Shown here: positions 1 through 64,000 of the stretch, in pieces
How the letters are laid out: every line of letters begins with the position of its first letter
Numbering within the stretch: position 1 is the stretch's first letter
Source: Candidatus Omnitrophota bacterium
GTDB lineage: Bacteria; Omnitrophota; Gorgyraeia; B26-G9
Reading direction: 5' to 3'
Assembly: GCA_043814605.1 (NCBI GenBank)
Contig: JBDRJV010000022.1
Coordinates: forward strand, 149,305 to 213,304
Length of the DNA: 64,000 nt
Notes under the pieces: model-generated
What the model saw: the letters and a program-made list of their open reading frames with translations, nothing else
Told to the model about the DNA's origin: nothing
The model's database searches: none
Translations under genes and position numbers: made by a program

Positions 1-1
1 T

Positions 2-1255
2 CACATTTAACGAAAAAGGTTTAGGTTTTGCCCCGTAAGCAATCGATTCTAATTTCGCGATTGTTATCGGGTTCCAATCCAATAAACACAATATTTTTTT
101 CAATGTTGATATCTGCATAAGTTGCGAAAATTTTATTTTTTTGGTTTTAAATTCATTCTTATAAATACTCCGAAATAATATTTCTTCCCCAATATCTTCC
201 AACAAAAAAGACAAATAAGTTTTTGATTTATCCGCAGGAAAATCTATAATTATTTTTTCTTTATCAAAAAAACTTAATATTCTAATAATATTCTCGTGCG
301 TTAAAAATAATGGTCTTTTCTGGCGTGAAGTTAATATTTCAATCAATCCGGTGAGTTTAAAATCAGCATCAGAAGAAACTTCATAAGCAGCATTGAAGAA
401 CTTCTCAAAATTATCCGAAATTAATCCCTGCCAAATATGCTGGGAATTTTTATCAATAAAAGGGTAGAGTAAATTTCTATCAGCTGTTATGTTAAAGTCA
501 AAATTAGCTTGCAACGCCTGGTACGTCGCACCCAGACATTTTTCTCCGCTTTCTATAAATTTCCCTTGATCATCTATTTTGGCCCCAGTTGCTTCCTCTC
601 CGCCTAAGAGGACTTCTTTAATACCTAATCCACCAAATGCTGTTTTCCATCTTGTTTTATGATAAATAAAAACACTGAGTATACCTTTTATCCCCCAATA
701 AGGCTCCGGATTACGATAAAAAGTCGGCACTAAAATAATATTTGTTTTGAAATTAAAATTCATTAACCATTGTTTCATATCTTCTATTTCACTTTTCTCA
801 ACCAACATAAATACTGGTAATTCTGTTTTCTCTAGCCAGGAAACAATATTTTTTAAATACGCGATATAATCCTCTGATGCTCCCACAAAATCTGCCCCAG
901 AATTAGGATGTACTAAACAAGTAATTTTACCATCTGATTTTTTAATTAATTCTCTTAATTCTTTTTTAAGCCTCCCTGAAAAGAATTTCATGATTTTTAT
1001 TCTTTGTTTACGATCCAAAATTTTTTTTGAATCAATTTCTTTTTTCTGAATATTATTTTCTCTATTAAAAATTACAGAGGAAGATAAATCCAGCCATGTT
1101 CTCTGTATGGTTTGAGAATAAATATTGATTTGAGGCGCAAGCGTAGCCGCCGCAGTATTATTAGCGGCAAAAGAATTTACCGGGCAGATTGCCATAAAGC
1201 AAAATGCCAGATAAATAATTCCGGATATGATTTTTCTTTTAAAATACTTTCCCAT
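2..1255 (-). CDS. Hypothetical secreted protein, partial; the C-terminus lies beyond the window start.
   Basis: Hand translation of the minus strand from the ATG at 1255 (rc of 'cat' at 1253-1255) stays open for 418 codons to the window edge. The N-terminus MGKYFKRKIISGIIYLAFCFMAICPVNSFA looks like a signal peptide. The ORF is missing from the supplied track because no stop codon falls inside the window. No recognisable domain. Confidence 0.5.
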   Translation of the reverse strand, partial: MGKYFKRKIISGIIYLAFCFMAICPVNSFAANNTAAATLAPQINIYSQTIQRTWLDLSSSVIFNRENNIQKKEIDSKKILDRKQRIKIMKFFSGRLKKELRELIKKSDGKITCLVHPNSGADFVGASEDYIAYLKNIVSWLEKTELPVFMLVEKSEIEDMKQWLMNFNFKTNIILVPTFYRNPEPYWGIKGILSVFIYHKTRWKTAFGGLGIKEVLLGGEEATGAKIDDQGKFIESGEKCLGATYQALQANFDFNITADRNLLYPFIDKNSQHIWQGLISDNFEKFFNAAYEVSSDADFKLTGLIEILTSRQKRPLFLTHENIIRILSFFDKEKIIIDFPADKSKTYLSFLLEDIGEEILFRSIYKNEFKTKKIKFSQLMQISTLKKILCLLDWNPITIAKLESIAYGAKPKPFSLNV

Positions 1256-1531
1256 TATTTTTTCTCTATTTTTGTTAAAATCAGCGGGTATAAAGTATAT
1301 CACACAACACAGAACCTCGCAAATAAAACTAATACTGCAACATATTTGTTTGCAATTAGTTAGCAACAATTAGATAGCTTGCTGGATAAAAGGTTCTAAC
1401 CGGAGTTTTCCCGGCTCAGGACTATTAACCTGCGGAATTTGGTTTTGTAACCCAGGAGAGATATTGATCAAAGTATTTTGCGCATCAACAAAAATAATCT
1501 TATTTTCAAAAAAATCTTTAACTAACATCAT

Positions 1532-2269
1532 TTACGTTTGCGTTAATTTTGGCGATTCAAAACCAATATGCATTAAAGGCGGTAAATTTGTGCCTTGGGC
1601 ATGATAAGGCAGTGCGGAAAAAATTAAATTTGGCCACTGTTTATTTAAATTCCCAAAAGCTTTCCTTGAAGGAGTTTCCGCATTGAAAATTATGGCTTTT
1701 TTATGTTGCCAATTCGGATCGTGCGCAAGTAAAAGCCATAACAAACTTATTCCCACACCTGCTTTTTCTAATTCTGCGAAATTTTTAACTGCTTTTCCTC
1801 TGGGTAATCCGGGAATAAAAGTAACCACTCGCAAATTATAACGATTGGACTTGTGCAAAAACATTTTTGCCCCTTCCGGACGTTTATATTCCCAAATTGT
1901 GATTTTACCTGTTTTGGGCAAGCCATCTTCGGCAATGAAATCAAGTTCAAACCTTACACTATCAAAAACTTCATCTCCTTCATCACTATCAATAGTTGAG
2001 ATTTGATCTTTATTCACGATTTTCGTAATTTTTAGCCCTTTTATTTTCTCCAAAGCCTCCAGATTAAGCCATTCCGGTAATTTTGTCTGCGGATCAAGTA
2101 ATTCCGTTTTACTGATTAAATTCTGGCTGGCATTTTGTAAAACCGGCGAAACTATGTTCAATTTAGGCGAAAGCATATCTACTTGCGCAAAGCCAATAGG
2201 AACAATTAAGCATATGCTCAATAAAAAAAATGTGAATTTTTGAATAACTTTTGGTATTTTTTTATGCAT
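1532..2269 (-). CDS. Hypothetical secreted protein.
   Basis: 245-aa ORF with a hydrophobic N-terminal signal-like segment (FTFFLLSICLIVPIGFAQ). No recognisable catalytic motifs. Confidence 0.55.
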   Translation of the reverse strand: MHKKIPKVIQKFTFFLLSICLIVPIGFAQVDMLSPKLNIVSPVLQNASQNLISKTELLDPQTKLPEWLNLEALEKIKGLKITKIVNKDQISTIDSDEGDEVFDSVRFELDFIAEDGLPKTGKITIWEYKRPEGAKMFLHKSNRYNLRVVTFIPGLPRGKAVKNFAELEKAGVGISLLWLLLAHDPNWQHKKAIIFNAETPSRKAFGNLNKQWPNLIFSALPYHAQGTNLPPLMHIGFESPKLTQT

Positions 2270-2452
2270 AATTCTTTTTTTCCGACGATAGACATAATTT
2301 TTAATATATTAAAGTATACCATATTTAATAATTTTTTACTAAGTAAATGGAAGCTTACCGGTAAGAATAAAGACACAAAAAAATATACTTGCAGGATTAA
2401 TCCACTTCTAAAACATTTTTTACATTTCACGCTAACCGCTATCTGCCAAACG

Positions 2453-2935
2453 TTACAATTTATACCTTATAGTTCTTAACAGATCTTTGCGCCATTTAAT
2501 ATCTTTTTGTTTTTCAATACCCTTAGGCTTAAACCCGTCAATTACCCCGATTATCCCCCGGCCCTGGCTAGTTTCTGCAGTAATTACTTGTAAGGGATTG
2601 GCGGTTGCACAAAAAATCTGGCAAATCTCAGGCACATTTTTTAAAGCCTGCATTATATTGATCGGAAAAGCATTACGGATAAATAAAACAAAACTATGGC
2701 CAGCCCCAATTTTATAAGCTGTTTTTTCTGCGCACTTTTTCAACTCCTTATCATTGCCTTCTGAGCGTACCAGACAGGCACCACTGGCTTCGCAAAAACC
2801 TAAACCAAACTTTATACCCGGCACTGTCCCGACTAATGATTCATAAACATCTTCCACGGTTTTAATAAAATGACTTTGTCCGATAATTACATTAGCATTT
2901 TTAGGAATATTTATTAACGTATTATCAATTTCCAT
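2453..2935 (-). CDS. Small conserved protein, possibly of the adenosine-specific kinase family (PF04008-like).
   Basis: 160-aa ORF with conserved-looking blocks (GQSHFIKTVEDV, GFCEASGACLVRSEG, ATANPLQVI, GRGIIGVIDG). The family assignment is from memory of its ~160-aa size and motif pattern and was not verified. Confidence 0.55.
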   Translation of the reverse strand: MEIDNTLINIPKNANVIIGQSHFIKTVEDVYESLVGTVPGIKFGLGFCEASGACLVRSEGNDKELKKCAEKTAYKIGAGHSFVLFIRNAFPINIMQALKNVPEICQIFCATANPLQVITAETSQGRGIIGVIDGFKPKGIEKQKDIKWRKDLLRTIRYKL

Positions 2936-3098
2936 AAATCTGCTCCTTTGTTTTTGGGAATGTTAATTGTTAAATGTGCAATGTGTAATGTAAAATGTAC
3001 TGCTACAATATGAAGTTAATAATTTCTAGTTTTAAATATTTATCTGGTAATCAAACAAAAAAAGCAGTAATCGGATAATTATGTGTAATTTTCTTTAA

Positions 3099-3180
3099 TT
3101 TATGCATGAAGATGAAGACAGGACGTCGCAACGCCGTAAACCAGGCATGGTTTTTCGGCGGCGAAGTCTTCAGGCATAAA
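3099..3180. other. GC-rich extended imperfect stem-loop of about 82 nt with about 26 paired positions, downstream of the V-ATPase operon. It could be a terminator or a small structured RNA.
   Basis: Seen directly. The nested complementarity is TTTATGC / GCATAAA, then GAAGAC / GTCTTC, then CGC..CGCCG / CGGCGGCG, then AAACC / GGTTT. It stands out locally in GC content. No U-tract follows on either strand. Confidence 0.4.
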
Positions 3181-3430
3181 TTATTAGAAAATGAACACAA
3201 TTTTACAAAGTGCGTTTTTATTTGATTACCAGAAACAGCTGATCATTCTGTTCTCTCAATACCAAGTTACAATTGTACATATAAAAAACACAAAAACTAT
3301 TTACCCTTTTCTTCTAAAAAAATTATAGCAAAAAAAAGGGAGACTGCAAATAAATCATTTTATCTGCAATCTCCCTCATAATTTATTAATCCCTATTACC
3401 TGTTATTTGTAACCAGCTACCTGTATCCTG

Positions 3431-5699
<2,269 letters not shown>

Positions 5700-5703
<4 letters not shown>

Positions 5704-6293
5704 GCTACGGCTACCTCCTCCATGCGTTTTTTAACAACTTTTTGTGAAGATTTAGACAAATTTTCTTCATCTTCTAAAAAACGCTTAATTTTACGAATCG
5801 ACTCCTCAAAAAAAGGAATCTGTACTTTCTCATAAAGATTAACTTTTTGTGTAGTTTTTCGGCGCGCATATTCAACTTTGTCTAAAATTTTTGCTTCATT
5901 AATCCGTTCGGCTTTTAAGCGGATTATTTGTTTTAAAATTTCAATACCTTGATAAATCCAGGCAGGATAGGAAAACAAGTTCAGATCCGCAACATCAAAA
6001 ATCACCGCATCGACAACATCAACGGTAATACTGGCGATTTTTTTAGGTTTAAAGTTTATTTTATCCAATTTTACTATGTCCGAAAATTCAACCCATAATC
6101 GGTCAATATTCGCATAAGAATTTATCACAGCTTCAATTTTTTTATCTAGTTCTATAATGTGTGTGCGGATTTTTTTAATCTCTGCCCGTAAGGCCGCTTC
6201 CTTACTTTTTAAAACCGGCAAAGCATTTTCCCTGATTTTTAAATCTTTATTGATTTGGATTAAATATGTTTTATTGTATTGAATTTTTGACAT
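5700..6293 (-). CDS. ntpD: V/A-type ATPase subunit D.
   Basis: 197-aa charged coiled-coil protein lying between B and I. Its size, composition and position match the central-stalk subunit D. Confidence 0.8.
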
Positions 6294-6299
6294 TTTTTA

Positions 6300-7631
6300 T
6301 CATTCCGCGGCTTTTAGCCAAAACTCATTGATTAATTCTTCTTTAATTCCTACTTCTTCTTTTTTAAAGTATTTCGCAAACAATTTCCAGGAAATATCCA
6401 GCATTTTATCTATATCAATATTTACATCGATTGCTAAAAGCTCCTGAGCATACTCAAACGCAAAATCAAGGGTTCTCTTATCATAATCGGTTAAATCAAA
6501 TCCGTTTTCCTGTTTAGTTTTAGCATAGGCTGCATCCGCATAAAGCCTGACGCCGGCATTCATAACCTGAGGATGGTCTTTACGGGTTCTTATGCCGATA
6601 ACTAATTGCTTTAACCGGGAAAGGCTGCGGAAAGGATCAACAATAACACAAGATATATCCGTATTCCGTCTTAAAAACAATTGTCCTTCGGTAATATAAC
6701 CTGTATTATCCGGAATCGCATGCGTAATATCTCCCCCGCTAAGCGTGGTTACGGCAATAATTGTGATTGAACCGGATTCAAATTGTGCGGCTTTTTCATA
6801 AATTTTTGCTAGATCACTGTAGAGCGACCCCGGCATACTATCTTTACTGGGAATTTGGTCCATACGATTAGATACAATACTTAAAGCATCGCAGAATAAA
6901 GTCATGTCTGTAAGCAAAACTAAAACTTTTTCTTTTTTCTCAACCGCAAAATATTCCGCAGCCGTAAGCACCATATCCGGAATTAAGAGACGTTCTACTG
7001 GAGGATCGTCATTTGTATTAATAAAACAAGTGATTTTTTCTAAAGCTCCTGCATCTTCAAAAATCCTGCGGTAATATAAATAATCATCATTCGAAAGACC
7101 CATGCCGCCTAAAATTATACGGTCCGCTCCGGCCCGCAAAGCAACATTCGCCATAACTTGATTAAACGGCTGATCCGGATCAGCAAAAAACGGAATTTTC
7201 TGGCCGGTTACTAAAGTATTATTTAAATCAATACCGGCAATTCCCGTACTAATCAATTCTGAAGGCTGTTTACGTCTGACCGGATTAACACTTGCACCGC
7301 CAATAGGAATTTTCTGGCCATCTAAATTTGGGCCTCCGTCAATCGGCTGTCCATAAGCATTAAAAAATCTGCCGGATAAATCCGGACCGACTCTTAAGGT
7401 CGGCGGCTCGCCCAGAAAAACTACGTCCACATTAGTACCAATACCCTGTGTCCCCGAAAAAACCTGCAGAGTAACTAAATCGCCTTGAATTTTTACTACC
7501 TGTGCCGGACGCCCGTCAATTAAAGCCATTTCTTCGTTAGAAATACCACTTGCCCTTAACGCACATGTTGCTTTTGTGATTTGCTCAATTTTTGTGTAAA
7601 CAGTTGTGAATGCCGGTGCCTGGCGTGTCAT
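6300..7631 (-). CDS. ntpB: V/A-type ATPase subunit B.
   Basis: Strong similarity to V/A-ATPase B subunits (TVYTKIEQI..., a non-catalytic P-loop-less nucleotide site, ...SGSITIIAVTTLSGGDITHAIPDNTGYITEGQLFL). The preferred start is the ATG at 7631 (MTRQ...), which has an AAGGAG sequence 8 nt upstream. The track's start at 7661 adds the extension MRSFKKGEKI. Confidence 0.93.
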   Translation of the reverse strand: MTRQAPAFTTVYTKIEQITKATCALRASGISNEEMALIDGRPAQVVKIQGDLVTLQVFSGTQGIGTNVDVVFLGEPPTLRVGPDLSGRFFNAYGQPIDGGPNLDGQKIPIGGASVNPVRRKQPSELISTGIAGIDLNNTLVTGQKIPFFADPDQPFNQVMANVALRAGADRIILGGMGLSNDDYLYYRRIFEDAGALEKITCFINTNDDPPVERLLIPDMVLTAAEYFAVEKKEKVLVLLTDMTLFCDALSIVSNRMDQIPSKDSMPGSLYSDLAKIYEKAAQFESGSITIIAVTTLSGGDITHAIPDNTGYITEGQLFLRRNTDISCVIVDPFRSLSRLKQLVIGIRTRKDHPQVMNAGVRLYADAAYAKTKQENGFDLTDYDKRTLDFAFEYAQELLAIDVNIDIDKMLDISWKLFAKYFKKEEVGIKEELINEFWLKAAE

Positions 7632-7661
7632 GATTTTTTCTCCTTTTTTAAATGAGCGCAT

Positions 7662-7885
7662 AACTTAAGGAGCAAAGCAACTTAAGTTATTTGCGCGAAT
7701 TTATCCCGCAGCTTAAAAGCAAATTATCGCAAGGAAATTTACTTTTGTTTAAGCCAGGGGCAATGAGCACATTACTTAAGAAACAAAGTGATTTAAGTAA
7801 TCGGTGCGAATTAAACCTCGCCATGTTTTCTGGCGGGCAAATTATTTAAGGTAATTTCTAGTATCAGGATAATTACCTTAGCAAA
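7662..7885. repeat. Two tandem, diverged units of about 110 bp, each with a 9-bp-stem hairpin (TAACTTAAG...CTTAAGTTA and TTACTTAAG...TTTAAGTAA). Each hairpin is followed by a GCGAATT-type motif. The pair fills the ntpA-ntpB intergenic gap.
   Basis: Seen directly. The two hairpins differ by a compensatory A-T to T-A swap that preserves pairing. Unit 1 carries GCGAATTTATCCCGCAGCTTA, which recurs at 20368-20388. Unit 2 carries GCGAATTAAACCTCGCCA...TGGCGG, which is related to the 47-bp repeat. Confidence 0.8.
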
Positions 7886-9643
7886 CTATTGAATTTTTCT
7901 TTCCATCAGCGTACTTTGCAATTCATCTTCAAATTTTTTAAACTCCTCGGACTGAAATTCAGAGTAATTCATCTGCCTAATCAGATGAATAATTTTCTTA
8001 AAGTATAATGAAATGTCTCCAAAAGCTTCAAAATCAAATTCGGTCTGACAAATATTATGAATCAAATCAAACATATAGCGTTGTCTATCCATCGGAGTTG
8101 CTTTATCTACATTATCAAAAGCATCCTGCTGCAGGAAACAAAAATCCACAAGTTCTGATTTCCAGAACCTCTGGTGATATTCAACCGGGACGCTATCATC
8201 CCCTAAAATATTTATCTGGTCATAAGCTTCTTTGCCGCGCAGTAAAATATCTTTAATATATAAAACTTTTTCAACCCAGTGCGGTTCAAAATTCTGATGC
8301 ATATACTCCTGTGCTTCTTTATATTCTAGATATTTGGAATAACTTTCCACTGTATCAATTGAGGGGTAGCGTTTACTATCCGCCCTTTTTTGTGAAAGCG
8401 CATAAAAACAACGGGCAACTTTTTTTGTAGATTCAGTTACCGGTTCTTTTAAATTACCACCGGCCGGGCTTACCGTACCAATAAAAGTAACCGATCCGGT
8501 TTTACCGTGATTAAGTTCTATGAGTCCAGCCCGAGAATAAAAATTAGCCACAATTGCAGTTAAATCCATGGGAAAAGCATCTGGCCCGGGAAGTTCTTCC
8601 ATCCGGTTTGACATTTCTCTCAAGGCTTGAGCCCAGCGTGAAGTTGAATCAGCTAAAAGTAAAATTTTCAGACCCATCTGCCGGTAATATTCAGCAATGG
8701 TCATGGCTGTATAAACAGAAGCTTCCCGTGCTGCTACCGGCATATTCGAAGTATTACAAATTATTATTGTCCGCTCGATTAATTTACGGCCTGTATTCGG
8801 ATCATCTAATTCTGGAAATTCTTTAAAAATCGCTACCACTTCATTGGCTCTTTCCCCACAAGCACAAACAATAACCATATCCACCTGGGCATTAGCCGCA
8901 ATAATATGCTGTAAAACAGTCTTGCCGCAACCAAAAGGTCCAGGGATAAATCCCGTACCGCCTTCAACAATCGGATTAACTGTATCAATAAGCCGGACTC
9001 CAGTTTGCAATGGTTTATACGCCACCAGTTTGTGCGCATAAGCACGTATCGGAACTTTTATTGGCCAGCGCTGGGACATGAACACTTCTTGGAGCTGTCC
9101 TTCTGAATCCTTTAACACCGCGATTTTATCTTTAACAGTATAGTCTCCCTTTTCCGCCAGAGAATCAATATGCCAAACACCTTCCAGCATAAAAGGAACC
9201 ATGATTTTATGTTTTATCCAATTCTCATTTACCTCACCCAGCCAATCACCGGCCTGTACACGATCTCCTTTTTTGGCTAAAGGGGAAAAACCCCATTTTT
9301 TCTCATAAGAAAAAGCTGTGGTTTTTTCCCCTCTTTTTAAAAACACACCGGTCATTGACTCTAAATCACCTTGCAATCCATCATATTTTTTAGATAAAAG
9401 CCCGGGCCCCAGTTCAACTTCCAGCATATGCTCGGTAAATTCCACAGGAGTTCCTGTTTTTAAACCGCGGGTGCTTTCAAAAACCTGGGCAAAAACCCGC
9501 TCGCCCTGGATTTTAATCACTTCGGCCTTTAACTGCACATTATCCAAACTAACATAGCATATTTCATTTTGACTTACCGGCCCATCAACTTTAATCGTAA
9601 CCAGGTTCGAGACAACTCCGATAATTATTCCTTTTGTGGACAT
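7886..9643 (-). CDS. ntpA: V/A-type ATPase catalytic subunit A.
   Basis: 585 aa with the Walker A motif GPFGCGKTVLQ. It also has the non-homologous insert typical of A subunits and strong overall similarity to A-subunit sequences. Confidence 0.95.
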   Translation of the reverse strand: MSTKGIIIGVVSNLVTIKVDGPVSQNEICYVSLDNVQLKAEVIKIQGERVFAQVFESTRGLKTGTPVEFTEHMLEVELGPGLLSKKYDGLQGDLESMTGVFLKRGEKTTAFSYEKKWGFSPLAKKGDRVQAGDWLGEVNENWIKHKIMVPFMLEGVWHIDSLAEKGDYTVKDKIAVLKDSEGQLQEVFMSQRWPIKVPIRAYAHKLVAYKPLQTGVRLIDTVNPIVEGGTGFIPGPFGCGKTVLQHIIAANAQVDMVIVCACGERANEVVAIFKEFPELDDPNTGRKLIERTIIICNTSNMPVAAREASVYTAMTIAEYYRQMGLKILLLADSTSRWAQALREMSNRMEELPGPDAFPMDLTAIVANFYSRAGLIELNHGKTGSVTFIGTVSPAGGNLKEPVTESTKKVARCFYALSQKRADSKRYPSIDTVESYSKYLEYKEAQEYMHQNFEPHWVEKVLYIKDILLRGKEAYDQINILGDDSVPVEYHQRFWKSELVDFCFLQQDAFDNVDKATPMDRQRYMFDLIHNICQTEFDFEAFGDISLYFKKIIHLIRQMNYSEFQSEEFKKFEDELQSTLMERKIQ

Positions 9644-9672
9644 GATTCCTCCGAAAATTTTACACTTTTATT

Positions 9673-10512
9673 TTAATTATATAACGCTTCAACGTTAATT
9701 TGAGTTTTTGCCTGGAAAATTTCCCGGCCTTTTTTAACCTGTAAAGAAATCCAGCGCTCAACCAGCATCAATTTTACAAGATAACCTAAGAGGATATCAA
9801 TTTTAAAATAACTAAACACATTAATATCTTCAATTTTCTGCCAGCGTAATAAATCTAAATATTTTTCAAAATAAACTAAATCTTTCTTTTCAAATGCTTC
9901 CATTAACCCGGGTAAATAATCAATTTCTTTACTCAGGCCAAAATCACCAGTTTTAGATGATTTTAAATAAGCTACAACCACATTTTCATTATTTAAATCT
10001 AAAGAATCATTATTTTCTAAATTAAATTTTCTTTGGTTTAAAGCTAAAACAATATTTTTTAATTCAAAATCAAATTTAAAATATTCCCGCATAAAATAAT
10101 TATCATGCTTGAGCATTGTTTCATAAAAATATTTTTCTATTAAATTCTCTAAAAATCGGCGGGAAATCTTTTGACTTTCTTTTTGGGCAAATTCAAATTC
10201 TTGCAAGAATTTTTTGATATAGCCGGCATGTTCAAAATCCGGATTTTGCAGATTTTCTTTCCACTGGCTAAAAGTTAAATTTCCCGGGCTGGCAACCCGC
10301 GGTGTTTCCTGGCCCAAAAGCACATTTACAATATGGATATGATCATTAACCCTGAGAATATCTTTTACAAAATCATAGTGCCGGGGAGGCAGATTATCGT
10401 AAAGCTCCGTGACAAAATCGTTTACCCTGTAGGGTCCTTTATAATCATCAAGCTTTAATTGCGGCAATGATGAAACTAAATAATAATATTTATCTTCCAT
10501 TAACATAACCAA
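9673..10512 (-). CDS. V-ATPase-associated protein, equivalent to the subunit C/d-like or DUF2764-type gene found between E and A in Chlamydia- and spirochaete-type operons.
   Basis: 279-aa soluble protein sitting between ntpE and ntpA. This matches the conserved position of the uncharacterised V-ATPase subunit in operons with the E, X, A, B, D, I, K order. The assignment rests on synteny more than on sequence. Confidence 0.55.
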   Translation of the reverse strand: MVMLMEDKYYYLVSSLPQLKLDDYKGPYRVNDFVTELYDNLPPRHYDFVKDILRVNDHIHIVNVLLGQETPRVASPGNLTFSQWKENLQNPDFEHAGYIKKFLQEFEFAQKESQKISRRFLENLIEKYFYETMLKHDNYFMREYFKFDFELKNIVLALNQRKFNLENNDSLDLNNENVVVAYLKSSKTGDFGLSKEIDYLPGLMEAFEKKDLVYFEKYLDLLRWQKIEDINVFSYFKIDILLGYLVKLMLVERWISLQVKKGREIFQAKTQINVEALYN

Positions 10513-10517
10513 TTAGA

Positions 10518-11156
10518 TTATTCGGGTGATTCTGATTTTTCTGATTTAAAGAGAAAATCCCGCATCCGGGGACGCAAAAAATATTGGATTAAGGCCTTAA
10601 AATCTTCCTCCGTAAAACCAATACGAAAACTCTCATCTTTAGGGCTGATCACAAACCCACTTTTAATTTTCTCATCAAACTCGATTTCCAGCCCTTTATT
10701 TAATTCTTGTTTGCCTTTTTTTAAGAAATGTTCCTGAATATCTTTCTGAACATTTTTAGAAAGTTTTAAATAAAAATCCTGGCCCCGCTGGCAGCCAGAG
10801 CCTACCCATTCTTTCATCACAACCTCAAGAATTTTCTTTAAGAAATCTTTATCATCAAAAATTCCTTTAACCGAGGAAGACGCCACTTTTACAGAAATTA
10901 ATTCCGTAATTTTTTGTCTCAGAAGCGCCAAAGACTGGCCCGCAGCCATACGCATTTCTGATTCCACCCTATTTTTTAGTTCATCTGCTTCTTTTTTGGC
11001 TAAGTTAGTTATATCTTCTGCTTCTTGGCGGGCCGCACGCAGAATTTTCTTTTTTTCATCATTAGCTGCCTGAATAATTTTTTCCGCTTCCTGTTGGGCT
11101 TTACCTACGCCTTCATCATAAATTTGTTTTGTTAATTTTTCCAATTTATCTGTCAT
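10518..11156 (-). CDS. ntpE: V/A-type ATPase subunit E (peripheral stalk).
   Basis: 212 aa. The N-terminal part is a long charged coiled-coil (KQIYDEGVGKAQQEAEKIIQAANDEKKKILRAARQEAEDI) and the C-terminus is globular. It is the first gene of the operon and has a GAGGTG ribosome-binding site. Confidence 0.75.
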   Translation of the reverse strand: MTDKLEKLTKQIYDEGVGKAQQEAEKIIQAANDEKKKILRAARQEAEDITNLAKKEADELKNRVESEMRMAAGQSLALLRQKITELISVKVASSSVKGIFDDKDFLKKILEVVMKEWVGSGCQRGQDFYLKLSKNVQKDIQEHFLKKGKQELNKGLEIEFDEKIKSGFVISPKDESFRIGFTEEDFKALIQYFLRPRMRDFLFKSEKSESPE

Positions 11157-11423
11157 TTTCCACCTCTTATTTTAAAATTAAAACAATATAAGTGATTAAA
11201 ATATAATTTATAATTTAATGTCATTATTTTACACAAAATACCTGAACACGCAAAGAAAACAGTATTTTATGTTTTTTAGTATTTATAACGGATAAACAAC
11301 CCCTTTTTCAAATAACATTATAGAAAAAACCTGTTTTTTATTGTTTAAGGGATGCGGCTTTTAATCCTTATTTAAAAATTTTAAAAATTTAAAAACGTAA
11401 AAATTTTATCAATTTTTGAGATT

Positions 11424-12212
11424 TTAAATTAAAAATTCTTTTATGCGTTTAATCGTTCTGGATTTGCCGGTATTTTCTTCTATGTCAATCACTGCTCCTT
11501 GCAGCTGAACATTTTTATCCGCAACTTCAAAATGCGTGGGAGTATGGCTTAAAAAACGCATTAAAACCTGTTCAATTTTTCTGCCAATAACTGAATCAAC
11601 GGATCCGGTCATGCCGATATCCGTAATATAAGCTGTATGCTCAGCTCCGGGCAAAATCCGTTCATCTGCAGTTTGCACATGTGTATGTGTGCCAAAAACA
11701 GCACTGACCTGTGCATTCAAATACCAGCCTAAAGCAATTTTTTCACTGGTTGCCTCAGCATGCATATCCACAAGAATAATATTTGTTTCTTGTTTTATTT
11801 TTCTGATAATTTCAGTCGCCCGATAAAAAGGACAGTCCAATGATTCCATAAATACCCGGCCAACCAGATTAATCACTCCGACCTTTTGATTATTTTTGGC
11901 TTTGAGGATTGTATATCCAGCTCCGGGAACTCCCTCTGGATAATTTGCCGGGCGGATTAACCTGTCTTGAAAATTAATCACATCTAATATTTCTTTTTTC
12001 TTAAAAATGTGGTCCCCGGAAGTAACTACATCAATATGAGAATTAAGCAGTTCATTTAAAATACGCGGTGTTAACCCTGAACCACCGGCTGCATTTTCTC
12101 CGTTAGCAATAACAAAATCAATATTTTCACGCGTCTGTAATTCAGGAATTATTTTTTTTACAGCTTCCCGTCCTGGTTCACCAACAATATCACCGATTAT
12201 TAGTACCTTCAT
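11424..12212 (-). CDS. ymdB: YmdB-family metallophosphoesterase (2',3'-cyclic-nucleotide phosphodiesterase, TIGR00282-type).
   Basis: The N-terminus MKVLIIGDIVGEPGR and the GDH, GNE and HAE metal-binding motifs are present. The gene lies immediately downstream of rny, as it does in many bacteria. Confidence 0.85.
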   Translation of the reverse strand: MKVLIIGDIVGEPGREAVKKIIPELQTRENIDFVIANGENAAGGSGLTPRILNELLNSHIDVVTSGDHIFKKKEILDVINFQDRLIRPANYPEGVPGAGYTILKAKNNQKVGVINLVGRVFMESLDCPFYRATEIIRKIKQETNIILVDMHAEATSEKIALGWYLNAQVSAVFGTHTHVQTADERILPGAEHTAYITDIGMTGSVDSVIGRKIEQVLMRFLSHTPTHFEVADKNVQLQGAVIDIEENTGKSRTIKRIKEFLI

Positions 12213-12283
12213 GGATCTGCCTTTTTTAGGAGTGAGAAAAAATTATTTTCCTCACTCTTCAACCTTCACCTTATACCCTATAT

Positions 12284-13858
12284 TTACTTTGCGTATTCGA
12301 CAACTCTCTTTTCCCGGATTACCGTAACCTTAACTTGTCCTGGATATTCAAGTTCGTTTTCAATTTTCTTAGTAATCTCTCTTGCCAGTACCGCAGATTC
12401 TGTATCACCCACTTTATCCGGATGCACAATAACCCTGATCTCCCGTCCGGCCTGAATTGCAAAAGCTTTGTCTACGCCTTTGAATGAATCGGCAATTCCT
12501 TCAAGTTTTTCCAAGCGTTTAATATAAATTTCTAATGTTTCCCGCCGTGCGCCTGGACGCGTTGCACTAATTGCATCTGCCGCCTGCACTAAAACACCAT
12601 AAATTGAATTTGACTCAACCTCATCATGATGCGCAGCAATTGCATTGACTATTTCTTCGGTTTCTCCGTATTTCTTAGCCAAATCCGCACCAATACCCGC
12701 ATGCGTACCTTCTAACTCATGGTCTACAGATTTTCCTAAATCATGTAATAAGCCGATACGTTTTGCTAAAATCGAATTTAGTTTTAGTTCTCCGGCTAAT
12801 AAACCCATAATAAAGGCAACTTCTTTAGAATGTTGTAATACATTTTGCCCATAGCTGGTTCTATATTTTAAACGGCCGAGAAGTTTTACCACTTCCGGGT
12901 GTATTCTTTGTATCCCGACATCAAAAATTACGCGTTCCCCTTCTTCTTTAATACTCTGGGCCATTTCTTTTTTTACTTTTTCGACAACTTCTTCAATCCG
13001 GGCAGGATGAATTCGTCCGTTTGAGATTAACCGTTCCAGTGATAATCGGGCAATTTCCCGGCGAATCGGATCAAATCCGGAAAGAGTTACTGCCTCAGGC
13101 GTATCATCAATAATTACATCAATGCCGGTTGCAACTTCTAATGATTTAATATTTCTTCCTTCCCGGCCAATAATGCGTCCTTTCATATCATCACTCGGTA
13201 AACTCACCACACTAACGGTTGACTCAACGGTATGCTCTGCCGCACACCTTTGAATTGCCAGACTAATTAAATGTTTAGCTTTTTTATCTGCAGTTTCCCT
13301 AGCTTCATCTTCAATTTTTTTAATCATCATATTTGCCTCAAAACGAACTTCATCCTCCATATGCTTAAGTAAAATCTTCTTTGCTTCTTCACTGCTTAAA
13401 CCGGAAACCTTTTGCAACCGTTCTTTTTCTTCTAAGATCAGCCTATTCAATTCATTCGACTTAATCTCATTCTGCTGTTCCTTATCTATAAGAATTTTTG
13501 ACTTATTGCTTAAATCCCGCTCTTTTTTTTCCAGCAAATCAACTTTTCTGTCTAAATTTTCTTCGCGCCCGATTAAACGGCGTTCCAAGGCTAATAATTC
13601 CTGGCGCCTATTTTTCGACTCTTTTTCAAATTCGATTCTTGTTTTATAAAGCAAATCTTTTGCTTCTAAAGCTGCTTCTTTTTTCTTAGCTTGAGAAACA
13701 CGTTCTGCTTCTTCTAAAATCACTTTTGCCTTTTGTTCTGCGCTGTGTATTTTTTTCTTAGCTCTTAAAACACGGAAGGCATATCCCAGAATAAAGGCAA
13801 TAACCCCGCAAGAAACGCCAATCATTATATTTATTGAATTTAAATTTAAAATATTCAT
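12284..13858 (-). CDS. rny: Ribonuclease Y.
   Basis: There is an N-terminal transmembrane helix, then a long charged coiled-coil, then a KH domain ([15 protein letters not shown]) and an HD domain ([13 protein letters not shown]...GLLHDLGK). Confidence 0.95.
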
Positions 13859-13962
13859 CTGACCCTACACCTCCTTAAGTTGTATAACCTAAGCGTAAAT
13901 TAAAGTTATTAAAATTGAACTTGAATTATTCGATAGCAAATGAAAGAAAAAGTGATGATTAA

Positions 13963-14517
13963 TCAGGCAAAGATTAGCTTAGTGAGTGGAACATCATGGG
14001 ATAAGACAGCTAAACGTTTAACGATTTGAAATTTAAACGCCAGCCCAAACATTGTCACATTTCTTTTACTAAATTTCTTTAAGAATCTATCAAAATAGCC
14101 TCCCCCGCGGCCTAGACGATTGCCCTGTCGGTCAAAAGCTATTCCCGGAACAATAATTAAATCAATAGTTTTTAGTAATACCTTTTTCATAAATTGTTTT
14201 TTTGGCTGATAGATTCCATAAGGACCCCGGCTTAATTCTTTATTAAATCCTTTTAACTGGCAGGGGATAATCTTTTTTTCTTTAACCAATGTTACTGGAA
14301 CAACTATCTTTTTTCCCATTTTAAGCGCATCTTTAATCATTGCTGCTGTGTCTACTTCATCTTTTTTTGCTATATAAAACATTATTGTATCTGCTTGTAA
14401 AAACTGAGGTTGTAAAAATAACTGCTTTTTAATTTTTAAACTTCTCTTTTGTCTTAACTCCTCTCTTTGCTTTTTTAATTTCTCGAGTATTTTCAGTCTG
14501 ATTTGCTGTTTTTCCAT
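13963..14517 (-). CDS. 5-formyltetrahydrofolate cyclo-ligase.
   Basis: The C-terminal signature VPGIAFDRQGNRLGRGGGYFDRFL is typical of the MTHFS/YgfA family. Confidence 0.85.
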   Translation of the reverse strand: MEKQQIRLKILEKLKKQREELRQKRSLKIKKQLFLQPQFLQADTIMFYIAKKDEVDTAAMIKDALKMGKKIVVPVTLVKEKKIIPCQLKGFNKELSRGPYGIYQPKKQFMKKVLLKTIDLIIVPGIAFDRQGNRLGRGGGYFDRFLKKFSKRNVTMFGLAFKFQIVKRLAVLSHDVPLTKLIFA

Positions 14518-14576
14518 TAAAATCTTTACCTTTAAAATTGTACCTTAAACCAAAATAAATGTCAAGAAATGCAAAT

Positions 14577-14909
14577 TTAAGCCTTTCTAGACCCACGAAT
14601 TTGAAATAACCAGCCAATTTTTGTGTATTTTAAGAGAAAACACAGACAAATTGTAAAAATCAGCCAAAATATATTCAACGCTCCCATATTTTGAAAATAA
14701 TTCAGGATTAATTTTATTCCGATAACCCCAAAAATTGCCTTTTTTGTCCAAATTTCCTGTTTTTTAAAATTAATGATCACAAAAAACTGCACAATTCCTA
14801 AACAAATTGTAATAATATGAAAAATAAAAGGAGTTAAAAATGCACTGGAACGAATAAAAATAAAACCCATAACCCCATGATATATTGTCATTCCCGCATT
14901 AAAAAACAT
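14577..14909 (-). CDS. Hypothetical small membrane protein.
   Basis: 110-aa ORF with about three hydrophobic helices. No homology was recognised, and this could be a chance ORF in AT-rich DNA. Confidence 0.3.
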   Translation of the reverse strand: MFFNAGMTIYHGVMGFIFIRSSAFLTPFIFHIITICLGIVQFFVIINFKKQEIWTKKAIFGVIGIKLILNYFQNMGALNIFWLIFTICLCFLLKYTKIGWLFQIRGSRKA

Positions 14910-15071
14910 ACTGCCAAAGATTAAATTCAGATAAAAATCAGATTTTTTTTTTAGGCCAGTGATCTAGTCCGGTTTGAATTTCATTCATTTTTTAATTTTT
15001 CCTCATTTTAGCTCATGGTTGCTTTGAAAATTATTATAACACAAAAAATTGGAAGAGAAAGTTTTTATTGT

Positions 15072-16880
15072 TTATATTGAAGTATTGATTATTGCGGGAA
15101 GGATTAATCCCTTCGGTGATATTTTATTAAATTTCAGGAGAAAACTCTCATCAACATATAAATCTTTTGTTGTTTGATTAGCCTTTAAAATACTCAGCCA
15201 GCCTTGTGCAAATAGGGAAAGACTCTCCTGCTCTGAAATTCCTTTGTATTTACCTTTTGCATTTAAAACCGCAAAAATAGTGCTTAATTTAGCCTGATTA
15301 AAGTATTTTTTAATAATCAATAAAATATCCTGCCATTTTCTCTCATTCCAACTATCTATTGTTAACTCTGATACAATTTTAGTATTTTTTTCTAATTCGC
15401 TAAGTAAATAGTTTTTATTTATGTTTTTTAAATTATTACGATTTTGATAAAACATATTAAAGGTTTTACGCAATTGGTCTAATAATATTTTTTCAGATTG
15501 CCTTTGCTGAATCATTGCTTTTAAATTTTGGGAGTCCTCTCCCTTGGCATTTAAAAACTTTTTTATTATTGCTGCTAAACTATTTTGATTTTTTAAAATC
15601 GGCTTTAGGCCGAATTGCTGCTGGCTAAAATCCATATTCTCAAACATTGTAAGAATTTCTAAATCCGCTAAAACCTTTGCTTCATCAATATCTTCCTGCG
15701 TTAAAATCTCAGTCAAATAGTCTAAACAAAGATTGGGATAAATATACGCCAGTAAAAAATCATAAATACCGGAGATACGGGCTTTTTTATTCGTAATCAA
15801 AGGGCTATGTTTGGCTTTTTCAACATACTCAATATAAACATCTTTGATTAGTTTTGCCTGAGATGTTTGTTCCTGCTCAAGTACAAGCAAATCATCTTTT
15901 CCTATAATCCAACGCACAGGTATTTCTATTTTACTTAAGCGCTTCCGGTTATCTACTTTTTTTAGTGCTTTCAATCTCAATGTTATTTCCCGTAAAGTTG
16001 TTTGATTAAAATTTTCCATGTAATCAATTATGGCAATTTTAAAATCCGGGTTGATCAGGGCCATAGCCACAAATGTATTAATTACCTGTCTGAGAAAGGT
16101 ATACCGATAACTAAAAATTACAGCTGTATTAATTATTTTCCTGATACTCCCTTTTTTTTCTGAACCTAATAGATCCAATATATTTATAACATGCTCATAA
16201 ACATTTTCAGCATTTTTTTTATTTCTAACTTTTAAAAAACTGCGGAACGGATTTAAAAAAGTTGTGGAAATGAAAACTGCCCCTTTTACAAAATTTTGCA
16301 CGGTGATTTTAATTGTTAATTGCGGCAAATTACTTAGTTCTATACCTCCTTTACTAAATCCAAAAGCAACAATATTTTTTAAATGCAGTTTTTTTGCAAC
16401 TGCCTTTAAATCTCTTATCGAATTATTAATATCCGGATCATCATTATCATCCTGGCTTGGGCCTGATTTTCCATGACCACGCGCATCCATGGTTACAATT
16501 TTTGCCCAATCTTCAAACCAGCTTAAGGTTGTACGCCAAATAGTTGAATTCTGTGAAATACCGTGCAAGAAAAATAAAGTTAACGCACTTTTTTTATTCC
16601 CGCCGTAAATATAATGAATGCGGGTTCCATCTTGTGATATTACATTATCAGATTCTATATCTAAAAACTTATGAATATCTGTTTTCATTTCCTTGGGGGT
16701 TGTTTTACTAATACTGCTTTGGGCTAATCCAATTTTTTCTAAAAAATCATTTACTACATCGATAACAAACTTATCAATAATTTCTTTTTGAAATTTCTGG
16801 GTAAAAGTCAATCTCTGATGTTTTTTTACTAATTTTAATAATGCTCTTACCTGTTTATCTTTTTTTGCCAGTTTTTCCAA
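15072..16880 (-). CDS. Alpha/beta-hydrolase domain protein with a long C-terminal extension.
   Basis: The oxyanion and entry motif LFFLHGISQNS is present, and the nucleophile elbow GFSKGG fits the GxSxG pattern. The C-terminal ~300 aa are of unknown function. Confidence 0.7.
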   Translation of the reverse strand: MEKLAKKDKQVRALLKLVKKHQRLTFTQKFQKEIIDKFVIDVVNDFLEKIGLAQSSISKTTPKEMKTDIHKFLDIESDNVISQDGTRIHYIYGGNKKSALTLFFLHGISQNSTIWRTTLSWFEDWAKIVTMDARGHGKSGPSQDDNDDPDINNSIRDLKAVAKKLHLKNIVAFGFSKGGIELSNLPQLTIKITVQNFVKGAVFISTTFLNPFRSFLKVRNKKNAENVYEHVINILDLLGSEKKGSIRKIINTAVIFSYRYTFLRQVINTFVAMALINPDFKIAIIDYMENFNQTTLREITLRLKALKKVDNRKRLSKIEIPVRWIIGKDDLLVLEQEQTSQAKLIKDVYIEYVEKAKHSPLITNKKARISGIYDFLLAYIYPNLCLDYLTEILTQEDIDEAKVLADLEILTMFENMDFSQQQFGLKPILKNQNSLAAIIKKFLNAKGEDSQNLKAMIQQRQSEKILLDQLRKTFNMFYQNRNNLKNINKNYLLSELEKNTKIVSELTIDSWNERKWQDILLIIKKYFNQAKLSTIFAVLNAKGKYKGISEQESLSLFAQGWLSILKANQTTKDLYVDESFLLKFNKISPKGLILPAIINTSI

Positions 16881-16891
16881 AGTTTTAATAA

Positions 16892-17596
16892 TTATTTTTT
16901 TTGATTTGAATTTAATCTTTGAAAATATAAGAGTGTCCTCCCCATTGATTGAGATTTAGTATGAAAAAACAATATATTTACTGTATAAACATAGCAAAAT
17001 AACTTAAATTCATTATCTATCTTTTTATTGCCAAATAATTGTTCAGACCAGATTACTGTTCCATCCGGCAGAATACGGGGTAAAATCTGATGGATCGGTT
17101 CTTTTACATTATATATATTTATATTTTTTAATAAACGCATACCCGAAAGAGTAATGAATTTTTTCTCGGTAAAATTATTTAAAACAATTTCAAAAGATTT
17201 TTCTCTTTTAATAAATTCTTCTCTTAGCTTAAAAAATAATTGCTCAAAATACTTGCCTTTTTCAATGTTACCTTTCTGAGTTTTATATTTATCCTTTTCT
17301 CCTTTGGAAGATAATTGATATGCAGGTTTTAAATAATGGGCTTTTTCATAAAGCTCAAATAACTCCTGAGGGTTAGCATGAGCGTATTGCTGATTACTAA
17401 AATTAGCAGAAATTGTCTTAAATCCGGATTTAAAGATATTAATGTTTATGGTTATCTGGGGGGATAAAAATGATTTATTTTCTTGCGCATGAATAAAATT
17501 TAAATTAACCGCAAAAACAATATTTTGTGTTAAAAATATTGAACTTAAAATTATTGTAATATAAAAGACAGTTTTTCGATAAATAAGCTTAGACAT
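16892..17596 (-). CDS. Hypothetical secreted protein.
   Basis: 234-aa ORF with an N-terminal hydrophobic signal-like segment (VFYITIILSSIFLTQNIVFA). It ends 11 nt upstream of the hydrolase gene. Confidence 0.5.
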   Translation of the reverse strand: MSKLIYRKTVFYITIILSSIFLTQNIVFAVNLNFIHAQENKSFLSPQITININIFKSGFKTISANFSNQQYAHANPQELFELYEKAHYLKPAYQLSSKGEKDKYKTQKGNIEKGKYFEQLFFKLREEFIKREKSFEIVLNNFTEKKFITLSGMRLLKNINIYNVKEPIHQILPRILPDGTVIWSEQLFGNKKIDNEFKLFCYVYTVNILFFHTKSQSMGRTLLYFQRLNSNQKK

Positions 17597-17768
17597 ATTT
17601 AGTAGTCAGCATTTAGACTTCTGTGTTTTTAGTAGTTAAAACAGATGTAAAAGTATACCATACCACAGAGTTTTATGCAAACGAAACTAAATTTGTATCT
17701 TCTTTATTTGCAAATAGTTACAAACTAAAATATGTCTTAAAAATAAAAATTTAACAAACGAAAGAAAA

Positions 17769-18368
17769 TTAGGCCAGCATTCCTTTTATCGGCTGGAAAC
17801 TTCTACGGTGGATTGGACAAGGGCCATGCTCAAAAATTGCCTGGGTATGAGCTTTTGTACCATAGCCTTTATGCTGAGCAAACCCGTACTCTGGATATAT
17901 TTTATCAAATTCCCGCATTAAAGAATCCCGCACAACCTTAGCAATAATGGAAGCACAGGCAATAGAAATACTTTTAGCATCACCGTTGATAATGCCACTA
18001 CAAGGATAATTTAAATTCGGAGTGTGTGGGCCATCAATCAATACCCAATCAGGTTTTGGTTCTAGTTGATCGACTGCCTGCTGCATTGCTTTTAAAGTAG
18101 CCTGGAGAATATTTAAGGTATCAATTTCTTTTTCATCAACTATCGAATAAGCAAACTGAGAATTTTCCGTGATTTCCTGGTAGGCTTTTTCTCTCTGTAA
18201 AGAGGTTAATATTTTAGAATCAGCAATTTTTTCTTTAAATAAATAGTTTGGTGTAACGATTACAGCCGCAGCCACAACCGGCCCAGCCAATGGCCCCCGG
18301 CCTGCTTCATCAACACCCGCAATATTTTTTACACCGCGGGCAAAAAGGTCTTTTTCTAACTGCCACAT
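17769..18368 (-). CDS. rnhB: Ribonuclease HII.
   Basis: The N-terminal motif [20 protein letters not shown] is followed by the characteristic DSK and downstream catalytic residues. The gene lies downstream of rplS, as in the conserved cluster. Confidence 0.95.
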
Positions 18369-18388
18369 TTTATGATGACCTTCAGCGT

Positions 18389-18763
18389 TTAAGATTCCAG
18401 TTCCTTTTTTTCGGTAATTTTGGTTGCTTTTTTACCTTTGCGGCCTCTTAAATAATACAATTTTGCCCGGCGCACTTTACCTTTTCTTACTACTTCCACC
18501 TTATCGATTATCGGAGATTGAACCGGGAAAACCCGTTCTACTCCTTCTCCGTAAGAAATACGTCGGACTGTAAATGTTTTGCTTGCGCCAGAACCTTTTT
18601 TATTAATCACAATACCTTCAAATGACTGGATACGCACTTTACCCTCTTCTTCCGGAATTTTTACATATACTTTTACCGTATCTCCGGGACTAAATTCAGC
18701 TATTTTTTTGTTTTCGTTTACTTCTTTTTTCTGTGTATTAGACACTTTCTCTTCCTCCTTCAT
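18389..18763 (-). CDS. rplS: 50S ribosomal protein L19.
   Basis: Core L19 sequence is present: [10 protein letters not shown]...[10 protein letters not shown]...[43 protein letters not shown]. An alternative start is the GTG at 18745, which has an AAGGAGG sequence 8 nt upstream. The ATG at 18763 has no Shine-Dalgarno sequence. Confidence 0.93.
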
Positions 18764-18771
18764 GTATGTAA

Positions 18772-18793
18772 ATTATAGGCCTTTAGGCCGTCT
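18772..18793 (-). promoter_or_regulatory. Putative rplS promoter. A TATAAT -10 box (minus strand, 18777-18772) sits directly after a conserved GACGGCCTAAAGGCC palindrome module.
   Basis: The minus-strand sequence reads TTCGTAGACGGCCTAAAGGCCTATAATTTACATACATG. The same 25-nt module occurs upstream of rpsP with a single mismatch. Confidence 0.4.
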
Positions 18794-18988
18794 ACGAATT
18801 AAGTCTCGCCACTGTCCACTTCTCTGAGTTTACTTGGCGGACGAATTAAGTCTCGCCACTGTCCACTTCTCTGAGCTTACTTGGCGGACGAATTAAGTCT
18901 CGCCACTGTCCACTTCTCTGAGCTTACTTGGCGGACGAATTAAGTCTCGCCACTGTCTACTTCTCTGAGTTTACTTGGCGGACGAATT
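18794..18988. repeat. Tandem direct repeat of four copies of a 47-bp unit (ACGAATTAAGTCTCGCCACTGTCCACTTCTCTGAGTTTACTTGGCGG) plus a partial fifth copy.
   Basis: Seen directly in the sequence. Units start at 18794, 18841, 18888 and 18935, and copies differ by 1-2 point changes (T/C at GAGTT/GAGCT, CC/CT). There are no spacers between units. The repeat lies in the trmD-rplS intergenic region. Confidence 0.92.
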
Positions 18989-18997
18989 CATTGTTAA

Positions 18998-19663
18998 TTA
19001 TTCTAAAAGGTCTTTTCTTCTTAATCTGGTTCTTTTCAGGGATTGCTGTTTACGCCACTTTTCTATTTTCTTATGGTCACCGGAAATAATAATTTCCGGA
19101 ACTCTTAAATTTCGGTAAACTTGAGGTCTGGTATACTGCGGGTATTCTAGTAAATTATTTGAGAAAGATTCTTCCGCTAATGAATCTTTCTCACCTAAAA
19201 CCCCCGGAATAAGTCTGGTCACGGAATCTATAATCACCATTGCCGGGATTTCACCGCAAGTTAAAATATAATCCCCAATAGAAATTTCTTCGTCACAAAG
19301 TGTTCTAATCCGCTCATCAAAACCTTCGTAGTGGCCGCAAATTAGCAGTAAATGTTTATATTTTAAAAGTTGTTTTGCTTTTTTCTGATGAAATTTTTGT
19401 CCCTGAGGCGTAAGCAAAACCACATGTGTTTTCTGTTTACAAAGATCATCGCAGGCCTCATATACAGGCTCTGGTTTTATGATCATTCCCGGACCGCCGC
19501 CAAATGGTTTATCATCAACTGTTTTACGTTTATCATGCGTCCAGTGACGCAAATTAAAAATATTGATTTTTACTTTTTTCTTTTCTTGAGCCCTTTTTAA
19601 AATTGACTCTTTTAAAATCCCATTAAACATCTCTGGGAATAATGTTAAAATATCAATTTGCAT
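18998..19663 (-). CDS. trmD: tRNA (guanine37-N1)-methyltransferase.
   Basis: The N-terminus MQIDILTLFPEMF and the blocks RHWTHDKRKTVDDKPFGGGPGM and DDLCKQKTHVVLLTPQG match the TrmD SPOUT signature. Confidence 0.95.
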   Translation of the reverse strand: MQIDILTLFPEMFNGILKESILKRAQEKKKVKINIFNLRHWTHDKRKTVDDKPFGGGPGMIIKPEPVYEACDDLCKQKTHVVLLTPQGQKFHQKKAKQLLKYKHLLLICGHYEGFDERIRTLCDEEISIGDYILTCGEIPAMVIIDSVTRLIPGVLGEKDSLAEESFSNNLLEYPQYTRPQVYRNLRVPEIIISGDHKKIEKWRKQQSLKRTRLRRKDLLE

Positions 19664-19680
19664 AAGCGTATTCTATACTT

Positions 19681-20040
19681 TTAACGGCTTTTTATTCTAA
19701 CTTTTTCTTTTTTAGTTTCTACGGCTTGATCCCTATAGCTTTTATCCAGCTTTTCCAACCGTCTTAAGGCATGTTTGCCTTCTTTTGTTTCGGGAAAATT
19801 CTCCGCAATTTTTTTGTAATAAAAAACTGCTGTTTGCTTATCTTCTGTGTCATCCGCTAAAGCAGCGGCTTCATTCCAGGAATTTAAATAATATTTCTCT
19901 TCACTTGTTAACGCCGGCATTACTTCTGATAACTCTATCTCTTCTTTATCTTTAGATAAAAAATTTTCAAATGTTTTACATCCCGAAACAGATAAATTGA
20001 CCACGAGCAATAAAACAATAATGATTGATTGAAACATCAT
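19681..20040 (-). CDS. Small lipoprotein with a TPR-like helical domain.
   Basis: A signal peptide followed by a lipobox-like LSVSGC. It sits in the position that rimM or a KH-domain protein normally occupies between rpsP and trmD. Its ATG overlaps the rpsP stop as TAATG. Confidence 0.55.
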   Translation of the reverse strand: MMFQSIIIVLLLVVNLSVSGCKTFENFLSKDKEEIELSEVMPALTSEEKYYLNSWNEAAALADDTEDKQTAVFYYKKIAENFPETKEGKHALRRLEKLDKSYRDQAVETKKEKVRIKSR

Positions 20041-20303
20041 TAGTTCCCCTTTTTTACTTTTAATGGAATTTTTTTATTTTTAAAAATACTTTTTACAGTT
20101 GCTGACGGCTTTGCTCCCACACTTAGCCAATGCAAAACTCTTTCTTCTTTTATTTCCACTAAAGCCGGTTTTTTTGACGGATCATAAAGCCCAACTTGTT
20201 CGATAAAACGGCCCTCACGAGGTCGATATTGTTCAATAACAACAATTTTATGATGCGGTTTTCTTTTCGAACCCATTCTTGACAAACGAATAACTACTGC
20301 CAC
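20040..20303 (-). CDS. rpsP: 30S ribosomal protein S16.
   Basis: The N-terminus (M)AVVIRLSRMGSKRKPHHKIVV and the motif GLYDP match the canonical S16 sequence. The start codon is GTG, with a perfect AAGGAGGTG Shine-Dalgarno sequence 5 nt upstream. Confidence 0.95.
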   Translation of the reverse strand: MAVVIRLSRMGSKRKPHHKIVVIEQYRPREGRFIEQVGLYDPSKKPALVEIKEERVLHWLSVGAKPSATVKSIFKNKKIPLKVKKGN

Positions 20304-20330
20304 TTTCTCACCTCCTTTAAATGAGCAGAT

Positions 20331-20351
20331 AATTTACGCTTTGCGTAAATT
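20331..20351 (-). other. Perfect 9-bp stem with a 3-nt loop (AATTTACGC-TTT-GCGTAAATT) at the predicted 5' end of the rpsP leader.
   Basis: Seen directly. The hairpin abuts or overlaps the putative -10 box and lies about 25 nt upstream of the Shine-Dalgarno sequence. This placement is typical of a 5'-terminal stabilising stem-loop or an r-protein operator. Confidence 0.4.
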
Positions 20352-20378
20352 TTAGGCCTTTAGGCCGTCTGCGAATTT
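20349..20378 (-). promoter_or_regulatory. Putative rpsP promoter. A TAAAAT -10 box (minus strand, 20354-20349) is preceded by the same GACGGCCTAAAGGCC module found upstream of rplS.
   Basis: The minus-strand sequence reads TTCGCAGACGGCCTAAAGGCCTAAAATTTACGC. It is 24 of 25 identical to the rplS-upstream module. Confidence 0.4.
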
Positions 20379-20552
20379 ATCCCGAAGCTTACCCTGAGAA
20401 ATGCGTTGCATTTCCAGGACTTAGTCCCTGAAATTGTTCTTACAATTTCTAGGGGTGCGGAAAATTTCAAAGAAATTTTCAAATGTTTAAGCTTTGGGGA
20501 AATAAACTTATTTCTAAGCTATCTCTTAAATCATTATTTCAAAAATTTTCCC

Positions 20553-21815
20553 TTATTCCTTTACCCTCTTTATTTTTGCCCCTACTTTTTCTAATTTTTC
20601 TTCTATTTTTTCATATCCTCGGTCAAGGTGGTAAATTCTAGAAATTTCAGTTTTTCCCCGTGCTACAAGCCCGGCTAAAACTAAAGCTGCCGATGCTCTT
20701 AAATCTGAAGCCATGACTGGTGCCCCGCTAAGTTTTTTAACTCCCTTAACAATTGCACTAGCTCCTTCTAAAAATATTTCTGCGCCCATTCGATTAAGCT
20801 CACTCACGTGCATAAATCGATCCGGAAAAATTTTTTCAGTTAAAACACTAATCCCGTCACTAATACAGGATAATGCCATCATTTGCGCCTGCATATCCGT
20901 AGCAAATCCCGGATAAGGCAAAGTTGTAATATCTACTGGTTTTAAAGAACTTCTTCTTTTTACAATAATATTATTGTTTTGCTCTTTAATTTTTATGCCA
21001 ACTTGAGCTAACTTATCCACAAGTGCGGATAAATGAGCTAAATTAGCTTTTTTAATGATTAATTCTCCCCCGGTAATTGCGGCTGCCAGAATATGTGTAC
21101 CGGTTTCAATCCGGTCCGGAATAATTGAATAACTAGTCCCATTTAAATGCTTTACTCCTTCTATTTCAATAAGCGGCGTTCCCTGGCCTTTTATTTTAGC
21201 TCCCATTTTCACTAAAAAATCAGCCAGGTCAACTATTTCTGGCTCACAAGCTGCATTTTCAATCAGTGTCTGGCCTCTGGCTAAAACCGCACTCATTAAT
21301 ACATTGGAAGTTGCTAAAACACTGGAACCATACGCTCCGCCTAAAAATACATTAGCACCTCTTAATTTCTTGGCTTCTGCAACAATATACCCATGTTCTA
21401 TTTTTATCTTAGCGCCTAATGTACGTAATCCTTTCAAATGTAAATCAACCGGCCGCTGTCCAATTATACATCCTCCAGGCATAGATACCCGGGCTTGCTT
21501 GTGCCGGGCCAAAAGAGGACCTAAAACACAAATCGAAGCCCGCATTGTACTCACTAATTTATAGTCTGCAATAAACTGTTTGCATTTTTTCGGCTCCACA
21601 ATAACTTTATTGCCATCCATCTGTGTTTTTGCACCTAAGGCACGCAAAATTTTAAGCATTGTCAAGACATCGCGTAAAACCGGCACATTTTTAATCACAC
21701 ATTTTTCTTCTGTCAATAAAGTAGCCGCTAAAATCGGCAGGGCAGCATTTTTTGCCCCGCTGATTTCAATTTCTCCTTTTAAAGGAACTCCTCCTTCAAT
21801 AATAATCTTATCCAT
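20553..21815 (-). CDS. murA: UDP-N-acetylglucosamine 1-carboxyvinyltransferase.
   Basis: The N-terminus MDKIIIEGG.PL.GEI.ISGAKNAALPILAA matches MurA, and the active-site Cys region and overall length fit. The likely start is MDKIII at 21815; the track's longer start is at 21830. Confidence 0.93.
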   Translation of the reverse strand: MDKIIIEGGVPLKGEIEISGAKNAALPILAATLLTEEKCVIKNVPVLRDVLTMLKILRALGAKTQMDGNKVIVEPKKCKQFIADYKLVSTMRASICVLGPLLARHKQARVSMPGGCIIGQRPVDLHLKGLRTLGAKIKIEHGYIVAEAKKLRGANVFLGGAYGSSVLATSNVLMSAVLARGQTLIENAACEPEIVDLADFLVKMGAKIKGQGTPLIEIEGVKHLNGTSYSIIPDRIETGTHILAAAITGGELIIKKANLAHLSALVDKLAQVGIKIKEQNNNIIVKRRSSLKPVDITTLPYPGFATDMQAQMMALSCISDGISVLTEKIFPDRFMHVSELNRMGAEIFLEGASAIVKGVKKLSGAPVMASDLRASAALVLAGLVARGKTEISRIYHLDRGYEKIEEKLEKVGAKIKRVKE

Positions 21816-22701
21816 TAACCCGCCTCGCAATTACAAAACGAAAAATGCCATTTAAATCTGCAAAAAATTCGGGAGTTTCAAAAAAATTACTGTTAATAAT
21901 CAATTTTTCAATTTGTTCTTTCTGATTATCTCCAAATTCAAAAGCAATAAATCCTCTTTTAGCTAAATAAGCCTTTACTCCGGAGATGATTCTATTATAA
22001 AAATCTATGCCTAAAATACCTCCATCCAGTGCATTCTGCGGTTCAAAACACACCTCTACCGGCGCCTTTTCTAAATCATAAGTTGCAAGATAAGGAGGAT
22101 TAGCAACAATTAAGTCAAACTTATCTTGAGTCTGATTTAGGGGTGATAATGCCCGGAATAAATCTCCCTGGATAAAGGTGATTTTATCCCTAACCCCATG
22201 GATTTGAGCATTTTTACGCGCTAATTCCAATGCTTTAGAATTAATATCTGAACTTGTAATTTTACAATATTGCAGACTTTTTGTCAATGCAACAGAAATA
22301 TTCCCGCTGCCTGTACAAAATTCCAGGATTTTAGCTTTTCCCGGGAATTCTTGTCGAATCAAGCTCACCAGCCTGAGAACCAAAACTTCTGTTTCTGGCC
22401 GCGGGATAAAAACCCCTGCTTCCACTTGAAATTTTAAACCAAAGAAATAAGTCTGGCCAATTATGTACTGTAAAGGAATACCGGTTAAGCGTTGTTTTAA
22501 AAATATCTTAAATTTATTTAAAATTGAATCGGAAATCTCTTGATTTAGATTAAGGTATAATTGCAGGCGGCTGCAATTCAGAAGAAAAGCTAATAAAATT
22601 TCCACTTCGCAACGTGAGGATAAATTATTACTTTTCCTCAATAAATCATCACCAAATTTAATTGCTTCAGATATTGTATTTTTCGGTTCTGTTTTTATCA
22701 T
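21808..22701 (-). CDS. prmC: Release-factor glutamine N5-methyltransferase (PrmC/HemK).
   Basis: The SAM-binding motif (LEFCTGSGNISV) and the IVANPPY catalytic motif are present. The gene is immediately downstream of prfA. Confidence 0.9.
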   Translation of the reverse strand: MIKTEPKNTISEAIKFGDDLLRKSNNLSSRCEVEILLAFLLNCSRLQLYLNLNQEISDSILNKFKIFLKQRLTGIPLQYIIGQTYFFGLKFQVEAGVFIPRPETEVLVLRLVSLIRQEFPGKAKILEFCTGSGNISVALTKSLQYCKITSSDINSKALELARKNAQIHGVRDKITFIQGDLFRALSPLNQTQDKFDLIVANPPYLATYDLEKAPVEVCFEPQNALDGGILGIDFYNRIISGVKAYLAKRGFIAFEFGDNQKEQIEKLIINSNFFETPEFFADLNGIFRFVIARRVNG

Positions 22702-22704
22702 TTT

Positions 22705-23172
22705 CTATTTATTTTTCTCTGTTCTTAAGCCCTTCCATTGGTAATTTTCTCCCCATTGCCTAAACCCGTTTTCCGCTGCTTTTTCTGTGTGTTCTGAATT
22801 ATAATTTTTTGGGTTCTTTAAATCCTGGGATTTTGGATTATTTTTTAAATTTAAATTACTTAAATTAAAAAAATCTTCAATAAGAAACATTATGTTTTTA
22901 AAAAAATTGGCTGCTTCTTTATTGCTGAATTGCCCGGAGTTTTCCAGATTAAAAAGATCAAACCCTTTATCAGATAATTTATTTTTTGAATCTTTACTGT
23001 TTACCTGCTTAATCTCCGGAATATTTTTTAACGGCATCTTACTTTCACAAACAACGTTATCATTTTTTTGAGCAACTGAAAGTTCCTGGCTTGAAGAAAA
23101 AGAATTCTCTGCAGAAAAAATCGAAAAACTACTCACGAGGAATGGGATAACTAGTATTTTACTAAAGTTCAT
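22705..23172 (-). CDS. Hypothetical secreted protein.
   Basis: 155-aa ORF with a signal-like N-terminus (ILVIPFLVSSFSIFSA) followed by a low-complexity polar sequence. No homology recognised. Confidence 0.45.
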   Translation of the reverse strand: MNFSKILVIPFLVSSFSIFSAENSFSSSQELSVAQKNDNVVCESKMPLKNIPEIKQVNSKDSKNKLSDKGFDLFNLENSGQFSNKEAANFFKNIMFLIEDFFNLSNLNLKNNPKSQDLKNPKNYNSEHTEKAAENGFRQWGENYQWKGLRTEKNK

Positions 23173-23293
23173 AAATTTCCTGTTCTGGTCAAAAAAATAA
23201 TATTATAATAAAAAATTGCACAGCTTGCAGTGCAACTAAATAAAAATCCTAATTCCTCAAGCTAAAACCTAAATAATAAAACCTTAATTATAT

Positions 23294-24373
23294 TTATTTT
23301 AGTTTTAACTGCTTTTCGGCTTGCATTAATCCAAAAATTAATTCCTCTAAATCACCTTCAAGAATCTGTTCAATTTTATATAAAGTCAACCCAATCCGAT
23401 GGTCAGTTACTCTTCTATCCGGAAAATTATAAGTTCTGATTTTCTCACTTCGGTCTCCGGATCCGATCTGCATCCTTCTTTGATTGGAAATTTTCGATTC
23501 TTGTTCGGTTATCGCATGATCTAATAAACGCGCTCTTAATACCTTTAATGCCTTCGCCCGATTCTTTATTTGCGAACGCTCGTCTTGACATGTAACTACA
23601 ATACCTGTAGGTAAATGCGTCATCCGTACTGCTGAATCTGTTGTATTTACACTTTGTCCACCCGCTCCGGTTGACCTGTAAACATCAACTTTTAAATCAT
23701 TCGGATTAATTTGAATATCCATTTCTTCTGCTTCCGGTAAAACTGCAACACTTACCGCAGAAGTATGAATACGGCCAGAAGCTTCTGTCCGCGGAACTCT
23801 TTGTACCCGATGAATTCCACTCTCAAATTTAAATTTTTTATAAACCCTATTTCCTTCAACCGAGAAGATAACTTCTTTTAATCCGCCCAAAGCCGTGGGG
23901 CTAGAAGCAATCACATCAACCTTAAACCCGCACTTGTCTGCATAATGACTATACATGCGGTAAAGATCCGTAACAAAAAGAGCTGCTTCTTCTCCTCCTG
24001 TACCAGCCCGAATCTCCATTATTATATTTTTTTCTGCTTGAGGATCTGCTTCGATAAGGAATTCTTCCAGTTCAGTATAAAGCTGATTAAAGGCAGTTTT
24101 AAGACTGTTTAGTTCTTCTAAAACTAATTCTAAAAAATCTGGTTCATCTTTTCCCGCTTTGAGTATCAATTCCAAGCGGTTTATTTCATTATTTGTTCTT
24201 TCAAATTCTCTGAATTTATTAATCCGCTGCGCGAGATTAGCCCGTTCTTTAGCAAATTTTTTGTATTCGGAAACATTCTTAATTACTTCCGGATCACTCA
24301 TCCGGTTTTCCAAAAATTGGAAACGGTCATTAAATTCTTTAAATTTTTTTAAAATAAACTCTTTATTTTGCAT
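23294..24373 (-). CDS. prfA: Peptide chain release factor 1.
   Basis: The GGQ motif ([27 protein letters not shown]) and an RF1-type domain 2/4 are present. There is no internal frameshift as seen in prfB, and the gene is linked to prmC. Confidence 0.93.
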
Positions 24374-24560
24374 ATCTTTTCTTGAAGCGTTCTACGCGGC
24401 CGGCTGTATCTACTAACTTCTGTTTTCCCGTATAAAAAGGATGACAGCTACTGCAAATTTCAACACGGATATTTTCTTTTGTACTGCTAACCTGTATCAC
24501 TTCTCCACAAGCACAGGTTATTGTTGTTTGTTTATATTGTGGATGTATTTTGTTTTTCAT
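24363..24560 (-). CDS. rpmE: 50S ribosomal protein L31.
   Basis: 65 aa with CxxC...CxxC zinc-ribbon cysteines (TCACG ... [13 protein letters not shown]). Confidence 0.9.
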
Positions 24561-24711
24561 TCTTCCCTCCGATTATAAGTTTATATTTTACAAAATGTTA
24601 TATAGATTAACTGCCTATTTATATTTTATTAACATAAATAGAAAAGTTTAAGAAAATAATTATACAGTAAAAATTATAAAATTCAACACAAATTTCTAAA
24701 TTAATTCTCAG

Positions 24712-26121
24712 TTAGCCATTTTTGGCTAATGTTAATAAAAATTCCGCATTAGTTGAAACTTTAGAAAGCTTCCCGGTTAAAAGTTCCATAGCTTCGACAC
24801 TGCTTAATTCATTAAGAGCTTTACGTAATATCCAAATTAATTTTAATTCATCATTATTAACCAGTAATTCTTCTTTGCGGGTGTTAGAACGTTTAATATC
24901 AATTGCCGGATAAATTCTTCTTTGGAATAAATTACGATCAAGCTGTAACTCCATATTCCCGGTTCCTTTAAATTCTTCAAAAATTACTTCGTCCATGCGT
25001 GATCCGGTTTCTACCAAGGCTGTGGCTAAAATAGTCAAGGATCCGCCTTCTTCGACATTCCGGGCTGCACCAAAAAACCGCTTTGGTTTTTGTAACGCCG
25101 TTGAATCTACACCACCAGAGAGAATCTTTCCTGAATGAGGGACAACAGTATTATGAGCCCGGGCTAAACGGGTAATACTGTCCAGCAGAATCACTACATC
25201 CCGGCCGCATTCAACCAGTCGTTTAGCTTTTTCCAAAACAATTTCCGCAACCTGAACATGACGCTCCGGGGGCTCATCAAAAGTACTACTAATTACTTCG
25301 CCCTTGACAGAACGCTGCATATCGGTAACTTCTTCTGGCCGTTCATCAATTAAAAGTACAATTAAAATCACATCTTCATTATTAGTCGTTATGCTATTGG
25401 CAATTTTTTGTAAAAGCACTGTCTTACCGCTATAAGGAGGCGCTACGATCAATCCTCTTTGGCCTTTCCCTATCGGGGTTAAAAGATCCATTATCCGGGT
25501 TGAGACTTCCTCTGATGTCGTCTCCAAAATAAAACGATCTTCCGGATATAACGGAGTTAAGTTATCAAATAATATTTTTTCTTTTGCCTTTTCTGGCGCT
25601 TCAAAATTAACCGCTTCCACCTTAAGTAAAGCAAAATAACGCTCTCCTTCTTTGGGGGGACGAATTTGCCCGCTTACCGTATCTCCGGTTTTTAAATCGA
25701 ATTTTCTGATTTGGCTAGGGGATATATAAATATCATCCGGACAAGGCAAATAATTGTAATTCGGACTGCGCAAAAACCCGAATCCATCCGGTAAAACCTC
25801 TAAAATCCCCTCGCCAAACATATTTCCGGCTTTTTCTGCCTGAGCCTGGAGGATTTTAAATATTAAATCTTGTTTTCTCACACCGCTAATCCCAGTTACT
25901 TTTAAATCCTTGGCTGTTTTAATCAGGCTTGAGCCGCTCATTTTCTTTAATTCTCCGATATCCATATTTCCTTCACTTTGCACAATATCCCGGTTCGCAT
26001 AATTAGTCGGCCGGGGCTTATAATTCTTAATCCCTTGCTGCGACCTATTGTTATTGTTGTTATTATTATTGCTATTATTCCATTGTTTAATCTGTTTACT
26101 TTTTTCCGGCTTTGGTTTCAT
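24712..26121 (-). CDS. rho: Transcription termination factor Rho, with an Asn-rich N-terminal extension.
   Basis: A cold-shock-like RNA-binding domain is followed by the RecA-type ATPase ([19 protein letters not shown]...). An extra basic/poly-Asn segment ([11 protein letters not shown]) of about 50 residues precedes the conserved N-terminus. Confidence 0.95.
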
Positions 26122-26140
26122 ACGTTTCTCCTTTTTTAAA

Positions 26141-26755
26141 TCATAAGTTATTAAGCATAATTTCTTGCCAAATTTTTTTTACTTGCCGCTCTGTATATTT
26201 TAAAGTCTTACGATTATCTACAACATAATCTGCATACTTAATTTTTTCCGGGTTAGCCATTTGAAACTGCATTCTTTCTTTTACTTGTGAGGGAGACATT
26301 GTTCTGAATTTATGGGCTCTTTTATACTGTTGTTGTTTTGTCGCCTTGACCACAATAATCTTATTCATTCCTAGATACAACCCTGATTCAATTAATAATA
26401 CGGCATCGACAACAATCACTTTTTTTGTTTTACTATTTTTATAAAGTGTAATTTTTTGTTTTAAATATTCAAAAACCCAAGGATGAATTATCCGGCATAA
26501 CTGTTCTTGTTTATCTTTATTAATAAAAGCAATTTTAGCGAGTTTTTTTCGATTAATCGATCCATCAGAATTTAAAATTTCCTTGCCAAATTGGTCCAAA
26601 ACCAATTTGTAACACTCACTATTTTTAAAAAGAGCCTGGTGCGCAATTCTATCGGCATCATAAACAATTGCCCCCAATTTCTTGAACATCTTCAAAACAA
26701 CACTTTTTCCACTAGCAATACCGCCAGTTAACCCGACAATTAAAATATTTTTCAT
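26141..26755 (-). CDS. coaE: Dephospho-CoA kinase.
   Basis: The P-loop [14 protein letters not shown] is present and the size is typical for CoaE. Confidence 0.9.
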
Positions 26756-28164
26756 TTTTTAACTAACTTTTTATATAAAGATTGGTATTCTTTGGCGGAT
26801 TCATCCCAAGAAAACTTACACTCCATTGCTCTCTTTATTAAATCCCCCCAAACTGATTTATTATTATATACACATAATGCACGCTTTAAACATTCCAATA
26901 ACGCTCCTGATTCATAGCGGGAAAAAACAAAACCATTGCCTTGATTTGTAAAAGGATTAAAATCATTTATGGTATCTGCCAAACCGCCTGTTTTACGGAC
27001 TAAAGGAATTGTACCAAAATTTAAACTGATCAATTGCCCCAAACCGCATGGCTCATAAAAAGAAGGCATGAGAAATATATCACTGCCCGCATAAATCTTG
27101 TAGGCTAACACCGCATCAAAAGTTAAATGAATTGAAGTATTTTTATATTTTTTACTAATATTATCAAATAAAACATGATAGCGGGAATCGCCAGTGCCTA
27201 AAAGAATAAATTGAACCGGCATTTGAACTATTTCATCAATTACATTAGCTAGAATATCTAAACCTTTTTGATCCGCCAATCTCGTAATAATTCCGATTAA
27301 AGGAATCTCTTTATCCGTTTTTAAGCCGCCTAATTTCTGCAAATCAATTTTATTTTCATACTTACCTTCGATATCATCCACTCCGTAATTACGCACCAGA
27401 GATTTATTTTTACAGGGATTCCACTCTTCATAATTTATGCCGTTTAAAATCCCCTGGATATCTTTTTTCCTCGTTTTTAATACTCCTTCCAGTCCGCAGC
27501 CGAATTCTGCGGTTTGAATTTCTTGGGCATAAGTCGAACTAACTGTTGTAATTTTATCAGAAAATATCAAGCCGGCTTTTAAAAGATTTATTTTGCCGTA
27601 AAATTCCAGACCTCCGACAGAAAACAACTCTTTCGGCAATCCGGTCTTTTCCATTTCCTCTCTCCAAAAAAGCCCTTGATAACCTAAATTATGTATTGTA
27701 AAAACAGTCTTTATCTTTTTATAAAATGGATCTTTTTTTAACAATGTTTTTAAGTAAACCGGAATTAATCCCGTTTGCCAGTCATTACAATGAATAATGT
27801 CCGGTTTAAATTTTGTTTTTTTAATCAGTTGCAGTACCGCTTGGCAATAATAACTAAATCTGTCGAGGTTATCCGGGTAATCAACCCCGTTATCCTGGTA
27901 CAAGCCATCCCGATCAAAATATTCCTTATGCCCAATAAAAAATATATCCAGATTTTTGCCAAGTTCCTTATAATAAATATTTTTTCCCCTTTCAACCAAA
28001 TTAAATTTTTTAATATCTACTTTAATTTTACGGTAATAAGGCATAATAATCTGCACTTTAATTCCCAGTACCGCCAGAGCCATTGGCAAAGTGCCGGCAA
28101 CATCCGCTAATCCCCCGGTTTTAGCAAAAGGAACCACCTCAGAACTGCAAAATAATAATTTCAT
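26752..28164 (-). CDS. glgA: Glycogen synthase (ADP-glucose type, GT5).
   Basis: The N-terminus MKLLFCSSEVVPFAKTGGLADV (the KTGGL motif) and a C-terminal GT-B domain are present. There is a 4-nt overlap with coaE. Confidence 0.9.
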   Translation of the reverse strand: MKLLFCSSEVVPFAKTGGLADVAGTLPMALAVLGIKVQIIMPYYRKIKVDIKKFNLVERGKNIYYKELGKNLDIFFIGHKEYFDRDGLYQDNGVDYPDNLDRFSYYCQAVLQLIKKTKFKPDIIHCNDWQTGLIPVYLKTLLKKDPFYKKIKTVFTIHNLGYQGLFWREEMEKTGLPKELFSVGGLEFYGKINLLKAGLIFSDKITTVSSTYAQEIQTAEFGCGLEGVLKTRKKDIQGILNGINYEEWNPCKNKSLVRNYGVDDIEGKYENKIDLQKLGGLKTDKEIPLIGIITRLADQKGLDILANVIDEIVQMPVQFILLGTGDSRYHVLFDNISKKYKNTSIHLTFDAVLAYKIYAGSDIFLMPSFYEPCGLGQLISLNFGTIPLVRKTGGLADTINDFNPFTNQGNGFVFSRYESGALLECLKRALCVYNNKSVWGDLIKRAMECKFSWDESAKEYQSLYKKLVKK

Positions 28165-28184
28165 TTTTTTTTATTCCCCTAGTT

Positions 28185-30773
28185 TTATTTTAAATCTTTC
28201 CAGTTTTTACCTGCGTTTAAAATCACCTTTATCGGCACATCTAATTTAATGACATTTTCCATCCGTGTTTTTACGATTTGTTTCACTATCTCTAATTCTT
28301 TATGCGAAACTTCAAAAACTAATTCATCATGTACCTGTAAAAGCATTGCTGCCTTTAATTTTTCCCGCTTAAAAATATCATAAATATCAACCATAGCCAC
28401 TTTTATTAAATCCGCGGCTGTACCCTGAATCGGTGTATTCATCGCTGTACGTTCGGCAAAACTTCGTTGCATTGCATCTTTGGCATGAATTTGCGGAATA
28501 TATCTGCGCCGGTTGAGCAATGTTGTAACGTATCCTTTAGTTTTAGCTTCCTGGATTTGTTGGTTTAAGTAAACTTTAATTTGCGGATAGCGTTTAAAGT
28601 ATTCTTTAATGAATTTTTTTGCCTCATTATGCGTTACTCCGATATCCCGCGCTAAACCATACGCTCCCATTCCATAAATTATGCCAAAGTTAACACGTTT
28701 GGCTAAATTACGCATTTTTTCAGTCACTTGCTCTGGTTCAATTTCAAAGATTAAAGAAGCGGTAAACAAATGGATATCTCGATCCTGTTTAAATGCATTA
28801 GTTAAACGCTTATCTTTGGATAAATGCGCTAAAACTCTTAATTCAATCTGTGAATAATCAGCGGCAATAAACCAATTATCCGGAGCTGAACAAATAAATG
28901 CTTCTCTGATTCTTCTGCCGGTTGGAGTTCTGATCGGAATATTTTGTAAATTCGGAGCACTTGAACTTAACCTGCCGGTTGCGGTAACTGCCTGGTTAAA
29001 TGTTGTATAGATTCGATTTGTTTTTGGATCAATCAACTCTAACAATCCCAGGATATAAGTTGATTTTAATTTTGCTAATTCTCTATATTCTAGAACCATC
29101 GCCGGTAAAACATGTTCGGCAGATAGGCGCAACAGTACCTCCACATTAGTGGAAGGGCCACTCTTGCCTTTTTTAATTACTGATAATTTCAGCTTCTCAA
29201 AAAGAATCTCCGCTAATTGTTTGGGCGAATTAATATTAAATTCACATCCGCTGGATTTATAAATTTCTTTGGTTAACGTATCTAATCTTTCTTGTACTTC
29301 CTGATCAATATCCGCCAGCACTTTTTTATCTACACAGATGCCCGAAATCTCCATCGAAGCTAAAACTTCCACTAAAGGCATTTCCACTTTGTTAAATAAA
29401 TCCGCTAAATCTTTTGCTGCAAATTCTTTCTCAATTACCCGCATTAGTTCTAGTTGAGTTGCACTTTGAGTGCGGGGATTTATATTCGTACCTAAATAGG
29501 TACCCGTAATATCCGCAATGACTCTAATCCCTGCGCCAGGCTCAAGCAAATAAGCCGCAATCATTATGTCAAAAAAAGGTTTTTCTAAAAGTATGGAGTT
29601 CTGTTTAAGCCAAACACATGATTTTTTTAGATCATAACCGACTTTTTTAATTTTTTCATTATGGAAAATAGAATTTAAATCTTCCCGGATATCTTTAATT
29701 TTTAATTTATCATTAAATATAATTTTAAAAATTTGCTCCGGGGAAACAGCAAATTCTATAACATTAATATTCCCGCCGGCTGCTTCTTGTTTTTCTTCAT
29801 CCGGCTTCAGGCAGAAAGATATCTCTTTAATTTGTCCAAGAGAACCTTTAATTTGATCAAATTTGCTTTTTGTTTCGATTGTTATTATCAAAACATTAGT
29901 AGAATCATCTGCAGTTTCTTCTAAAACTGACCGGTAAAGATTTTTAAACTCTAATTCTTGAAAAATTTTTCTTAAAGTCTGCCTGTCTTGCCCCCGGCAC
30001 TCCAAGCCTTCTAAGCTTATTGTAATCGGGGCATCAATCATTACCGTTGCTAATTCCTTACTTAATATTGCTTGTTTGGTAAATTCTTCTAAAAGCTGTT
30101 TTCTTTTTTTCTGCTGAATTTTTCCAGTATTTGCAAAAATTTTTTCTAAACTTCCAAAGCTAGCAATTAATTCTGCTGCTGTTTTAGGGCCAATACCTGG
30201 TACGCCGGGAATATTATCCGCACTATCACCAGTTAGAGCTAAAAGGTCAGTAATTTGGCTGGGAGTAATTTTATACCGTTCAAAAACTTTTTCCGCATCA
30301 ATTTCCCCATTATCCTTTTTTTGAGGATTATAAATTTTAACACGATTATCCACAAGTTGCAACATATCTTTATCCCCGCTTACGATAAAAACATCTAATT
30401 CTTTTTTAAACCGGGTTGCTAATGTGGCAATAATATCATCCGCTTCATATCCGGGTAATTCAAAGATGGGTACACCATAAGCTCGTACAATATCTTTAAT
30501 AATCTCCATTTGGCTTTGTAAATCATCCGGCATAGGTTTACGATGTATTTTATAATCCGCAAATTTTTCATGCCGCAGAGTCGGGCCTTTAAGGTCAAAG
30601 CAAATTGCTAAATAATCCGGCTTTCTTTGATTTTTGAGGCGATTAAGCATATTCACAAAACCGAATACCGCTCCCGTCGGCTGCCCGCTAGACGCACGCA
30701 AATCGCCAATTGCATAAAACGCACGGTAACAATAAGAATTTCCGTCAATAAGATAGAGATTTTTTTTCTGCAT
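28185..30773 (-). CDS. polA: DNA polymerase I.
   Basis: A 5'-3' nuclease domain is followed by the family-A polymerase motifs A, B and C (DYSQIELR, RRxxKxxNFGxxYG, QVHDELVFE). The exonuclease I region reads ITIETKS instead of FDTETDS, so the 3'-5' exonuclease is probably inactive. Confidence 0.95.
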   Translation of the reverse strand: MQKKNLYLIDGNSYCYRAFYAIGDLRASSGQPTGAVFGFVNMLNRLKNQRKPDYLAICFDLKGPTLRHEKFADYKIHRKPMPDDLQSQMEIIKDIVRAYGVPIFELPGYEADDIIATLATRFKKELDVFIVSGDKDMLQLVDNRVKIYNPQKKDNGEIDAEKVFERYKITPSQITDLLALTGDSADNIPGVPGIGPKTAAELIASFGSLEKIFANTGKIQQKKRKQLLEEFTKQAILSKELATVMIDAPITISLEGLECRGQDRQTLRKIFQELEFKNLYRSVLEETADDSTNVLIITIETKSKFDQIKGSLGQIKEISFCLKPDEEKQEAAGGNINVIEFAVSPEQIFKIIFNDKLKIKDIREDLNSIFHNEKIKKVGYDLKKSCVWLKQNSILLEKPFFDIMIAAYLLEPGAGIRVIADITGTYLGTNINPRTQSATQLELMRVIEKEFAAKDLADLFNKVEMPLVEVLASMEISGICVDKKVLADIDQEVQERLDTLTKEIYKSSGCEFNINSPKQLAEILFEKLKLSVIKKGKSGPSTNVEVLLRLSAEHVLPAMVLEYRELAKLKSTYILGLLELIDPKTNRIYTTFNQAVTATGRLSSSAPNLQNIPIRTPTGRRIREAFICSAPDNWFIAADYSQIELRVLAHLSKDKRLTNAFKQDRDIHLFTASLIFEIEPEQVTEKMRNLAKRVNFGIIYGMGAYGLARDIGVTHNEAKKFIKEYFKRYPQIKVYLNQQIQEAKTKGYVTTLLNRRRYIPQIHAKDAMQRSFAERTAMNTPIQGTAADLIKVAMVDIYDIFKREKLKAAMLLQVHDELVFEVSHKELEIVKQIVKTRMENVIKLDVPIKVILNAGKNWKDLK

Positions 30774-30869
30774 AGATTAGTAAAAAACCTTTTCCTGAGG
30801 ATTTAAATATTCCGGCATGAATACCTTGTGGTTTAGTTTTTAATAACTTAATTTTTCTCATTAATACAA

Positions 30870-32807
30870 TTATTCACCGGCCACTGTTTCTCCTGTTGGT
30901 GCGACAATTTTAGCTGTAACAAAAATTAATAGATTTCTTTTTTGTTTATTATCATAGGTACGGCTAAACAGGGTTCCCAGTAACGGCAGCTGCCCCAAAA
31001 CCGGCACACGGTCAACTGTGTGCTCAACCACTTCCCGCATTAAACCTCCCATAACCACAGTATCATTATTATTAACCACAATACTTGCCGTACAATTGCG
31101 TACATTAAAAAAAGGCTGCTTATAAGGAGTTTCCTCGGTCCCGTAATTATACATATCATTATTTATATCAAACTCACTTACTTCCGGCACAAGCGTAAGA
31201 TTTATTGTTTTACCATCCGCACCAACATTAGGCGTAACTTTTAAAATAATTCCGATGTCTCTGGTTTTAAATTCCGCCGGAACTGTAGCATAATACGTAA
31301 CCGTGGTTCCGCTCACAGTTTTATCAAATGTTTGAATATCGTATTTTGTCGGATAACGGTATTCCTTAACAATTTTAATTACTGCCTCCTGTCCGCTGAT
31401 TGTTGTAATTTTAGGGCTGGATAATGTATTACTATCTTTATTTTCTTCAATTGCCGAAAGCACTGCCTGAAATTGGGTAAAATCTAATGTGCCAAAACTA
31501 AAATCAGTCGCACTATTTGCCGGAAATGCATTTGCATATTTTGTATTTTGATCTTTATTAAACGGATAAGTTGTCGGAGATGACGCTCCGGTTGCGGAAA
31601 ATTCTGAATTTAACTTTAAACCTAATGAAAATAAATCATCCGCACCAACTTCCACAAAACGCGCTTCAATCATTACCTGAGGCGGGTTAACATCCAAAAC
31701 CGCAAGCGCTTGTTCAATAATCGCTAAATTGCTAGGCGTATTGCGCACAATTAATGTACTGGTTCGATTATCCAGAAAAATAGTTGCCCCTTCCGGCCAA
31801 CTAACAATTTTCTTGAGAACATCCTCTATGGTTGTGGTTATTTTACCGGAAATACCGCCGGAGCCGCCGACTTTAACTCCTTCATAAGTACGCACTCCTC
31901 CGGAGCTTGAATCTGAAGATTTTTTGTCTTTATTCTTATCCTCTTTACTTCCGGGCGCAATTCCTTCATCCGAACGGATATCGTTAACCGTAACTGTATC
32001 AAACGTCGTAAATGTTGTAAAAGCCGCCAGTCCCTGAGAAAGATGATAAATCCGGGTTATTAAATCTTCGTTCTTAATATTTTTACTGCTGGATATCCAA
32101 ATAAAATCATTTTCAAATCTATACCCTAATCCTTTTGTCCTGAGCATTGATTCTAATGCCTGCGATAGCGTTATTTCTTTTAAATGGATACTGATTGTCC
32201 CAGCGGAATTGACAGCATTTTCATCCATGATTATATTTATCCCGCTCGTCTTGGATAAATATTCAAAAACATCTTTTAATTTCGCATCAGAGAAATCAAC
32301 ACTGACTTTTTTAGCATCGGCAAGATTTTTGATTTTTTTCGTACCGAATTCTTTTTTTTCGTATTTAGATTTTGTGACTAAATCCGGTTCGCTTATTAAC
32401 CAAGCTTTATCTGTTTCTAACATCCTTTGCTCTTGTAATATCTTTTTTTGAATTTGGGCTTGTTTTTGTTGAAAATCTATTTTTGCCTGCATTGCTTCAT
32501 AAATTAACTCACTGATTTCTCTATTGTTAGGCTCGAGAGTTAACGCTTTTTGAAAATTAGTGATTGCCTGGTTAAAATCTAAATTGGTCCAGGCTTGATA
32601 GCCGGCATCAATTAACGCCGAAGTATCATCACCCAATCCCGCCAAAGGATTATCTACAGAAAAACTTTTTTGGTTAGCAATTTGACCCGCAATATTTAAC
32701 GCCTGTTCTTGCTCAAAGTCAACACCCCTTTCTTCCTGTGAAAAAATTGAATTTGGCAAGAAAATCAAAATTAACAAGAGGACAAAACAGCAGATAACAC
32801 GTTTCAT
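30870..32807 (-). CDS. pilQ: Secretin of the PilQ/GspD family.
   Basis: A signal peptide is followed by an N-terminal TPR-like segment and N-domains. The C-terminal secretin domain is present (VVMGGL...RVPVLGQLPLLGTLFSRT...LLIFVTAKIV). The gene is the last in the pilMN-O-P-Q block. Confidence 0.85.
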   Translation of the reverse strand: MKRVICCFVLLLILIFLPNSIFSQEERGVDFEQEQALNIAGQIANQKSFSVDNPLAGLGDDTSALIDAGYQAWTNLDFNQAITNFQKALTLEPNNREISELIYEAMQAKIDFQQKQAQIQKKILQEQRMLETDKAWLISEPDLVTKSKYEKKEFGTKKIKNLADAKKVSVDFSDAKLKDVFEYLSKTSGINIIMDENAVNSAGTISIHLKEITLSQALESMLRTKGLGYRFENDFIWISSSKNIKNEDLITRIYHLSQGLAAFTTFTTFDTVTVNDIRSDEGIAPGSKEDKNKDKKSSDSSSGGVRTYEGVKVGGSGGISGKITTTIEDVLKKIVSWPEGATIFLDNRTSTLIVRNTPSNLAIIEQALAVLDVNPPQVMIEARFVEVGADDLFSLGLKLNSEFSATGASSPTTYPFNKDQNTKYANAFPANSATDFSFGTLDFTQFQAVLSAIEENKDSNTLSSPKITTISGQEAVIKIVKEYRYPTKYDIQTFDKTVSGTTVTYYATVPAEFKTRDIGIILKVTPNVGADGKTINLTLVPEVSEFDINNDMYNYGTEETPYKQPFFNVRNCTASIVVNNNDTVVMGGLMREVVEHTVDRVPVLGQLPLLGTLFSRTYDNKQKRNLLIFVTAKIVAPTGETVAGE

Positions 32808-33511
32808 TTATGCACCATTCCTTTCTCTAATCTAAGGTGCTGTCCTTTTTTTGATACTAACACATATTCTTCGTCGATGTCAAGCACCTTATACCCTAAA
32901 AAATTGCTGTCTTTACTTACCGTAAACACGCGTTGGTCAGTATGTTCTTTAATTTGAGCTACCAATTCATTACTGTACGCTGCATGACGGTATTGAATCT
33001 TAGTATTTTTTTGAGTTTTATCTTTTAAATTAATATATTTATCATCTAAATAATCAATCTGATATTGAAAAATTGTTGAGCCTAAACTAACCAAATAGCT
33101 CCTCTCCTGCATATTAACTTGCGCAACTATTCTTCCATCATCAAAAATCAACCTGCCTTTATATTCTATTTCTAAAGGTTTATAACTGATCTCCACTACC
33201 TCAATTACCGGGTTATCCGATGAAACAACTACTTCTGATTCATCCCGGATAACATGTTTAACAAAAATATCTCTGAATTTTTCTTTATCGAATGATATTT
33301 TTGGGTTAAAGCCATAGTCTGCTTGAATCTTACTCTCATCATCTAATTCGGTTGCGGTTTTAATTATGCGCTTTGCCTTAAGATTCTCGCTTTTTTCTCT
33401 CACGCTATTTCCTTGTCTCAGCAATGAGTTATTTAAAATAACTGCACTAAAAATAAAAATACCCCCTAAAATTGCACAAAGCATTTTTTCCCAACTTCCG
33501 TAATTATTCAT
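32804..33511 (-). CDS. PilP-like pilus assembly protein; the assignment is mainly positional.
   Basis: 235 aa with an N-terminal transmembrane or signal segment. It sits immediately upstream of the secretin, with a 4-nt overlap, in the canonical PilP position. Confidence 0.4.
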   Translation of the reverse strand: MNNYGSWEKMLCAILGGIFIFSAVILNNSLLRQGNSVREKSENLKAKRIIKTATELDDESKIQADYGFNPKISFDKEKFRDIFVKHVIRDESEVVVSSDNPVIEVVEISYKPLEIEYKGRLIFDDGRIVAQVNMQERSYLVSLGSTIFQYQIDYLDDKYINLKDKTQKNTKIQYRHAAYSNELVAQIKEHTDQRVFTVSKDSNFLGYKVLDIDEEYVLVSKKGQHLRLEKGMVHK

Positions 33512-33513
33512 AT

Positions 33514-34287
33514 TTATTTACCGGTAATTTTAATATTTTCAATTTTTAAATAAACTAAAATTCTGTTTGTCTGGTTATCTTTACTTTTAATATCCAGTTT
33601 TTTTAGCATATAGCTGTTATCTTTTTCTGATATCACCTGTAAAAATTTTCGCAAACTTTCAAAAGTTGTCTCTATTTTTAAAAATACAGGAATCGCTTCA
33701 AAAGTAATCCCCGAATTCTGTTCTTTTAGATTTTTATCCGGCGCATACACTATACTTTCATGCGTTAATTTTATTTCATTAACCGCAAAAACATCCCCGC
33801 ACAATAATTCATTGATGATTTCATTTACCATCACTAATTCCTGTAAAAGTAATCCCGTCTGATTTTGTTGCGGCAGAGAAACCTGATATTCTAAAAACCC
33901 AATAAGTTCCGGTAAAATAAGCTTTTTCTCCTCAGCTTTAATTTGCAATGAATCTTGTACTTCAAAAAGCTTTTGTTTAAAATAAAGCGGCGTTTGGCTA
34001 ACCGGCTCATCAATTACGGAAGATCTAAATTCTCGTTTAAGCGCTAAATATTCCTGTAAAATCTTCCGTTTCGCAAGTTTTTGCCGATCAACTGCCTGAT
34101 ACGGGAATTCCGTCAAAACTTTTTCATATTTTTGCAAATAATTTTCGGAGCTTAGTACTTTTTTATTTAATCGGGTATTTAAAACTAAAGTGCACAAACT
34201 CGCAATTACTAAGCAAATACAAATAACTGCGATCGCACCGGCGACAATAAACACCGTTTTAAATTTTTTCAAGAGTAATTTATCCAT
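33514..34287 (-). CDS. PilO-like protein with an N-terminal transmembrane helix; the assignment is mainly positional.
   Basis: 257 aa with a single N-terminal transmembrane helix and a periplasmic coiled-coil. It lies between pilMN and the pilP-like gene. Confidence 0.45.
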   Translation of the reverse strand: MDKLLLKKFKTVFIVAGAIAVICICLVIASLCTLVLNTRLNKKVLSSENYLQKYEKVLTEFPYQAVDRQKLAKRKILQEYLALKREFRSSVIDEPVSQTPLYFKQKLFEVQDSLQIKAEEKKLILPELIGFLEYQVSLPQQNQTGLLLQELVMVNEIINELLCGDVFAVNEIKLTHESIVYAPDKNLKEQNSGITFEAIPVFLKIETTFESLRKFLQVISEKDNSYMLKKLDIKSKDNQTNRILVYLKIENIKITGK

Positions 34288-34290
34288 TTT

Positions 34291-35922
34291 TTAATGTTTT
34301 AGCTGCACTTGGCTAAACTCTAATTCTAGAAAAAAAGAAAACTTGATCACTTTTTCGCTTATCTTACTAAGTTTATCCACTTTAATAGTTTTAATTAAGG
34401 GGTGTTTCTTTAAACTTTGATAAAAATCATCAATCACATTTAAATCCTGTTCTGTATTTGCTTCGAGTAAAACAGTATTATTCGCTAAATCCAGCTCCAG
34501 ACTGCTTGCCCAAATAGTTTTCGGCATTGATGCTGCTAAAAAATCAATTAAAGTAATTCCCGCATGTTTATTTTTTAGCTGAGACTGCATAATCTTTATA
34601 TCTCCCTGATATTTACTAATTGCCTGATTTAATTGAGTTATGTTGCGATCCGCCTCATTGTAAGCCTGAACAAATTGCTTCAGCTTCCCCTCATAACTCT
34701 TTAAAATACTGTATTTAGCGGTTAAAAATATTGTTGTGCTTAAAAATATTAATAATAGCAAGACCCCGGCAGCAAGAACATAAGGTATTTTTTCTCTTAC
34801 CAAATTAATCTTAAAATATTCAACGGGTAATAAATTAATATTTAAACTGCTTCGGCCATAACCCCTTAAGGCCAAACCAATGGCCGGGCCTAAAAATTCA
34901 TTTAGTTCTAAATCCAGTTTATGATGGATATCCAGAAGATTTAAAAAATCCACTTTCTCTACCGGCGCGGCTAAACTATTTTCAAAAAACTTATCAATAT
35001 TCTCAATTTTACTTACGCCTCCGGTAATTAACACTTTTTGGAAATTAATACTTAAAGAATATTGTGTCTTATAAAAATTAAGTGTTTTTACGATTTCATT
35101 TGTTAAATCTGTTAAAACACTTGTGACGACTTCAGCAATTTTTTGATCTAATTCATTAATTTGTGATTTTTGCCCGTAATAAAGCATTAACACTTTTGCT
35201 TTTTCTTTTTTTGTTTGCTCTGCCTGATTACGGTTAATTTCCAATTTTTTTGTGATTGCTTCGGTAATATCCTCACCCCCTAAAGGTAAACTCCGGGTCC
35301 AAATCCGGCCGGAATCAATCACAATAATATTTGTTGTTTTAGCTCCTAAATCCAATACTAAAGTTTGCTCTAAATCCGGATAGAAATTTTGCAAACAATT
35401 GTAGAGAGCTAAATTACTCACATCAATAAAATCTACAACTAAGCCTGATTCTTCTATACACTTAATTATTTGCGCTACTAATTCTTTTTTTACTGCCGCT
35501 AAAAGAACGGTTAATTGCTTTTTATCACGTGAATAAATTTGATGATCCCAAACAACTTCTTTAATCGGAAACGGCACTTGCTGCTGGGTTTCATACAATA
35601 CAATTTGCTTAAGCTTTTGAATGGGAGTAATCGGAATCTTGAGCATTCTGACAAAAGCAGATTGTCCGGCTATGGATATACCAATTTTGGTATTAATCAA
35701 ATTTTTATTTTTACGCAGGAATTTTTTTAAATAATAAGCTAGGTGAACAAACTGCTGTTTAGCCTCAACATTAGGATTTTCCGCATCATACACTTCATTT
35801 ACAGCATCTAATAAATGCAGGGAATCGCCTTTACTTTTGTCTAATAAGACAATCTTCAGCGAACTTGCCCCAATATCAATACCTAAAAATAAATTTTTCG
35901 ATAAATTTGATGAACCAGACAT
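34291..35922 (-). CDS. pilM: Fusion of the type IV pilus proteins PilM (actin-like ATPase fold) and PilN.
   Basis: The N-terminus LFLGIDIGASSLKIVLL is the PilM/FtsA-like actin fold. After about 350 aa there is a transmembrane helix (VLAAGVLLLLIFLSTTIFL) and a coiled-coil periplasmic domain typical of PilN. Confidence 0.75.
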   Translation of the reverse strand: MSGSSNLSKNLFLGIDIGASSLKIVLLDKSKGDSLHLLDAVNEVYDAENPNVEAKQQFVHLAYYLKKFLRKNKNLINTKIGISIAGQSAFVRMLKIPITPIQKLKQIVLYETQQQVPFPIKEVVWDHQIYSRDKKQLTVLLAAVKKELVAQIIKCIEESGLVVDFIDVSNLALYNCLQNFYPDLEQTLVLDLGAKTTNIIVIDSGRIWTRSLPLGGEDITEAITKKLEINRNQAEQTKKEKAKVLMLYYGQKSQINELDQKIAEVVTSVLTDLTNEIVKTLNFYKTQYSLSINFQKVLITGGVSKIENIDKFFENSLAAPVEKVDFLNLLDIHHKLDLELNEFLGPAIGLALRGYGRSSLNINLLPVEYFKINLVREKIPYVLAAGVLLLLIFLSTTIFLTAKYSILKSYEGKLKQFVQAYNEADRNITQLNQAISKYQGDIKIMQSQLKNKHAGITLIDFLAASMPKTIWASSLELDLANNTVLLEANTEQDLNVIDDFYQSLKKHPLIKTIKVDKLSKISEKVIKFSFFLELEFSQVQLKH

Positions 35923-36210
35923 AATTCTTCTTTAAATCTACATTCCTTGTTGATTTTTAATTTAGATATGCAATAATCTTAGGACAACTTTTGAATAATA
36001 TCCTTTTATTATTACTACCTTTCCCCTCCCTAGAAAAGGTGATTAATGAAGGTAAGACTTTTGATTGTACTTGCAGTGTAGAAAGTTATAAGTCGCTATA
36101 TTTATATATTATATAACATATTTATAAAGGTTTGTCAATATTTAGCTCAATAATTTTATACTCAAATTTAATATTTTTGTTCTTTTGAGATCATAACAGT
36201 ATTAATATCA

Positions 36211-37470
36211 TTAAGTTAAAGATTGGATTAAAGTAATTAAAGGCAAAAACATTGCTAAAACAATAATACCCACAACTACACCCATAATAATAACTAATAG
36301 TGGTTCAAGTAAAGCAGCTAACATATTAGTTGTAATTTCTACCTCTTCTTCATATGTATCCGCAACTTTAGAAAGCATACGGTCTAATGAACCGCTTTCT
36401 TCTCCCACACCAATCATATTAATCATTAACTCTGGAAATACTTCACTATTCTCAAGCACTGCAGAAATAAATCCCCCTTCGCGGACATTTTCTCCGATCG
36501 TGTTAACAGCCTGAGCCATAACCTCATTGCCACAAACTTGTTTAGTTAATTCTAAAGCCATTAATATCGGTACCCCGCCGCTAAGAAGAGTCGCTAGTGT
36601 TCGGGAAAACCGGGCAGAGGTTATTTTTTGAATCAACACTCCCATAACTGGTAAACGCAACATGATTTTATCATTAAAATAACGGAAAGAATAATTTTTT
36701 AATAATAGCTTATAACCGATAATAACTACGGTTGATATCCCCACAACAACATACCAGTACACCAGCAGTACATTACTTATTTTCATTAAAACCAAAGTTA
36801 AAAACGGCAAAACTACTCCGGTGTTTTCAAAAAGTTCCATAAACCGGGGAATCACAAAAACAACAATAAACCCTAAAATTCCCAGAGAAACTAAAAGCAC
36901 AAGACAGGGATAAACTAAAGCCGAACGGATTTTCTGTACTAATCTTAGGTTACGTTCCAAATAATCAGCCAACCGCTTAAGTACTTTATCTAAAGCTCCG
37001 CTAGTTTCCCCGGCTTTAACAATATTAATATATACTTTGGAAAATGATTCCGGATAATGAGCCAGTGCATTACTAAAAGACCGGCCAGACTCAATCATAT
37101 CGATAATATTTCCGATTACTGTTGCCATCATTTCAAACCTTGCTTGCTTTTTTAATGTCTGCAAGCCCCGGACTAAAGACAATCCGGCATCAAGCAGCAC
37201 AGAAAGCTGGCGGGTAAAAATTACTAAATCCTGTTGTTTAATTTTCCGCCGGCCTAAATTAAAAAAATTTATCTTATCCCAAAAATTCAAATTCACGCCA
37301 TCACTGGTTGATTTCTTTTTGTCTGCTTCGCTTGCTTTATTAATACTAACCGGATAAAGTTCTTTTTGTTTAATTTTAGTTAACGCTTCATTAAGCGTCG
37401 CGGCATCAATACTACCTCTTACTTCCTGCCCGTCTTTTTTAATTGCTGTGTAAATATATTTTTCCATCAA
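36211..37470 (-). CDS. pilC: Type IV pilus / T2SS inner-membrane platform protein (PilC/GspF family).
   Basis: Two T2SSF repeats, each followed by transmembrane helices. The N-terminal cytoplasmic domain begins YIYTAIKKDGQEVRGSIDAATLNEALTKIKQKEL. Confidence 0.9.
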   Translation of the reverse strand: MMEKYIYTAIKKDGQEVRGSIDAATLNEALTKIKQKELYPVSINKASEADKKKSTSDGVNLNFWDKINFFNLGRRKIKQQDLVIFTRQLSVLLDAGLSLVRGLQTLKKQARFEMMATVIGNIIDMIESGRSFSNALAHYPESFSKVYINIVKAGETSGALDKVLKRLADYLERNLRLVQKIRSALVYPCLVLLVSLGILGFIVVFVIPRFMELFENTGVVLPFLTLVLMKISNVLLVYWYVVVGISTVVIIGYKLLLKNYSFRYFNDKIMLRLPVMGVLIQKITSARFSRTLATLLSGGVPILMALELTKQVCGNEVMAQAVNTIGENVREGGFISAVLENSEVFPELMINMIGVGEESGSLDRMLSKVADTYEEEVEITTNMLAALLEPLLVIIMGVVVGIIVLAMFLPLITLIQSLT

Positions 37471-37488
37471 TTTTATATTTTTAGATTT

Positions 37489-39216
37489 TTATACATAACC
37501 TAAAGTAACATTCGCTAATTCCTCGATTGTCGTTTTCCCGGCAAATACTTTTAAAAGCCCATCATCGCGTAATGTCCGCATCCCATTTTTGATGGCTTGC
37601 TCTCTTAAACGCCCGACAGGAGCTTGATCTAAAATTAACGAACGCAAATCCTCATCTAAAACCAATAATTCAAAAATCCCAATTCTTCCTTTATAGCCTG
37701 TATTGCTGCATAAATTACAACCCCGGCCTTGATAAAATTTTTTATTCCCTAATTCCTTTAATCTTAGATCAAGCTCATCTAATTCTTTTTGCGCCGGGGT
37801 ATATTCATATTTACACTTATTACAAATACAGCGGACCAAACGCTGCGCCAGGATTGCCTCAACAGCAGAAGCAATTAAAAACGGCTCAACTCCCATATCC
37901 ACAAGCCGAGTTATCGCAGAAGGGGCATCATTTGTATGCAAGGTTGAGAAAACAAGGTGTCCGGTTAAGGAAGCATGGATTGCCATTTGCACAGTTTCTG
38001 CATCCCTAATTTCACCAACCATAATTACATCCGGATCTTGACGTAAAATATGACGCAAGGCAACGGGAAATGTAAGATTTATTTTTGGCCTGACCGAAAC
38101 CTGAATCAGGCCGGCTAAATCAAATTCCACCGGATCTTCAACCGTTATTATTTTTTGTTCAATTGTATTAATACTGCTCAGCGCAGAATATTGTGTTGTG
38201 GTTTTACCGCAGCCTGTGGGCCCGGTGCTTAAAATAATTCCGAAAGGTTTTTTAATTAAATTTTTTATTTTTTGCTTTATATCTGCTTCAAATCCTAATT
38301 CCTCGATAGACAGTTCCACTGTAGCTTTATCCAAAATACGAATGACCACGCTTTCCCCGAAAATCGTCGGTAATGTTGAAATTCTTAAATCTACCATTCT
38401 GCCGCCAATTCTGATTAAAGTCCTTCCATCTTGAGGCAGCCGTGTTTCCGCAATATTTAAATTTGTAATTACTTTAATGCGGGATGTAATTGCCCGATGC
38501 AATGATTTTGGCGGACAAACAATATCATAAAGCAATCCGTCTAAACGGTAACGGATCTTAAATTCATCTTGAAACGGTTCAAAGTGAATATCCGAAGCTT
38601 TATTGCGAATTGCCTGGATTAAAATAAAATTGATTAATTTAACAATCGGCAGCTGCGATGCCATCTCTTCAATGTTTTCAATCTTTTCTGTCTCATCAAT
38701 TAATTCCGGAACTGTTTCTTTAATCTCAGAAAAAATATCATCAACACTTTCGACTTCCTGAGCATAATATTTTTTTAATGTTTGAGAAATACTTGTAGGG
38801 GAAGCGATTTTTCCTTTTATGCTACAGTTAAACATAAACCTTAAATCATCAATAATACTAAAATTTAAAGGATCGGAAGTCGCCACTGTGAGGATGTTAT
38901 TTTTAAAACTAATCGGAACAATATTATAAAGACGCGCCACGGAACCAGGAACTTTATCTATAGCTTGGCGGTCAATGGAAATTTTTTCCAAATCCACAAT
39001 TTCCATTTTAGTTTGTACTCCTAGTGCCTTAAGCAGCTGGTTTTCATTAAGATAGCCAAGATTTACTAAAATTTGCCCTAAAGGCAAACCGCTCGTTTTT
39101 TGATTTTCCAGTCCTTCAGATAATGCCTCCGGGCTGATTAAACCTCTCTCTTTTAAGATATGTCCGATTGTTTTAAAACGAAAATTAGTTTCCATGTTCC
39201 ATGCCTCATGTTCCAA
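37489..39216 (-). CDS. pilB: Type IV pilus assembly (extension) ATPase PilB.
   Basis: An N-terminal GSPII_E domain is followed by the Walker A motif GPTGCGKTTT, the Asp and His boxes, and a tetracysteine zinc motif (CNKC...CNLC). Confidence 0.9.
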   Translation of the reverse strand: MEHEAWNMETNFRFKTIGHILKERGLISPEALSEGLENQKTSGLPLGQILVNLGYLNENQLLKALGVQTKMEIVDLEKISIDRQAIDKVPGSVARLYNIVPISFKNNILTVATSDPLNFSIIDDLRFMFNCSIKGKIASPTSISQTLKKYYAQEVESVDDIFSEIKETVPELIDETEKIENIEEMASQLPIVKLINFILIQAIRNKASDIHFEPFQDEFKIRYRLDGLLYDIVCPPKSLHRAITSRIKVITNLNIAETRLPQDGRTLIRIGGRMVDLRISTLPTIFGESVVIRILDKATVELSIEELGFEADIKQKIKNLIKKPFGIILSTGPTGCGKTTTQYSALSSINTIEQKIITVEDPVEFDLAGLIQVSVRPKINLTFPVALRHILRQDPDVIMVGEIRDAETVQMAIHASLTGHLVFSTLHTNDAPSAITRLVDMGVEPFLIASAVEAILAQRLVRCICNKCKYEYTPAQKELDELDLRLKELGNKKFYQGRGCNLCSNTGYKGRIGIFELLVLDEDLRSLILDQAPVGRLREQAIKNGMRTLRDDGLLKVFAGKTTIEELANVTLGYV

Positions 39217-39271
39217 GCTACAAGCTTCAGGATTTTTCTTGTGGCTTGCAACTTGGAGCTTGCTACCTGTT

Positions 39272-40336
39272 TTACCCTCTGCCTTGTACTTTTAATTTCA
39301 TTTGATCCGGATCAAATGCTTTTGAGATTGCATCCTCAGGACGAATTAAACCTTTAGAATACAATTCAAATAAAGACGAATCAAACGGTTTCATGCCGAA
39401 TTTAGCACCTGTTTGTAAATCAGATGTGATCCGATAAGTTTTTCTTTCGCGAATCAGGTTTTGAATTGATGGAGTGTTAATCATAATTTCGAATGCTCCC
39501 ACTCGGCCGCGGCCTGAGGCTTTAACAATAAGCTGTTGTGAAATCACCGCCAGAATAGAAGTGGAAAGCTGTGTTCTGATCTGCTCTTGTTGCTCATGCG
39601 GAAAAACATCAATAATCCTATCCACTGTAGATGCGGCACTGGTTGTGTGCAAAGTTGCCATAACTAAATGGCCTGTTTCTGCCGCAAGAATTGCCGCTTC
39701 AATTGTCGCTAAATCACGCATTTCTCCAACGAGAATAACATCGGGATTTTGTCTTAACCCTTTAATTAAAGCTTCACTAAAACTGGGCACATCCACCCCT
39801 AATTCACGCTGGGTAACAATCCCTTTTTTGTGGGTATGATAATATTCAATCGGGTCCTCAATTGTAATTATGTGACAATCCCGTTCTGTATTAATAAAAT
39901 CTGTTATTGTGGCCAGGGTTGTTGTTTTTCCTGAACCGGTTGGCCCGGTAACTAAAATTAATCCTCGCGGCCTGAATAATAACTCCCTGACCACCGGCGG
40001 TAAACCAATCTCTTCAAAGCTTAATAAATGCATAGGAATTAACCGCAGAGTCATTCCATAATGACCCTTTTGTTTATACACAGCCACACGGAATCGAGCA
40101 ACCTTTTCAAAAGCAAAGCCAAAATCAACTCCCCCGACTTCTTGAATCCGCCGCTGGTTTTCTGTACTGGTAATTGATTTCATTAATGTTTCTGTATCAG
40201 AGTGAGTCAGCGGATCATAATTTAAACTCATTAAGGTATTATCAATTCTTAAGGTCGGCGGTTTCCCCACAGTTAAATGCATATCCGATGCATTATGCTT
40301 TACGCACAATTGCAATAATTCTCCAATATCTGACAT
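39272..40336 (-). CDS. pilT: Twitching-motility (retraction) ATPase PilT.
   Basis: 354 aa, with no N-terminal GSPII_E domain. The motifs [24 protein letters not shown] and a C-terminal AIRNLIRE-like motif (SIQNLIRE) are present. Confidence 0.9.
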
Positions 40337-40356
40337 AATTTACCCCCTTTTTCTTA

Positions 40357-40386
40357 AGTAGCGAGTAGCAAGTAGAGAGTAGAGAG
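40357..40386. repeat. Heptamer tandem repeat (AGTAGCG AGTAGCA AGTAGAG AGTAGAG) immediately upstream of the pilT ribosome-binding site.
   Basis: Seen directly. Its first 14 nt are the inverted complement of TGCTACTCGCTAC at 40537-40549. Confidence 0.8.
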
Positions 40387-40559
40387 AAAAAAGTTTTTCA
40401 CTTTTAAATGAAAACACAAGCAACCCTAATCTTACTTACAACTGCCCTCATATTTTTTAAATGAACTTAATATTCTAAACAATTAATTTGTTGCTTTTAT
40501 TCTTGCTCCTTGTTACTCGCTTGCGCCCGCAAGGGTGCTACTCGCTACCAATCAAATAA

Positions 40560-42209
40560 TCAATCCACATCACTCTGCGTTATTCTGACCATCTCCTGAA
40601 ACGAAGTAATCCCGGCTAATACTTTCTCTTGAGCATGTTCTTTTAAAGTCACCATGCCCATAGTTCTGGCTTTTTCACGGATTATATTACTGGGTACTTG
40701 TTCGTGAATTAACCGCCGCATTTGATCATTAAGGACAAGCAGCTCAAAAATCCCTGTACGCCCTAAATACCCAGTATGAGCACACAGGCTACAACCCGCA
40801 GCGCGATAAAGCTGTAGGGATTTAGATTGATCATTTACTTCCAGAATTCTGATTTCATCTTTATGCGCAATATACGGCTGTTTACAATCCGGACAAAGCA
40901 ACCGCACAAGTCTTTGGGCTAAAACTGCCTGTAACGTAGCCGAAACCATATACGGTTTTATGCCCATATCCACTAGCCGGGTTATTGCCGAAGGCGCATC
41001 ATTAGTATGCAATGTACTAAAAATTAAATGCCCGGTCAGGGCTGATTGCACAGAAATTTTAGCTGTTTCTAAATCGCGTATTTCCCCCACCATAATTATA
41101 TCCGGCGCTTGACGCAGCATTGAACGTAAAACCCGCGCAAAAGTTAATCCGATTTGGTTTTTTATCTGCACCTGGTTAATTCCGTTAATTTGATATTCAA
41201 CCGGATCTTCAGTTGTTAAAATTTTCTTTTTTGATCTATCCACACTACTTAACACTGCATACAAAGTAGTACTTTTCCCGGAACCGGTGGGCCCGGTAAT
41301 TAAAATAATCCCATTAGGTAAATTGATGATTTCATCAAAAATGCTGCGTTGTTTCGGTAAAAATCCTAATTCTTCCAAAGACATAATCCGTTTATCTAAA
41401 ATTCTCATTACTACACTTTCACCGTAATAAGCCGGCAGAGTAGAAATTCTTAAATCAAATTCTCGATTATCCACAACTGTCCTGATCCGGCCGTCTTGCG
41501 GTAAACGTTTTTCCGCAATATTCATCCCGGACATCAATTTTATCCGGCTAATAATTGAAGCTTGTAATTTTTTTTCCGGAGATTCAATCTCCCGTAAAAC
41601 TCCGTCAATTCTAAATCTAATTCTTAATTGATGATTCATCGGTTCGATATGGATATCACTTGCTCTACGTTTATAAGCATCAGAAATCAGCATATTTACT
41701 AAATGAATAACCGGAGCATCATTAATAACTTCTTGTTCGTTATCAAGATCTACGGAAGGGGAATCAATATCTGCCTGAATTGGATAATATTTTTCCAACA
41801 AATTATCCATTTTATGATTCGGGATTAATTCTGCTTCTAATGAAAACCCTAACGTTTTTTCAAAATATTCTAAAGACAAAAAATTTAACGGATTATCAAA
41901 AACAACCAGAATTTTCTCTCCATTTTTTGATAAAGGAAAGATCCTGTAACGATTAGCAAAAAAAGGATTGATTAATTCTTGTATTTCTGTACTTTGTGCG
42001 TATTCTTCGGGATTAACATAACTTAACCCCAATTCCTGGATAACTAAATCTTTTAAATTCTCATCACAATTTATATTTAGCTGTTGGAAAATATGATCAA
42101 TGCGTTCTTGTGAACGCTGTTGCGTTTGTTCTGCCTGCTGTAATTGCTCGCAGGTAATAACTCCCTTAGCCATTAATAATTCACTGATAAATTTTTGTTT
42201 ATTCGGCAT
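40560..42209 (-). CDS. Second PilB/GspE-family secretion ATPase.
   Basis: An N-terminal GSPII_E domain is followed by the Walker A motif GPTGSGKSTTL and a zinc motif (CPDC...CSLC). The start overlaps the tpiA stop by 11 nt. Confidence 0.85.
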   Translation of the reverse strand: MPNKQKFISELLMAKGVITCEQLQQAEQTQQRSQERIDHIFQQLNINCDENLKDLVIQELGLSYVNPEEYAQSTEIQELINPFFANRYRIFPLSKNGEKILVVFDNPLNFLSLEYFEKTLGFSLEAELIPNHKMDNLLEKYYPIQADIDSPSVDLDNEQEVINDAPVIHLVNMLISDAYKRRASDIHIEPMNHQLRIRFRIDGVLREIESPEKKLQASIISRIKLMSGMNIAEKRLPQDGRIRTVVDNREFDLRISTLPAYYGESVVMRILDKRIMSLEELGFLPKQRSIFDEIINLPNGIILITGPTGSGKSTTLYAVLSSVDRSKKKILTTEDPVEYQINGINQVQIKNQIGLTFARVLRSMLRQAPDIIMVGEIRDLETAKISVQSALTGHLIFSTLHTNDAPSAITRLVDMGIKPYMVSATLQAVLAQRLVRLLCPDCKQPYIAHKDEIRILEVNDQSKSLQLYRAAGCSLCAHTGYLGRTGIFELLVLNDQMRRLIHEQVPSNIIREKARTMGMVTLKEHAQEKVLAGITSFQEMVRITQSDVD

Positions 42210-42975
42210 CTTTTGTATCTTGTGTACAGGCTTGTACCAATTGGATAAAAGACTCAGCCTTTAAGCTAGCACCACCCACTAATGCCCCATCAATATCCGG
42301 CTGATTGATTAAAGTTTTAATATTTTCCGGGTTAACACTGCCCCCGTATTGAATCCTCAAATCATCGGCAATATCTTTACCAAAATTATCGGCAATTAGT
42401 TTTCTGATAAATTGATGTGCTTCCTGGGCTTGTTTCGGAGTAGCGTTTTGGCCTGTGCCAATTGCCCATACCGGTTCATAGGCAATAATAATATTTTCCA
42501 AATCATCAGCACTTAGTCCCTCTAACGCTCCCTGAACATGGTCACGGATTACGTCAAATGTTTTATTTGTCTGACGTTCTTCCAGTTTCTCCCCCACACA
42601 AACAATTGGTTTTAAACCAGCTTTTAAAGCAGCTTTAATTTTTTTGTTTACATTTTCATTAGTTTCTTTAAAAATATTACGCCGCTCAGAATGCCCGATG
42701 ATCACATATTCACAATGGACATCTTTCAACATAATGGGCGAAATCTCACCTGTAAAAGCACCTTTTTCTTCCCAAAAAAGATTCTGAGCTCCTAACTTAA
42801 CATTCGATCCATCAATCGCTTCATTAACACTATAAAGAGCTGTAAAAACAGGACAAACCAATATATCTACATCTTTAATATCTTTAAGCTCCATAGTTAA
42901 TTGTCGCACCAGGTCTAAAGCCTCGGTCACGGTTTTGTTCATTTTCCAGTTACCCGCAATAATTGGTATTCTCAT
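42199..42975 (-). CDS. tpiA: Triosephosphate isomerase.
   Basis: The N-terminus IIAGNWKMN and the motifs IGHSERR and AYEPVWAIGTG match the catalytic Lys, His and Glu signature of triosephosphate isomerase. Confidence 0.95.
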   Translation of the reverse strand: MRIPIIAGNWKMNKTVTEALDLVRQLTMELKDIKDVDILVCPVFTALYSVNEAIDGSNVKLGAQNLFWEEKGAFTGEISPIMLKDVHCEYVIIGHSERRNIFKETNENVNKKIKAALKAGLKPIVCVGEKLEERQTNKTFDVIRDHVQGALEGLSADDLENIIIAYEPVWAIGTGQNATPKQAQEAHQFIRKLIADNFGKDIADDLRIQYGGSVNPENIKTLINQPDIDGALVGGASLKAESFIQLVQACTQDTKDAE

Positions 42976-43032
42976 GTTTTTCCTTTCTTAATGCACATCA
43001 TTTATAGAGCATTAGCGGCATAAATGATCCAT

Positions 43033-43094
43033 GCAAATTAAGTCTCGCCATTGTCCACTTCTTTGAGTTTGCTTGGCGGACGAATTAAGTGTTG
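43033..43094. repeat. Single diverged copy of the 47-bp leader repeat (GCAAATTAAGTCTCGCCATTGTCCACTTCTTTGAGTTTGCTTGGCGG), followed by the ACGAATTAAG start of a second unit.
   Basis: It is about 90% identical to the tandem units at 18794-18988. It lies about 55 nt upstream of the tpiA start, between the pilin gene and tpiA. Confidence 0.85.
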
Positions 43095-43228
43095 AATCTT
43101 TTAGAATAAGATATCTGGTTTAAATAATTTAAGCTAATACTGCCTTAATCCTTCGACTCCCTCTGGCCGCTCAGAATAATTTCGATCATAAAACTTACAT
43201 CATTTTATTCGATAAGTTTTAATCTTAC

Positions 43229-43687
43229 TTACCAACTTTTTATATCATCACCTAATCCATTTTCATCAATTAAATTTGGCCCGCTGGACCAAATTCTATA
43301 AGGTGGCAAACTATCTAAATTATAATATAAATCATTTCCCCAAGAATCAATCACAGTTGCGTTCGGAATCGTGGCGTTTAAATCCTCTGGTTTAAAACTC
43401 AGATAAGGCCCGTTCCAATCACTAACACTTGAATATGTAGCGGAATCTGCTAATAAATTAACTAAATTTTGATTTCCGCTGCCGGGATAAGCCCCAAAAT
43501 CAACATGATATAAAGCCAAAGCTGTTTCTAAAGCAGCGATCATGGTCTTAGCCTGGTAAATCTTTGCCTTTTTACGGACTAAAGTTCCCCCCCGTGAAAC
43601 CAGCCCCATTAAAATACCTAGAACCGCAATAATAACTAGGATTTCCATAATTGTAAATCCTGATTTAAATATTTTATTATTTTGCAT
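43229..43687 (-). CDS. Prepilin-type pilin or pseudopilin (PilA/GspG-like).
   Basis: The class III signal KSGFTIMEILVIIAVLGIL has the G|F cleavage site and a Glu at +5. The C-terminal region resembles GspG (WNGPYL, DSWGN). Confidence 0.8.
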   Translation of the reverse strand: MQNNKIFKSGFTIMEILVIIAVLGILMGLVSRGGTLVRKKAKIYQAKTMIAALETALALYHVDFGAYPGSGNQNLVNLLADSATYSSVSDWNGPYLSFKPEDLNATIPNATVIDSWGNDLYYNLDSLPPYRIWSSGPNLIDENGLGDDIKSW

Positions 43688-43723
43688 TTTTAACCGATTA
43701 AAATAATTTTAAAATTAACCTCA

Positions 43724-44908
43724 TCATTTATCTTTTAAAGCTGTAATCCCGGGAAGTTCTAATCCTTCTAAAAGTTCTAAACTGGATCCGCCGCCAGTCG
43801 AAACATGAGACATTTTATCCTGCACATTAAACTGTCTTACCGCACTAGCTGTATCTCCTCCCCCGATTATACTCGTTACCCCATTAAGACCGGCAATGTA
43901 TTCGGCTAACTTTTTTGTGCCTTGAGCAAAAGGCGCCATTTCAAAAACACCAACAGGACCGTTCCAAACAATTGTTTTTGCATTTTTTAATTTTTCTTTG
44001 AATAATTCAATTGTTCTTGGGCCAACATCTACGCCTATCCATCCTTCAGGAATCTCATCCCCAACATCCTGGATATTAGCTTCCGCATCAAATTTATCGG
44101 CAATTCTATTATCTACGGGTAAAACCATACTAATACTTTTTTCTGCTGCTTGAATTAAAATAGAGCGGGCTAAATCAACATAATCAGCTTCCAGCTTTGA
44201 ATTCCCAATAGATTTACCCTGTGCTTTTAAAAAAGTATAGGCCATCCCGCCTCCGATTAGGAAGCAGCTCACTTTATTCATCATATTTTCAATCATTTTA
44301 ATTTTATCGGAAACTTTAGCTCCGCCTAAAATTGTTACCAAGGGTTGCTCCGGTGCTTCGACAACCTTTCCTAAATATTGAAGCTCTTTTTCTAGGAGAA
44401 AACCCGCAACTGAGGGTAAAAAATGCGTGATCCCTTCTGTTGAAGCATGCGCACGGTGTGCAGTACCAAAAGCATCATTAACAAAAATATCGCCGTGTCG
44501 AGCCAACTTTGCCGCAAAATCAGGGTTATTTTTAGTTTCTTCAGGGTGAAAACGTAAATTTTCCAGTAATATGACTTGCGCATCTGTTTCTTTAACTGCT
44601 TTTTCAATATTTTCTCCCACACAATCATTTAACTTTTTTACAGGCATTTTTAAAATTTGACTTAACTTCTTCGCCACAGGATCAAGCCTCATCGATTCCA
44701 CAACCTGTCCTTTTGGCCGGCCTAAATGACTCATCAGTACAATTTTTTTAGCCTGTTGTTCAAGGCAAAACTTGATTGTGGGAATTGCCGAAATAATTCT
44801 TAATTCATCCGTAATTTGGCCTTTACTATTTAACGGCACATTAAAATCCGCCCGAATCAGAATTCTTTTATTCTTTAAATCAATATCTTTAATTGTCATT
44901 TTATTCAT
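43724..44908 (-). CDS. pgk: Phosphoglycerate kinase.
   Basis: The N-terminal motif RADFNVP and the C-terminal nucleotide-binding region (GGGDTASA, STGGG) are present. The length of 394 aa is typical. Confidence 0.95.
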   Translation of the reverse strand: MNKMTIKDIDLKNKRILIRADFNVPLNSKGQITDELRIISAIPTIKFCLEQQAKKIVLMSHLGRPKGQVVESMRLDPVAKKLSQILKMPVKKLNDCVGENIEKAVKETDAQVILLENLRFHPEETKNNPDFAAKLARHGDIFVNDAFGTAHRAHASTEGITHFLPSVAGFLLEKELQYLGKVVEAPEQPLVTILGGAKVSDKIKMIENMMNKVSCFLIGGGMAYTFLKAQGKSIGNSKLEADYVDLARSILIQAAEKSISMVLPVDNRIADKFDAEANIQDVGDEIPEGWIGVDVGPRTIELFKEKLKNAKTIVWNGPVGVFEMAPFAQGTKKLAEYIAGLNGVTSIIGGGDTASAVRQFNVQDKMSHVSTGGGSSLELLEGLELPGITALKDK

Positions 44909-45040
44909 TTTTTTATGCCTTTCTCCTTTTAATTATAAATATTATTTTTAAGAATTTATTATAGCATTCAAACCTGTATTTTGTAAATATTGTTATAATA
45001 AAATAATTAGCAGGCAATATAACTATTATAAAATAATGTA

Positions 45041-45580
45041 TTAAGGAATCGCAATCTTATAAACCATTAATTCACATCTAATCAGGTTGGATTGTTTGGA
45101 CTTAGGGCTGATTTCAAAAGCATTTATTTGGATAAGCATTGATGATTTTTCGATTGAATACATGAATACAACAAGATCTTCGATCTCAGCTTCACAACTT
45201 ATGTTTAAAGGAAACATTTGGGTTGCACCTTTTTTAATTACCTCCTGTGTCTTTAAATTATTTAAATGAACATAATTTGTATTTGCTAAACCCTCAATTT
45301 CCTTTAATAATGCTGCTTTTTCTTCTTCGGTTGAACCCGGTTTTACGATAAAAGAAGAATATTTCTTTTCTTCTGCTTCTATTTTTTTGCGCTGCATGAG
45401 AATTTTTGAATTTTTACTCATTTCATATTCTGTAGTTTTAATATTTTCTTCCAAAGTTTTCATCTTATGGATAATTGGATATAAAATAACTCTGTCGATT
45501 AAGGCAATCAAGACAAACGCGATTGAGGCATAAAGAACCATTTTTTCTCTTTTTGAAAATTTTTTTAAAAATTCTTGCAT
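45041..45580 (-). CDS. GspM/PilO-like bitopic protein; the assignment is positional.
   Basis: 179 aa with one N-terminal transmembrane helix (VLYASIAFVLIALI) and a periplasmic domain. It is the last gene of the pseudopilin block. Confidence 0.4.
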   Translation of the reverse strand: MQEFLKKFSKREKMVLYASIAFVLIALIDRVILYPIIHKMKTLEENIKTTEYEMSKNSKILMQRKKIEAEEKKYSSFIVKPGSTEEEKAALLKEIEGLANTNYVHLNNLKTQEVIKKGATQMFPLNISCEAEIEDLVVFMYSIEKSSMLIQINAFEISPKSKQSNLIRCELMVYKIAIP

Positions 45581-45615
45581 TTACTCACCTAATTTTTAGC
45601 TTTATCTTTAATGTT

Positions 45616-47055
45616 TTATTTGATAATCATACAGGTGATGCCAAAATCTGCCCAATCTTCATCATCTTGTTTTCGCGAAGTTGTATAATTAGTATTAACA
45701 TTACTAAAAAACTCGGAATCTTCTAGCGCGCTGACAAACGAAAAAACACTCGACATCGCCCGGCCTGTACCTTTAATATTTAAATTTTTTTCTTGATCCA
45801 TTTTAATATTGCTTACCATAATATCTTTAGGCAGAATATCACACAATGCGGCCAAGATTTCCAGAGAATAACCGCGCGCTTTTAAATAATGCTTGATCAC
45901 CCGCATTCTTTCCATGGATTTTTCTAAAACTTTAGCTTCCTGAGAAAATGATTCGTTTTTTGCTTTTAACCGAGACAAATACTCCCCCTTAAAATAAAGT
46001 TTAGCCATAAAAATCGCTCCAACAAGCAGCAATATTCCTAAAAAATAAACACACATTTTTACTAGTTCCTGGATTCTTTGCTCAAAAGAGATCTTTAATT
46101 TAATTTCATCCGGAATTAAATTTAAAACCGCGTCTTCTTTTTTTAAAACCGCACTGGTAAGATTAAAAAATGAAATGTGTTTATTTTTTGATATTGTCTC
46201 TAAAATTATTTTTGAAACCGGTACACACTCAAAATAAGGAATTACCTGTATGGGAATAAATACCTGCATTGCTAACTCTGACCTTAATTCTCCCATATAC
46301 TCTGTAGCTCCGGTTAAAATTAAAGTTCCGGGAGCTTGATCAATATCTTCAGACTGATAAGTTTCCAGTGATTTTTTTAACTCCTCGATAAAATCAATTG
46401 TTGATTTTTGTTTATCTAAAGTAATTTGTTTTGTTCCAATCGGTATAGTTCTTAAAAAAATAGGCATACCTTTAAAAGAAACGATAAAATCTGTAAAAGC
46501 TAACCCCATATGCAAAATCGCCACAGGATGTTCCTGTACTTCTTTTCTTATTTGTTCCGTACAAATTTTACTGATCGTTTCCGGAGCAAAAATCACTCGT
46601 TGTGTTTTAAATCCAGCTTTATCAATAAGGTCAAATTGCCGCTTTACTGCTTTGCGTACAACAATTACCAGTAAGATTTTTGAATAACTTTGTTTAACTA
46701 CTCCTAAATTAATATAATCAACGATAATTTCATCCCGGGAATAAGGCGTTTGCCGGCCGGACTGCAGATCAATAATTTCCCTGATTTCCTGATCATCCAG
46801 GGAAGGAATTTCTAAATTTTTAGTTATTGCCAAATGTAAAGGGATAACATTAATAATATAGGGATTTTTAATTTTTAAATCCGTAATTTCCTTAAAGATT
46901 AATTGTGCAATTTTATCGTCGGATAAACCCTGAATGGATTGATTAATTAAATCCACAAATTCTGCTTGTTTACCAGTGTTTTTATAATGCGCAAGCATCA
47001 GCTCATCATGGCTTAAATCCAGACTGATAATATCTATATTCTTCCTGATCTGCAT
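45616..47055 (-). CDS. GspL-like protein, or PilM-N-like fusion (cytoplasmic actin-like domain, one transmembrane helix, periplasmic domain).
   Basis: 479 aa. The cytoplasmic N-terminal ~300 aa are followed by a transmembrane helix (VYFLGILLLVGAIFM) and a periplasmic C-terminus. The architecture and the position after gspK support the call. Confidence 0.55.
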   Translation of the reverse strand: MQIRKNIDIISLDLSHDELMLAHYKNTGKQAEFVDLINQSIQGLSDDKIAQLIFKEITDLKIKNPYIINVIPLHLAITKNLEIPSLDDQEIREIIDLQSGRQTPYSRDEIIVDYINLGVVKQSYSKILLVIVVRKAVKRQFDLIDKAGFKTQRVIFAPETISKICTEQIRKEVQEHPVAILHMGLAFTDFIVSFKGMPIFLRTIPIGTKQITLDKQKSTIDFIEELKKSLETYQSEDIDQAPGTLILTGATEYMGELRSELAMQVFIPIQVIPYFECVPVSKIILETISKNKHISFFNLTSAVLKKEDAVLNLIPDEIKLKISFEQRIQELVKMCVYFLGILLLVGAIFMAKLYFKGEYLSRLKAKNESFSQEAKVLEKSMERMRVIKHYLKARGYSLEILAALCDILPKDIMVSNIKMDQEKNLNIKGTGRAMSSVFSFVSALEDSEFFSNVNTNYTTSRKQDDEDWADFGITCMIIK

Positions 47056-47060
47056 TTTTT

Positions 47061-48116
47061 TTAATTAAAATACCCTTTTTGACAACCTAAAATAACCCCG
47101 GCTTTTTTTGCCTGTTCCGTTAAATCTTTTTTAAAAATACATTCAACTTTACAATAATTTTTTTTATGACGAATCCGCCCTGTACTTTCAATTAAAAAAA
47201 TATTGGAAAAAGTGGAAACTTTTCCCGCGGCAACTAAATTACTTAAACTGGCTACTTCACTGGGAGTTAAAGAAAAAACTTTTTCTAAGCTTCCGATAAT
47301 GGATGATTCGGACAAAAAGTACTGATCGTCTTGAGTTGCGATCTGATTATCTTCTCCGCAACGAAAAGAAACTATTTTATCCACTAAATTTTCCGTTAAT
47401 CCCAAAGATAACAGTACAGTCCTTGAGGCAGTATTAATATTTACCCGGCCGGAACCGTATACAGTAAGGTAAGGTTTAATTTTATTAAATATTTCCTCAT
47501 CCATACCTTTAACTAAAAGCAATTCTTCCAGCACTTCAAACGATGCATTCTTACAATCATAAGGAACATTTAAATTTTGATAATATTTATCCTCTGCTCC
47601 CCGCGGCAATACCTGATCATCGGTATCTTTCCAATCAATAATACAAGAGGCAAGTTTATCTGCATCCAATGCTTTTAAGCCTGTCGTCCTATTAATTAAG
47701 AAAAAAAGCTCGCCGTCTTCGGCTTTATTAATATTAAGTTTACTCTCAACATCACACACTCCATACATAGTTTGAAATTCATTTTCCGTTCCCCGTGGTA
47801 AAAAATCATCAGTTTTATAACAATATCCCACATCAAAAAACCCTTCTCCGATTAACACATTATGGAAAGATTCCTGATCATTACTCCCCAGGTCTTTAAG
47901 CCTGATATAACTTTGCGTTGCTTCAAAATTTCCAATCTCGGCAATCGCTTGTTTTATCCCGGCTTCCGCAGCATCTGATAACTTATTTCTTGTTTCTATT
48001 CTGCCTAAAAAATCTAAGCGGGAACGAATCCCCCAGCCTAAGTATACGGCAAAAACAGCTAAAAATCCCAGCGCCCATAATACTAAAATCAAAACCGCCC
48101 CTTTTTTTCTTCCCAT
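47061..48116 (-). CDS. gspK: T2SS minor pseudopilin GspK-like.
   Basis: The N-terminus GAVLILVLWALGFLAVFAVYL is a prepilin-like hydrophobic segment without the +5 Glu. The size is about 350 aa and the gene follows the I/J-like genes. Confidence 0.65.
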   Translation of the reverse strand: MGRKKGAVLILVLWALGFLAVFAVYLGWGIRSRLDFLGRIETRNKLSDAAEAGIKQAIAEIGNFEATQSYIRLKDLGSNDQESFHNVLIGEGFFDVGYCYKTDDFLPRGTENEFQTMYGVCDVESKLNINKAEDGELFFLINRTTGLKALDADKLASCIIDWKDTDDQVLPRGAEDKYYQNLNVPYDCKNASFEVLEELLLVKGMDEEIFNKIKPYLTVYGSGRVNINTASRTVLLSLGLTENLVDKIVSFRCGEDNQIATQDDQYFLSESSIIGSLEKVFSLTPSEVASLSNLVAAGKVSTFSNIFLIESTGRIRHKKNYCKVECIFKKDLTEQAKKAGVILGCQKGYFN

Positions 48117-48222
48117 TATTTTATTTATACCTTTTTTAATATTATATTTCTTTATTTTTCAGTTTACAAACTCCACCGGTTATCTTTGGTCTGATTAATT
48201 TCGAATTATCTATAATTACAAA

Positions 48223-48861
48223 CTAGTATATTTCCCCTCCGACGGCCAGTTCAATTATTTTACTGTGCTTAGTCATTGTTTGACCTTCATTAATATTAAA
48301 GGTAAGCCTCACAGCTAAAGGATATTTTGTGTTCTTTTGTTTTTCATCTTTAGGCGGCCAGGAATCTATCCAAAAAAAAGATTTTTTTTCTTGATCATAA
48401 AAATTATACTCAAAAAGAAGAGAAGTTAATCCTTCTAGTAAAATTCGCGGGTTTGATTTTTTTTTGTTAGATTGCTCGGAAAATAAATTCTGATAACTAA
48501 AAAATTGCCTGTTAATTGCGCCTTTATTTTGATCATAAAAATATGTTATTTGCCCGATACGCTGCGAAACTTCTCCCGGGCTAACCGGAATATTTATCAC
48601 TCCCGGGAAATTTAAGTTATGCTCACCTCCTGTAAAATCAATGCCTTGAAAATAAATACAATTTTTTAAATCCATTTCTAGCCAGTCTAAAAACAAAGTC
48701 ATATCAATTTGCGATGTTTCTTGATTAACAATTTGCCATACTTTTAAACCATTAGAGATCATTACATATACTGTTACCGAAACAATAACGCTCATTGCCG
48801 CAGCTAAAAGCATTTCAATAAGAGTGAGTCCTTTTTGTTTATTTTTAATTTTCATGCGCAA
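48223..48861 (-). CDS. Minor pseudopilin (GspJ-like).
   Basis: The prepilin signal KGLTLIEMLLAAAM is present. 212 aa, located between the I-like and K-like genes. Confidence 0.55.
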   Translation of the reverse strand: MRMKIKNKQKGLTLIEMLLAAAMSVIVSVTVYVMISNGLKVWQIVNQETSQIDMTLFLDWLEMDLKNCIYFQGIDFTGGEHNLNFPGVINIPVSPGEVSQRIGQITYFYDQNKGAINRQFFSYQNLFSEQSNKKKSNPRILLEGLTSLLFEYNFYDQEKKSFFWIDSWPPKDEKQKNTKYPLAVRLTFNINEGQTMTKHSKIIELAVGGEIY

Positions 48862-49310
48862 TTGAATTTATATTTTTTTATCAGAAAATCAACGATTAAA
48901 ATATTACTGAAATATTTTTTTATCAAAGTGAATCTTTGAACCGAATACTGCTTTGAACCTACAAACCAGCTCATCCTTACTTTCACTAAATAAAGCCCCT
49001 GCCTTAAATCTTTTGATTCTAAAAGCACTTCCCAATTAAAAATTTTATTGCCGAATTTTACAATGCCGGCATCATTAAGCGTAACAAAGGTTTCCAGGGG
49101 ACTGTTAAAATCATTTTGCAGCTGTGCTATTTTTTCATTGATAAATAACTGTGCCTTTAAACGGTCATTAAATAAATTTATTGCATCTAAAGACATCAAA
49201 TATATTTCAAAAATCGCCACGATTCCCACAGCTAAGATCACGGTTGCTACCATTACCTCAACCAATGTAAATCCTTTACGGTTATAATTTGATATTTTTT
49301 TCATATTCAA
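48852..49310 (-). CDS. Minor pseudopilin (GspI-like).
   Basis: The prepilin signal RKGFTLVEVMVATVIL is present. 152 aa, downstream of gspG. Confidence 0.55.
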   Translation of the reverse strand: MNMKKISNYNRKGFTLVEVMVATVILAVGIVAIFEIYLMSLDAINLFNDRLKAQLFINEKIAQLQNDFNSPLETFVTLNDAGIVKFGNKIFNWEVLLESKDLRQGLYLVKVRMSWFVGSKQYSVQRFTLIKKYFSNILIVDFLIKKYKFNCA

Positions 49311-49352
49311 TTTTTTTATTCGCCATCTGCTAAACGCGATACACTGCTTTAA

Positions 49353-49754
49353 TCACCAATTCGTAACATCATCTTCACTGGCTAATCCGTCTCGGCCGAG
49401 GGAATATAAATCATAATCCTGCGGTCTATTTTGGCCGGGAGATTTATATTCATAAGTCCGGCCCCAGGGGTCAAGCGGCTCTTTTTCTAAATAAGGACCA
49501 TTCCAGCTGGCTAATGAGGCGGGATTAGCCATCAGTGCTTTTAACCCTTCTGCCGTCGAGGGAAACTGACCATTATCTAATTCGTAGAGTTTTAAAGCTG
49601 TAGCTATATTCGCCATAATATCTGCCCGGGCTGCAGCAGTTTTAGCCTGTTCAGAGCGTCCGGTTAACCGCGGCAAAACCATTGCCGCTAATGCACTGAT
49701 AATAATCACAACCAGCATTAATTCGATCAATGTGAATCCTTTTTTTCTATTCAC
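49353..49754 (-). CDS. gspG: Major pseudopilin GspG.
   Basis: The protein is KGFTLIELMLVVIIISALAAMVLPRL...DNGQFPSTAEGLKAL...WNGPYL...DPWGRTYEY...YDLYSLGRDG, which matches the GspG consensus closely throughout. Confidence 0.9.
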   Translation of the reverse strand: MNRKKGFTLIELMLVVIIISALAAMVLPRLTGRSEQAKTAAARADIMANIATALKLYELDNGQFPSTAEGLKALMANPASLASWNGPYLEKEPLDPWGRTYEYKSPGQNRPQDYDLYSLGRDGLASEDDVTNW

Positions 49755-49786
49755 AATAATCCCCTTCCTTTCATCTTTTGCTTTTT

Positions 49787-49821
49787 ATTTGTAATTTGAA
49801 ATTTGCCATTTGTCATTTCAA
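49787..49821. repeat. Five phased heptamers (ATTTGTA ATTTGAA ATTTGCC ATTTGTC ATTTCAA) in the gspG upstream region.
   Basis: Seen directly. The run is contiguous with, and partly overlaps, the left arm of the 35-bp palindrome. Confidence 0.8.
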
Positions 49822-49851
49822 TTAAGCTATTTTAAAAATAGCTTAATTGAA
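49817..49851. promoter_or_regulatory. Perfect 35-bp palindrome (TTCAATTAAGCTATTTT-A-AAAATAGCTTAATTGAA) overlapping the stop codon of the upstream metallopeptidase-like gene.
   Basis: The two 17-nt arms are exact reverse complements, confirmed base by base. The stem is AT-rich and no U-tract follows, so an operator or protein-binding site is more likely than a terminator. Confidence 0.7.
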
Positions 49852-50703
49852 TACGTATTCACACCATTTTTTTTCTAATTCAGCCGTTGTCCTCATTTGT
49901 ACTGGATAAGAAAACTTCAAAGCATCGTTAATTGTTTTGCCGTCTCTTAATTGACGGCAAAAAATCAAAAAATTCTCAGCACTATATTCTTCAATAAGAA
50001 ATCCGATTAAGGAAAACGCTTGCAAATAAAAAACATCAACTAAAGTATTTCCCTCTAATTCTAAAAGTTGTTTTTGAAAATTATCTTTATTTATACTGTA
50101 TATTTTTATTTTTTCCTGGCCATTTATTTTCCGCACATCTAGCTGCATTAATTCATCCAAAGAAAGCAGCAGGCTATTTTGCGCTAATTGCTTTACCATT
50201 TTTTTTCGTTGATTACGAATTTTTTCCTCTTCCCATTGAGCCACTCCTTCATCCAGCCATAAGGGGATTTGCCCGGTAAACCCGACAAAATCACGGAATA
50301 TCAAATGCGCCATTTCATGGGGCAGAAGTAAATCCAAAAAACCTCTCCCCCAAGCATAACTTACAATCATTTTTTTTTGGTAATCAGCTACTCCATGCGA
50401 CCAAGCATTCTGCCCTGTTCCTTGGATAAAAGACTCATGATCAGGGTAAATATATATTTTAACCCGGTTATTCCATTTCCAAAAATTAGAAAACCGCACA
50501 TAGCCTAAATCACGGGCGATGGAATCATAATATTTTTCTGATTGTAGACTTACTTCTTTGGCAAAATCCTGATAATCTGGCTGGTAGTAGACAAGGAAAT
50601 GTTCGCCTTTAAGCTCTGACCATTCTGCAGCCGCCTGGCTTAAATTTAAAAACATAAAAAAAAATATTAACAAATAAATTATTTTTAATTTCAAATTGAT
50701 CAA
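49843..50703 (-). CDS. Secreted putative gluzincin-type metallopeptidase (HExxH plus a downstream Glu; Peptidase_MA-like).
   Basis: A signal peptide is present. The motif HEMAH has a Glu 19 residues after the second His (LDEGVAQW), which is the thermolysin-type spacing. The gene is embedded between gspF and gspG. Confidence 0.5.
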   Translation of the reverse strand: MINLKLKIIYLLIFFFMFLNLSQAAAEWSELKGEHFLVYYQPDYQDFAKEVSLQSEKYYDSIARDLGYVRFSNFWKWNNRVKIYIYPDHESFIQGTGQNAWSHGVADYQKKMIVSYAWGRGFLDLLLPHEMAHLIFRDFVGFTGQIPLWLDEGVAQWEEEKIRNQRKKMVKQLAQNSLLLSLDELMQLDVRKINGQEKIKIYSINKDNFQKQLLELEGNTLVDVFYLQAFSLIGFLIEEYSAENFLIFCRQLRDGKTINDALKFSYPVQMRTTAELEKKWCEYVFN

Positions 50704-50704
50704 C

Positions 50705-51928
50705 CTATTTAACCATAATATTTAGTTGAAAAACAGGCAAGAGCATCGAAACAATAATAAAGCCGACAACAGCCCCCATAATCAAAATCATTATCGGTTC
50801 AAGCAAATTAGTCATGATTTTAATCGCTTCCTCTGTTTCCTGTTCATAGGTATTGGCTAATTCATGTAAAGCTTCGTCTAAATTCCCGGATTCTTCGCCT
50901 ACTTTAATTAAATTCACCATAAACTTGGGAAAAACATTAGATTGATCAAGCACCAGGCCAAAAGATTCCCCTTGTTCAATAGCTTTATAACCTTTAACTA
51001 ACTCTTGCTTGATAACCTCATTATTTAACGTAGGAATACTTGTCTGTATTGCTTTTAATAATTGGATACCACTCGCTAATAAGAGTTCCAGGGTAATGCT
51101 AAAACAAGCTAATTCTGCTTTTAAAAACATTTGACCAAAAATCGGCATTTTTAATTTAAAACTACCCAGTAATAATAATTCTCTCGAGGAAAGAGATTTT
51201 CGGTTAAGTAAAAAGATACTAAAACTAATTATTAACAGAGCAATTAACCAAACCCAGGGATTATTTAAAAAATTACTAAACGCAATAATAATTTTTGTCG
51301 GGAGTGGTAAATCTTGCCCTAATCGTGTGAAAATTTTCAATAACCTAGGCATCACAAATGTGAGCATAAAAATAATTGTTCCTATCCCTACTATACCCAT
51401 AAGGATAGGATAAGTGAGCGCAGTTCTAATTTGAGAAAAAATTCTTTCCTGTTTTTGACGATATTCCGCAATTCTTAACAGCGCTTTTTCCAGTGTCCCG
51501 CTTTCTTCCCCTGCCTTGACCAGGGCGATATAAAGAGCCGGGAAAATTTTCGGAAAAACCGCTAAAGTTGACGATAATGTTTTCCCGTCTTTTACTTCGT
51601 TATGGATACGGCCTAAAACAATTTGAAAATAACGGTTTGTTGCCTGATCTGATAAAATTTTTAATCCTTTTAAAATCGGCACTCCGGATTTCAAAAGCAC
51701 TGCTAATTGACGCGTAAAAACAGTTATTTGTTTTGCGCCAACACGCTCAGCCAAAAACCCCAAATTCGCTGGGGCCAAGCCTTCTGTGCCCTCAGCCAGT
51801 TCTATCCGAACCGGCATATATCCCATTTGGCTGATTCTTTCAACTGCCTCTTCGCGAGAAGCAGCACTGATTTGGGCATTAATAATCTTACCCGGACCTT
51901 TTTTTGCTTTATATTTATATGTCGCCAT
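50705..51928 (-). CDS. gspF: T2SS inner-membrane platform protein GspF.
   Basis: Two T2SSF repeats and three transmembrane segments. The N-terminal domain begins YKYKAKKGPGKIINAQISAASREEAVERISQMGYMPVRIE. Confidence 0.88.
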   Translation of the reverse strand: MATYKYKAKKGPGKIINAQISAASREEAVERISQMGYMPVRIELAEGTEGLAPANLGFLAERVGAKQITVFTRQLAVLLKSGVPILKGLKILSDQATNRYFQIVLGRIHNEVKDGKTLSSTLAVFPKIFPALYIALVKAGEESGTLEKALLRIAEYRQKQERIFSQIRTALTYPILMGIVGIGTIIFMLTFVMPRLLKIFTRLGQDLPLPTKIIIAFSNFLNNPWVWLIALLIISFSIFLLNRKSLSSRELLLLGSFKLKMPIFGQMFLKAELACFSITLELLLASGIQLLKAIQTSIPTLNNEVIKQELVKGYKAIEQGESFGLVLDQSNVFPKFMVNLIKVGEESGNLDEALHELANTYEQETEEAIKIMTNLLEPIMILIMGAVVGFIIVSMLLPVFQLNIMVK

Positions 51929-51963
51929 TTTTTCTTTCTGCTAATATTGCTAACTATTTATGT

Positions 51964-52461
51964 TCAATATCGTCGATTTGATTTTATGACAAACTTATTT
52001 ATTTTTAGGCAATCATCCTGAGGCAAATCCAGAAAAGATACAGCAGCCTCATATAAATCATCGGTTTTACTATTAACTCTGACAATCTTGGCTAAACATT
52101 GAAAAGTCCCGTAATTTTTCGGAAGAATTAAAATAATATCAATTACAGCCCCGGGTAATAATTCCTTAGTTGTTTTAAAAAACAAACCTCCGGCGCTAAT
52201 ATTTTTAGTCGTCCCGCTAAATTGCGGCTGGGTCTTTGCTTTTCCCGGTTTAAACACACTATAAAGAACTTTTAACTCAATATCTAAACGTTCATAAATA
52301 CGTTTATCCGCAATTGCCAAAGCTTCTATTTTTTCCGGCTTATACCCCATATCTTTGATTTTTTCGGTTGCCTCCTCATGCGATTCAGCATAGACGATTG
52401 ATTCAATAACAGTGCCAATATTTTTTTTAGCTAAATATTTAAATACTTTCATTTTTTTCAC
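51964..52461 (-). CDS. PilZ-domain protein whose N-terminal ~45 residues resemble the N-terminal cytoplasmic domain of GspF.
   Basis: The PilZ motifs are present: RIYER (RxxxR) and NISAGG ([DN]xSxxG). The N-terminus FKYLAKKNIGTVIESIVYAESHEEATEKIKDMGYKPEKIE aligns with the adjacent GspF N-terminus (about 18 of 40 identical). There is a 4-nt overlap with the upstream gspE-PilZ gene. Confidence 0.72.
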   Translation of the reverse strand: MKKMKVFKYLAKKNIGTVIESIVYAESHEEATEKIKDMGYKPEKIEALAIADKRIYERLDIELKVLYSVFKPGKAKTQPQFSGTTKNISAGGLFFKTTKELLPGAVIDIILILPKNYGTFQCLAKIVRVNSKTDDLYEAAVSFLDLPQDDCLKINKFVIKSNRRY

Positions 52462-54644
52462 TCTTTCATTTTTAAAACATAACGGTTTAATCTGCTGCGT
52501 TCAGAATTGGGTAAATCTAAAAAACAAACACCAATATCATAATTTCTGTTTGCCACCAGTTCATTACATCGGATCACCCGGGCTAAACATTCAATATTCT
52601 TTTCGCCTTCTTTTAATTCAATAACTAAATCAATAATTACCCCTTTATTTAAGCTTTCAGACGCACTAAAAAAAACACCTCCGGCGCTGATATTTTTCAA
52701 TACTCCGATCATTTCCGGTTCATATTCTGCATTTTTCTGCCCTTGTTGCTTTTGCTTAAAAAATTTAAACCGGATATAAGAATCATCTTCGCTCCGGTCA
52801 TAAATACGCCGGTCAGCTTTATTCGGGGATTTAATTTTATTTTTATCGATAGTTAATTTTACTTTTTTTAAATTTTCATTATTCTTAATTTCCTGCTGAA
52901 CCACATCCTCCCTCTGAACCATATCCTGTAAATCATCGGATTGGGTAACACGTAAGATTTCTTCTGTCGTTGTTATCCCTTCTAAAACTTTTAACCACCC
53001 GCTTTGGCGTAAAGTCCGCATCCCTGAAGTAATCGCAACTTTTTTAATTTGATCGCTTGCCGCTTTGCGAGATGTTAATTCTTTAATTTGTTCGCTCATC
53101 GTTAATATCTCATGAATTGCGGTGCGTCCATAAAACCCGGTATTATTACACGCCGGACAACCTTTCCCTTTATAAATTTTAATTTCCTGGGGAGCATTTA
53201 AACCTAATTCCTTTGTGATCTGTTCTTTTAAGGTAAGCGATACGTCTTTATCTTCCTGCCGGCATTTCGGACAAATCACTCTGACTAAACGCTGGGCAAT
53301 AAAAACATCTACGCTTGATGCCACAAGATAAGGTTCAAGTCCAATATCAATTAACCGGGTAATACCACTAGCTGCATCATTGGTGTGTAAAGTAGAAAAC
53401 ACTAGGTGCCCGGTTAAAGCTACACGGATTGCGATATCGGCAGTTTCCCGATCGCGTACTTCTCCGACCATCATCACATCCGGATCATGCCGCAGCATAC
53501 TGCGTAATCCCCGGGCAAAACTTAACCCAAATTCTGAAGCGATTTGAATTTGCGTTATGCCTTCAAGTTCATATTCTATCGGATCTTCAATCGTGATAAT
53601 TTTACGTTCACTCGTATTAATCGAAGATAAACACGCATAAAGTGTGGTGGTTTTTCCGCTACCTGTGGGTCCAGTCAGAAATATAATACCATGCGGCTTA
53701 TTGATTAGTTCCTTAAAAAATTTAAGTTCATCCGGAGCAAGCCCTAATTTATCCAAGTTAAAAAGCATAACCATAGGCAGAAGCCTAATCACCACGCTTT
53801 CTCCGTGCGGTGTTGGGATAAAGGAAACCCTTAAGTCTAAATTTTCATCCTGAATCTTTACAATTGCCCTTCCATCCTGCGGTATACGCCGCTCGACAAT
53901 ATTTAAATTTGCCATTAACTTTATCCGGGAAAGCACGGGTATTAAAAAATTTTTCATTTCCCCGGATACATTAGCATCATAAAGGATCCCGTCGATTCGA
54001 TAACGTAATCTGAGTTTTTTACGGTAAGGTTCAATATGAATATCCGTAGCTCTTTTTTTATACGCCTCTAAAATTATTTGGTTAACTAATTGAATTATTG
54101 AGATTTGGTCACTTGATTCTTCCAGATCATCGACTTTTGCTTCTTTTTCTGCCTGGGTATGGCTCTGGTAGGTTTTCTGAGCAATAATTTTATCAACTGT
54201 ATCTGCGCCCCATCCGTAATACTTATTAAGCATTTCCAAAACTTGATGTTCACAACTTAAAACAATTTTGACATCATAGCCTAAATGTGTTCTTATTTCA
54301 TCCTGTATTTTAATATCCAAGGGATAGGCAACCGCAACGGTTAAAATCCTATTTTCCAGAAAAAGCGGCATAAACTTAAAATAAGAAGCAATTTTTACCG
54401 GAATTCTCTGAATTAAAGTTACATCAACTACAATATCTGTAATATCTAAATATTTAATATGAAATTCCTTTGCCAAAAATTCCAGCAGTTCTTTTTCAGA
54501 AAGTTTACTTTCCTTGGCAACTAAAGGAATCGGTGAAACCTGTTTGGTGTAAGCAATATCAAAAAAATCCTGGATTTTTTTCTCATCCAATTTCTTTTTA
54601 TTTTTCAAAAGTCCGATAATTCTGGTATCAGTTTTTTTATCCAT
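52458..54644 (-). CDS. gspE: GspE/PilB-family secretion ATPase with a C-terminal PilZ domain.
   Basis: An N-terminal GSPII_E domain is followed by the Walker A motif [10 protein letters not shown] and a zinc motif (CPKC...CPAC). After that, about 120 C-terminal residues carry RRIYDR and NISAGG. This domain is paralogous to the downstream standalone PilZ protein. Confidence 0.85.
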   Translation of the reverse strand: MDKKTDTRIIGLLKNKKKLDEKKIQDFFDIAYTKQVSPIPLVAKESKLSEKELLEFLAKEFHIKYLDITDIVVDVTLIQRIPVKIASYFKFMPLFLENRILTVAVAYPLDIKIQDEIRTHLGYDVKIVLSCEHQVLEMLNKYYGWGADTVDKIIAQKTYQSHTQAEKEAKVDDLEESSDQISIIQLVNQIILEAYKKRATDIHIEPYRKKLRLRYRIDGILYDANVSGEMKNFLIPVLSRIKLMANLNIVERRIPQDGRAIVKIQDENLDLRVSFIPTPHGESVVIRLLPMVMLFNLDKLGLAPDELKFFKELINKPHGIIFLTGPTGSGKTTTLYACLSSINTSERKIITIEDPIEYELEGITQIQIASEFGLSFARGLRSMLRHDPDVMMVGEVRDRETADIAIRVALTGHLVFSTLHTNDAASGITRLIDIGLEPYLVASSVDVFIAQRLVRVICPKCRQEDKDVSLTLKEQITKELGLNAPQEIKIYKGKGCPACNNTGFYGRTAIHEILTMSEQIKELTSRKAASDQIKKVAITSGMRTLRQSGWLKVLEGITTTEEILRVTQSDDLQDMVQREDVVQQEIKNNENLKKVKLTIDKNKIKSPNKADRRIYDRSEDDSYIRFKFFKQKQQGQKNAEYEPEMIGVLKNISAGGVFFSASESLNKGVIIDLVIELKEGEKNIECLARVIRCNELVANRNYDIGVCFLDLPNSERSRLNRYVLKMKE

Positions 54645-54702
54645 AGTAATTTTATAACAAATAGTTATTGCAATAGTTACGTTAACTTAATCATTGAATC
54701 TT

Positions 54703-54731
54703 ATTATCACATTGATACATTCTTTTGTCAA
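54703..54731 (-). promoter_or_regulatory. Sigma70-like promoter for the gspE-PilZ gene: TTGACA, a 17-nt spacer, then an extended -10 (TGT)GATAAT.
   Basis: The minus-strand sequence reads TTGACAAAAGAATGTATCAATGTGATAAT. It lies about 50 nt upstream of the start codon at 54644. Confidence 0.5.
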
Positions 54732-54773
54732 CGTTTCCCCTTGCTTCCAGCAGTTAAAATTTTAAACTTCTAT

Positions 54774-54794
54774 TCGCTAAACGCTAAGCGCTAA
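54774..54794. repeat. Three tandem heptamers (TCGCTAA ACGCTAA GCGCTAA) just downstream of the atpD stop.
   Basis: Seen directly. On the minus strand the sequence reads TTAGCGC TTAGCGT TTAGCGA. Confidence 0.75.
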
Positions 54795-54802
54795 TTGCTG
54801 CT

Positions 54803-56209
54803 TTATCGTATCGCCCCAATCATATAAAATATATTTTCATTTTTATCGTCAAATTCACCGCTAATAATCCTCTGACAGCTGTTTAAAGTATCTTCCAGTA
54901 ATACATATTCACCCTGGCGGCCGGTGTAGGATTCCGCGACAAAAAAAGGCTGTGTTAGAAAAAACTGTAATTTACGTGCTCTTTCATAGATTACCCGGTC
55001 ATTGGCAGCAAGTTCATCAATTCCGATAACCAAAACAATTTTACGTAATTCTTCATACCTTTGAAAAATTTTTAAAACTTTTTGTGCGATATCAAAATGT
55101 TTTTCTCCGATGATATTGGGATCAAGATTAGCACAACTAGACAGTAATGGATCAACTGCAGGATAAAGACCCAGTTGGACTTTTTCCCGGGAAAGAACAA
55201 TGACAGAATCCAAGAAACTGAATATTGCCACTACCGCCGGATCAGTTAAATCATCCGCTGGAACATAAACCGCTTCCATCGAAGTAATGGAACCGCCAGT
55301 TTCACCGGTTGAACGAATACGTTCATGAAATTCACTGGCTTCTGAAATTAATGTCGGCTGATAACCTGTTTCTGAAGGGACCCGGCCCAAAAGAGTAGAG
55401 ATTTCCTGTCCTGCCTGTAAAAACCGGAAGATATTATCCACAAATAAAAGCACATCTTTATTCTGTTTTTGAATATTCTCCGCTAAGGTCATCCCAGTCA
55501 TGGCCACCTCATAACGCGCTCCCGGCGGTTCGTTCATCTGACCAAAAACAATTTTCATTTTTGATAAAATATCATGACGGGAAAGCTCATGATAAAGCTC
55601 ATTCCCCTCACGCACACGTTCTCCGACTCCGGCAAACACACAATTACCTTTATGTCTTTTTACAATATGCTGAATAATTTCCAGGGTCAAAACACTTTTA
55701 CCCATCGCCGCTCCGCCTAAGATTCCATTTTTACTTCCTTTTATTAAAGGAAATAAAAGATCAAAGATCTTAATCCCGGTTTCCATAAATTCTGTGCTTT
55801 TTTTATCATTATTTTTACGCCTAATCTGCGTACCTTTTGACGGAATCCGGATAGCTTTAGTTTCTGTAGCTTTAATCGGCCCTTTTTGATCAATCGGCTC
55901 ACCTAAAACATTAATTAATCTTGTATACATTTCATCCCCAACTGGTATTTCAATTCCCCCGCCAGTTGCAAATCCAGCAGCATCTCTTTGCAAATTATGT
56001 GTAGAATTAATCGAAATACACCGTGCAATATTTCCCGGTAAATGTTCGGCAACCTCCAAAGTCACTTTTAACTCATCTACCGTGAATGTCTGGATAATAT
56101 CATAAACATTGGGCACATCTGCTTGTAATTCAAATTTAACATCCACAACCGGCCCTTGGACGGCAATCACCCGTCCTACCCCGCCTCTTTTTTTTCGATC
56201 AGTTTTCAT
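54803..56209 (-). CDS. atpD: F-type ATPase beta subunit, divergent.
   Basis: Strong F1-beta similarity throughout, including VGERVREGNELYHE, GQMNEPPGAR, DNIFRFLQAGQEISTLLGRVPSETGYQPTL and VYVPADDLTDPA. The P-loop reads GGAAMGKSV, whereas the canonical motif is GGAGVGKTV. Confidence 0.9.
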   Translation of the reverse strand: MKTDRKKRGGVGRVIAVQGPVVDVKFELQADVPNVYDIIQTFTVDELKVTLEVAEHLPGNIARCISINSTHNLQRDAAGFATGGGIEIPVGDEMYTRLINVLGEPIDQKGPIKATETKAIRIPSKGTQIRRKNNDKKSTEFMETGIKIFDLLFPLIKGSKNGILGGAAMGKSVLTLEIIQHIVKRHKGNCVFAGVGERVREGNELYHELSRHDILSKMKIVFGQMNEPPGARYEVAMTGMTLAENIQKQNKDVLLFVDNIFRFLQAGQEISTLLGRVPSETGYQPTLISEASEFHERIRSTGETGGSITSMEAVYVPADDLTDPAVVAIFSFLDSVIVLSREKVQLGLYPAVDPLLSSCANLDPNIIGEKHFDIAQKVLKIFQRYEELRKIVLVIGIDELAANDRVIYERARKLQFFLTQPFFVAESYTGRQGEYVLLEDTLNSCQRIISGEFDDKNENIFYMIGAIR

Positions 56210-57062
56210 TTAATGACCTCGCCGCATATAATTCTCTCATATTTTGATCAATGATTTCATGCCTGGCCCGAAAATACTGGTGCCTTAATTTTAAATCCAT
56301 TTCTTTTATTCTCTCTGAACAATTTTCTAAATGCATGAACCGTGCGGATTGTTCGGCTAAACGGCTTAAACCAAAAATTTCAAAAATCTTTTGTCCGATC
56401 CACAAAAAAATTAAATATTCAATAAGCTGTACTGGTTCGGACTCATAAATTATTTCAGACAAAAAACTTTTATCCGCTTTTTCCTCAATATTTTCCTCCA
56501 AAGCAGCCGGAATAAGCTGAATAACTTCAATCCGTTGTGCAGTAAACGAAACAGCCCGGGGATAAACTATTTTTACTTTACCAAATTTTCCTTCTAAAAC
56601 ATTATTTACTAAATAATCCCTGATTGTTAAAGATTGATTTAATCTTTGTTCATCCGTAATCCCCGGAAAATTCGCATATGCCATTTTCCGGTCATTTAAA
56701 TAAAGCTGTCCGCGTTTACCTACAATAATTAATTTGTCTCCTTTTTCTGGTTCTAATAAAGACATTGCCCGTATTATAACTTGCGCATTTAATCCGCCTA
56801 ATAATCCTGCATCTGTAGTTACGGCAACAAATCCTGTTGCCTTATTTTTACTATTAATAAAAGGATGGTTAATATCAGTGATGCTTTCGCTGTAAAACCA
56901 TTTAAATATCCCCGCCACTGCATTTAAATAAACACTGTAATTTTTTATTTTTTTGTCTAAAATCTGATATTGCGCCGCAGCAATCAATTTAAGCACCTCG
57001 ATTAAAGACGCTAATGATTTATAAAATTCTACATCACTTTTAAGCTGCGCAACAGGAATCAT
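56199..57062 (-). CDS. atpG: F-type ATPase gamma subunit.
   Basis: 287 aa. The N-terminal and C-terminal helices are gamma-like, with the C-terminal region reading ...ARFMHLENCSERIKEMDLKLRHQYFRARHEIIDQNMRELYAA. It lies between alpha and beta. Confidence 0.8.
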   Translation of the reverse strand: MIPVAQLKSDVEFYKSLASLIEVLKLIAAAQYQILDKKIKNYSVYLNAVAGIFKWFYSESITDINHPFINSKNKATGFVAVTTDAGLLGGLNAQVIIRAMSLLEPEKGDKLIIVGKRGQLYLNDRKMAYANFPGITDEQRLNQSLTIRDYLVNNVLEGKFGKVKIVYPRAVSFTAQRIEVIQLIPAALEENIEEKADKSFLSEIIYESEPVQLIEYLIFLWIGQKIFEIFGLSRLAEQSARFMHLENCSERIKEMDLKLRHQYFRARHEIIDQNMRELYAARSLNEN

Positions 57063-57065
57063 TTA

Positions 57066-58598
57066 TTAACCCTCTTTTAATGAGCTTGAATAAAACTGTA
57101 TTGATTCTTCCAGATTAGCAATGCTCTCATCAATAATAATTTTACTTCTGCGTATTTCTTGCGGTAAAGCGGGAAACCACTCGCATATTTTTTTATAAAA
57201 ATCAGTTTTGAAATACTTTCTTTCATCATAGGTTAAATCATCTAAAATTCCCCGGTTTAAAGCGTACATGTCAATAATTTGATGTTCCATAGAAACCGGG
57301 CGGTCTTTTTCCTGGATAAATAATTCGGTAATTACTTCTCCCCGGCGTAATTTTTTCTCTGCATCTTTAGACAAATCCGTAGTTCTTAACTGTGTCATTT
57401 GTACAAGTTCTTTATATTGCAAAAATTCTAGACGCAAAGTCTGGCTTGAACCTTTCATTGCCGGCCACTGTGCCCGGTTTCCGATACGGGAAACTGAAAG
57501 CCCGACATCAATCGCCGGGCGCTGTCCTTTATTAAATAAAGCTGTGCTGAAATAAATTTGTCCATCAGTCATGGAAACAAGGTTAGTCGGAATATACCCT
57601 GTAACATCGCCTTGCAATGTTTCCACAATCGGTAAAAACGTCATTGCCCCGCCGCCCAGTTCTTTATTTAATTGTGCAGCTCTTTCCATAAGCTGTGAAT
57701 GCAGATAAAAAATATCTCCGGGATATGCTTCTCTTCCCGGAGCGCGGTTAAATAATAAACAAATTTGGCGGTAAACCCAAGCATGCCTAGTTAAATCATC
57801 AAAAACAACCAGTACATCTTTGCCCTGCCTCATAAAATATTCACCTAACATTGCCGCAGAATACGGCGCTAAATACTGTTCTCCTACTGAAGTCGAAGCT
57901 ACCCCGCTAACAATAATTGAATAATCCATTACGCCTTTCTCATAAAAAAGATCAATCGTCCTGAGTAAACTAGAATAAGTTTTACCGATACAGCAATAAA
58001 TGCAAATAATACCTTTATCTTTTTGATTAATCATTGCATCTGTAACTACTGTAGTTTTCCCGGTTTGTCTGTCTCCGACAAGTAATTGACGCTGCCCCCA
58101 GGCTAAAGGCATTAAAGTATCGATAATTCGGGTGCCTGATTCCAGGGTTCTTTCTACCGTAGACCGGTCCATAACACCTGGGGCATCTTTAAAAACCGGA
58201 TACATTTCATCACTCTCAATAGGGCCTTTCCCGTCAACAGGTTCACATAAGGCATTTACTATCCTGCCCACAAATTTATCCCCGACTGGCTGAAACAAAG
58301 CTTTAGCTTTACTATAAACTTTATCTCCGGCTCTTATTTGCGCTTTTGGTCCAAGCATAAGAATTTGCACGTCCTTTTCCGTAAACCCCATAACTATTCC
58401 CCTTAGCCCACTATCAAATTCCACTATTTGACCATTAACACAGGAAGGCATATTTTCGGCGAGCACAACAAATTCTCTTACTGATTTGACCACCCCAATT
58501 TCTTTAATATCAAATTGAATAACTCCTGGGTTATTGTTTTTCTTGGGCGAGAGACTCACGCACAACCTCCGTAATCTTAGAAGTAAAACTACCGTCAA
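57066..58598 (-). CDS. atpA: F-type ATPase alpha subunit.
   Basis: The Walker A motif GDRQTGKTTV and alpha-type conserved blocks are present. The track's start overlaps the b-delta gene by 68 nt, so the real start is probably further downstream and the N-terminus is uncertain. Confidence 0.88.
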   Translation of the reverse strand: MTVVLLLRLRRLCVSLSPKKNNNPGVIQFDIKEIGVVKSVREFVVLAENMPSCVNGQIVEFDSGLRGIVMGFTEKDVQILMLGPKAQIRAGDKVYSKAKALFQPVGDKFVGRIVNALCEPVDGKGPIESDEMYPVFKDAPGVMDRSTVERTLESGTRIIDTLMPLAWGQRQLLVGDRQTGKTTVVTDAMINQKDKGIICIYCCIGKTYSSLLRTIDLFYEKGVMDYSIIVSGVASTSVGEQYLAPYSAAMLGEYFMRQGKDVLVVFDDLTRHAWVYRQICLLFNRAPGREAYPGDIFYLHSQLMERAAQLNKELGGGAMTFLPIVETLQGDVTGYIPTNLVSMTDGQIYFSTALFNKGQRPAIDVGLSVSRIGNRAQWPAMKGSSQTLRLEFLQYKELVQMTQLRTTDLSKDAEKKLRRGEVITELFIQEKDRPVSMEHQIIDMYALNRGILDDLTYDERKYFKTDFYKKICEWFPALPQEIRRSKIIIDESIANLEESIQFYSSSLKEG

Positions 58599-59265
58599 AA
58601 ATCAAATTTCCTACGGTAATTACCATCCCCGCAATTAAATCATCTTTGACTGTTTCCTTAATTTTTATATCAATCTCTAAACTCTCTTTGAATTTTTTCT
58701 CAATCTCTTGTTTTTGTTTTTTATTTAAAGCAAACGCCGTAAAAACTTCTATTTCTTTAATTTTATCCGGAATTCTTAACCGGCTCAAATCACTTAATCC
58801 GTCAGAAATTAAGGCTTCAATCCACTCTTGATGCATGATTTTACGGATTTCTTCGGAAATAACTCTACAAATCAAATCACTGGAACGTTTAATTGCTTCC
58901 TTATCAATTTGCTCCTGCAACTGGGATCTTATATTTTCACAGGTTTTTTGAGCACGATCAAGTAAATCTTCGCTTTCTTTATGCGCCGCATCGATAATTT
59001 TATCCCGTTCGGCTTCAGTTTCTTTTACTGCTTTTTCTTTTAAATCCGCTGCTTCCCGCTTTGCTTTTCGTATCATATCCTGATATTGCTCTTCTGACTC
59101 TTCCAATTTTTTCTTTATTTCCTCTTGTTTTTCACTGTTGTCTTGAATCATTCCCTGTAAATGAGAAGTAGCATTAGTCACATTACTTTTAAGAAAATAC
59201 CGTAAAAAGAAGGCAAGTCCTGCAAAAATTATTACCTGTAAAAGAATTATACTGATTATAAACAT
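58531..59265 (-). CDS. atpF: F-type ATPase peripheral-stalk protein, apparently a fusion of the b and delta (OSCP-like) subunits.
   Basis: One N-terminal transmembrane helix is followed by a long charged coiled-coil, as in subunit b. The C-terminus ends ...DDLIAGMVITVGNLIFDGSFTSKI, which resembles the C-terminus of delta subunits. No separate delta gene is present. Confidence 0.55.
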   Translation of the reverse strand: MFIISIILLQVIIFAGLAFFLRYFLKSNVTNATSHLQGMIQDNSEKQEEIKKKLEESEEQYQDMIRKAKREAADLKEKAVKETEAERDKIIDAAHKESEDLLDRAQKTCENIRSQLQEQIDKEAIKRSSDLICRVISEEIRKIMHQEWIEALISDGLSDLSRLRIPDKIKEIEVFTAFALNKKQKQEIEKKFKESLEIDIKIKETVKDDLIAGMVITVGNLIFDGSFTSKITEVVRESLAQEKQ

Positions 59266-59449
59266 TTTTTTTCCTTTTCCTTAATCTCGAACCCGTTATG
59301 GGTAAGAGATATTTATTAGTCTCACCACAGTTTACTGCGTGATATTCACTGGGTGGATAAATTAACTTCCTTGTTAAAAATTTTTGTTCTTTTTTTTAAA
59401 TTCTTATTAACTATTTTTTTAGTTAAATATTAAAAAAATAATACCTGTT

Positions 59450-59668
59450 TTACGCTGTCATAAATAACTGATAAACAATCAGCATTGCCACAATTGCCAG
59501 GGCCTCGGCAAAAATTAATGTTATGGTCATAGCTGTAAAAATTTTTGGTGCAGCCGACGGATTTCTGCCTAAAGCATTAATACTGGCAAATGCCGCAACT
59601 GCCATCACCCCAGTCGGGCCTAAAATACACAAACTAAACACCAATAATAAAATAATTTGTCGTGCCAC
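59450..59668 (-). CDS. atpE: F-type ATPase c subunit (proteolipid).
   Basis: 72-aa two-helix hairpin. It has a polar loop (GRNPSAA) and a carboxylate in helix 2 (IFAEALAIV). Confidence 0.85.
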   Translation of the reverse strand: MARQIILLLVFSLCILGPTGVMAVAAFASINALGRNPSAAPKIFTAMTITLIFAEALAIVAMLIVYQLFMTA

Positions 59669-59706
59669 AATCCCTCCAAAAAATTAGCCCATTACTAATC
59701 GTCAAC

Positions 59707-59970
59707 TTATATTTGATCTGCCTTTTTGCTTTCCTTTTCAATAATTATCATTACCCGATTATTACCAACCTGGGCAACTCCTCTATATATAGGAAACAAC
59801 TCCTCATCAATAATAATTGTCCCGGAAATTAAACGGCTTAAAAGTTGTTTATGAAACGGTAAGACTTCAAAAACCCCACTTTCCCCTGGTAAAATAACCC
59901 GATTAGCCCGGCCTTGCCAAACTGTTTTTTCCGGGCTTAACACAGTAACATCCAATATTTTATCTGCCAT
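59707..59970 (-). CDS. atpC: F-type ATPase epsilon subunit, with only the N-terminal beta-sandwich domain.
   Basis: 87 aa (MADKILDVTVLSPEKTVWQG...VLPFHKQLLSRL...), which matches the epsilon N-terminal domain. The C-terminal helices are missing. Unusually, it is the first gene of the cluster. Confidence 0.7.
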   Translation of the reverse strand: MADKILDVTVLSPEKTVWQGRANRVILPGESGVFEVLPFHKQLLSRLISGTIIIDEELFPIYRGVAQVGNNRVMIIIEKESKKADQI

Positions 59971-60100
59971 ACAATTTCAGCCATGAAATTGAGTTTATAA
60001 GTTAAAGTGCATAAGTGTGCAGAATATTATTCGTACACACTTATACACTTATATACTCACAAACTAACTCCTGTCTGCCTCCCTGCATTTTATTTTATCT

Positions 60101-63100
60101 TTATTCCTTTTTTTCTTTTTTAATCTTCACCTGTTCTTCTTCCGGAAAAGAGAATTGTTTTGCTTTAGCAATATCATATCCTAATTTAGCCTTGCGATGC
60201 CAGGTAAAGAAGAATACCCCGGCTAAGAGACCAATAAACAGAATTATCGTCAGAATAATTTTCCAAGTCATTGCCCGGGTTAATGCTCCGATTTCATCCG
60301 GTTTTTCAATAATCAATTTTTCCATATCTGTTAATTCTGTTTTTAAAGACTCAACTGTCTTGATATTTACCCGATACGCGCCAATATGCTGCGCCCGGCT
60401 TAAGCTAATATCATTCTGATTCTTTAAAATATTATCTACTGTCAGGTAAACTTTCTCCGCAAGAATAGTGGCGACTTTTTCCTGCTCTGTGCCTTCCATA
60501 ATGCTGACTAGTTTAGTTGCCCGTTTTTTCATCACATCTAAAGCTGTCTGAGGAATACTCCAAATATCTTCAATCTCTACCTTAAAAACACGAATTTCTT
60601 TTGGAGCTAAATCAATATTTTGTTTATACACATAATATATTGATTTATCGGCATCAAATTCAAGCTCTAACCCGCCTAAATCCATAACATCTTTTGGGGT
60701 TACTTCCTGCGGCAGATATACTTTTACCTGAGTAGTCTGCGGTTTAACCTCTGACGGATTAGCCGCAATCACATTAACAATCAAACTTCCGGTTGATAAT
60801 GAAGTGGAAACCACTGGCTCATCTTCCATACCCCCGAGTTTATGCTGCAAAAGCTGCTGAATAAAGTTTACCATTGTTTTAATATTTTCTGATTTCTTCT
60901 TCAACTCTAAGATTGTCGGAGACTTGCCCAATGCTTCCTCAACTATAGACGAAATATCATAACCCTGGTCACCGGCTAATTCCGTTAAGCGTTCTGCCAT
61001 TTCATTTAAGGAATCCGCCAGTTTTCCGCTTGGCCCTTCATCTCTTAAAACCCGCGGTAAATCATCAATAGATTCTTGCAAACTAACCAAAGCACCTCCG
61101 ACATCTCCACCTTTGGCTAAGGTTTTTCTTAATTCTTCAACCATTTCCAGGGTATCATCAACAACAGATTTTACCTGCGGTACGCTGGAAGCTAACCCTT
61201 CAATAGAAGTGAGTGTTGTTGATTCAACCATAACTGAACCCGCCTGGAGGTTTCCGGTTGTATGTTCAGTTACTACAATGGAGAATGCTTTACCCGGCAT
61301 AAATTGTTTTCCATCTACAAAGATGTCATATCCGTAGAGTCCTCTGGTAATTACAGATTCAATTAATGGTACGCCGTTAAACACTTTTGTCCCGTCGTAG
61401 GTTGTAACTTCCATAAGCGGCATTAACCCTGAAGCAATACGGTAACGAACTTCAACTGTCCCGCCGATTAATACAGAATCAGGAATAATTAATTCCCCGG
61501 ACTGGCGTTTAGCAATTGTTTCCAGTTCTTGTCCAGCTTGTGTTGCCTGATCCGCACCCGCTTGCAGCTGCTCAATAACCTCTTCGCTTCTTTCCTCAAA
61601 ACTGGATAAGGTTTGATCTACTGATTCCTGCATTTGTGTCGTTTTTGTATCAATAATTGTAATCTGTTCATCCATTTTTGTTTCAATCAATTCTTTTTGA
61701 TCAGCTAATCCTGTATCAATTTTATTTGCTACCAAAGTCTGGAATGTCGGCAAAGTCGAATCACGCATTTCTTCAACTGCATCCTGCGTATCACGCATTT
61801 GTCTTGATTCTGTAATACTAAATGATGTCGGAGTTCTAAATTGCGCACCCGATGCGTTGATAATGATTGTCACTGCGGTATAAACTACGCCATCTTCCAA
61901 TCCTGTGGGAGCATTCCAAACCAGGTTAAAAAATCCTTCTTCATTCGGGCTGGTTGATGTTAAAGTTTTAATTTGTGCACCAGTATCATTATAAATCTTA
62001 ATCTCTACACTTTCTGCACCAGAAACAGCAAAACCGTCTCGTTCCAGCCATGAACTTGCTTTTAACTGATCATTATTGGAATCATAGGTGAATTCAGCAT
62101 AAGCACGCCAGATATGGATAACTGTTGTTTCCATAAAAATAGTATCTAATGTTTTATCCGTATTACATTCAAAACTAAACTGCTTATCTCCGTAACCTAC
62201 TTTAGACCAGACAGCCGTCCAGAATCCGTAAGGTAATTCCACAGTTACCGGTGATCCTAAGTCCGCTCCTGGGTTATTCGGCATAGTAGCAGCAGCCCAA
62301 ATATCCCCTAAGTTAGAAGTTGCATCAACAGCTAATGCCCCAAGATCTTCATTGGTTAATAAATCACGGATTGTCCAGGTAATCGAGTAGTAATCAATTG
62401 TAAAATCAGCATCTGAATCATCATATACAGAAATATCTCGATTATCAAAAATGCGTACCCGAACACTTGTTGAACGGTCATCCGGAACACTCCAGGCATA
62501 AGAATTAGTGTTGCTTAAAGATAAGGTTATTACATTAACATTGGAAACAAAATTATCTTTTGAATATTGTAACTGAACATCGGGAATTGTTCCGGTTGTG
62601 GTCCAGGTAATATTTCTTGATTCGCGGGTAATCCAGCGTTCTGCGCCATTGGGGCTGGTAATCACTAAGTTGCCGCGAATTGTAAAATCACTATTAGAAA
62701 TATCATAAACAGTATCATCATTTGGATCTTCTACTTTTACCCGAGCAGTTAAGCTAATATTGTTAGGAATTGTCCAGGTATAACTGTATGTTCCGCCGGC
62801 ACCGCTGCCATTAGGGGCACTAGAAGTAATCACATTTGAAAAACTCACGCCGCTATTTATTGAGTAACTTATTTTTGCTAAAGGTAATGTTCCCCCCCAA
62901 GTCCAGCTAATATTATGTACTGAACCCACAATCCACGCTTCTGCACCATTGGGAGAATTAACTGTAAAGAATCCTTGAATACGGAAATCAGCATCAGAAT
63001 CATCATATACTGTTGCATCAGCAGCATCTAAAACTCTTACGCGTGCTTTTGCCGTGGCTGTATCCGGGACAGTCCAGGCATAGGTATTAGTATTTAGTGT

Positions 63101-64000
63101 GCTTACGGTAACTATATTCGGATACGAAACTCCTGAATCTGTTGAGTATAGAATTTGCACATTGGCAATAGTTCCGGTTGTATTCCAGGTAATATTACTC
63201 ACCTGGTTAATTGCCCATTTTTCTGCTCCGTTAGGAGAGGTTACGGCAATCGCACCTTTGATTTTAAAACTAGCATCCGATATATCATAAGCATCACTAT
63301 CTGTAGAACTCCTCACTCTGACTTTTACATTTGTTGAAATTGCATCTGGTATTGTTGGCCAAATATGCGTACCGTCATTCGCAGTGCTGCCAATAATTGC
63401 TGTAGAACTAGAAAAATCATTTATAGAATAATGTAAATCTACAATACTCACCGTACCTAACACACTCCAGGTTATTTCAAAAGAATCATTTACCGTGAGA
63501 ATTTCTCCGCCGTTAGGCGTCAAGAGAGTAAAATCAGCTCTGATCTTAGCATTAGCATTAGAAATATCATAAGCAGTTGAATCTCCTAAGTCGCTGACTT
63601 TAACTCTCAACTGCGGGGTAATATCATCCGGAATAAGCCAAGCATATGTTCCGGTATTATTGGTGGCAGTAATAATATTCGGATAACTTGCTCCGCCGTC
63701 TTTTGAATATTCGATTTTTACCTCAGAAACTGTTCCCTGCCAAGTCCAGGTAATGTTTTCCGTTGAATTTACATCCCACATTTCCCCGCCGTTAGGTGCG
63801 GTAACTGTAAAAGCTGCGGTAATTTTAAAACTGGCATTAGAATCATCATATGCTCCCGGATCATTAGTATCCGATATTCTAATTTTTACATTACTAGAAA
63901 TAGAGTCCGGAATAGTCCAAGCATAACTTCCGGTGTTCGCTCCATTATCAACAACTGTGTGGAAATCTGTGACAAAATTATCCAGTGAGTAAACAATCCT
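60101..64000 (-). CDS. Giant tail-anchored surface protein with many tandem Ig-like repeats of about 90 aa (SPNGGE.W-type); the 5' end lies beyond the window.
   Basis: The reading frame stays open from 63781 to the window edge. Hand translation of that stretch gives further repeats (...YAWTIPD...VKIRISDTNDPGAYDDSNASFKIT...TAPNGGEMW). At least 9 repeats carry the motifs ITW..GT...V.I.YS.D.G.SY.NI and YAW.VPD. These are followed by a coiled-coil region and a C-terminal transmembrane helix (IILTIILFIGLLAGVFFF) with a short basic tail. Confidence 0.8.
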   Translation of the reverse strand, partial: RIVYSLDNFVTDFHTVVDNGANTGSYAWTIPDSISSNVKIRISDTNDPGAYDDSNASFKITAAFTVTAPNGGEMWDVNSTENITWTWQGTVSEVKIEYSKDGGASYPNIITATNNTGTYAWLIPDDITPQLRVKVSDLGDSTAYDISNANAKIRADFTLLTPNGGEILTVNDSFEITWSVLGTVSIVDLHYSINDFSSSTAIIGSTANDGTHIWPTIPDAISTNVKVRVRSSTDSDAYDISDASFKIKGAIAVTSPNGAEKWAINQVSNITWNTTGTIANVQILYSTDSGVSYPNIVTVSTLNTNTYAWTVPDTATAKARVRVLDAADATVYDDSDADFRIQGFFTVNSPNGAEAWIVGSVHNISWTWGGTLPLAKISYSINSGVSFSNVITSSAPNGSGAGGTYSYTWTIPNNISLTARVKVEDPNDDTVYDISNSDFTIRGNLVITSPNGAERWITRESRNITWTTTGTIPDVQLQYSKDNFVSNVNVITLSLSNTNSYAWSVPDDRSTSVRVRIFDNRDISVYDDSDADFTIDYYSITWTIRDLLTNEDLGALAVDATSNLGDIWAAATMPNNPGADLGSPVTVELPYGFWTAVWSKVGYGDKQFSFECNTDKTLDTIFMETTVIHIWRAYAEFTYDSNNDQLKASSWLERDGFAVSGAESVEIKIYNDTGAQIKTLTSTSPNEEGFFNLVWNAPTGLEDGVVYTAVTIIINASGAQFRTPTSFSITESRQMRDTQDAVEEMRDSTLPTFQTLVANKIDTGLADQKELIETKMDEQITIIDTKTTQMQESVDQTLSSFEERSEEVIEQLQAGADQATQAGQELETIAKRQSGELIIPDSVLIGGTVEVRYRIASGLMPLMEVTTYDGTKVFNGVPLIESVITRGLYGYDIFVDGKQFMPGKAFSIVVTEHTTGNLQAGSVMVESTTLTSIEGLASSVPQVKSVVDDTLEMVEELRKTLAKGGDVGGALVSLQESIDDLPRVLRDEGPSGKLADSLNEMAERLTELAGDQGYDISSIVEEALGKSPTILELKKKSENIKTMVNFIQQLLQHKLGGMEDEPVVSTSLSTGSLIVNVIAANPSEVKPQTTQVKVYLPQEVTPKDVMDLGGLELEFDADKSIYYVYKQNIDLAPKEIRVFKVEIEDIWSIPQTALDVMKKRATKLVSIMEGTEQEKVATILAEKVYLTVDNILKNQNDISLSRAQHIGAYRVNIKTVESLKTELTDMEKLIIEKPDEIGALTRAMTWKIILTIILFIGLLAGVFFFTWHRKAKLGYDIAKAKQFSFPEEEQVKIKKEKKE

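Follow-up and report, generated by a model that had tools for sequence, protein, structure and literature searches.

The tandem array between trmD and rplS in the window (the whole stretch of 64,000 nucleotides of Candidatus Omnitrophota DNA analyzed here) is a local four-fold tandem amplification of a module, hairpin P1 plus the linker TTAATTCG, of a dispersed family of structured elements. The 47-nt array unit is therefore not the whole element. On the mRNA strand, the complete element consists of P1, an A/U-rich linker, a second hairpin P2 of approximately 20 bp and the tail GCUCAUURAA, followed by the Shine–Dalgarno (SD) sequence, with the lower stem of P2 being formed by the linker paired with the bases just 5′ of the SD. 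The fold of this element is under selection, the element stands in a strict relation to the downstream ribosome-binding site, and the family is confined to one clade of Candidatus Omnitrophota. It is a previously undescribed family, absent from Rfam and found in no paper, and no REP- or BOX-like family has been described in the phylum.

Copies were identified with two covariance models, R1 and R2, run on the window and on syntenic loci reached via TrmD homologues (64–82% identity). The census covers approximately 400 kb from at least nine genomes and is biased to one syntenic region.

The trmD–rplS array

The minus strand carries every ORF of 90 aa or more in the window, approximately 53 in all, and the local order on this strand is rpsP (20040–20303), a small unannotated ORF, trmD (18998–19663), the array, rplS and rnhB. 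The identities of the genes flanking the elements were confirmed as S16, TrmD, L19, RNase HII, V-ATPase A and B, and TIM, and the TrmD of the window is 100% identical to MFH1459937.1 from a Candidatus Omnitrophota MAG. The gap between trmD and rplS measures 234 nt and contains, or borders on, the following features:

18794–18988, minus strand: tandem array of 4.1 x 47 nt between the trmD stop (18998) and rplS
18795–18841, 18842–18888, 18889–18935 and 18936–18982, minus strand: the array units, from a 3-mismatch search
18764–18794, minus strand: truncated P2 module in the rplS leader, (TTCG)TAGACGGCCTAAAGGCCTATAATTTACATAC; R1 match at 18743–18841, 16.9 bits
18743–18760, minus strand: rplS SD AAGGAGG (18754–18760) and probable GTG start (18743–18745)

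Tandem Repeats Finder describes the array with a period of 47, 4.1 copies and 97% matches, and the 3-mismatch search found exactly four 47-nt units against none expected from shuffles. The sequence-only reading had spoken of four copies in perfect tandem; the number of units stands, but the repetition is near-perfect, with 45–47 of 47 bases in common between any two units and only the two inner units identical. As these two are identical and the MAG was built from short reads, mis-assembly may have altered the number of copies in this 195-bp array. The units follow each other head-to-tail, each beginning exactly one unit length (47 nt) after the one before, and the absence of spacers dismisses a CRISPR array, as had been argued before.

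The P1 stem on the transcribed (minus) strand is G+C-rich and has the form CCGCCA-loop-TGGCGAGG. In the mRNA sense, an array unit reads TCCGCCA, a 23-nt loop and TGGCGAGAC, which together form P1 with a bulged A, and then the linker. The inverted repeat CGCCA…TGGCG that had been noticed earlier is indeed present in every unit, and RNAfold predicts four successive hairpins across the array. On the rplS side, the truncated P2 module holds a small GGCC/GGCC hairpin (18778–18789) and is 94% identical over 33 nt to a segment of the rpsP leader (20345–20377). The start of rplS is most likely the GTG at 18743–18745, after AAGGAGG, and the rplS genes of relatives also have a GTG start after GGAGG. The ATG at 18761–18763, given as the rplS start by the ORF lister, is probably not the true start, because it lies immediately 5′ of the SD.

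In the tpiA copy, in the ntpB copy and in locus L004, the linker recurs as a direct repeat on either side of P1. Such repeats around P1 are an obvious substrate for slippage or unequal exchange, and it is by one of these routes that the four-fold array would probably have arisen.

Related copies in the window

The pattern CCGCCA-N5-30-TGGCGAG-NN-TTAATTYG has six matches in the window where none is expected, one of them being a short-loop version in the ntpA–ntpB gap. The claim that related modules occur before rpsP and ntpB is borne out by covariance-model matches, and the copies outside the trmD–rplS gap are:

20380–20498, minus strand: rpsP leader, P1 as a long-range stem of CCC.AAGCTTAAAC and TAAGCTT.CGGG around approximately 90 nt with inner hairpins
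20312–20382, minus strand: rpsP leader core (linker ATAAATTCGC, P2, tail CTGCTCATTTAAA); R2 22.8 bits, E 0.012
7847–7880, minus strand: hairpin directly after the ntpA stop codon; TAAGGTAATT...AATTACCTTA, then TAATTTGC
7816–7837, minus strand: short-loop P1, CCCGCCA-GAAAACA-TGGCGAGG, with a 7-nt loop
7754–7817, minus strand: core module a in the ntpA–ntpB gap (linker, P2, tail GTGCTCATT); R2 62.5 bits, R1 87 bits for 7744–7837
7704–7760, minus strand: P1 of module b, also long-range, with CCCC.GGCTTAAAC paired to TTTAAGC.GCGGG
7643–7706, minus strand: core module b, ntpB leader; R2 75.4 bits
43034–43080, minus strand: single 47-nt unit before tpiA, long-loop P1 (23-nt loop) and linker TTAATTTG
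42982–43044, minus strand: tpiA leader core (linker, P2, tail GTGCATTAAG); R2 60 bits
43174–43237, plus strand: reverse-oriented left arm of a palindromic composite; R2 28.9 bits, E 5e-4

In the rpsP leader, P2 contains an inserted GGCC hairpin (20355–20366) and has the apical stem AATTTACGC/GCGTAAATT, and the core adjoins the SD GGAGG, with the GTG start at 20301–20303. Both the rpsP and the ntpB leader of the window use the long-range stem CCC.AAGCTTAAAC / TAAGCTT.CGGG as P1. This also clarifies the recurrent motif 'GCGAATTTATCCCG[C/A]AGCTTA' that had been singled out earlier, which is in fact the linker together with the 3′ arm of this second, long-range P1 variant. The short-loop P1 of the ntpA–ntpB gap has the same stem as the 47-nt units; the core module a next to it is an internal copy with no SD after it, while module b adjoins the ntpB SD (AAAGGAG), with a probable ATG start at 7629–7631. 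Before tpiA, the single 47-nt unit shares 42–43 of 47 bases with the array units, in agreement with the approximately 90% identity reported for it, and carries the direct repeat ACTTAATTYG on both flanks. The tpiA core adjoins the tpiA SD, with the ATG start at 42973–42975. The reverse-oriented arm sets in at the stop codon that ends the upstream gene for a T2SS-G pseudopilin (43229–43687), and the spacer between this gene and tpiA holds a palindromic composite (43237–42982).

Fold and covariation

RNAfold predicts P1 and, at once after it, P2. In P2, the lower stem UUUAAU/AUUAAA is followed by a conserved 2x2 UC/UC internal loop, and above this loop by GCRNN/NNYGC, a bulge, an upper stem of 9–10 bp and a loop of 11–13 nt, with the SD sitting at the foot of the helix. 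In all forward cores, a hairpin lies directly 5′ of the linker, although P1 varies widely in sequence and size (CCGCCA/TGGCGAGG, CGCCC/GGGCG or CCCGCC/GGCGGG), up to a 17-bp stem around approximately 70 nt in the L113 variant.

Support for the fold is provided by two alignments. In the core alignment (22 copies from nine genomes, covering linker, P2 and tail), 91.3% of the P2 cells pair, compared to 31–44% with slid partners, and 13 of the 20 P2 pairs have changes on both sides (88 cells); none of 500 shuffles reaches the observed values. The whole-element alignment of eight copies gives 91% pairing cells compared to 32–39% when slid, with ten doubly changed pairs. The lower stem covaries (UUUAAU/AUUAAA, UUCAAU/AUUGAA and UCAAUU/AAUUGA), and the tail covaries with the linker even within single genomes, where the R position is A, U or G and the linker compensates (pair 6–63).

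In some copies, an additional arm in inverted orientation extends as far as the stop codon upstream, so that the whole spacer becomes a large palindrome. In these composites, a left arm at or overlapping the upstream stop is followed by P1 and then by the forward arm adjoining the SD. Their ends are terminal inverted repeats, TCAAATGAAGAC... and ...CTCATTGAA/TCATTTGA, as found in L113, L117 and the window composite. By eye, no target-site duplication was seen outside the arms of three L113 composites, the linker repeats that flank P1 being internal to the element.

Position and orientation

All 36 R2 copies are intergenic. An ORF start codon lies 4–11 nt downstream of 26 of them (23 by the automated distance check and three only against called gene starts), five are internal tandem modules upstream of another module, and five are reverse-oriented, every one of these being the left arm of a palindromic composite with a forward arm. 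At least 15 of the 36 copies are forward-only, compared to none that are reverse-only. The random placement and strand that the sequence-only reading had set against its own proposal is clearly not what is seen, with 26 of 36 copies before starts and no lone reverse copy. Its argument from the transcribed strand, however, is void within the window: the minus-strand location of the copies is uninformative there because every gene shares that strand, and the arm at 43174–43237 is reversed. Likewise, adjacency to the SD alone is no proof of function, because compact genomes tolerate insertions only between the stop codon and the SD.

A scan of species-representative genomes with a P1-plus-linker pattern returned 15 loci, eight of which were rejected as high-GC chance matches in coding DNA. 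The seven real loci all belong to Omnitrophota or 'PVC group' MAGs, and in them P1 and the linker are followed by P2, GYGCUCAUUAAA, GGAGG and a start codon. The genes downstream of these copies are unrelated (ntpK, parB, pgk, rplS, a response regulator and unknowns). Altogether, the element precedes at least 10 unrelated genes, mostly those of abundant housekeeping proteins: S16, L19, L31, V-ATPase A/B/K operon genes, TpiA, Pgk, GlgA and ParB. Metagenomes scanned with the gapped pattern gave no match, and the 18-mer TGGCGAGRYTTAATTYGC gave 97 metagenomic loci, among which the matches listed were all chance or unrelated DNA, mostly coding. A scan of viral sequences gave one match, by chance. 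The comparison with Rfam that had been proposed returned no family at the elements, either at the gathering score or at E <= 5, and a search of the literature on Omnitrophota repeats or RNA motifs found nothing relevant.

Distribution and turnover among relatives

The gene order polA-glgA-coaE-rho-rpmE-prfA-prmC-murA-rpsP-x-trmD-rplS-rnhB is conserved among the relatives, but the spacers are not. For the trmD–rplS gap, the lengths are:

Window, 234 nt; L113, 217 nt; L114, 211 nt
L115, 74 nt; L118, 57 nt
L117 and L122, 10–13 nt; L120, L127 and L128, genes overlapping

The expectation that this gap is usually tiny therefore holds for several relatives, and gaps of 10–13 nt at the same sites show that the element is dispensable. 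Loci L114 and L115 encode identical TrmD proteins, yet differ by a 137-nt insertion or deletion in the gap; it consists of a large-loop P1 and a 70-nt P2 module, the latter an exact repeat of its neighbor. The nearest sequence neighbors of the copies are mostly non-orthologous copies of the same genome, a likeness that, judged from the sequences, indicates transposition or gene conversion.

In the rpsP leader, the element is present in seven genomes of the clade. The closest TrmD relative among the compared loci has 82% identity, and distant Omnitrophota (64–65% TrmD identity) have tight gaps and no model matches at the loci examined. One MAG of the clade, JAAEQR01, has tight gaps all through the trmD region, with copies elsewhere (L001; L127 16532–16587).

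Translation and transcription signals

An SD with at least four of the five bases of GGAGG precedes 21 of the 23 element-bearing genes, compared to 13 of 48 other window genes, for which the starts are crude longest-ORF calls (p = 4e-7). The predicted accessibility of the SD, expressed as pairing probabilities, is the same as in genes without the element (p = 0.7). The idea that the element exposes the SD failed on this lack of a difference from the controls.

At loci L001 and L007, the element belongs to the 5′ UTR, since an 11/12 sigma-70-like promoter with TG extension lies 45–55 nt before P1. A sigma-70 reading was rejected both for the TATAAT of the rplS leader and for TTTACA/TAAATT in the P2 arms, as the spacers are 13–15 nt or the -35 box is lacking and the promoter scan stays at chance level.

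Origin and function of the element

We lean, though not strongly, toward the view that the array is an amplified module of a palindromic family of the REP/BIME/BOX/Correia kind, which likely spread selfishly, is co-transcribed and has probably been exapted as an RNA structure between cistrons or in 5′ UTRs. Co-transcription and an action at the RNA level, including processing and an effect on translation, are inferred here. The element would act as a stable intercistronic or 5′-UTR structure that punctuates long co-directional operons. For the message upstream, P1, present in four copies after trmD, could form a barrier at the 3′ end or mark a processing point. P2 could shield the 5′ end as a helix, or form a duplex of the RNase III type, with the downstream SD presented at its foot. 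In this way, strongly expressed downstream genes (S16, L19, L31, V-ATPase, TpiA and Pgk) might be uncoupled from weak neighbors such as trmD. In the rpsP-rimM-trmD-rplS operon of E. coli, the ribosomal proteins far exceed TrmD although all are made from one transcript, and a firm structural divide between trmD and rplS would make sense in that light. Selfish spread as palindromic DNA most likely came first, with later retention of the family where it was useful or harmless. Among the cis-acting options named in the sequence-only reading, leader RNA structure and REP/MITE-like element thus apply jointly, but a regulator-binding array is unsupported.

A serious, if less probable, rival account is that of purely selfish palindromic DNA (REPIN- or MITE-like) without a host function, spread by a transposase acting in trans or by recombination. 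Copies would then be found only between stop codon and SD because other insertions are lethal in compact genomes, and the structured RNA would be tolerated because Rho loading sites stay unexposed. This reading covers much of what is seen, and agrees with the long terminal inverted arms (TCAAATGAAGAC... / ...CTCATTGAA) of composites that span whole spacers, with the copies of one genome being more alike than orthologous ones, with presence and absence varying between strains with identical TrmD, with the many relatives that lack the element at the same sites and with the unaltered SD accessibility. However, the half-elements are asymmetric, and their one-sided retention (at least 15 forward-only copies compared to no reverse-only copy) is left unexplained. 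Furthermore, the rpsP element persists in seven genomes with compensatory change and not decay, no target-site duplication is apparent by eye at the composite ends, and no partner transposase was noticed in the loci read.

More tentatively, in a clade with very long co-directional gene arrays, the element might be a dedicated, sequence-defined RNA 'punctuation' module (P1, linker and P2 with its UC/UC loop), recognized by a specific nuclease or RNA-binding protein that cuts polycistronic transcripts and sets the translation and stability of each downstream cistron, with the tandem number tuning expression. Such a module would be a bacterial analog of the intercistronic processing signals of organelles.

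It is very unlikely that the tail GCUCAUUAAAG is a boxA-like site at which NusB/NusE would bind beside the SD and cause antitermination or translational repression, as at E. coli suhB. The boxA/boxB sites of rrn leaders, lambda nut and the suhB 5′ UTR resemble the element in that a hairpin is followed by a GCUC(U/A)UUAA-type sequence near the SD; in E. coli suhB, boxA lies 6 nt from the SD, and the gamma-proteobacterial boxA consensus is GYTCTTTAANA (PMC5725501). The tail of the element matches this gamma-proteobacterial consensus at 9 of 11 positions. It also stands directly beside the SD as the suhB boxA stands near its own, hairpins come before it in the way boxB comes before boxA in rrn leaders, and many of the genes served (rpsP, rplS and rpmE) are translation-related. 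However, boxA is read as a conserved single strand, whereas the tail pairs with the linker, and the two covary inside individual genomes. Position 5 is A and not U in nearly all copies, and the same tail, unlike boxA, precedes dozens of unrelated genes and occurs also in reverse arms and internal modules without an SD or gene.

We attach equally low probability to P1 being an intrinsic terminator or attenuator, in which a hairpin followed by UUUAAUU would stop transcription, four of them strongly, with GCGAG/UUCGC as antiterminator. An alternative GCGAG…UUCGC hairpin is predicted by RNAfold in one copy, and the P1 of L007 is the only variant that passes a lax terminator scan. However, no minus-strand terminator-like site was called in the array or the rpsP leader (18300–20700), in place of a U-tract, AUAAAUUC, UCAAUUC or UUCGAUUC comes after most P1 variants, and P1 lies between promoter and gene in L001 and L007 and also inside the obligately co-expressed ntpA–ntpB pair.

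No more credible is a DNA-level element, either an array of transcription-factor or nucleoid-protein sites or promoters embedded in the repeats. The sequence conservation of the P1 stem CCGCCA/TGGCGAGG across four MAGs, the TATAAT in the rplS leader and TGnTATAAT-like strings in some large P1 loops (for example L114 1340–1348) would fit it. However, promoter-like sites in 18300–20700 are at chance level (eight compared to 5.7 +/- 2.5 expected), with none at TATAAT, and P1 sequences differ widely among copies. A sigma-54 reading of TGGCGAG-N-TTCGC fails by inspection, since the GG-to-GC spacing is 3 nt too long. Pairing is kept while the sequence changes, which points to a folded single strand and not to a duplex recognition site.

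Other candidates were set aside: a gene-specific riboswitch or leader, as the genes served are unrelated and Rfam has no match, and integron attC-like and tRNA-like readings, as the element accompanies core housekeeping genes whose synteny is conserved.

Comparison with known repeat families

Elsewhere, REP/BIME, ERIC, BOX and Correia elements are co-transcribed RNA structures that act as stability barriers or processing sites. REPs are 3′ mRNA stabilizers, as at malE–malF. The Omnitrophota element resembles REP/BIME/REPIN sequences in being a short imperfect palindrome, intergenic within operons and probably co-transcribed, and in forming mosaics with linker motifs, tandem clusters and inverted doublets with larger hairpins. 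Five composites have inverted arms, and most copies are single forward arms. In contrast to REP/BIME, there is no sequence similarity and no GTAG head in the Omnitrophota element alignments, and the array is a direct tandem without alternating orientation. The copies are, moreover, locked toward the downstream SD and not clustered at 3′ ends as REPs are.

The BOX element of Streptococcus pneumoniae has the order boxA-boxB(n)-boxC, with the boxB module of approximately 45 nt in variable direct tandem copies, and is predicted to form a stable RNA near gene starts. The likeness lies in a modular intergenic repeat in which a module of approximately 45 nt is tandemly variable between other modules, and in the stable RNA structure predicted for both close to gene starts. 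However, phylum and sequence are unrelated, and in the Omnitrophota it is a hairpin that has been amplified, with the 3′ module pairing with pre-SD bases.

Correia (NEMIS) elements of Neisseria and ERIC/IRU sequences are MITE-like and palindromic, often lie near start codons and are co-transcribed, and cleavage of their long hairpin by RNase III or RNase E alters mRNA stability. The Omnitrophota composites have comparable terminal inverted arms, but no TA or other target duplication was seen, most copies are half-elements in one orientation, and the stems covary strongly. Ribosomal-protein leaders, such as the L19 leader of Rfam upstream of rplS, resemble the element as structured RNAs directly before rplS or rpsP; no Rfam family matches the element, which is found before V-ATPase, glycolytic, parB, glgA and other genes as well. 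With genes this diverse, it does not serve for the autoregulation of a single ribosomal protein.

Significance and annotation

The Omnitrophota are uncultured, and the control of gene expression in this phylum is almost wholly unknown. The family described here is a concrete, alignable and covarying RNA or DNA element, located 5′ of strongly expressed genes and varying between close strains, and is a candidate for the first cis-acting post-transcriptional signal of the phylum. Even if only selfish, it would still be a new REP/BOX-like family and the first for the phylum. The copy number of its modules can serve as a strain-typing marker. For annotation, some caution is warranted, as these spacers swell the apparent 'intergenic' content of the genomes. 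ORF callers, for their part, put the starts of ntpB and rplS within the element.

Overlap of the repeat element with gene ends and longest-ORF gene starts

The repeat element, which on the mRNA strand consists of a P1 hairpin, a linker, a P2 hairpin and a tail ending at the SD, overlaps neighbouring reading frames in some copies. At the upstream end, coding ends are overlapped by the repeats, since the element itself provides stop codons. In loci L114 and L115, the trmD stop codon is supplied by the linker of the first module (GTAAATTCGC, L114 1220-1240). In loci L113 and L117, polA and rpsP take their TGA stop from the left arm of the element, TCAAATGA. At the downstream end, two start codons of the window assigned by longest ORF lie inside the element or directly on its SD:

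7629-7661, minus strand, start region of ntpB, longest-ORF ATG at 7661
18743-18763, minus strand, start region of rplS, longest-ORF ATG at 18763

The true starts are likely ATG 7631 for ntpB and GTG 18745 for rplS, each 6-9 nt past GGAG(G).

Some P1 hairpins furthermore carry large inserted loops:

L114 1312-1366, large P1 loop, with TTGTATAAT at 1340-1348
L116 3720-3785, large P1 loop
L117 9020-9080, large P1 loop

Because TGnTATAAT-like or TTG...TAT strings occur within these loops, internal promoters might be riding inside the repeat element.

Other intergenic repeats

A different palindromic intergenic element is present at 40337-40559, upstream of the gene at 39272-40336. The following features are found in this spacer:

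40358-40370 and 40536-40548, terminal inverted repeats of 13 nt without mismatches (GTAGCGAGTAGCA / TGCTACTCGCTAC), spanning the spacer
40357-40386, heptad run (AGTAGAG) x 4.3

In the window and in locus L118, spacers directly downstream of genes contain 7-8-nt tandem repeats close to the stop codons, which may constitute a second intergenic motif class in these genomes:

2959-2998, window, AATGTTA x 5.7
54775-54794, window, CGCTAAA x 2.9
60037-60057, window, ACACTTAT x 2.6
17543-17577, L118, CTGGTTA x 5, after rny

L118 (NCBI MAG contig CAYTGV010000008) also contains N runs with duplicated flanking sequence at about 1400-1510 and about 17640-17740, which adjoin intergenic repeats and look like scaffolding or masking artefacts. 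Weak Rfam matches to plastid psbA 3'-UTR hairpin models at 9277-9339 (E 0.0075 and 0.047, well below the gathering score) fall on both strands within the ntpA coding region and probably reflect just a palindrome.

Gene orientation and repetitive genes

In the 64-kb window (1-64000), every one of the approximately 53 ORFs that reach 90 aa is located on the minus strand, which makes it an extreme co-directional gene array. According to their gene tables, the syntenic loci that were fetched share this one-strand layout. Three paralogous genes encoding 550-730 aa (37489-39216, 40560-42209 and 52458-54644) have several conserved blocks in common (repeat families D4-D7 and D9) and are situated near a T2SS-G pseudopilin gene (43229-43687); their products may be secretion or pilus ATPases. 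The 1226-aa ORF at 60101-63781 has internal repeats, which belong to families D2, D3, D8, D10 and D12 and measure ~280-300 nt or 582 nt, and it therefore encodes a repetitive-domain protein.

Follow-up and report, generated by a model that had tools for sequence, protein, structure and literature searches.

The window, which is the whole 64,000-nucleotide stretch of DNA analysed here, comes from an Omnitrophota bacterium represented by an uncultivated MAG. Its minus strand carries an operon for a secretion-like system, in which the gene for an assembly ATPase, gspE-PilZ, is followed by a small chimeric gene, then by gspF and the rest of the operon. The features considered below are, in window coordinates:

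54703..54731, minus strand: promoter-like site, TTGACA-17 nt-TG-GATAAT, 11 of 12 matches, a consensus match only
52458..54644, minus strand: gspE-PilZ, 728-aa GspE/PilB-family assembly ATPase with a C-terminal PilZ domain (MFH1459969.1)
54213..54461, minus strand: N1 domain of the ATPase (GSPII/MshEN fold), from the Pfam MshEN match and motif scoring
52950..54116, minus strand: T2SSE core of the ATPase, N2 and C-terminal domains with Walker A, Walker B, His box and CPKC/CPAC
52812..52949, minus strand: linker of ≈46 residues, low-complexity and K/E/Q-rich, from the ATPase C-terminal domain to PilZ
52461..52811, minus strand: fused PilZ domain, ATPase residues 612–728, with RRIYDR (RxxxR) and NISAGG ([DN]hSxxG)
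51964..52452, minus strand: small chimeric gene, 162 aa from ATG, GspF-type N-domain plus PilZ (MFH1459968.1)
52318..52452, minus strand: N-domain of the small protein, residues 1–45, β-β-α-β, paralogous to the GspF N-domain
51967..52305, minus strand: PilZ domain of the small protein, residues 50–162, with KRIYER 5 residues past the N-domain, and NISAGG
50705..51928, minus strand: gspF, platform protein, 407 aa (MFH1459967.1); its N-domain, residues 1–45, lies at 51794..51928
45041..50703, minus strand: remainder of the operon, encoding Peptidase_MA_2-like, GspG, pseudopilin, GspJ-like, GspK-like, PilM–PilN fusion (GspL analogue) and PilO/GspM-like proteins

The ATPase was matched by three Pfam families: MshEN/N1D at residues 62–144 (PF05157, 59 bits), T2SSE at residues 177–565 (PF00437, 436.9 bits) and PilZ at residues 644–724 (PF07238, 47.4 bits, compared to a gathering cut-off of 22.5 bits). 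A motif scan located Walker A (GPTGSGKT, 325–332), the Walker B region (DPDVMMVGE, 387–395), the His box (412–420) and a tetracysteine motif (CPKC, 458–461, and CPAC, 496–499), and found both PilZ motifs intact, RRIYDR at 612–617 and NISAGG at 651–656. The N-domain, the Walker and zinc motifs and the C-terminal PilZ domain with both of its signatures, all of which had been recognized in an earlier, sequence-only reading, are thus present. The ≈120 extra C-terminal residues of that reading were an underestimate. The ATPase matched Geobacter PilB (5TSG) with 458 bits, and in a comparison with a structure library every solved PilB/GspE homologue stopped at query residues ≈566–572, leaving a C-terminal extension of ≈160 residues that consists of the ≈46-residue linker and the ≈117-residue PilZ domain. 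Scores fell below the NCBIfam trusted cut-offs for both GspE (TIGR02533, 572.6 vs. 630.25) and PilB (TIGR02538, 550.6 vs. 675.65); by sequence, the protein is a member of the GspE/PilB family that can be assigned to neither orthologue group. The gene is intact and encodes a GspE/PilB ATPase that ends in a canonical PilZ domain.

MshEN receptors have two copies of the motif RLGxx[LVI][LVI]xxG[LVI][LVI]xxxxLxxxLxxQ, separated by a 5-residue spacer. We scored the 11 key positions of this motif, as quoted from the literature. The tandem 24-residue motif, whose expected place is the extreme N-terminus, was degenerate in the window ATPase, in which the best match reached 6 of the 11 positions. The first motif scored 5–8 of 11 in every PilZ-bearing ATPase with a complete N-terminus; the second reached 9 of 11 in the ATPase of locus L009. 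As positive controls, a PilB-like paralogue in the window scored 9 and 9 with the canonical 5-residue spacer, and the standalone MshEN proteins that adjoin gspE-PilZ in L007 and L009 scored 11 and 9 of 11. The MshEN c-di-GMP motifs of the PilZ-bearing ATPases are degenerate, with the fold retained.

The small gene had originally been read as a 165-aa ORF from a GTG at 52461, overlapping gspE-PilZ by 4 nt and co-translated with it. In the NCBI model (MFH1459968.1) and in all homologues, the start is the ATG at 52452 (MKVFKY...), and the GTG start, which adds 3 residues, is therefore probably wrong; the overlap and the proposed co-translation depend on this doubtful start. The likely ATG start is preceded by GAAAGAG and lies 5 nt past the ATPase stop codon, so the genes are still tightly packed. 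Pfam assigned residues 53–158 of the 162-aa protein to PilZ (45.5 bits, against the same cut-off), and the motif scan found KRIYER at 50–55 as well as NISAGG. As had been proposed, this domain is paralogous to that of the ATPase, with 34% identity to the ATPase C-terminus over 123 aa (BLASTP, E = 2e-22). The first ≈45 residues resemble the N-domain of the adjacent GspF, also as proposed: 21 of 43 positions are identical (49%; BLASTP, E = 2e-10), and M4 of the GTG-started ORF falls on M1 of GspF. Stored Pfam annotations list both T2SSF_N (PF28597) and PilZ for the homologues P0127, P0131 and P0166; that of the window protein gives PilZ alone, and its N-domain assignment therefore rests on pairwise and family alignments. 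Judged from these alignments, we take the likeness to GspF to be real homology.

The AF2 model of the small protein had a mean pLDDT of 81.2 and a pTM of 0.62, which leaves the inter-domain geometry undefined. In the N-domain (pLDDT 90 when modelled separately), strands were predicted at residues 2–9 and 15–22, a helix at 25–34 and a strand at 38–45, which gives three strands and one helix, as reported for the PulF N-domain. This is followed by disorder at 48–51, β-barrel strands within 54–140 and a C-terminal helix at 145–160; the six-stranded β-barrel and C-terminal helix characteristic of the PilZ fold were thus found in the model, which covered the small protein only. The closest PDB folds (Foldseek, E = 1.8e-5 to 1e-3) were those of MotI/DgrA, MrkH, PP4397, YcgR, Alg44 and BcsA, and the best-matching folds belong to c-di-GMP-binding PilZ proteins. 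With a 47-residue N-domain model, Foldseek returned only non-significant matches to small proteins (e.g., T7 Gp2 and YkzG, E ≥ 0.036); in the PDB, GspF is represented only by crystal structures of Cyto1 and by the pseudo-atomic model 3JC8, with no solved N-domain.

Single ORFs of 713–778 aa containing T2SSE and PilZ are intact in many independent assemblies, which supports the fusion seen in the earlier reading as genuine and not due to a frameshift. Intact fusions were found in at least nine GTDB species, eight of which are Omnitrophota. The small gene forms ≈12 clusters at 90% identity and ≈12 representatives at 50% identity, and always lies between gspE-PilZ and gspF wherever the flanks are present. 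Its copy number ranges from zero, in eight GTDB species in which gspE-PilZ abuts gspF with no room for another gene, through one (the window, L006, L015, L019 and L020) and two in tandem (L017, which is otherwise syntenic with the window), to three in tandem (L001/L005). RxxxR and [DN]hSxxG occur without exception in 12 small proteins, and likewise in all aligned fused PilZ domains. In these 12 proteins, R51, R55, S86 and G89 are invariant, and residue 84 is N in at least 90% and otherwise D. The N-domain residues Y6, A8, K10, A22, A28, G36 and Y37 are invariant and shared with GspF; there are also systematic differences between the two kinds of N-domain, with E in the small proteins vs. R/K in GspF at position 41, and Y vs. 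E/I at position 21. Small-protein orthologues that are ≈40% identical retain the motifs, and dN/dS was 0.17–0.25 overall, 0.10–0.17 in the N-domain and 0.19–0.33 in PilZ. The small gene is under purifying selection.

Outside its own family, the best matches to the small protein among 1.84 billion representatives (HMMER) were T2SSE–PilZ proteins and their fragments. Both the order of the genes and the affinities of the two halves point to an origin of the small gene by tandem duplication across the gspE-3′/gspF-5′ junction. Such a duplication would join the N-domain encoded by the start of gspF in frame to the PilZ domain encoded by the end of gspE, and its repetition would explain the presence of 0 to 3 tandem copies in relatives. 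In neighbour-joining trees of short N-domain alignments, the small-protein N-domain of L020 groups with its own GspF (56% identity vs. 30–35% to others; bootstrap 93.5%), suggesting a second, independent birth or a gene conversion, and the junction duplication probably happened more than once. A single monophyletic origin of all small genes was unsupported by these trees, since the main N-domain clade had a bootstrap value of 18% and L020 pairs with its own GspF. The junction-duplication origin, the variable copy number and the degenerate MshEN motif had all been missed in the sequence-only reading.

The operon contains analogues of E, F, G, J, K, L and M and one further pseudopilin, compared to the classical T2SS set of GspC–M and O. 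No secretin, GspC or prepilin peptidase was found within the operon; a separate PilB/PilT/PilC cluster, at a distance of 13 kb, includes a secretin. The remainder of the operon has the same gene order in L001 and L017. The system is best described as a T2SS-like type IV filament system. A giant surface-protein gene adjoins it. A gap of 158 nt separates atpD from gspE-PilZ and contains the promoter-like site; the total number of promoter-like matches across the region was not above that in a shuffled control. Among the larger annotated ORFs of the window, there was no GGDEF, EAL or HD-GYP gene, and the absence of a cyclase or phosphodiesterase from the annotated parts of the window counts against control by c-di-GMP.

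Nevertheless, we consider it rather probable that the locus encodes a T2SS-like Omnitrophota machine with c-di-GMP receptors in and around the motor, and that the junction-duplicated chimera tunes pseudopilus assembly. Judging from their motifs, both PilZ domains would bind c-di-GMP. The motor ATPase would sense the ligand through the PilZ domain on its ≈46-residue flexible tether, its MshEN site having decayed. Just 5 residues separate the N-domain of the small protein from the start of its RxxxR arm, so ligand binding should clamp the N-domain against the PilZ barrel, in a manner that would resemble the two-domain receptors of the YcgR, PlzD or MotI type. Clamping would switch the access of the soluble N-domain copy to a presumed site used by the tethered GspF N-domain, and the small protein might act there as a decoy or adaptor. 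The outcome would be a c-di-GMP-dependent tuning of pseudopilus assembly, either activating or inhibitory.

The GspF N-domain had previously been assumed to be the part that contacts the ATPase. This finds no support in the only functional study of the domain that we found (Guilvout 2023, PMC10790770), in which the PulF N-domain (residues 1–54, three strands and one helix) lies at the periphery on a flexible tether, and the PulE:PulF model omits it and has Cyto1/Cyto2 touching the N2 domain of PulE. Deletion of the PulF N-domain lowered function without abolishing it (PMC10790770), and this dispensability for basal function counts against a docking-site mechanism.

It is possible, although unlikely, that the GspF N-domain is itself part of the receptor: the PilZ domain of the ATPase and the GspF N-domain would sandwich c-di-GMP in trans, tying the motor to the platform, and the chimera would be a competitive uncoupler or a bridging extender. 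These exact two domains have been fused recurrently, including the probable independent origin in L020, which amounts to a Rosetta-stone argument; both are flexibly tethered satellites of one complex; and RxxxR adjoins the N-domain, as in YcgR-type receptors in which the ligand lies between both domains. The systematic differences at positions 41 and 21 also fit this explanation. However, gene adjacency by itself also accounts for a fusion of these domains by duplication. The sole apparent GspE–GspF fusion found (P0081), a candidate for a further Rosetta-stone case, was discarded, because the secretin, ATPase and pseudopilin genes on its contig (L021) are in fragments, as is typical of a frameshifted long-read assembly.

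We think it quite unlikely that control is exerted in cis only, by a fused PilZ domain that autoinhibits or activates its own ATPase, with small proteins that merely buffer or sense c-di-GMP locally and an N-domain without a docking role. There is a precedent in BcsA, a processive machine whose C-terminal PilZ domain, one of the fold matches, gates cellulose synthase. The small protein is missing from most lineages that have the fusion, in which the fused PilZ therefore has to function by itself. On the other hand, the N-domain is more strongly constrained than PilZ by its dN/dS (0.10–0.17 vs. 0.19–0.33) and retains the invariant residues shared with GspF, which would be unexpected for a functionless appendage. 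The interaction of the eponymous Xanthomonas/Pseudomonas PilZ with PilB is an established mode of regulation of type IV pili, but it is very improbable that the PilZ domains here are likewise c-di-GMP-independent protein adaptors: RxxxR and [DN]xSxxG, which are lost in non-binding PilZ proteins, are invariant, and the PilZ domains matched by fold bind the ligand. Finally, although metagenome assemblies do contain errors, e.g., L021, the explanation that gspE acquired its PilZ end through a frameshift or misassembly involving a separate pilZ gene, or that the small ORF is a decaying duplication remnant, is effectively refuted by the uninterrupted fusions in at least nine species-level genomes (including two single-cell genomes; ≈23 protein clusters) and, for the small gene, by its ≈12 clusters and ≈12 representatives, by the retention of motifs between distant orthologues and by dN/dS well below 1.

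Omnitrophota are ultra-small and putatively predatory or epibiotic. Since the system adjoins a giant surface-protein gene in such an organism, the signalling proposed in our preferred reading, that of c-di-GMP receptors in and around the motor, may control attachment or secretion during host contact. The detached and selected copy of the GspF N-domain on a putative receptor is a ready-made probe for the N-domain docking site, and the locus is a clear example of a new gene made by tandem duplication over a two-gene boundary. Were the PilZ domain of the ATPase and the GspF N-domain to sandwich the ligand in trans, the GspF/PilC N-domain would for the first time have a defined function, that of a docking module in regulation, and second messengers would control type IV filament machines in a new way; Omnitrophota would then repeatedly have made soluble N-domain–PilZ chimeras that compete with or extend that connection.

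In the literature on T2SSE–PilZ, on T2SSF_N and on Omnitrophota with c-di-GMP, we found no description of either the ATPase–PilZ or the N-domain–PilZ arrangement, in keeping with the earlier suggestion that the architecture is unusual; West-Roberts et al. (bioRxiv 10.1101/2023.11.21.568195) go no further than to note T2SS-like loci and small pilZ genes in the neighbourhood of giant Omnitrophota genes. At present, two arrangements account for the control of T2SS and type IV pilus motors by c-di-GMP: MshEN domains at the N-terminus, or separate PilZ/FimX partners at the N1 domain of the ATPase. The locus presents a third arrangement, in which a canonical PilZ domain is tethered to the C-terminus of a motor with a decayed MshEN motif, alongside a soluble chimera that pairs a motor-type PilZ with a copy of the platform N-domain.

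In ATPases of the MshE and PA14_29490 type, the N-terminal MshEN domain is the c-di-GMP receptor (Roelofs 2015, PMC4624772; Wang 2016, PMC5013675). As in MshE, a GspE/PilB-family ATPase here has a presumed c-di-GMP-sensing domain in its own chain, and an MshEN fold is also found at the N-terminus; unlike in MshE, the tandem 24-residue motif is degenerate, and sensing would fall to a PilZ domain at the other end of the chain, the C-terminus. The Xanthomonas/Pseudomonas PilZ protein has lost the binding motifs and binds the N1 domain of PilB, while the EAL domain of FimX senses the ligand (PMC8389850; PMC11656802). That system shares with the one described here a small, separately encoded PilZ-fold protein that is presumed to act on a filament assembly ATPase under c-di-GMP, but here nothing has been lost from the PilZ motifs, a GspF-type N-domain forms part of the small protein, and the ATPase has a PilZ domain of its own.

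BcsA and Alg44, both among the fold matches, resemble the ATPase in that a canonical PilZ domain is built into the subunit that serves an export machine as catalyst or motor. However, they are a glycosyltransferase and an HlyD-like protein, respectively, rather than a hexameric secretion ATPase, and their systems lack a paralogous soluble chimera. The best structural matches to the small protein, YcgR, PlzD (VCA0042), PP4397 and MotI/DgrA, are laid out in the same order, with a canonical PilZ domain that is joined to a preceding N-terminal domain by a linker bearing RxxxR, but their N-domains are PilZ-derived β-barrels (PilZN and related), whereas that of the small protein is a 45-residue β-β-α-β module copied from GspF. 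This module has 49% identity to the N-domain of the cognate GspF and the same secondary structure as the GspF/PulF N-domain (PF28597, T2SSF_N), from which it differs in that it is no longer part of the membrane protein but is joined to PilZ, with Y21, and with E41 replacing R/K.

The gspE-PilZ operon lies on a 221-kb contig of a Candidatus Omnitrophota MAG and begins with three genes:

54644..52458, minus strand: gspE-PilZ, the GspE/PilB-family ATPase with a fused C-terminal PilZ domain (728-aa ORF, from ORF analysis)
52461 or 52452..51964, minus strand: small gene for a GspF-type N-domain followed by PilZ (from ORF analysis)
51928..50705, minus strand: gspF, the platform protein (407-aa ORF; two T2SSF repeats, 206.8 bits)

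The fusion described in the sequence-only reading, an ATPase combining the N-domain, Walker motifs, a zinc-type cysteine motif and PilZ signatures, was confirmed by Pfam and by motif positions. MshEN/N1 was found at residues 62–144 (59 bits), T2SSE at 177–565 (436.9 bits) and PilZ at 644–724 (47.4 bits; gathering score 22.5). Walker A occupies residues 325–332, the Walker B region 387–395 and the His box 412–420; the ATPase also carries a CPKC/CPAC tetracysteine pair and the PilZ motifs RRIYDR (612–617) and NISAGG (651–656). The C-terminal extension had been put at about 120 residues. However, all solved PilB/GspE homologues end at query residues ~566–572, so that the surplus is closer to 160 residues, made up of a K/E/Q-rich linker of ~46 residues and the PilZ domain. 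With NCBIfam scores of 572.6 bits for GspE (cut-off 630.25) and 550.6 bits for PilB (cut-off 675.65), the protein falls between the two families, below the cut-off of both, and its public annotation reads only “ATPase, T2SS/T4P/T4SS family”. A promoter-like match just upstream of the gene was the best in the region (11/12), as a consensus match only.

The small ORF next to the ATPase gene was found as described, but its proposed 165-aa start was not favoured. The NCBI model (MFH1459968.1, 162 aa) starts at the ATG at 52452, all homologues begin at the equivalent position, and this ATG lies 5 nt past the ATPase stop codon with GAAAGAG upstream; the 4-nt GTGA overlap of the two genes is therefore probably not real. 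The PilZ domain of the small protein (residues 53–158) scored 45.5 bits, so that both PilZ domains pass the gathering score, and it is paralogous to the ATPase C-terminus (34% identity over 123 residues, E = 2e-22). The resemblance of the N-terminus to that of the adjacent GspF also held, with 21 of 43 residues identical to GspF residues 1–43 (E = 2e-10) and the starting MKVFKY aligned with MATYKY. Stored Pfam assignments, made independently, give PF28597 (T2SSF_N) plus PF07238 (PilZ) for three related proteins (P0127, P0131 and P0166) and PilZ only for the small protein of the window, which is publicly annotated just as “PilZ domain-containing protein”. Its AF2 model (pLDDT 81.2) consists of a beta-beta-alpha-beta N-domain and a PilZ barrel that is followed by a C-terminal helix; residues 48–51, immediately before RxxxR, are disordered. 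The top PDB matches of the model were ligand-binding PilZ proteins (MotI/DgrA, MrkH, PP4397, YcgR, Alg44 and BcsA). Modelled alone, the N-domain reached pLDDT 90 with unchanged secondary structure, which is the same as that reported for the N-domain of PulF (PMC10790770).

A database search with the last 284 ATPase residues recovered GspE-PilZ fusions in ~23 protein clusters that combine T2SSE and PilZ, the named ones all from Omnitrophota. Scanning GTDB species representatives for a sequence pattern yielded nine loci. Eight are from Omnitrophota, two of these from single-cell genomes, and the ninth is from a MAG labelled Planctomycetota. Domain mapping at these loci showed uninterrupted ATPase-PilZ ORFs of 662–745 aa, and additional examples span 728–778 aa. 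The recurrence of intact ORFs excludes a frameshift artefact as the source of the fusion. Both PilZ motifs are retained in all fused PilZ domains aligned. The Planctomycetota-labelled locus (L010, CAYMFW010000009.1, “uncultured Planctomycetota bacterium”) has the most divergent gspE-PilZ/gspF pair, and its ATPase ORF as called (662 aa) lacks most of the N1 domain; it may be a genuine case from beyond Omnitrophota or may have been mislabelled or misbinned. An apparent GspE-GspF fusion (P0081, from locus L021, ENA contig_4088) was rejected, as the genes of that T2SS locus are fragmented throughout, probably by frameshift errors in a long-read assembly.

The N-domain-PilZ protein is rarer than the ATPase fusion: it forms 12 clusters at 90% identity, the 1.84 billion sequences scanned contain ~12 full-length representatives at the 50% identity level, and 21 proteins in total matched the N-domain profile. 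Wherever flanks exist, the gene lies between gspE-PilZ and gspF. Its copy number varies from one (the window, L006, L015, L019 and L020) to two (L017, in all else fully syntenic with the window) and three (L001 and L005), while in eight species gspE-PilZ directly abuts gspF, the two being no more than 160 nt apart. The L019 copy (P0145, L019:349-1251) comes immediately after the PilZ-encoding end of a gspE and specifies a 300-aa variant in which two tandem PilZ domains follow the N-domain.

The gene order, [ATPase core-PilZ][N-domain-GspF core], offers a likely route for the birth of this gene. Tandem duplication of the segment “PilZ-stop-spacer-N-domain” would create exactly one in-frame N-domain-PilZ gene between the parents, and extra rounds would add extra copies. 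The model agrees with three observations. In the whole 1.84-billion-sequence library, no PilZ domains are closer to that of the small protein than those fused to the ATPase (19 of the best 60 hits were recognisable T2SSE-PilZ proteins, and many others their truncated C-termini). The small-protein N-domain is far closer to that of the cognate GspF than to that of the window's second platform protein. Lastly, the L020 N-domain pairs with its own GspF (56% identity, versus 30–35% to others; bootstrap 93.5%), which suggests either that the gene was born a second time or that gene conversion took place in that lineage. Support for the corresponding L015 pair is weak (bootstrap 50%), and the bootstrap value of the main clade of N-domains from small proteins, 18%, leaves that clade unresolved.

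Between L001 and L005, orthologous small genes have dN/dS values of 0.17–0.25, with the N-domain the more constrained half (0.10–0.17). R51, R55, S86 and G89 are invariant in 12/12 small proteins, N84 is nearly so, and the GspF-like residues Y6, A8, K10, A22, A28, G36 and Y37 are also invariant. The N-domains differ systematically from those of GspF: at position 21, 11/15 small proteins have Y where GspF has E/I; at position 41, E stands against R/K, which reverses a charge on strand 3; and positions 34 and 18 carry E and S where GspF carries Q and G. These differences may mean that the small proteins bind with an altered or a complementary specificity.

We scored the ATPases against the published 24-residue MshEN motif with its 11 key positions. 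The PilZ-bearing ATPase of the window retains only 6/11, and the first motif scored 5–8/11 in all N-terminally complete orthologues, with 9/11 for the second motif of L009. The PilB-like paralogue in the window has two 9/11 motifs with the canonical 5-residue spacer. At four loci, a standalone MshEN protein of ~155 aa, homologous to GspE N1, is encoded directly upstream of gspE-PilZ:

L007:1805-2278, motif score 11/11
L008:1244-1720, motif score 10/11
L009:5044-5508, motif score 11/11
L013:758-1222, motif score 9/11

Their tandem motif is canonical or near-canonical, e.g., RLGEILIEKGLINNAQLEEALNEQ and FLGNILVNKGWINKANLSEGLAIQ separated by a 5-residue spacer. The N-domain-PilZ gene is absent from all four loci, and in this small sample the two kinds of protein appear mutually exclusive. 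Three kinds of c-di-GMP receptor module thus accompany one machine across the phylum, a strong indication that c-di-GMP controls the machine and that PilZ has replaced the ATPase's own MshEN site.

Both PilZ domains are predicted to bind c-di-GMP. In YcgR/PlzD-type receptors, binding is placed in the inter-domain linker. Since the RxxxR arm of the small protein begins only 5 residues past the last N-domain strand, c-di-GMP would be expected to clamp its two domains together in a similar way, toggling exposure of the N-domain surface. The soluble N-domain might then compete for, or add to, the site used by the tethered GspF N-domain. That the latter contacts the ATPase, as the sequence-only reading presumed, is not established: the PulF N-domain is peripheral and dispensable for stability and oligomerisation, and the PulE:PulF model omits it and has Cyto1/Cyto2 touching the N2 domain of PulE (PMC10790770). 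Its deletion significantly reduced secretion and pilus assembly (PMC10790770). Architecture, paralogy, conservation and selection are directly observed. In a more specific and more novel but less probable reading, with which the evidence is compatible, the PilZ fused to the ATPase and the N-domain of GspF would bind each other around c-di-GMP.

The surrounding features of the window are as follows:

3431-10512, minus strand: V/A-type ATPase operon (subunits c, I, D, B, A and DUF2764)
30870..42209, minus strand: second type IV filament cluster
45616-47055, minus strand: PilM-PilN fusion (479 aa; PilM-like, actin-like, and PilN domains)
49843-50703, minus strand: Peptidase_MA_2-like protein (~286 aa)
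54803-59970, minus strand: F-type ATP synthase cluster, upstream of gspE-PilZ
60101-64000, minus strand: at least 1299 C-terminal residues of a giant repeat-rich protein, also upstream of gspE-PilZ, frame open to the window end

Beyond gspF, the operon continues with the Peptidase_MA_2-like gene, GspG, another pseudopilin, GspJ-like and GspK-like proteins, the PilM-PilN fusion and a PilO/GspM-like protein; PGK is next. The Peptidase_MA_2-like gene, unusual for a T2SS operon, is conserved directly downstream of gspF in all full-length loci (e.g., L001:5069-5935 and L017:11773-12630), and its product may serve as a substrate or as an accessory protein in the periplasm. The PilM-PilN fusion, also present in L017, presumably fills the GspL role. 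In the second cluster, a 645-aa secretin and a 543-aa PilM are encoded together with two proteins that lack annotation and a 419-aa PilC-like platform protein, which has an N-domain of its own, a more distant one. The other genes there are for the PilB-like ATPase of 575 aa, whose tandem MshEN motif is near-canonical, for PilT (354 aa) and for a further assembly ATPase of 549 aa. Together with gspE-PilZ, the window thus holds three assembly ATPases, only one of which carries PilZ. The F-type cluster (epsilon, c, a 244-aa fused b-delta with ATP-synt_B and OSCP, alpha, gamma, beta) has an identical layout in L017, no a-subunit gene being evident within it; it shares the 64-kb window with the V/A-type operon. 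The giant protein has one C-terminal hydrophobic segment, and no Pfam domain was found in the part present; over the final 520 aa it shares 56% identity with the end of a protein of 4867 aa that occupies the corresponding place in L017.

PilZ domains fused to machines have precedents in BcsA and Alg44. The accessible portions of West-Roberts et al. (bioRxiv 10.1101/2023.11.21.568195) describe T2SS-like loci, along with small pilZ genes, in the vicinity of giant genes of Omnitrophota, a setting that the giant protein fits, and mention neither an ATPase-PilZ fusion nor a GspF-derived N-domain. Known c-di-GMP control of motors acts through the N-terminal MshEN site (PMC4624772, PMC5013675) or through a PilZ-FimX complex on the PilB N1 domain (PMC8389850, PMC11656802), and the Galperin and Chou survey of PilZ architectures never mentions ATPases. 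We therefore rate the component parts as known, and their arrangement and the gene-birth mechanism as undescribed in the literature searched.

Follow-up and report, generated by a model that had tools for sequence, protein, structure and literature searches.

Results

Organization of the locus

Six F-type ATPase genes lie on the minus strand between positions 54803 and 59970 of the window (the whole 64,000-nucleotide stretch of DNA analyzed here). Their Pfam assignments bear out the noncanonical order proposed in the initial annotation, namely epsilon, c, b/delta, alpha, gamma, beta (Table 1). Epsilon was said there to come first and to be cut to its beta-sandwich, and its Pfam match is indeed to ATP-synt_DE_N only, without the C-terminal helical domain. 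The suggested fusion of b and delta also holds, with the refinement that the delta part consists of the C-terminal domain alone. The alpha gene likely starts at a GTG at 58559 that is preceded by GGAGG; the longest open reading frame begins at a TTG at 58598.

The same annotation had placed a giant surface protein upstream of the cluster and gspE-PilZ downstream. We found a large repeat-rich ORF running past the window end on the one side and a GspE with MshEN and PilZ domains on the other, but these genes had been read as unrelated neighbors, whereas our results make them the key to the system. A full V/A-type ATPase operon that includes subunit I is present in the window, as had been reported; it is separate from the F-type system and likely encodes the chemiosmotic enzyme of the genome.

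Table 1. Features of the window relevant to the F-type ATPase locus
Feature	Position	Strand	Basis or remark
V/A-type ATPase operon, seven genes: E, DUF2764/C-like, A, B, D, I, K	3431..11156	-	Pfam
GspG, GspH-like, and GspJ pseudopilins, then GspK, PilM-PilN fusion, PilO/GspM	45041..49754	-	Pfam
Secreted protein with HExxH motif	49843..50703	-	Translation; orthologs Peptidase_MA_2-like by Pfam
GspF/PilC platform protein	50705..51928	-	Pfam PF00482; position conserved in related loci
Stand-alone PilZ protein, 165 aa	51964..52461	-	Pfam PF07238; in many related loci
GspE/PilB-type ATPase, N-terminal MshEN, C-terminal PilZ	52458..54644	-	Pfam
Beta subunit, 468 aa, P-loop GGAAMGKS	54803..56209	-	Pfam
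Gamma subunit, 287 aa	56199..57062	-	Pfam PF00231, E = 2.8e-39
Alpha subunit, P-loop GDRQTGKT, Arg finger SVSR	57066..58559	-	Pfam, sequence, alignment
b/delta fusion, 244 aa, with TM helix at its N-terminus, then b-type helix and C-terminal domain of delta	58531..59265	-	Pfam
c subunit, 72 aa, loop GRNP, Glu55	59450..59668	-	Pfam PF00137
Epsilon subunit, 87 aa, confined to beta-sandwich domain	59707..59970	-	Pfam PF02823, E = 1.7e-13
Spacer from giant gene to epsilon, long stable RNA hairpin	59971..60100	-	Folding
Anchor module, last 243 aa of giant protein	60104..60832	-	Conserved across loci
Giant repeat-rich surface protein, 3' part	60101..64000	-	1226 aa from first ATG

The locus belongs to a type published in 2023, when "symbiotic," non-respiratory F-type ATPase loci (sF-ATP) were described in Omnitrophota, no more than 10 kb from T4aP clusters, in each class of the phylum and in genomes in which giant ORFs were also noted (Seymour et al., 2023; PMC10066038). 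Like those loci, it comes from Omnitrophota, its F-type genes lie less than 10 kb from GspE, and its alpha subunit falls outside the sampled canonical and N-type sequences. The terms "a-subunit," "c-ring," "PilZ," "c-di-GMP," and "riboswitch" do not occur in the main text of that paper (PMC10066038). We refer to the lineage below as sF.

The catalytic head and the c subunit

Sequence comparison revealed the full alpha3beta3 catalytic set, comprising Walker A and B motifs, the catalytic Glu, and the alpha Arg finger. The unusual beta P-loop GGAAMGKSV singled out in the initial annotation was confirmed in the translation and by ortholog comparison, the pattern in sF beta subunits being GGAA[LM]GKS. 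The Walker B Asp and the catalytic Glu and Arg of beta are intact in the window, and the catalytic residues are invariant across 120 orthologs, those from loci with a Gln-type c subunit (see below) included. Window beta is 68–83% identical to its best 120 protein clusters, of which those with a named source are nearly all from Omnitrophota/Omnitrophica, and is 100% identical to a protein from an NCBI Candidatus Omnitrophota MAG.

When aligned with canonical and N-type alpha subunits, sF alpha has a short, unconserved N-terminus without the delta-binding helix. In the b/delta fusion, the architecture of which is identical in all loci, ATP-synt_B matches residues 6–132, and positions 100–168 of the OSCP profile match residues 167–234. 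The delta N-domain and its partner, the alpha N-helix, are both gone. Epsilon (77–87 aa among the orthologs from six loci) is without the inhibitory C-terminal domain, and because hydrolysis by bacterial F1 is inhibited by this domain, its absence is consistent with an enzyme that hydrolyzes ATP.

Conservation of the c subunit is among the highest in the cluster (mean identity 70%; 86–90% between the window and loci L001 and L002), and its RNP loop, which contacts gamma and epsilon, is retained. Glu55 aligns with E. coli Asp61. A check of the ion-binding residues, recommended in the initial annotation, gave a divided result: the carboxylate is kept in the window (Glu) but is not invariant family-wide, since of 86 loci, 59 have Glu and 27 have Gln at position 55 (102 and 19, respectively, when 121 protein clusters are counted). 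The Gln is encoded by both CAG and CAA, the Gln-type c subunits are 77% identical among themselves, and Glu and Gln lineages are interspersed in the beta tree. The conservation of c, together with the presence of a carboxylate in two thirds of the loci, exceeds the needs of a passive anchor and matches what is expected of an ion-coupled rotor, and so counts against the non-chemiosmotic reading discussed below. The sodium coupling or purely regulatory role that had been suggested for the complex found no support.

No a-subunit is encoded at the related loci

We built an HMM from six reference a-subunits, all six of which were recovered in controls (E ≤ 6e-14), and searched the 64 kb window and flanks of ±10 kb around the related loci. 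There was no match in the window or in the 88 related loci (~0.8 Mb), where the best E-value was 0.16, and no Pfam match to PF00119 in the cluster, flanks, or neighbors scanned. The earlier claim that the cluster and its flanks lack an a-subunit gene is thus upheld by both methods. GspF was the only multi-TM ORF on the coding strand, and there was no 12-TM ORF. An a-subunit hidden in the enlarged epsilon–c or c–b/delta spacers was ruled out, because these contain no long membrane ORF on the coding strand; they are noncoding, with 45–58% GC, and four hold riboswitches (see below). In the supplementary KO table of Seymour et al., the entries for one genome call alpha and beta and not a, b, c, delta, or gamma, which is weak evidence in the same direction (PMC10066038).

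The ATPase genes are embedded in a conserved gene neighborhood

Across the 88 related loci, the gene order is fixed as anchor, epsilon, c, b/delta, alpha, gamma, beta, GspE-PilZ, GspF, pseudopilins. In L087, a divergent, 64%-GC locus, the genes are ordered differently and a giant ORF is missing; this locus retains the anchor, the F-like genes, and GspE/F, and an a-subunit is absent there too. GspE follows beta in all 27 testable loci and in the window starts 159 bp after it. The order from the pseudopilins to PilO/GspM is repeated in L001, L002, and L004–L006.

On the other side of the cluster, the giant ORF continues beyond the window, with no in-frame stop codon at 63602–64000, and its equivalents in related loci encode from 3017 to 8471 aa or more. 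Its C-terminal anchor module is composed of a beta-sandwich, a three-helix bundle, one conserved TM helix (TWxxIxxxIxFxGLLxxVFFFTW), and a short cytoplasmic tail, and it was modeled by AF2 with a pLDDT of 85.7. Of 49 testable loci, 46 have the module directly 5' of epsilon, and in L004 and L088 it is encoded by a gene of its own (~270 aa). Its mean identity over six loci (49%) is about that of gamma, and a profile search identified 1043 representatives of the family; the module itself had no Pfam match and no fold match in the PDB. We also looked for covariation between the Glu/Gln state of c and residues of the anchor TM helix, and a His/Gln pattern seen with six loci was gone with 57.

The hairpin in the spacer between the giant gene and epsilon has a folding energy of -46 kcal/mol (z = -8.0), and none of 200 shuffled sequences was as stable. 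Comparable hairpins occur in the anchor–epsilon spacers of eight related loci (z ≤ -6); in most loci, this spacer is ≤30 nt. A promoter and terminator scan gave nothing above shuffled expectation.

Several elements of the loci point to control by c-di-GMP. Judged from their sequences, the MshEN domain and the two PilZ domains of the window locus are probable c-di-GMP sensors, and the PilZ domain of GspE carries the RxxxR and NxSxxG motifs in its translation. In five related loci, Rfam identified a c-di-GMP-I riboswitch between epsilon and c, in the orientation of the coding strand; L053, L079, L037, and L022 score at or above the Rfam gathering threshold, and L085 scores below it (E = 1e-7). 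An Rfam search of the window detected neither this riboswitch nor any other RNA family, and the riboswitch search was also negative in twenty further long loci, L087 and L088 included, which limits the riboswitch to a minority of the loci.

Relationship to other F-type ATPases

In trees that sampled canonical and N-type sequences, the sF subunits form a monophyletic clade of their own (bootstrap 100% for beta and 82% for alpha). The phylogeny that the initial annotation had proposed therefore places sF outside the sampled ordinary F1Fo and N-type operons. The clade is not nested in the N-ATPases, and a grouping of the two has bootstrap values of 24% (beta) and 56% (alpha). Among PDB entries, window beta reaches 459–486 bits with canonical F1 beta subunits and 318 bits with that of the M. 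mobile G1-ATPase (9io5_A), a gap that speaks against a place among the Mycoplasma type 2/3 enzymes (see below).

With the canonical F1Fo operon (atpBEFHAGDC), the sF cluster shares alpha, beta, gamma, epsilon, c, and a b-type stalk, as well as intact catalytic motifs, and the identity to the E. coli, Bacillus, and Mesomycoplasma type 1 subunits is 48–49% for beta and 38–43% for alpha. Unlike the canonical enzyme, the sF locus lacks an a-subunit, the alpha N-helix, and the delta N-domain; delta is fused to b, epsilon is encoded first and without its C-domain, and the c carboxylate is either Glu or Gln. The N-ATPases (atpDCQRBEFAG), for which operons from plasmids of Picosynechococcus, Acaryochloris, and Cereibacter served as references, resemble sF in being accessory F-type operons of noncanonical order with no free-standing delta. 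They differ in having subunit a and AtpI/AtpZ-like genes and in beginning with beta-epsilon; neither AtpQ/R (AtpI/Z-like) genes nor the N-ATPase order were found in the window cluster, whose identity to N-ATPases is 44–45.5% for beta and 35–39% for alpha.

The tree of Seymour et al. grouped Omnitrophota sF alpha with Mycoplasma type 2/3 (PMC10066038). Mycoplasma type 2 is the G1-ATPase, a gliding motor, and type 3 is the F1-like X0, which is needed for the surface MIB–MIP system; their seven-gene clusters encode a 12-TM protein, a small cytoplasmic protein, and a signal-peptide protein with two TM helices and are without c, b, and delta (PMC12994834). Both they and sF have F1-derived alpha, beta, gamma, and epsilon subunits, no a-subunit, and an alpha without the delta-binding N-helix, and both are associated with large surface proteins as well as with a signal-peptide membrane protein that has C-terminal TM helices. 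By analogy, ATP hydrolysis by sF may also serve a surface function. Unlike the Mycoplasma clusters, the sF cluster has c and b/delta and no 12-TM protein.

Discussion

The initial annotation had left a choice between an a-subunit encoded elsewhere and a repurposed complex. The 88 related loci favor repurposing, because no a-subunit was seen in any of them and Gln replaces the c carboxylate in about one third; because both the delta N-domain and its alpha N-helix partner have disappeared and the synteny with the anchor and the T2SS-like system is fixed; and because c-di-GMP control elements and a separate alpha/beta clade accompany these features. On balance, the evidence leans toward an accessory, non-chemiosmotic F-type ATPase of the Omnitrophota "symbiotic" lineage that acts as an ATP-hydrolyzing cell-surface motor and not as an ATP synthase. 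In such a machine, ATP hydrolysis would rotate gamma-epsilon and the c-ring with no ion flow, and the b/delta fusion and the single-pass anchor helix would substitute for the a/b/delta stator. The giant surface protein, the T2SS-like pseudopilus platform, or both would receive the mechanical output through the inner membrane and would be deployed, moved, or put under tension by it during attachment to host or prey cells. Chemiosmotic work would be left to the V/A-type ATPase of the same window.

In another reading, the cluster would encode not a motor that transmits force but an export energizer comparable to FliI6–FliJ of the type III export gate, in which F1 uses ATP to activate or unfold cargo in transit (the giant protein or the pseudopilins) and the c-ring and b/delta act only as a membrane dock. 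FliI is a structural homolog of F1 alpha/beta and FliJ of gamma, and T3SS ATPases were distant PDB matches of window beta; the cluster lies next to a T2SS-like system and to a gene whose very large product is exported, and the c carboxylate is dispensable. We nevertheless consider this reading unlikely, since L087 has the system with no giant ORF, since gamma, epsilon, and the RNP loop of c are conserved as in a rotating enzyme, and since the locus has its own GspE ATPase and no export-gate homolog.

It is quite unlikely that the cluster encodes part of an ordinary ion-translocating F1Fo whose a-subunit gene is located elsewhere in the genome and whose association with its neighbors is incidental or merely regulatory. 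The Glu of the window and of 59 loci, the strong conservation of c, the intact F1 catalytic residues, and the identity of ~48–49% to E. coli and Bacillus beta are all compatible with such an enzyme. It does not account for the failure to find an a-subunit in ~0.8 Mb around 88 loci, for the 27 loci in which Gln replaces the carboxylate in otherwise intact, conserved clusters, or for the missing delta N-domain and alpha N-helix. The fixed synteny, with epsilon closely spaced behind the anchor gene, the c-di-GMP riboswitch within the operon in five loci, and the V-type ATPase of the same genome also argue against it, as does, weakly, the one-genome KO table with its alpha and beta calls. A decaying remnant, redundant beside the V-type ATPase and heading for loss, could explain the loss of subunit a, the delta N-domain, the epsilon C-domain, and, in some lineages, the carboxylate, but it is extremely improbable because the conservation data contradict it: all six genes are intact in the 36 loci with complete coverage of the region, the best 120 beta orthologs are 68–83% identical to window beta and have invariant catalytic residues, c averages 70% identity with both synonymous Gln codons in use, and the gene order is fixed across the sampled loci.

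If the locus does encode a surface motor, we would tentatively go further and suggest that it might represent a new class of rotary machine that has neither an a-subunit nor ion coupling. Its c-ring would be a mechanical rotor delivering torque to a T2SS-like platform and to the anchor, which in many loci forms the C-terminal end of a giant adhesin, and the result could be an ATP-driven, c-di-GMP-controlled motor that moves or deploys the giant protein in predation or episymbiosis, with an architecture unlike that of the Mycoplasma F1-like motors.

In the textbook view of F-type ATPases, ATP chemistry is obligatorily coupled to the flow of ions through the a/c interface. The retention of a c-ring with no a-subunit in the examined loci, the tolerance of Gln, and the wiring to the cell surface would make sF a natural use of a c-ring without ion translocation. 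The lineage would also be a second independent recruitment of F1 to extracellular machinery, after the Mycoplasma type 2/3 ATPases, and could show how ultra-small, host-dependent Omnitrophota power attachment or predation. In metabolic reconstructions of genomes with this locus, "F-type ATPase present" should not be taken as chemiosmotic capacity.

The proximity of the anchor and c genes has a possible parallel in V-ATPases, in which the c-ring lumen holds single-pass type I proteins (yeast Voa1, mammalian Ac45/ATP6AP1, and PRR). Like the anchor, these are single-pass proteins, large on the extracytoplasmic side and short in their cytoplasmic tail, that occur with a rotary c-ring, a likeness that may serve as a lead; they differ from the proposed role of the anchor in being assembly or accessory factors and not motor outputs.

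Gene Content of the ATPase Cluster

ORF listing and Pfam scans of the window bore out in every detail the cluster described in the initial annotation, including a leading epsilon gene cut to its beta-sandwich domain, the GGAAMGKSV P-loop of beta, and the V/A-type ATPase operon in the same window, which comprises seven genes (see table). Upstream of epsilon lies the giant repeat-rich surface protein, whose ORF extends past the window end. Downstream of beta are GspE with MshEN and PilZ domains, a stand-alone PilZ protein, and GspF, followed by a secreted HExxH protein, pseudopilins G, H-like, J, and K, a PilM-PilN fusion, and PilO/GspM. This T2SS-like set has no secretin of its own. The proposed fusion of b and delta was also found, with the refinement that the delta part is the C-terminal domain alone: ATP-synt_B matches residues 6–132, and only positions 100–168 of the OSCP profile match, at residues 167–234.

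Features of the window and of related loci (L numbers, own coordinates); window ATPase genes are from ORF listing and Pfam
Locus	Feature	Position	Strand	Remarks
Window	epsilon	59970–59707	minus	87 aa
Window	c	59668–59450	minus	72 aa
Window	b/delta fusion	59265–58531	minus	244 aa
Window	alpha	58559–57066	minus	likely GTG start, preceded by GGAGG; longest ORF begins at 58598
Window	gamma	57062–56199	minus
Window	beta	56209–54803	minus
Window	giant gene–epsilon spacer	59971–60100	minus	130 nt
Window	V/A-type ATPase operon	3431–11156
Window	DUF2764 protein	9673–10512	minus	in V/A-type operon
Window	second pilus set	30870–42209	minus	type 4a
Window	PilB-like	40560–42209	minus	second pilus set
Window	PilT-like	39272–40336	minus	second pilus set
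Window	second PilB/GspE	37489–39216	minus	second pilus set
Window	PilC	36211–37470	minus	second pilus set
Window	PilM	34291–35922	minus	second pilus set; two further genes before secretin
Window	secretin	30870–32807	minus	second pilus set
Window	TIM	42199–42975	minus
Window	GspG-like pseudopilin	43229–43687	minus
Window	PGK	43724–44908	minus
L087	rearranged locus	10001–21233		64% GC
L053	riboswitch	7970–8054	+	66.5 bits, at or above gathering score
L079	riboswitch	3353–3450	+	54.5 bits, at or above gathering score
L037	riboswitch	7238–7373	+	44.8 bits, at or above gathering score
L022	riboswitch	5473–5555	+	37.6 bits, at or above gathering score
L085	riboswitch	877–988	+	45.4 bits, under gathering score, E = 1e-7
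L005	stand-alone MshEN protein	11472–11963
L006	stand-alone MshEN protein	11414–11884
L088	stand-alone MshEN protein	15933–16388
L034	insert, c to b/delta	7690–8710
L046	insert, c to b/delta	8680–9310
L042	insert, c to b/delta	790–1295
L004	insert, epsilon to c	5843–6450
L081	131-aa ORF, epsilon to c	2655–3050	coding

No a-Subunit Gene in the Window or Related Loci

We collected related loci via beta orthologs (five), the c subunit (eighty metagenome loci), and the anchor protein described below (two). An HMM built from annotated a subunits of E. coli, B. thuringiensis, M. hyorhinis, and three N-ATPases recovered all six in a control (E ≤ 6e-14) and found no match in the window and 88 related loci (~0.8 Mb); its best E-value was 0.16, on a b/delta ORF. 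GspF was the only coding-strand multi-TM ORF at the loci. The earlier claim that cluster and flanks lack an a-subunit gene is confirmed.

An a-subunit gene hidden in the enlarged spacers of a few loci was rejected, because these spacers are GC-rich and non-coding. The inserts, of 0.5–1 kb and up to 53% GC, held no convincing ORF and no Rfam match in the four loci tabulated. A translated motif common to the L022, L074, and L079 spacers suggests a repeated non-coding element. The ORF in L081 is missing from other loci; by eye it resembles four-helix-bundle "23S rRNA intervening sequence" proteins.

Subunit Losses and Retained Catalytic Residues

By reading of the c sequence, Arg35-Asn36-Pro37 corresponds to E. 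coli Arg41-Gln42-Pro43 and Glu55 to Asp61; none of 121 cluster representatives departs from the GRNP loop or from Lys42. The initial annotation had singled out the ion-binding residues of c: Glu55 is retained in the window, and 27 related loci have Gln (59 have Glu; 102 Glu and 19 Gln among the representatives). Gln is encoded by CAG in 21 loci and CAA in 6. Gln-type subunits share 77% identity among themselves, and one of them reaches 93% with a Glu-type c. In a neighbor-joining beta tree, Gln is restricted to one subclade, through which Glu lineages are scattered, implying repeated switches. The clusters are complete at Gln-type loci, and the betas there (e.g., orthologs P0042 and P0085) keep the invariant catalytic residues. 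Because a single-hairpin c subunit without a carboxylate cannot carry ions, at least the Gln lineages would run the complex without ion translocation.

When aligned with canonical and N-type alphas, all alphas of the Omnitrophota lineage (sF) lacked the N-terminal amphipathic delta-binding helix, their N termini being ~10 residues shorter and unconserved; the missing delta N-domain fits with this. Epsilon is 77–87 aa in six loci, with no C-terminal helices; in bacterial F1 these helices inhibit hydrolysis. The alpha P-loop and Arg finger are kept, as are the beta Walker A Lys, catalytic Glu-Arg, and Walker B Asp in all 120 orthologs, in which the family signature is GGAA[LM]GKS.

A Conserved Anchor Protein Accompanies the ATPase

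Gene order, mapped by tblastn with the window's proteins, was constant wherever the contig was long enough: anchor module, epsilon, c, b/delta, alpha, gamma, beta, GspE, (PilZ), GspF, HExxH protein. Of 49 testable loci, 46 have the anchor module directly 5′ of epsilon, and GspE follows beta in 27 of 27. The anchor-epsilon spacer is at most 30 nt in most loci; in the window it forms one long hairpin (−46 kcal/mol, z = −8.0), which could be a processing or attenuation site. Comparable very stable hairpins occupy the giant gene–epsilon spacer of L004, L014, L032, L007/L001, L077, L045, and L066.

The anchor module, the last ~243 aa of the giant protein, is conserved in all loci, with a mean identity across six loci of 49% (gamma, 51%; b/delta, 43%). 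Conservation covers a TM helix (TW..I...I.F.GLL..V.FFTW) and an AFP motif in the tail. An AF2 model from 34 sequences (pLDDT 85.7) predicts a beta-sandwich, a three-helix bundle, and a long TM helix; the module had neither a Pfam nor a PDB fold match. A profile search (E ≤ 0.001) gave 1043 representatives in three forms: at the extreme C terminus of 780–5013 aa proteins, stand-alone (260–300 aa), and as two tandem copies in 410–650 aa proteins. In L004 and L088 the anchor is a separate ~270-aa gene with its own signal peptide.

In the divergent locus L087, a two-copy anchor protein (410 aa) lies directly 5′ of a rearranged cluster: alphaA, alphaB, epsilon, c, b/delta, gamma, beta, GspE (without PilZ), GspF, GspG. 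The alpha paralogs are 45.6% identical, and alphaB has Ile in place of the Arg finger. L087 has neither a giant ORF upstream nor an a subunit, which indicates that the conserved core is the anchor, the F-like ATPase, and GspE/F.

c-di-GMP Elements

The window locus encodes one MshEN and two PilZ domains (Pfam), and both PilZ domains contain the RxxxR and NxSxxG motifs in translation. Rfam detected coding-strand riboswitches of type c-di-GMP-I or c-di-GMP-I-GGC between epsilon and c in five related loci, and none in the window or 20 further long loci. As a rule, c-di-GMP controls attachment and motility systems rather than bioenergetic operons, and our literature search found no c-di-GMP riboswitch before F-type ATPase c/b/alpha/gamma/beta genes. 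Many loci also have a small MshEN-domain protein (~150–160 aa) between beta and GspE-PilZ, a putative further c-di-GMP receptor that is absent from this position in the window.

Relationship to Known ATPases

In PDB sequence searches, canonical F1 beta matched the window's beta at 459–486 bits and M. mobile G1-ATPase beta matched it at 318 bits; canonical alpha matched the window's alpha at up to 465 bits. Identity to E. coli, B. thuringiensis, and M. hyorhinis type 1 was 48%–49% (beta) and 38%–43% (alpha), versus 44%–45.5% and 35%–39% to three N-ATPases. The phylogeny proposed earlier, computed by neighbor joining and rooted on the window's V-type A and B subunits, made the sF sequences, including L087, monophyletic (bootstrap 100% for beta, 82% for alpha), which places the cluster outside the sampled ordinary F1Fo operons; neither canonical nor N-type sequences were firmly supported as the closer relatives of sF. 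The cluster differs from N-ATPases in gene content and is not one of them. It also differs from Mycoplasma types 2 and 3, which lack c, b, and delta but have a 12-TM protein. Functional precedents with a different architecture are the gliding G1-ATPase and the type 3 ATPase, on which the surface MIB-MIP system depends.

The window beta is 100% identical to a protein from a 221 kb contig of a Candidatus Omnitrophota MAG. The best 120 beta ortholog clusters are 68%–83% identical to it, and nearly all with a source name are Omnitrophota/Omnitrophica. This type of locus is already published, though uncharacterized: a "non-respiratory," "symbiotic" F-type ATPase lies within 10 kb of type 4a pilus clusters in every Omnitrophota class, its alpha was grouped with Mycoplasma type 2/3 ATPases, and giant ORFs were also noted (Seymour et al., 2023; PMC10066038). 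The main text of that paper does not mention "a-subunit," "c-ring," "PilZ," "c-di-GMP," or "riboswitch." West-Roberts et al. (2023) noted giant genes with T2SS-like loci and PilZ genes nearby and did not discuss the F-type ATPase. Most of the 176 complete genomes in a preprint from 2026 are said there to have "an incomplete F1F0 chemiosmotic apparatus" (bioRxiv 10.64898/2026.06.07.730766). In the literature searched we found none of the features that keep the locus interesting: the absence of an a subunit from all 88 loci, the variation between Glu and Gln in c, the conservation of the anchor protein, the joint loss of the alpha N-helix and the delta N-domain, the riboswitch, and the architecture that sets the cluster apart from Mycoplasma type 2/3.

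Possible Function

Considering the observed gene content, conservation, losses, synteny, and regulatory elements, we think that the complex is probably a non-chemiosmotic motor of the F type that hydrolyzes ATP and works specifically for the giant-protein/T2SS-like surface apparatus. Catalysis would run toward ATP hydrolysis, the c-ring would rotate without ion flow, and force might pass to the anchor and/or the platform, leaving chemiosmotic work to the V-type enzyme. A role in energizing export in the manner of FliI/FliJ seems unlikely to us. The initial annotation had allowed either a repurposed complex or an a subunit encoded elsewhere. The latter would fit the strong conservation of c and its carboxylate, kept in two thirds of loci; we judge it quite unlikely, and repurposing is better supported. 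A decaying relic is contradicted by the conservation and is highly improbable.

Other Features of the Window

In the V/A-type operon, the DUF2764 protein occupies the subunit C/d position, and the ORFs scanned included no gene for subunit F or G/H. The window also holds a second, separate type 4a pilus gene set. Between the two pilus/secretion clusters lie the glycolytic genes PGK and TIM, which themselves flank an additional GspG-like pseudopilin gene; PGK likewise comes after the T2SS-like cluster in L002. Of the 57 window ORFs of at least 100 aa, 54 use the minus strand, and every 2 kb bin shows negative GC skew; all 64 kb form one co-directional block, in keeping with a single replichore.
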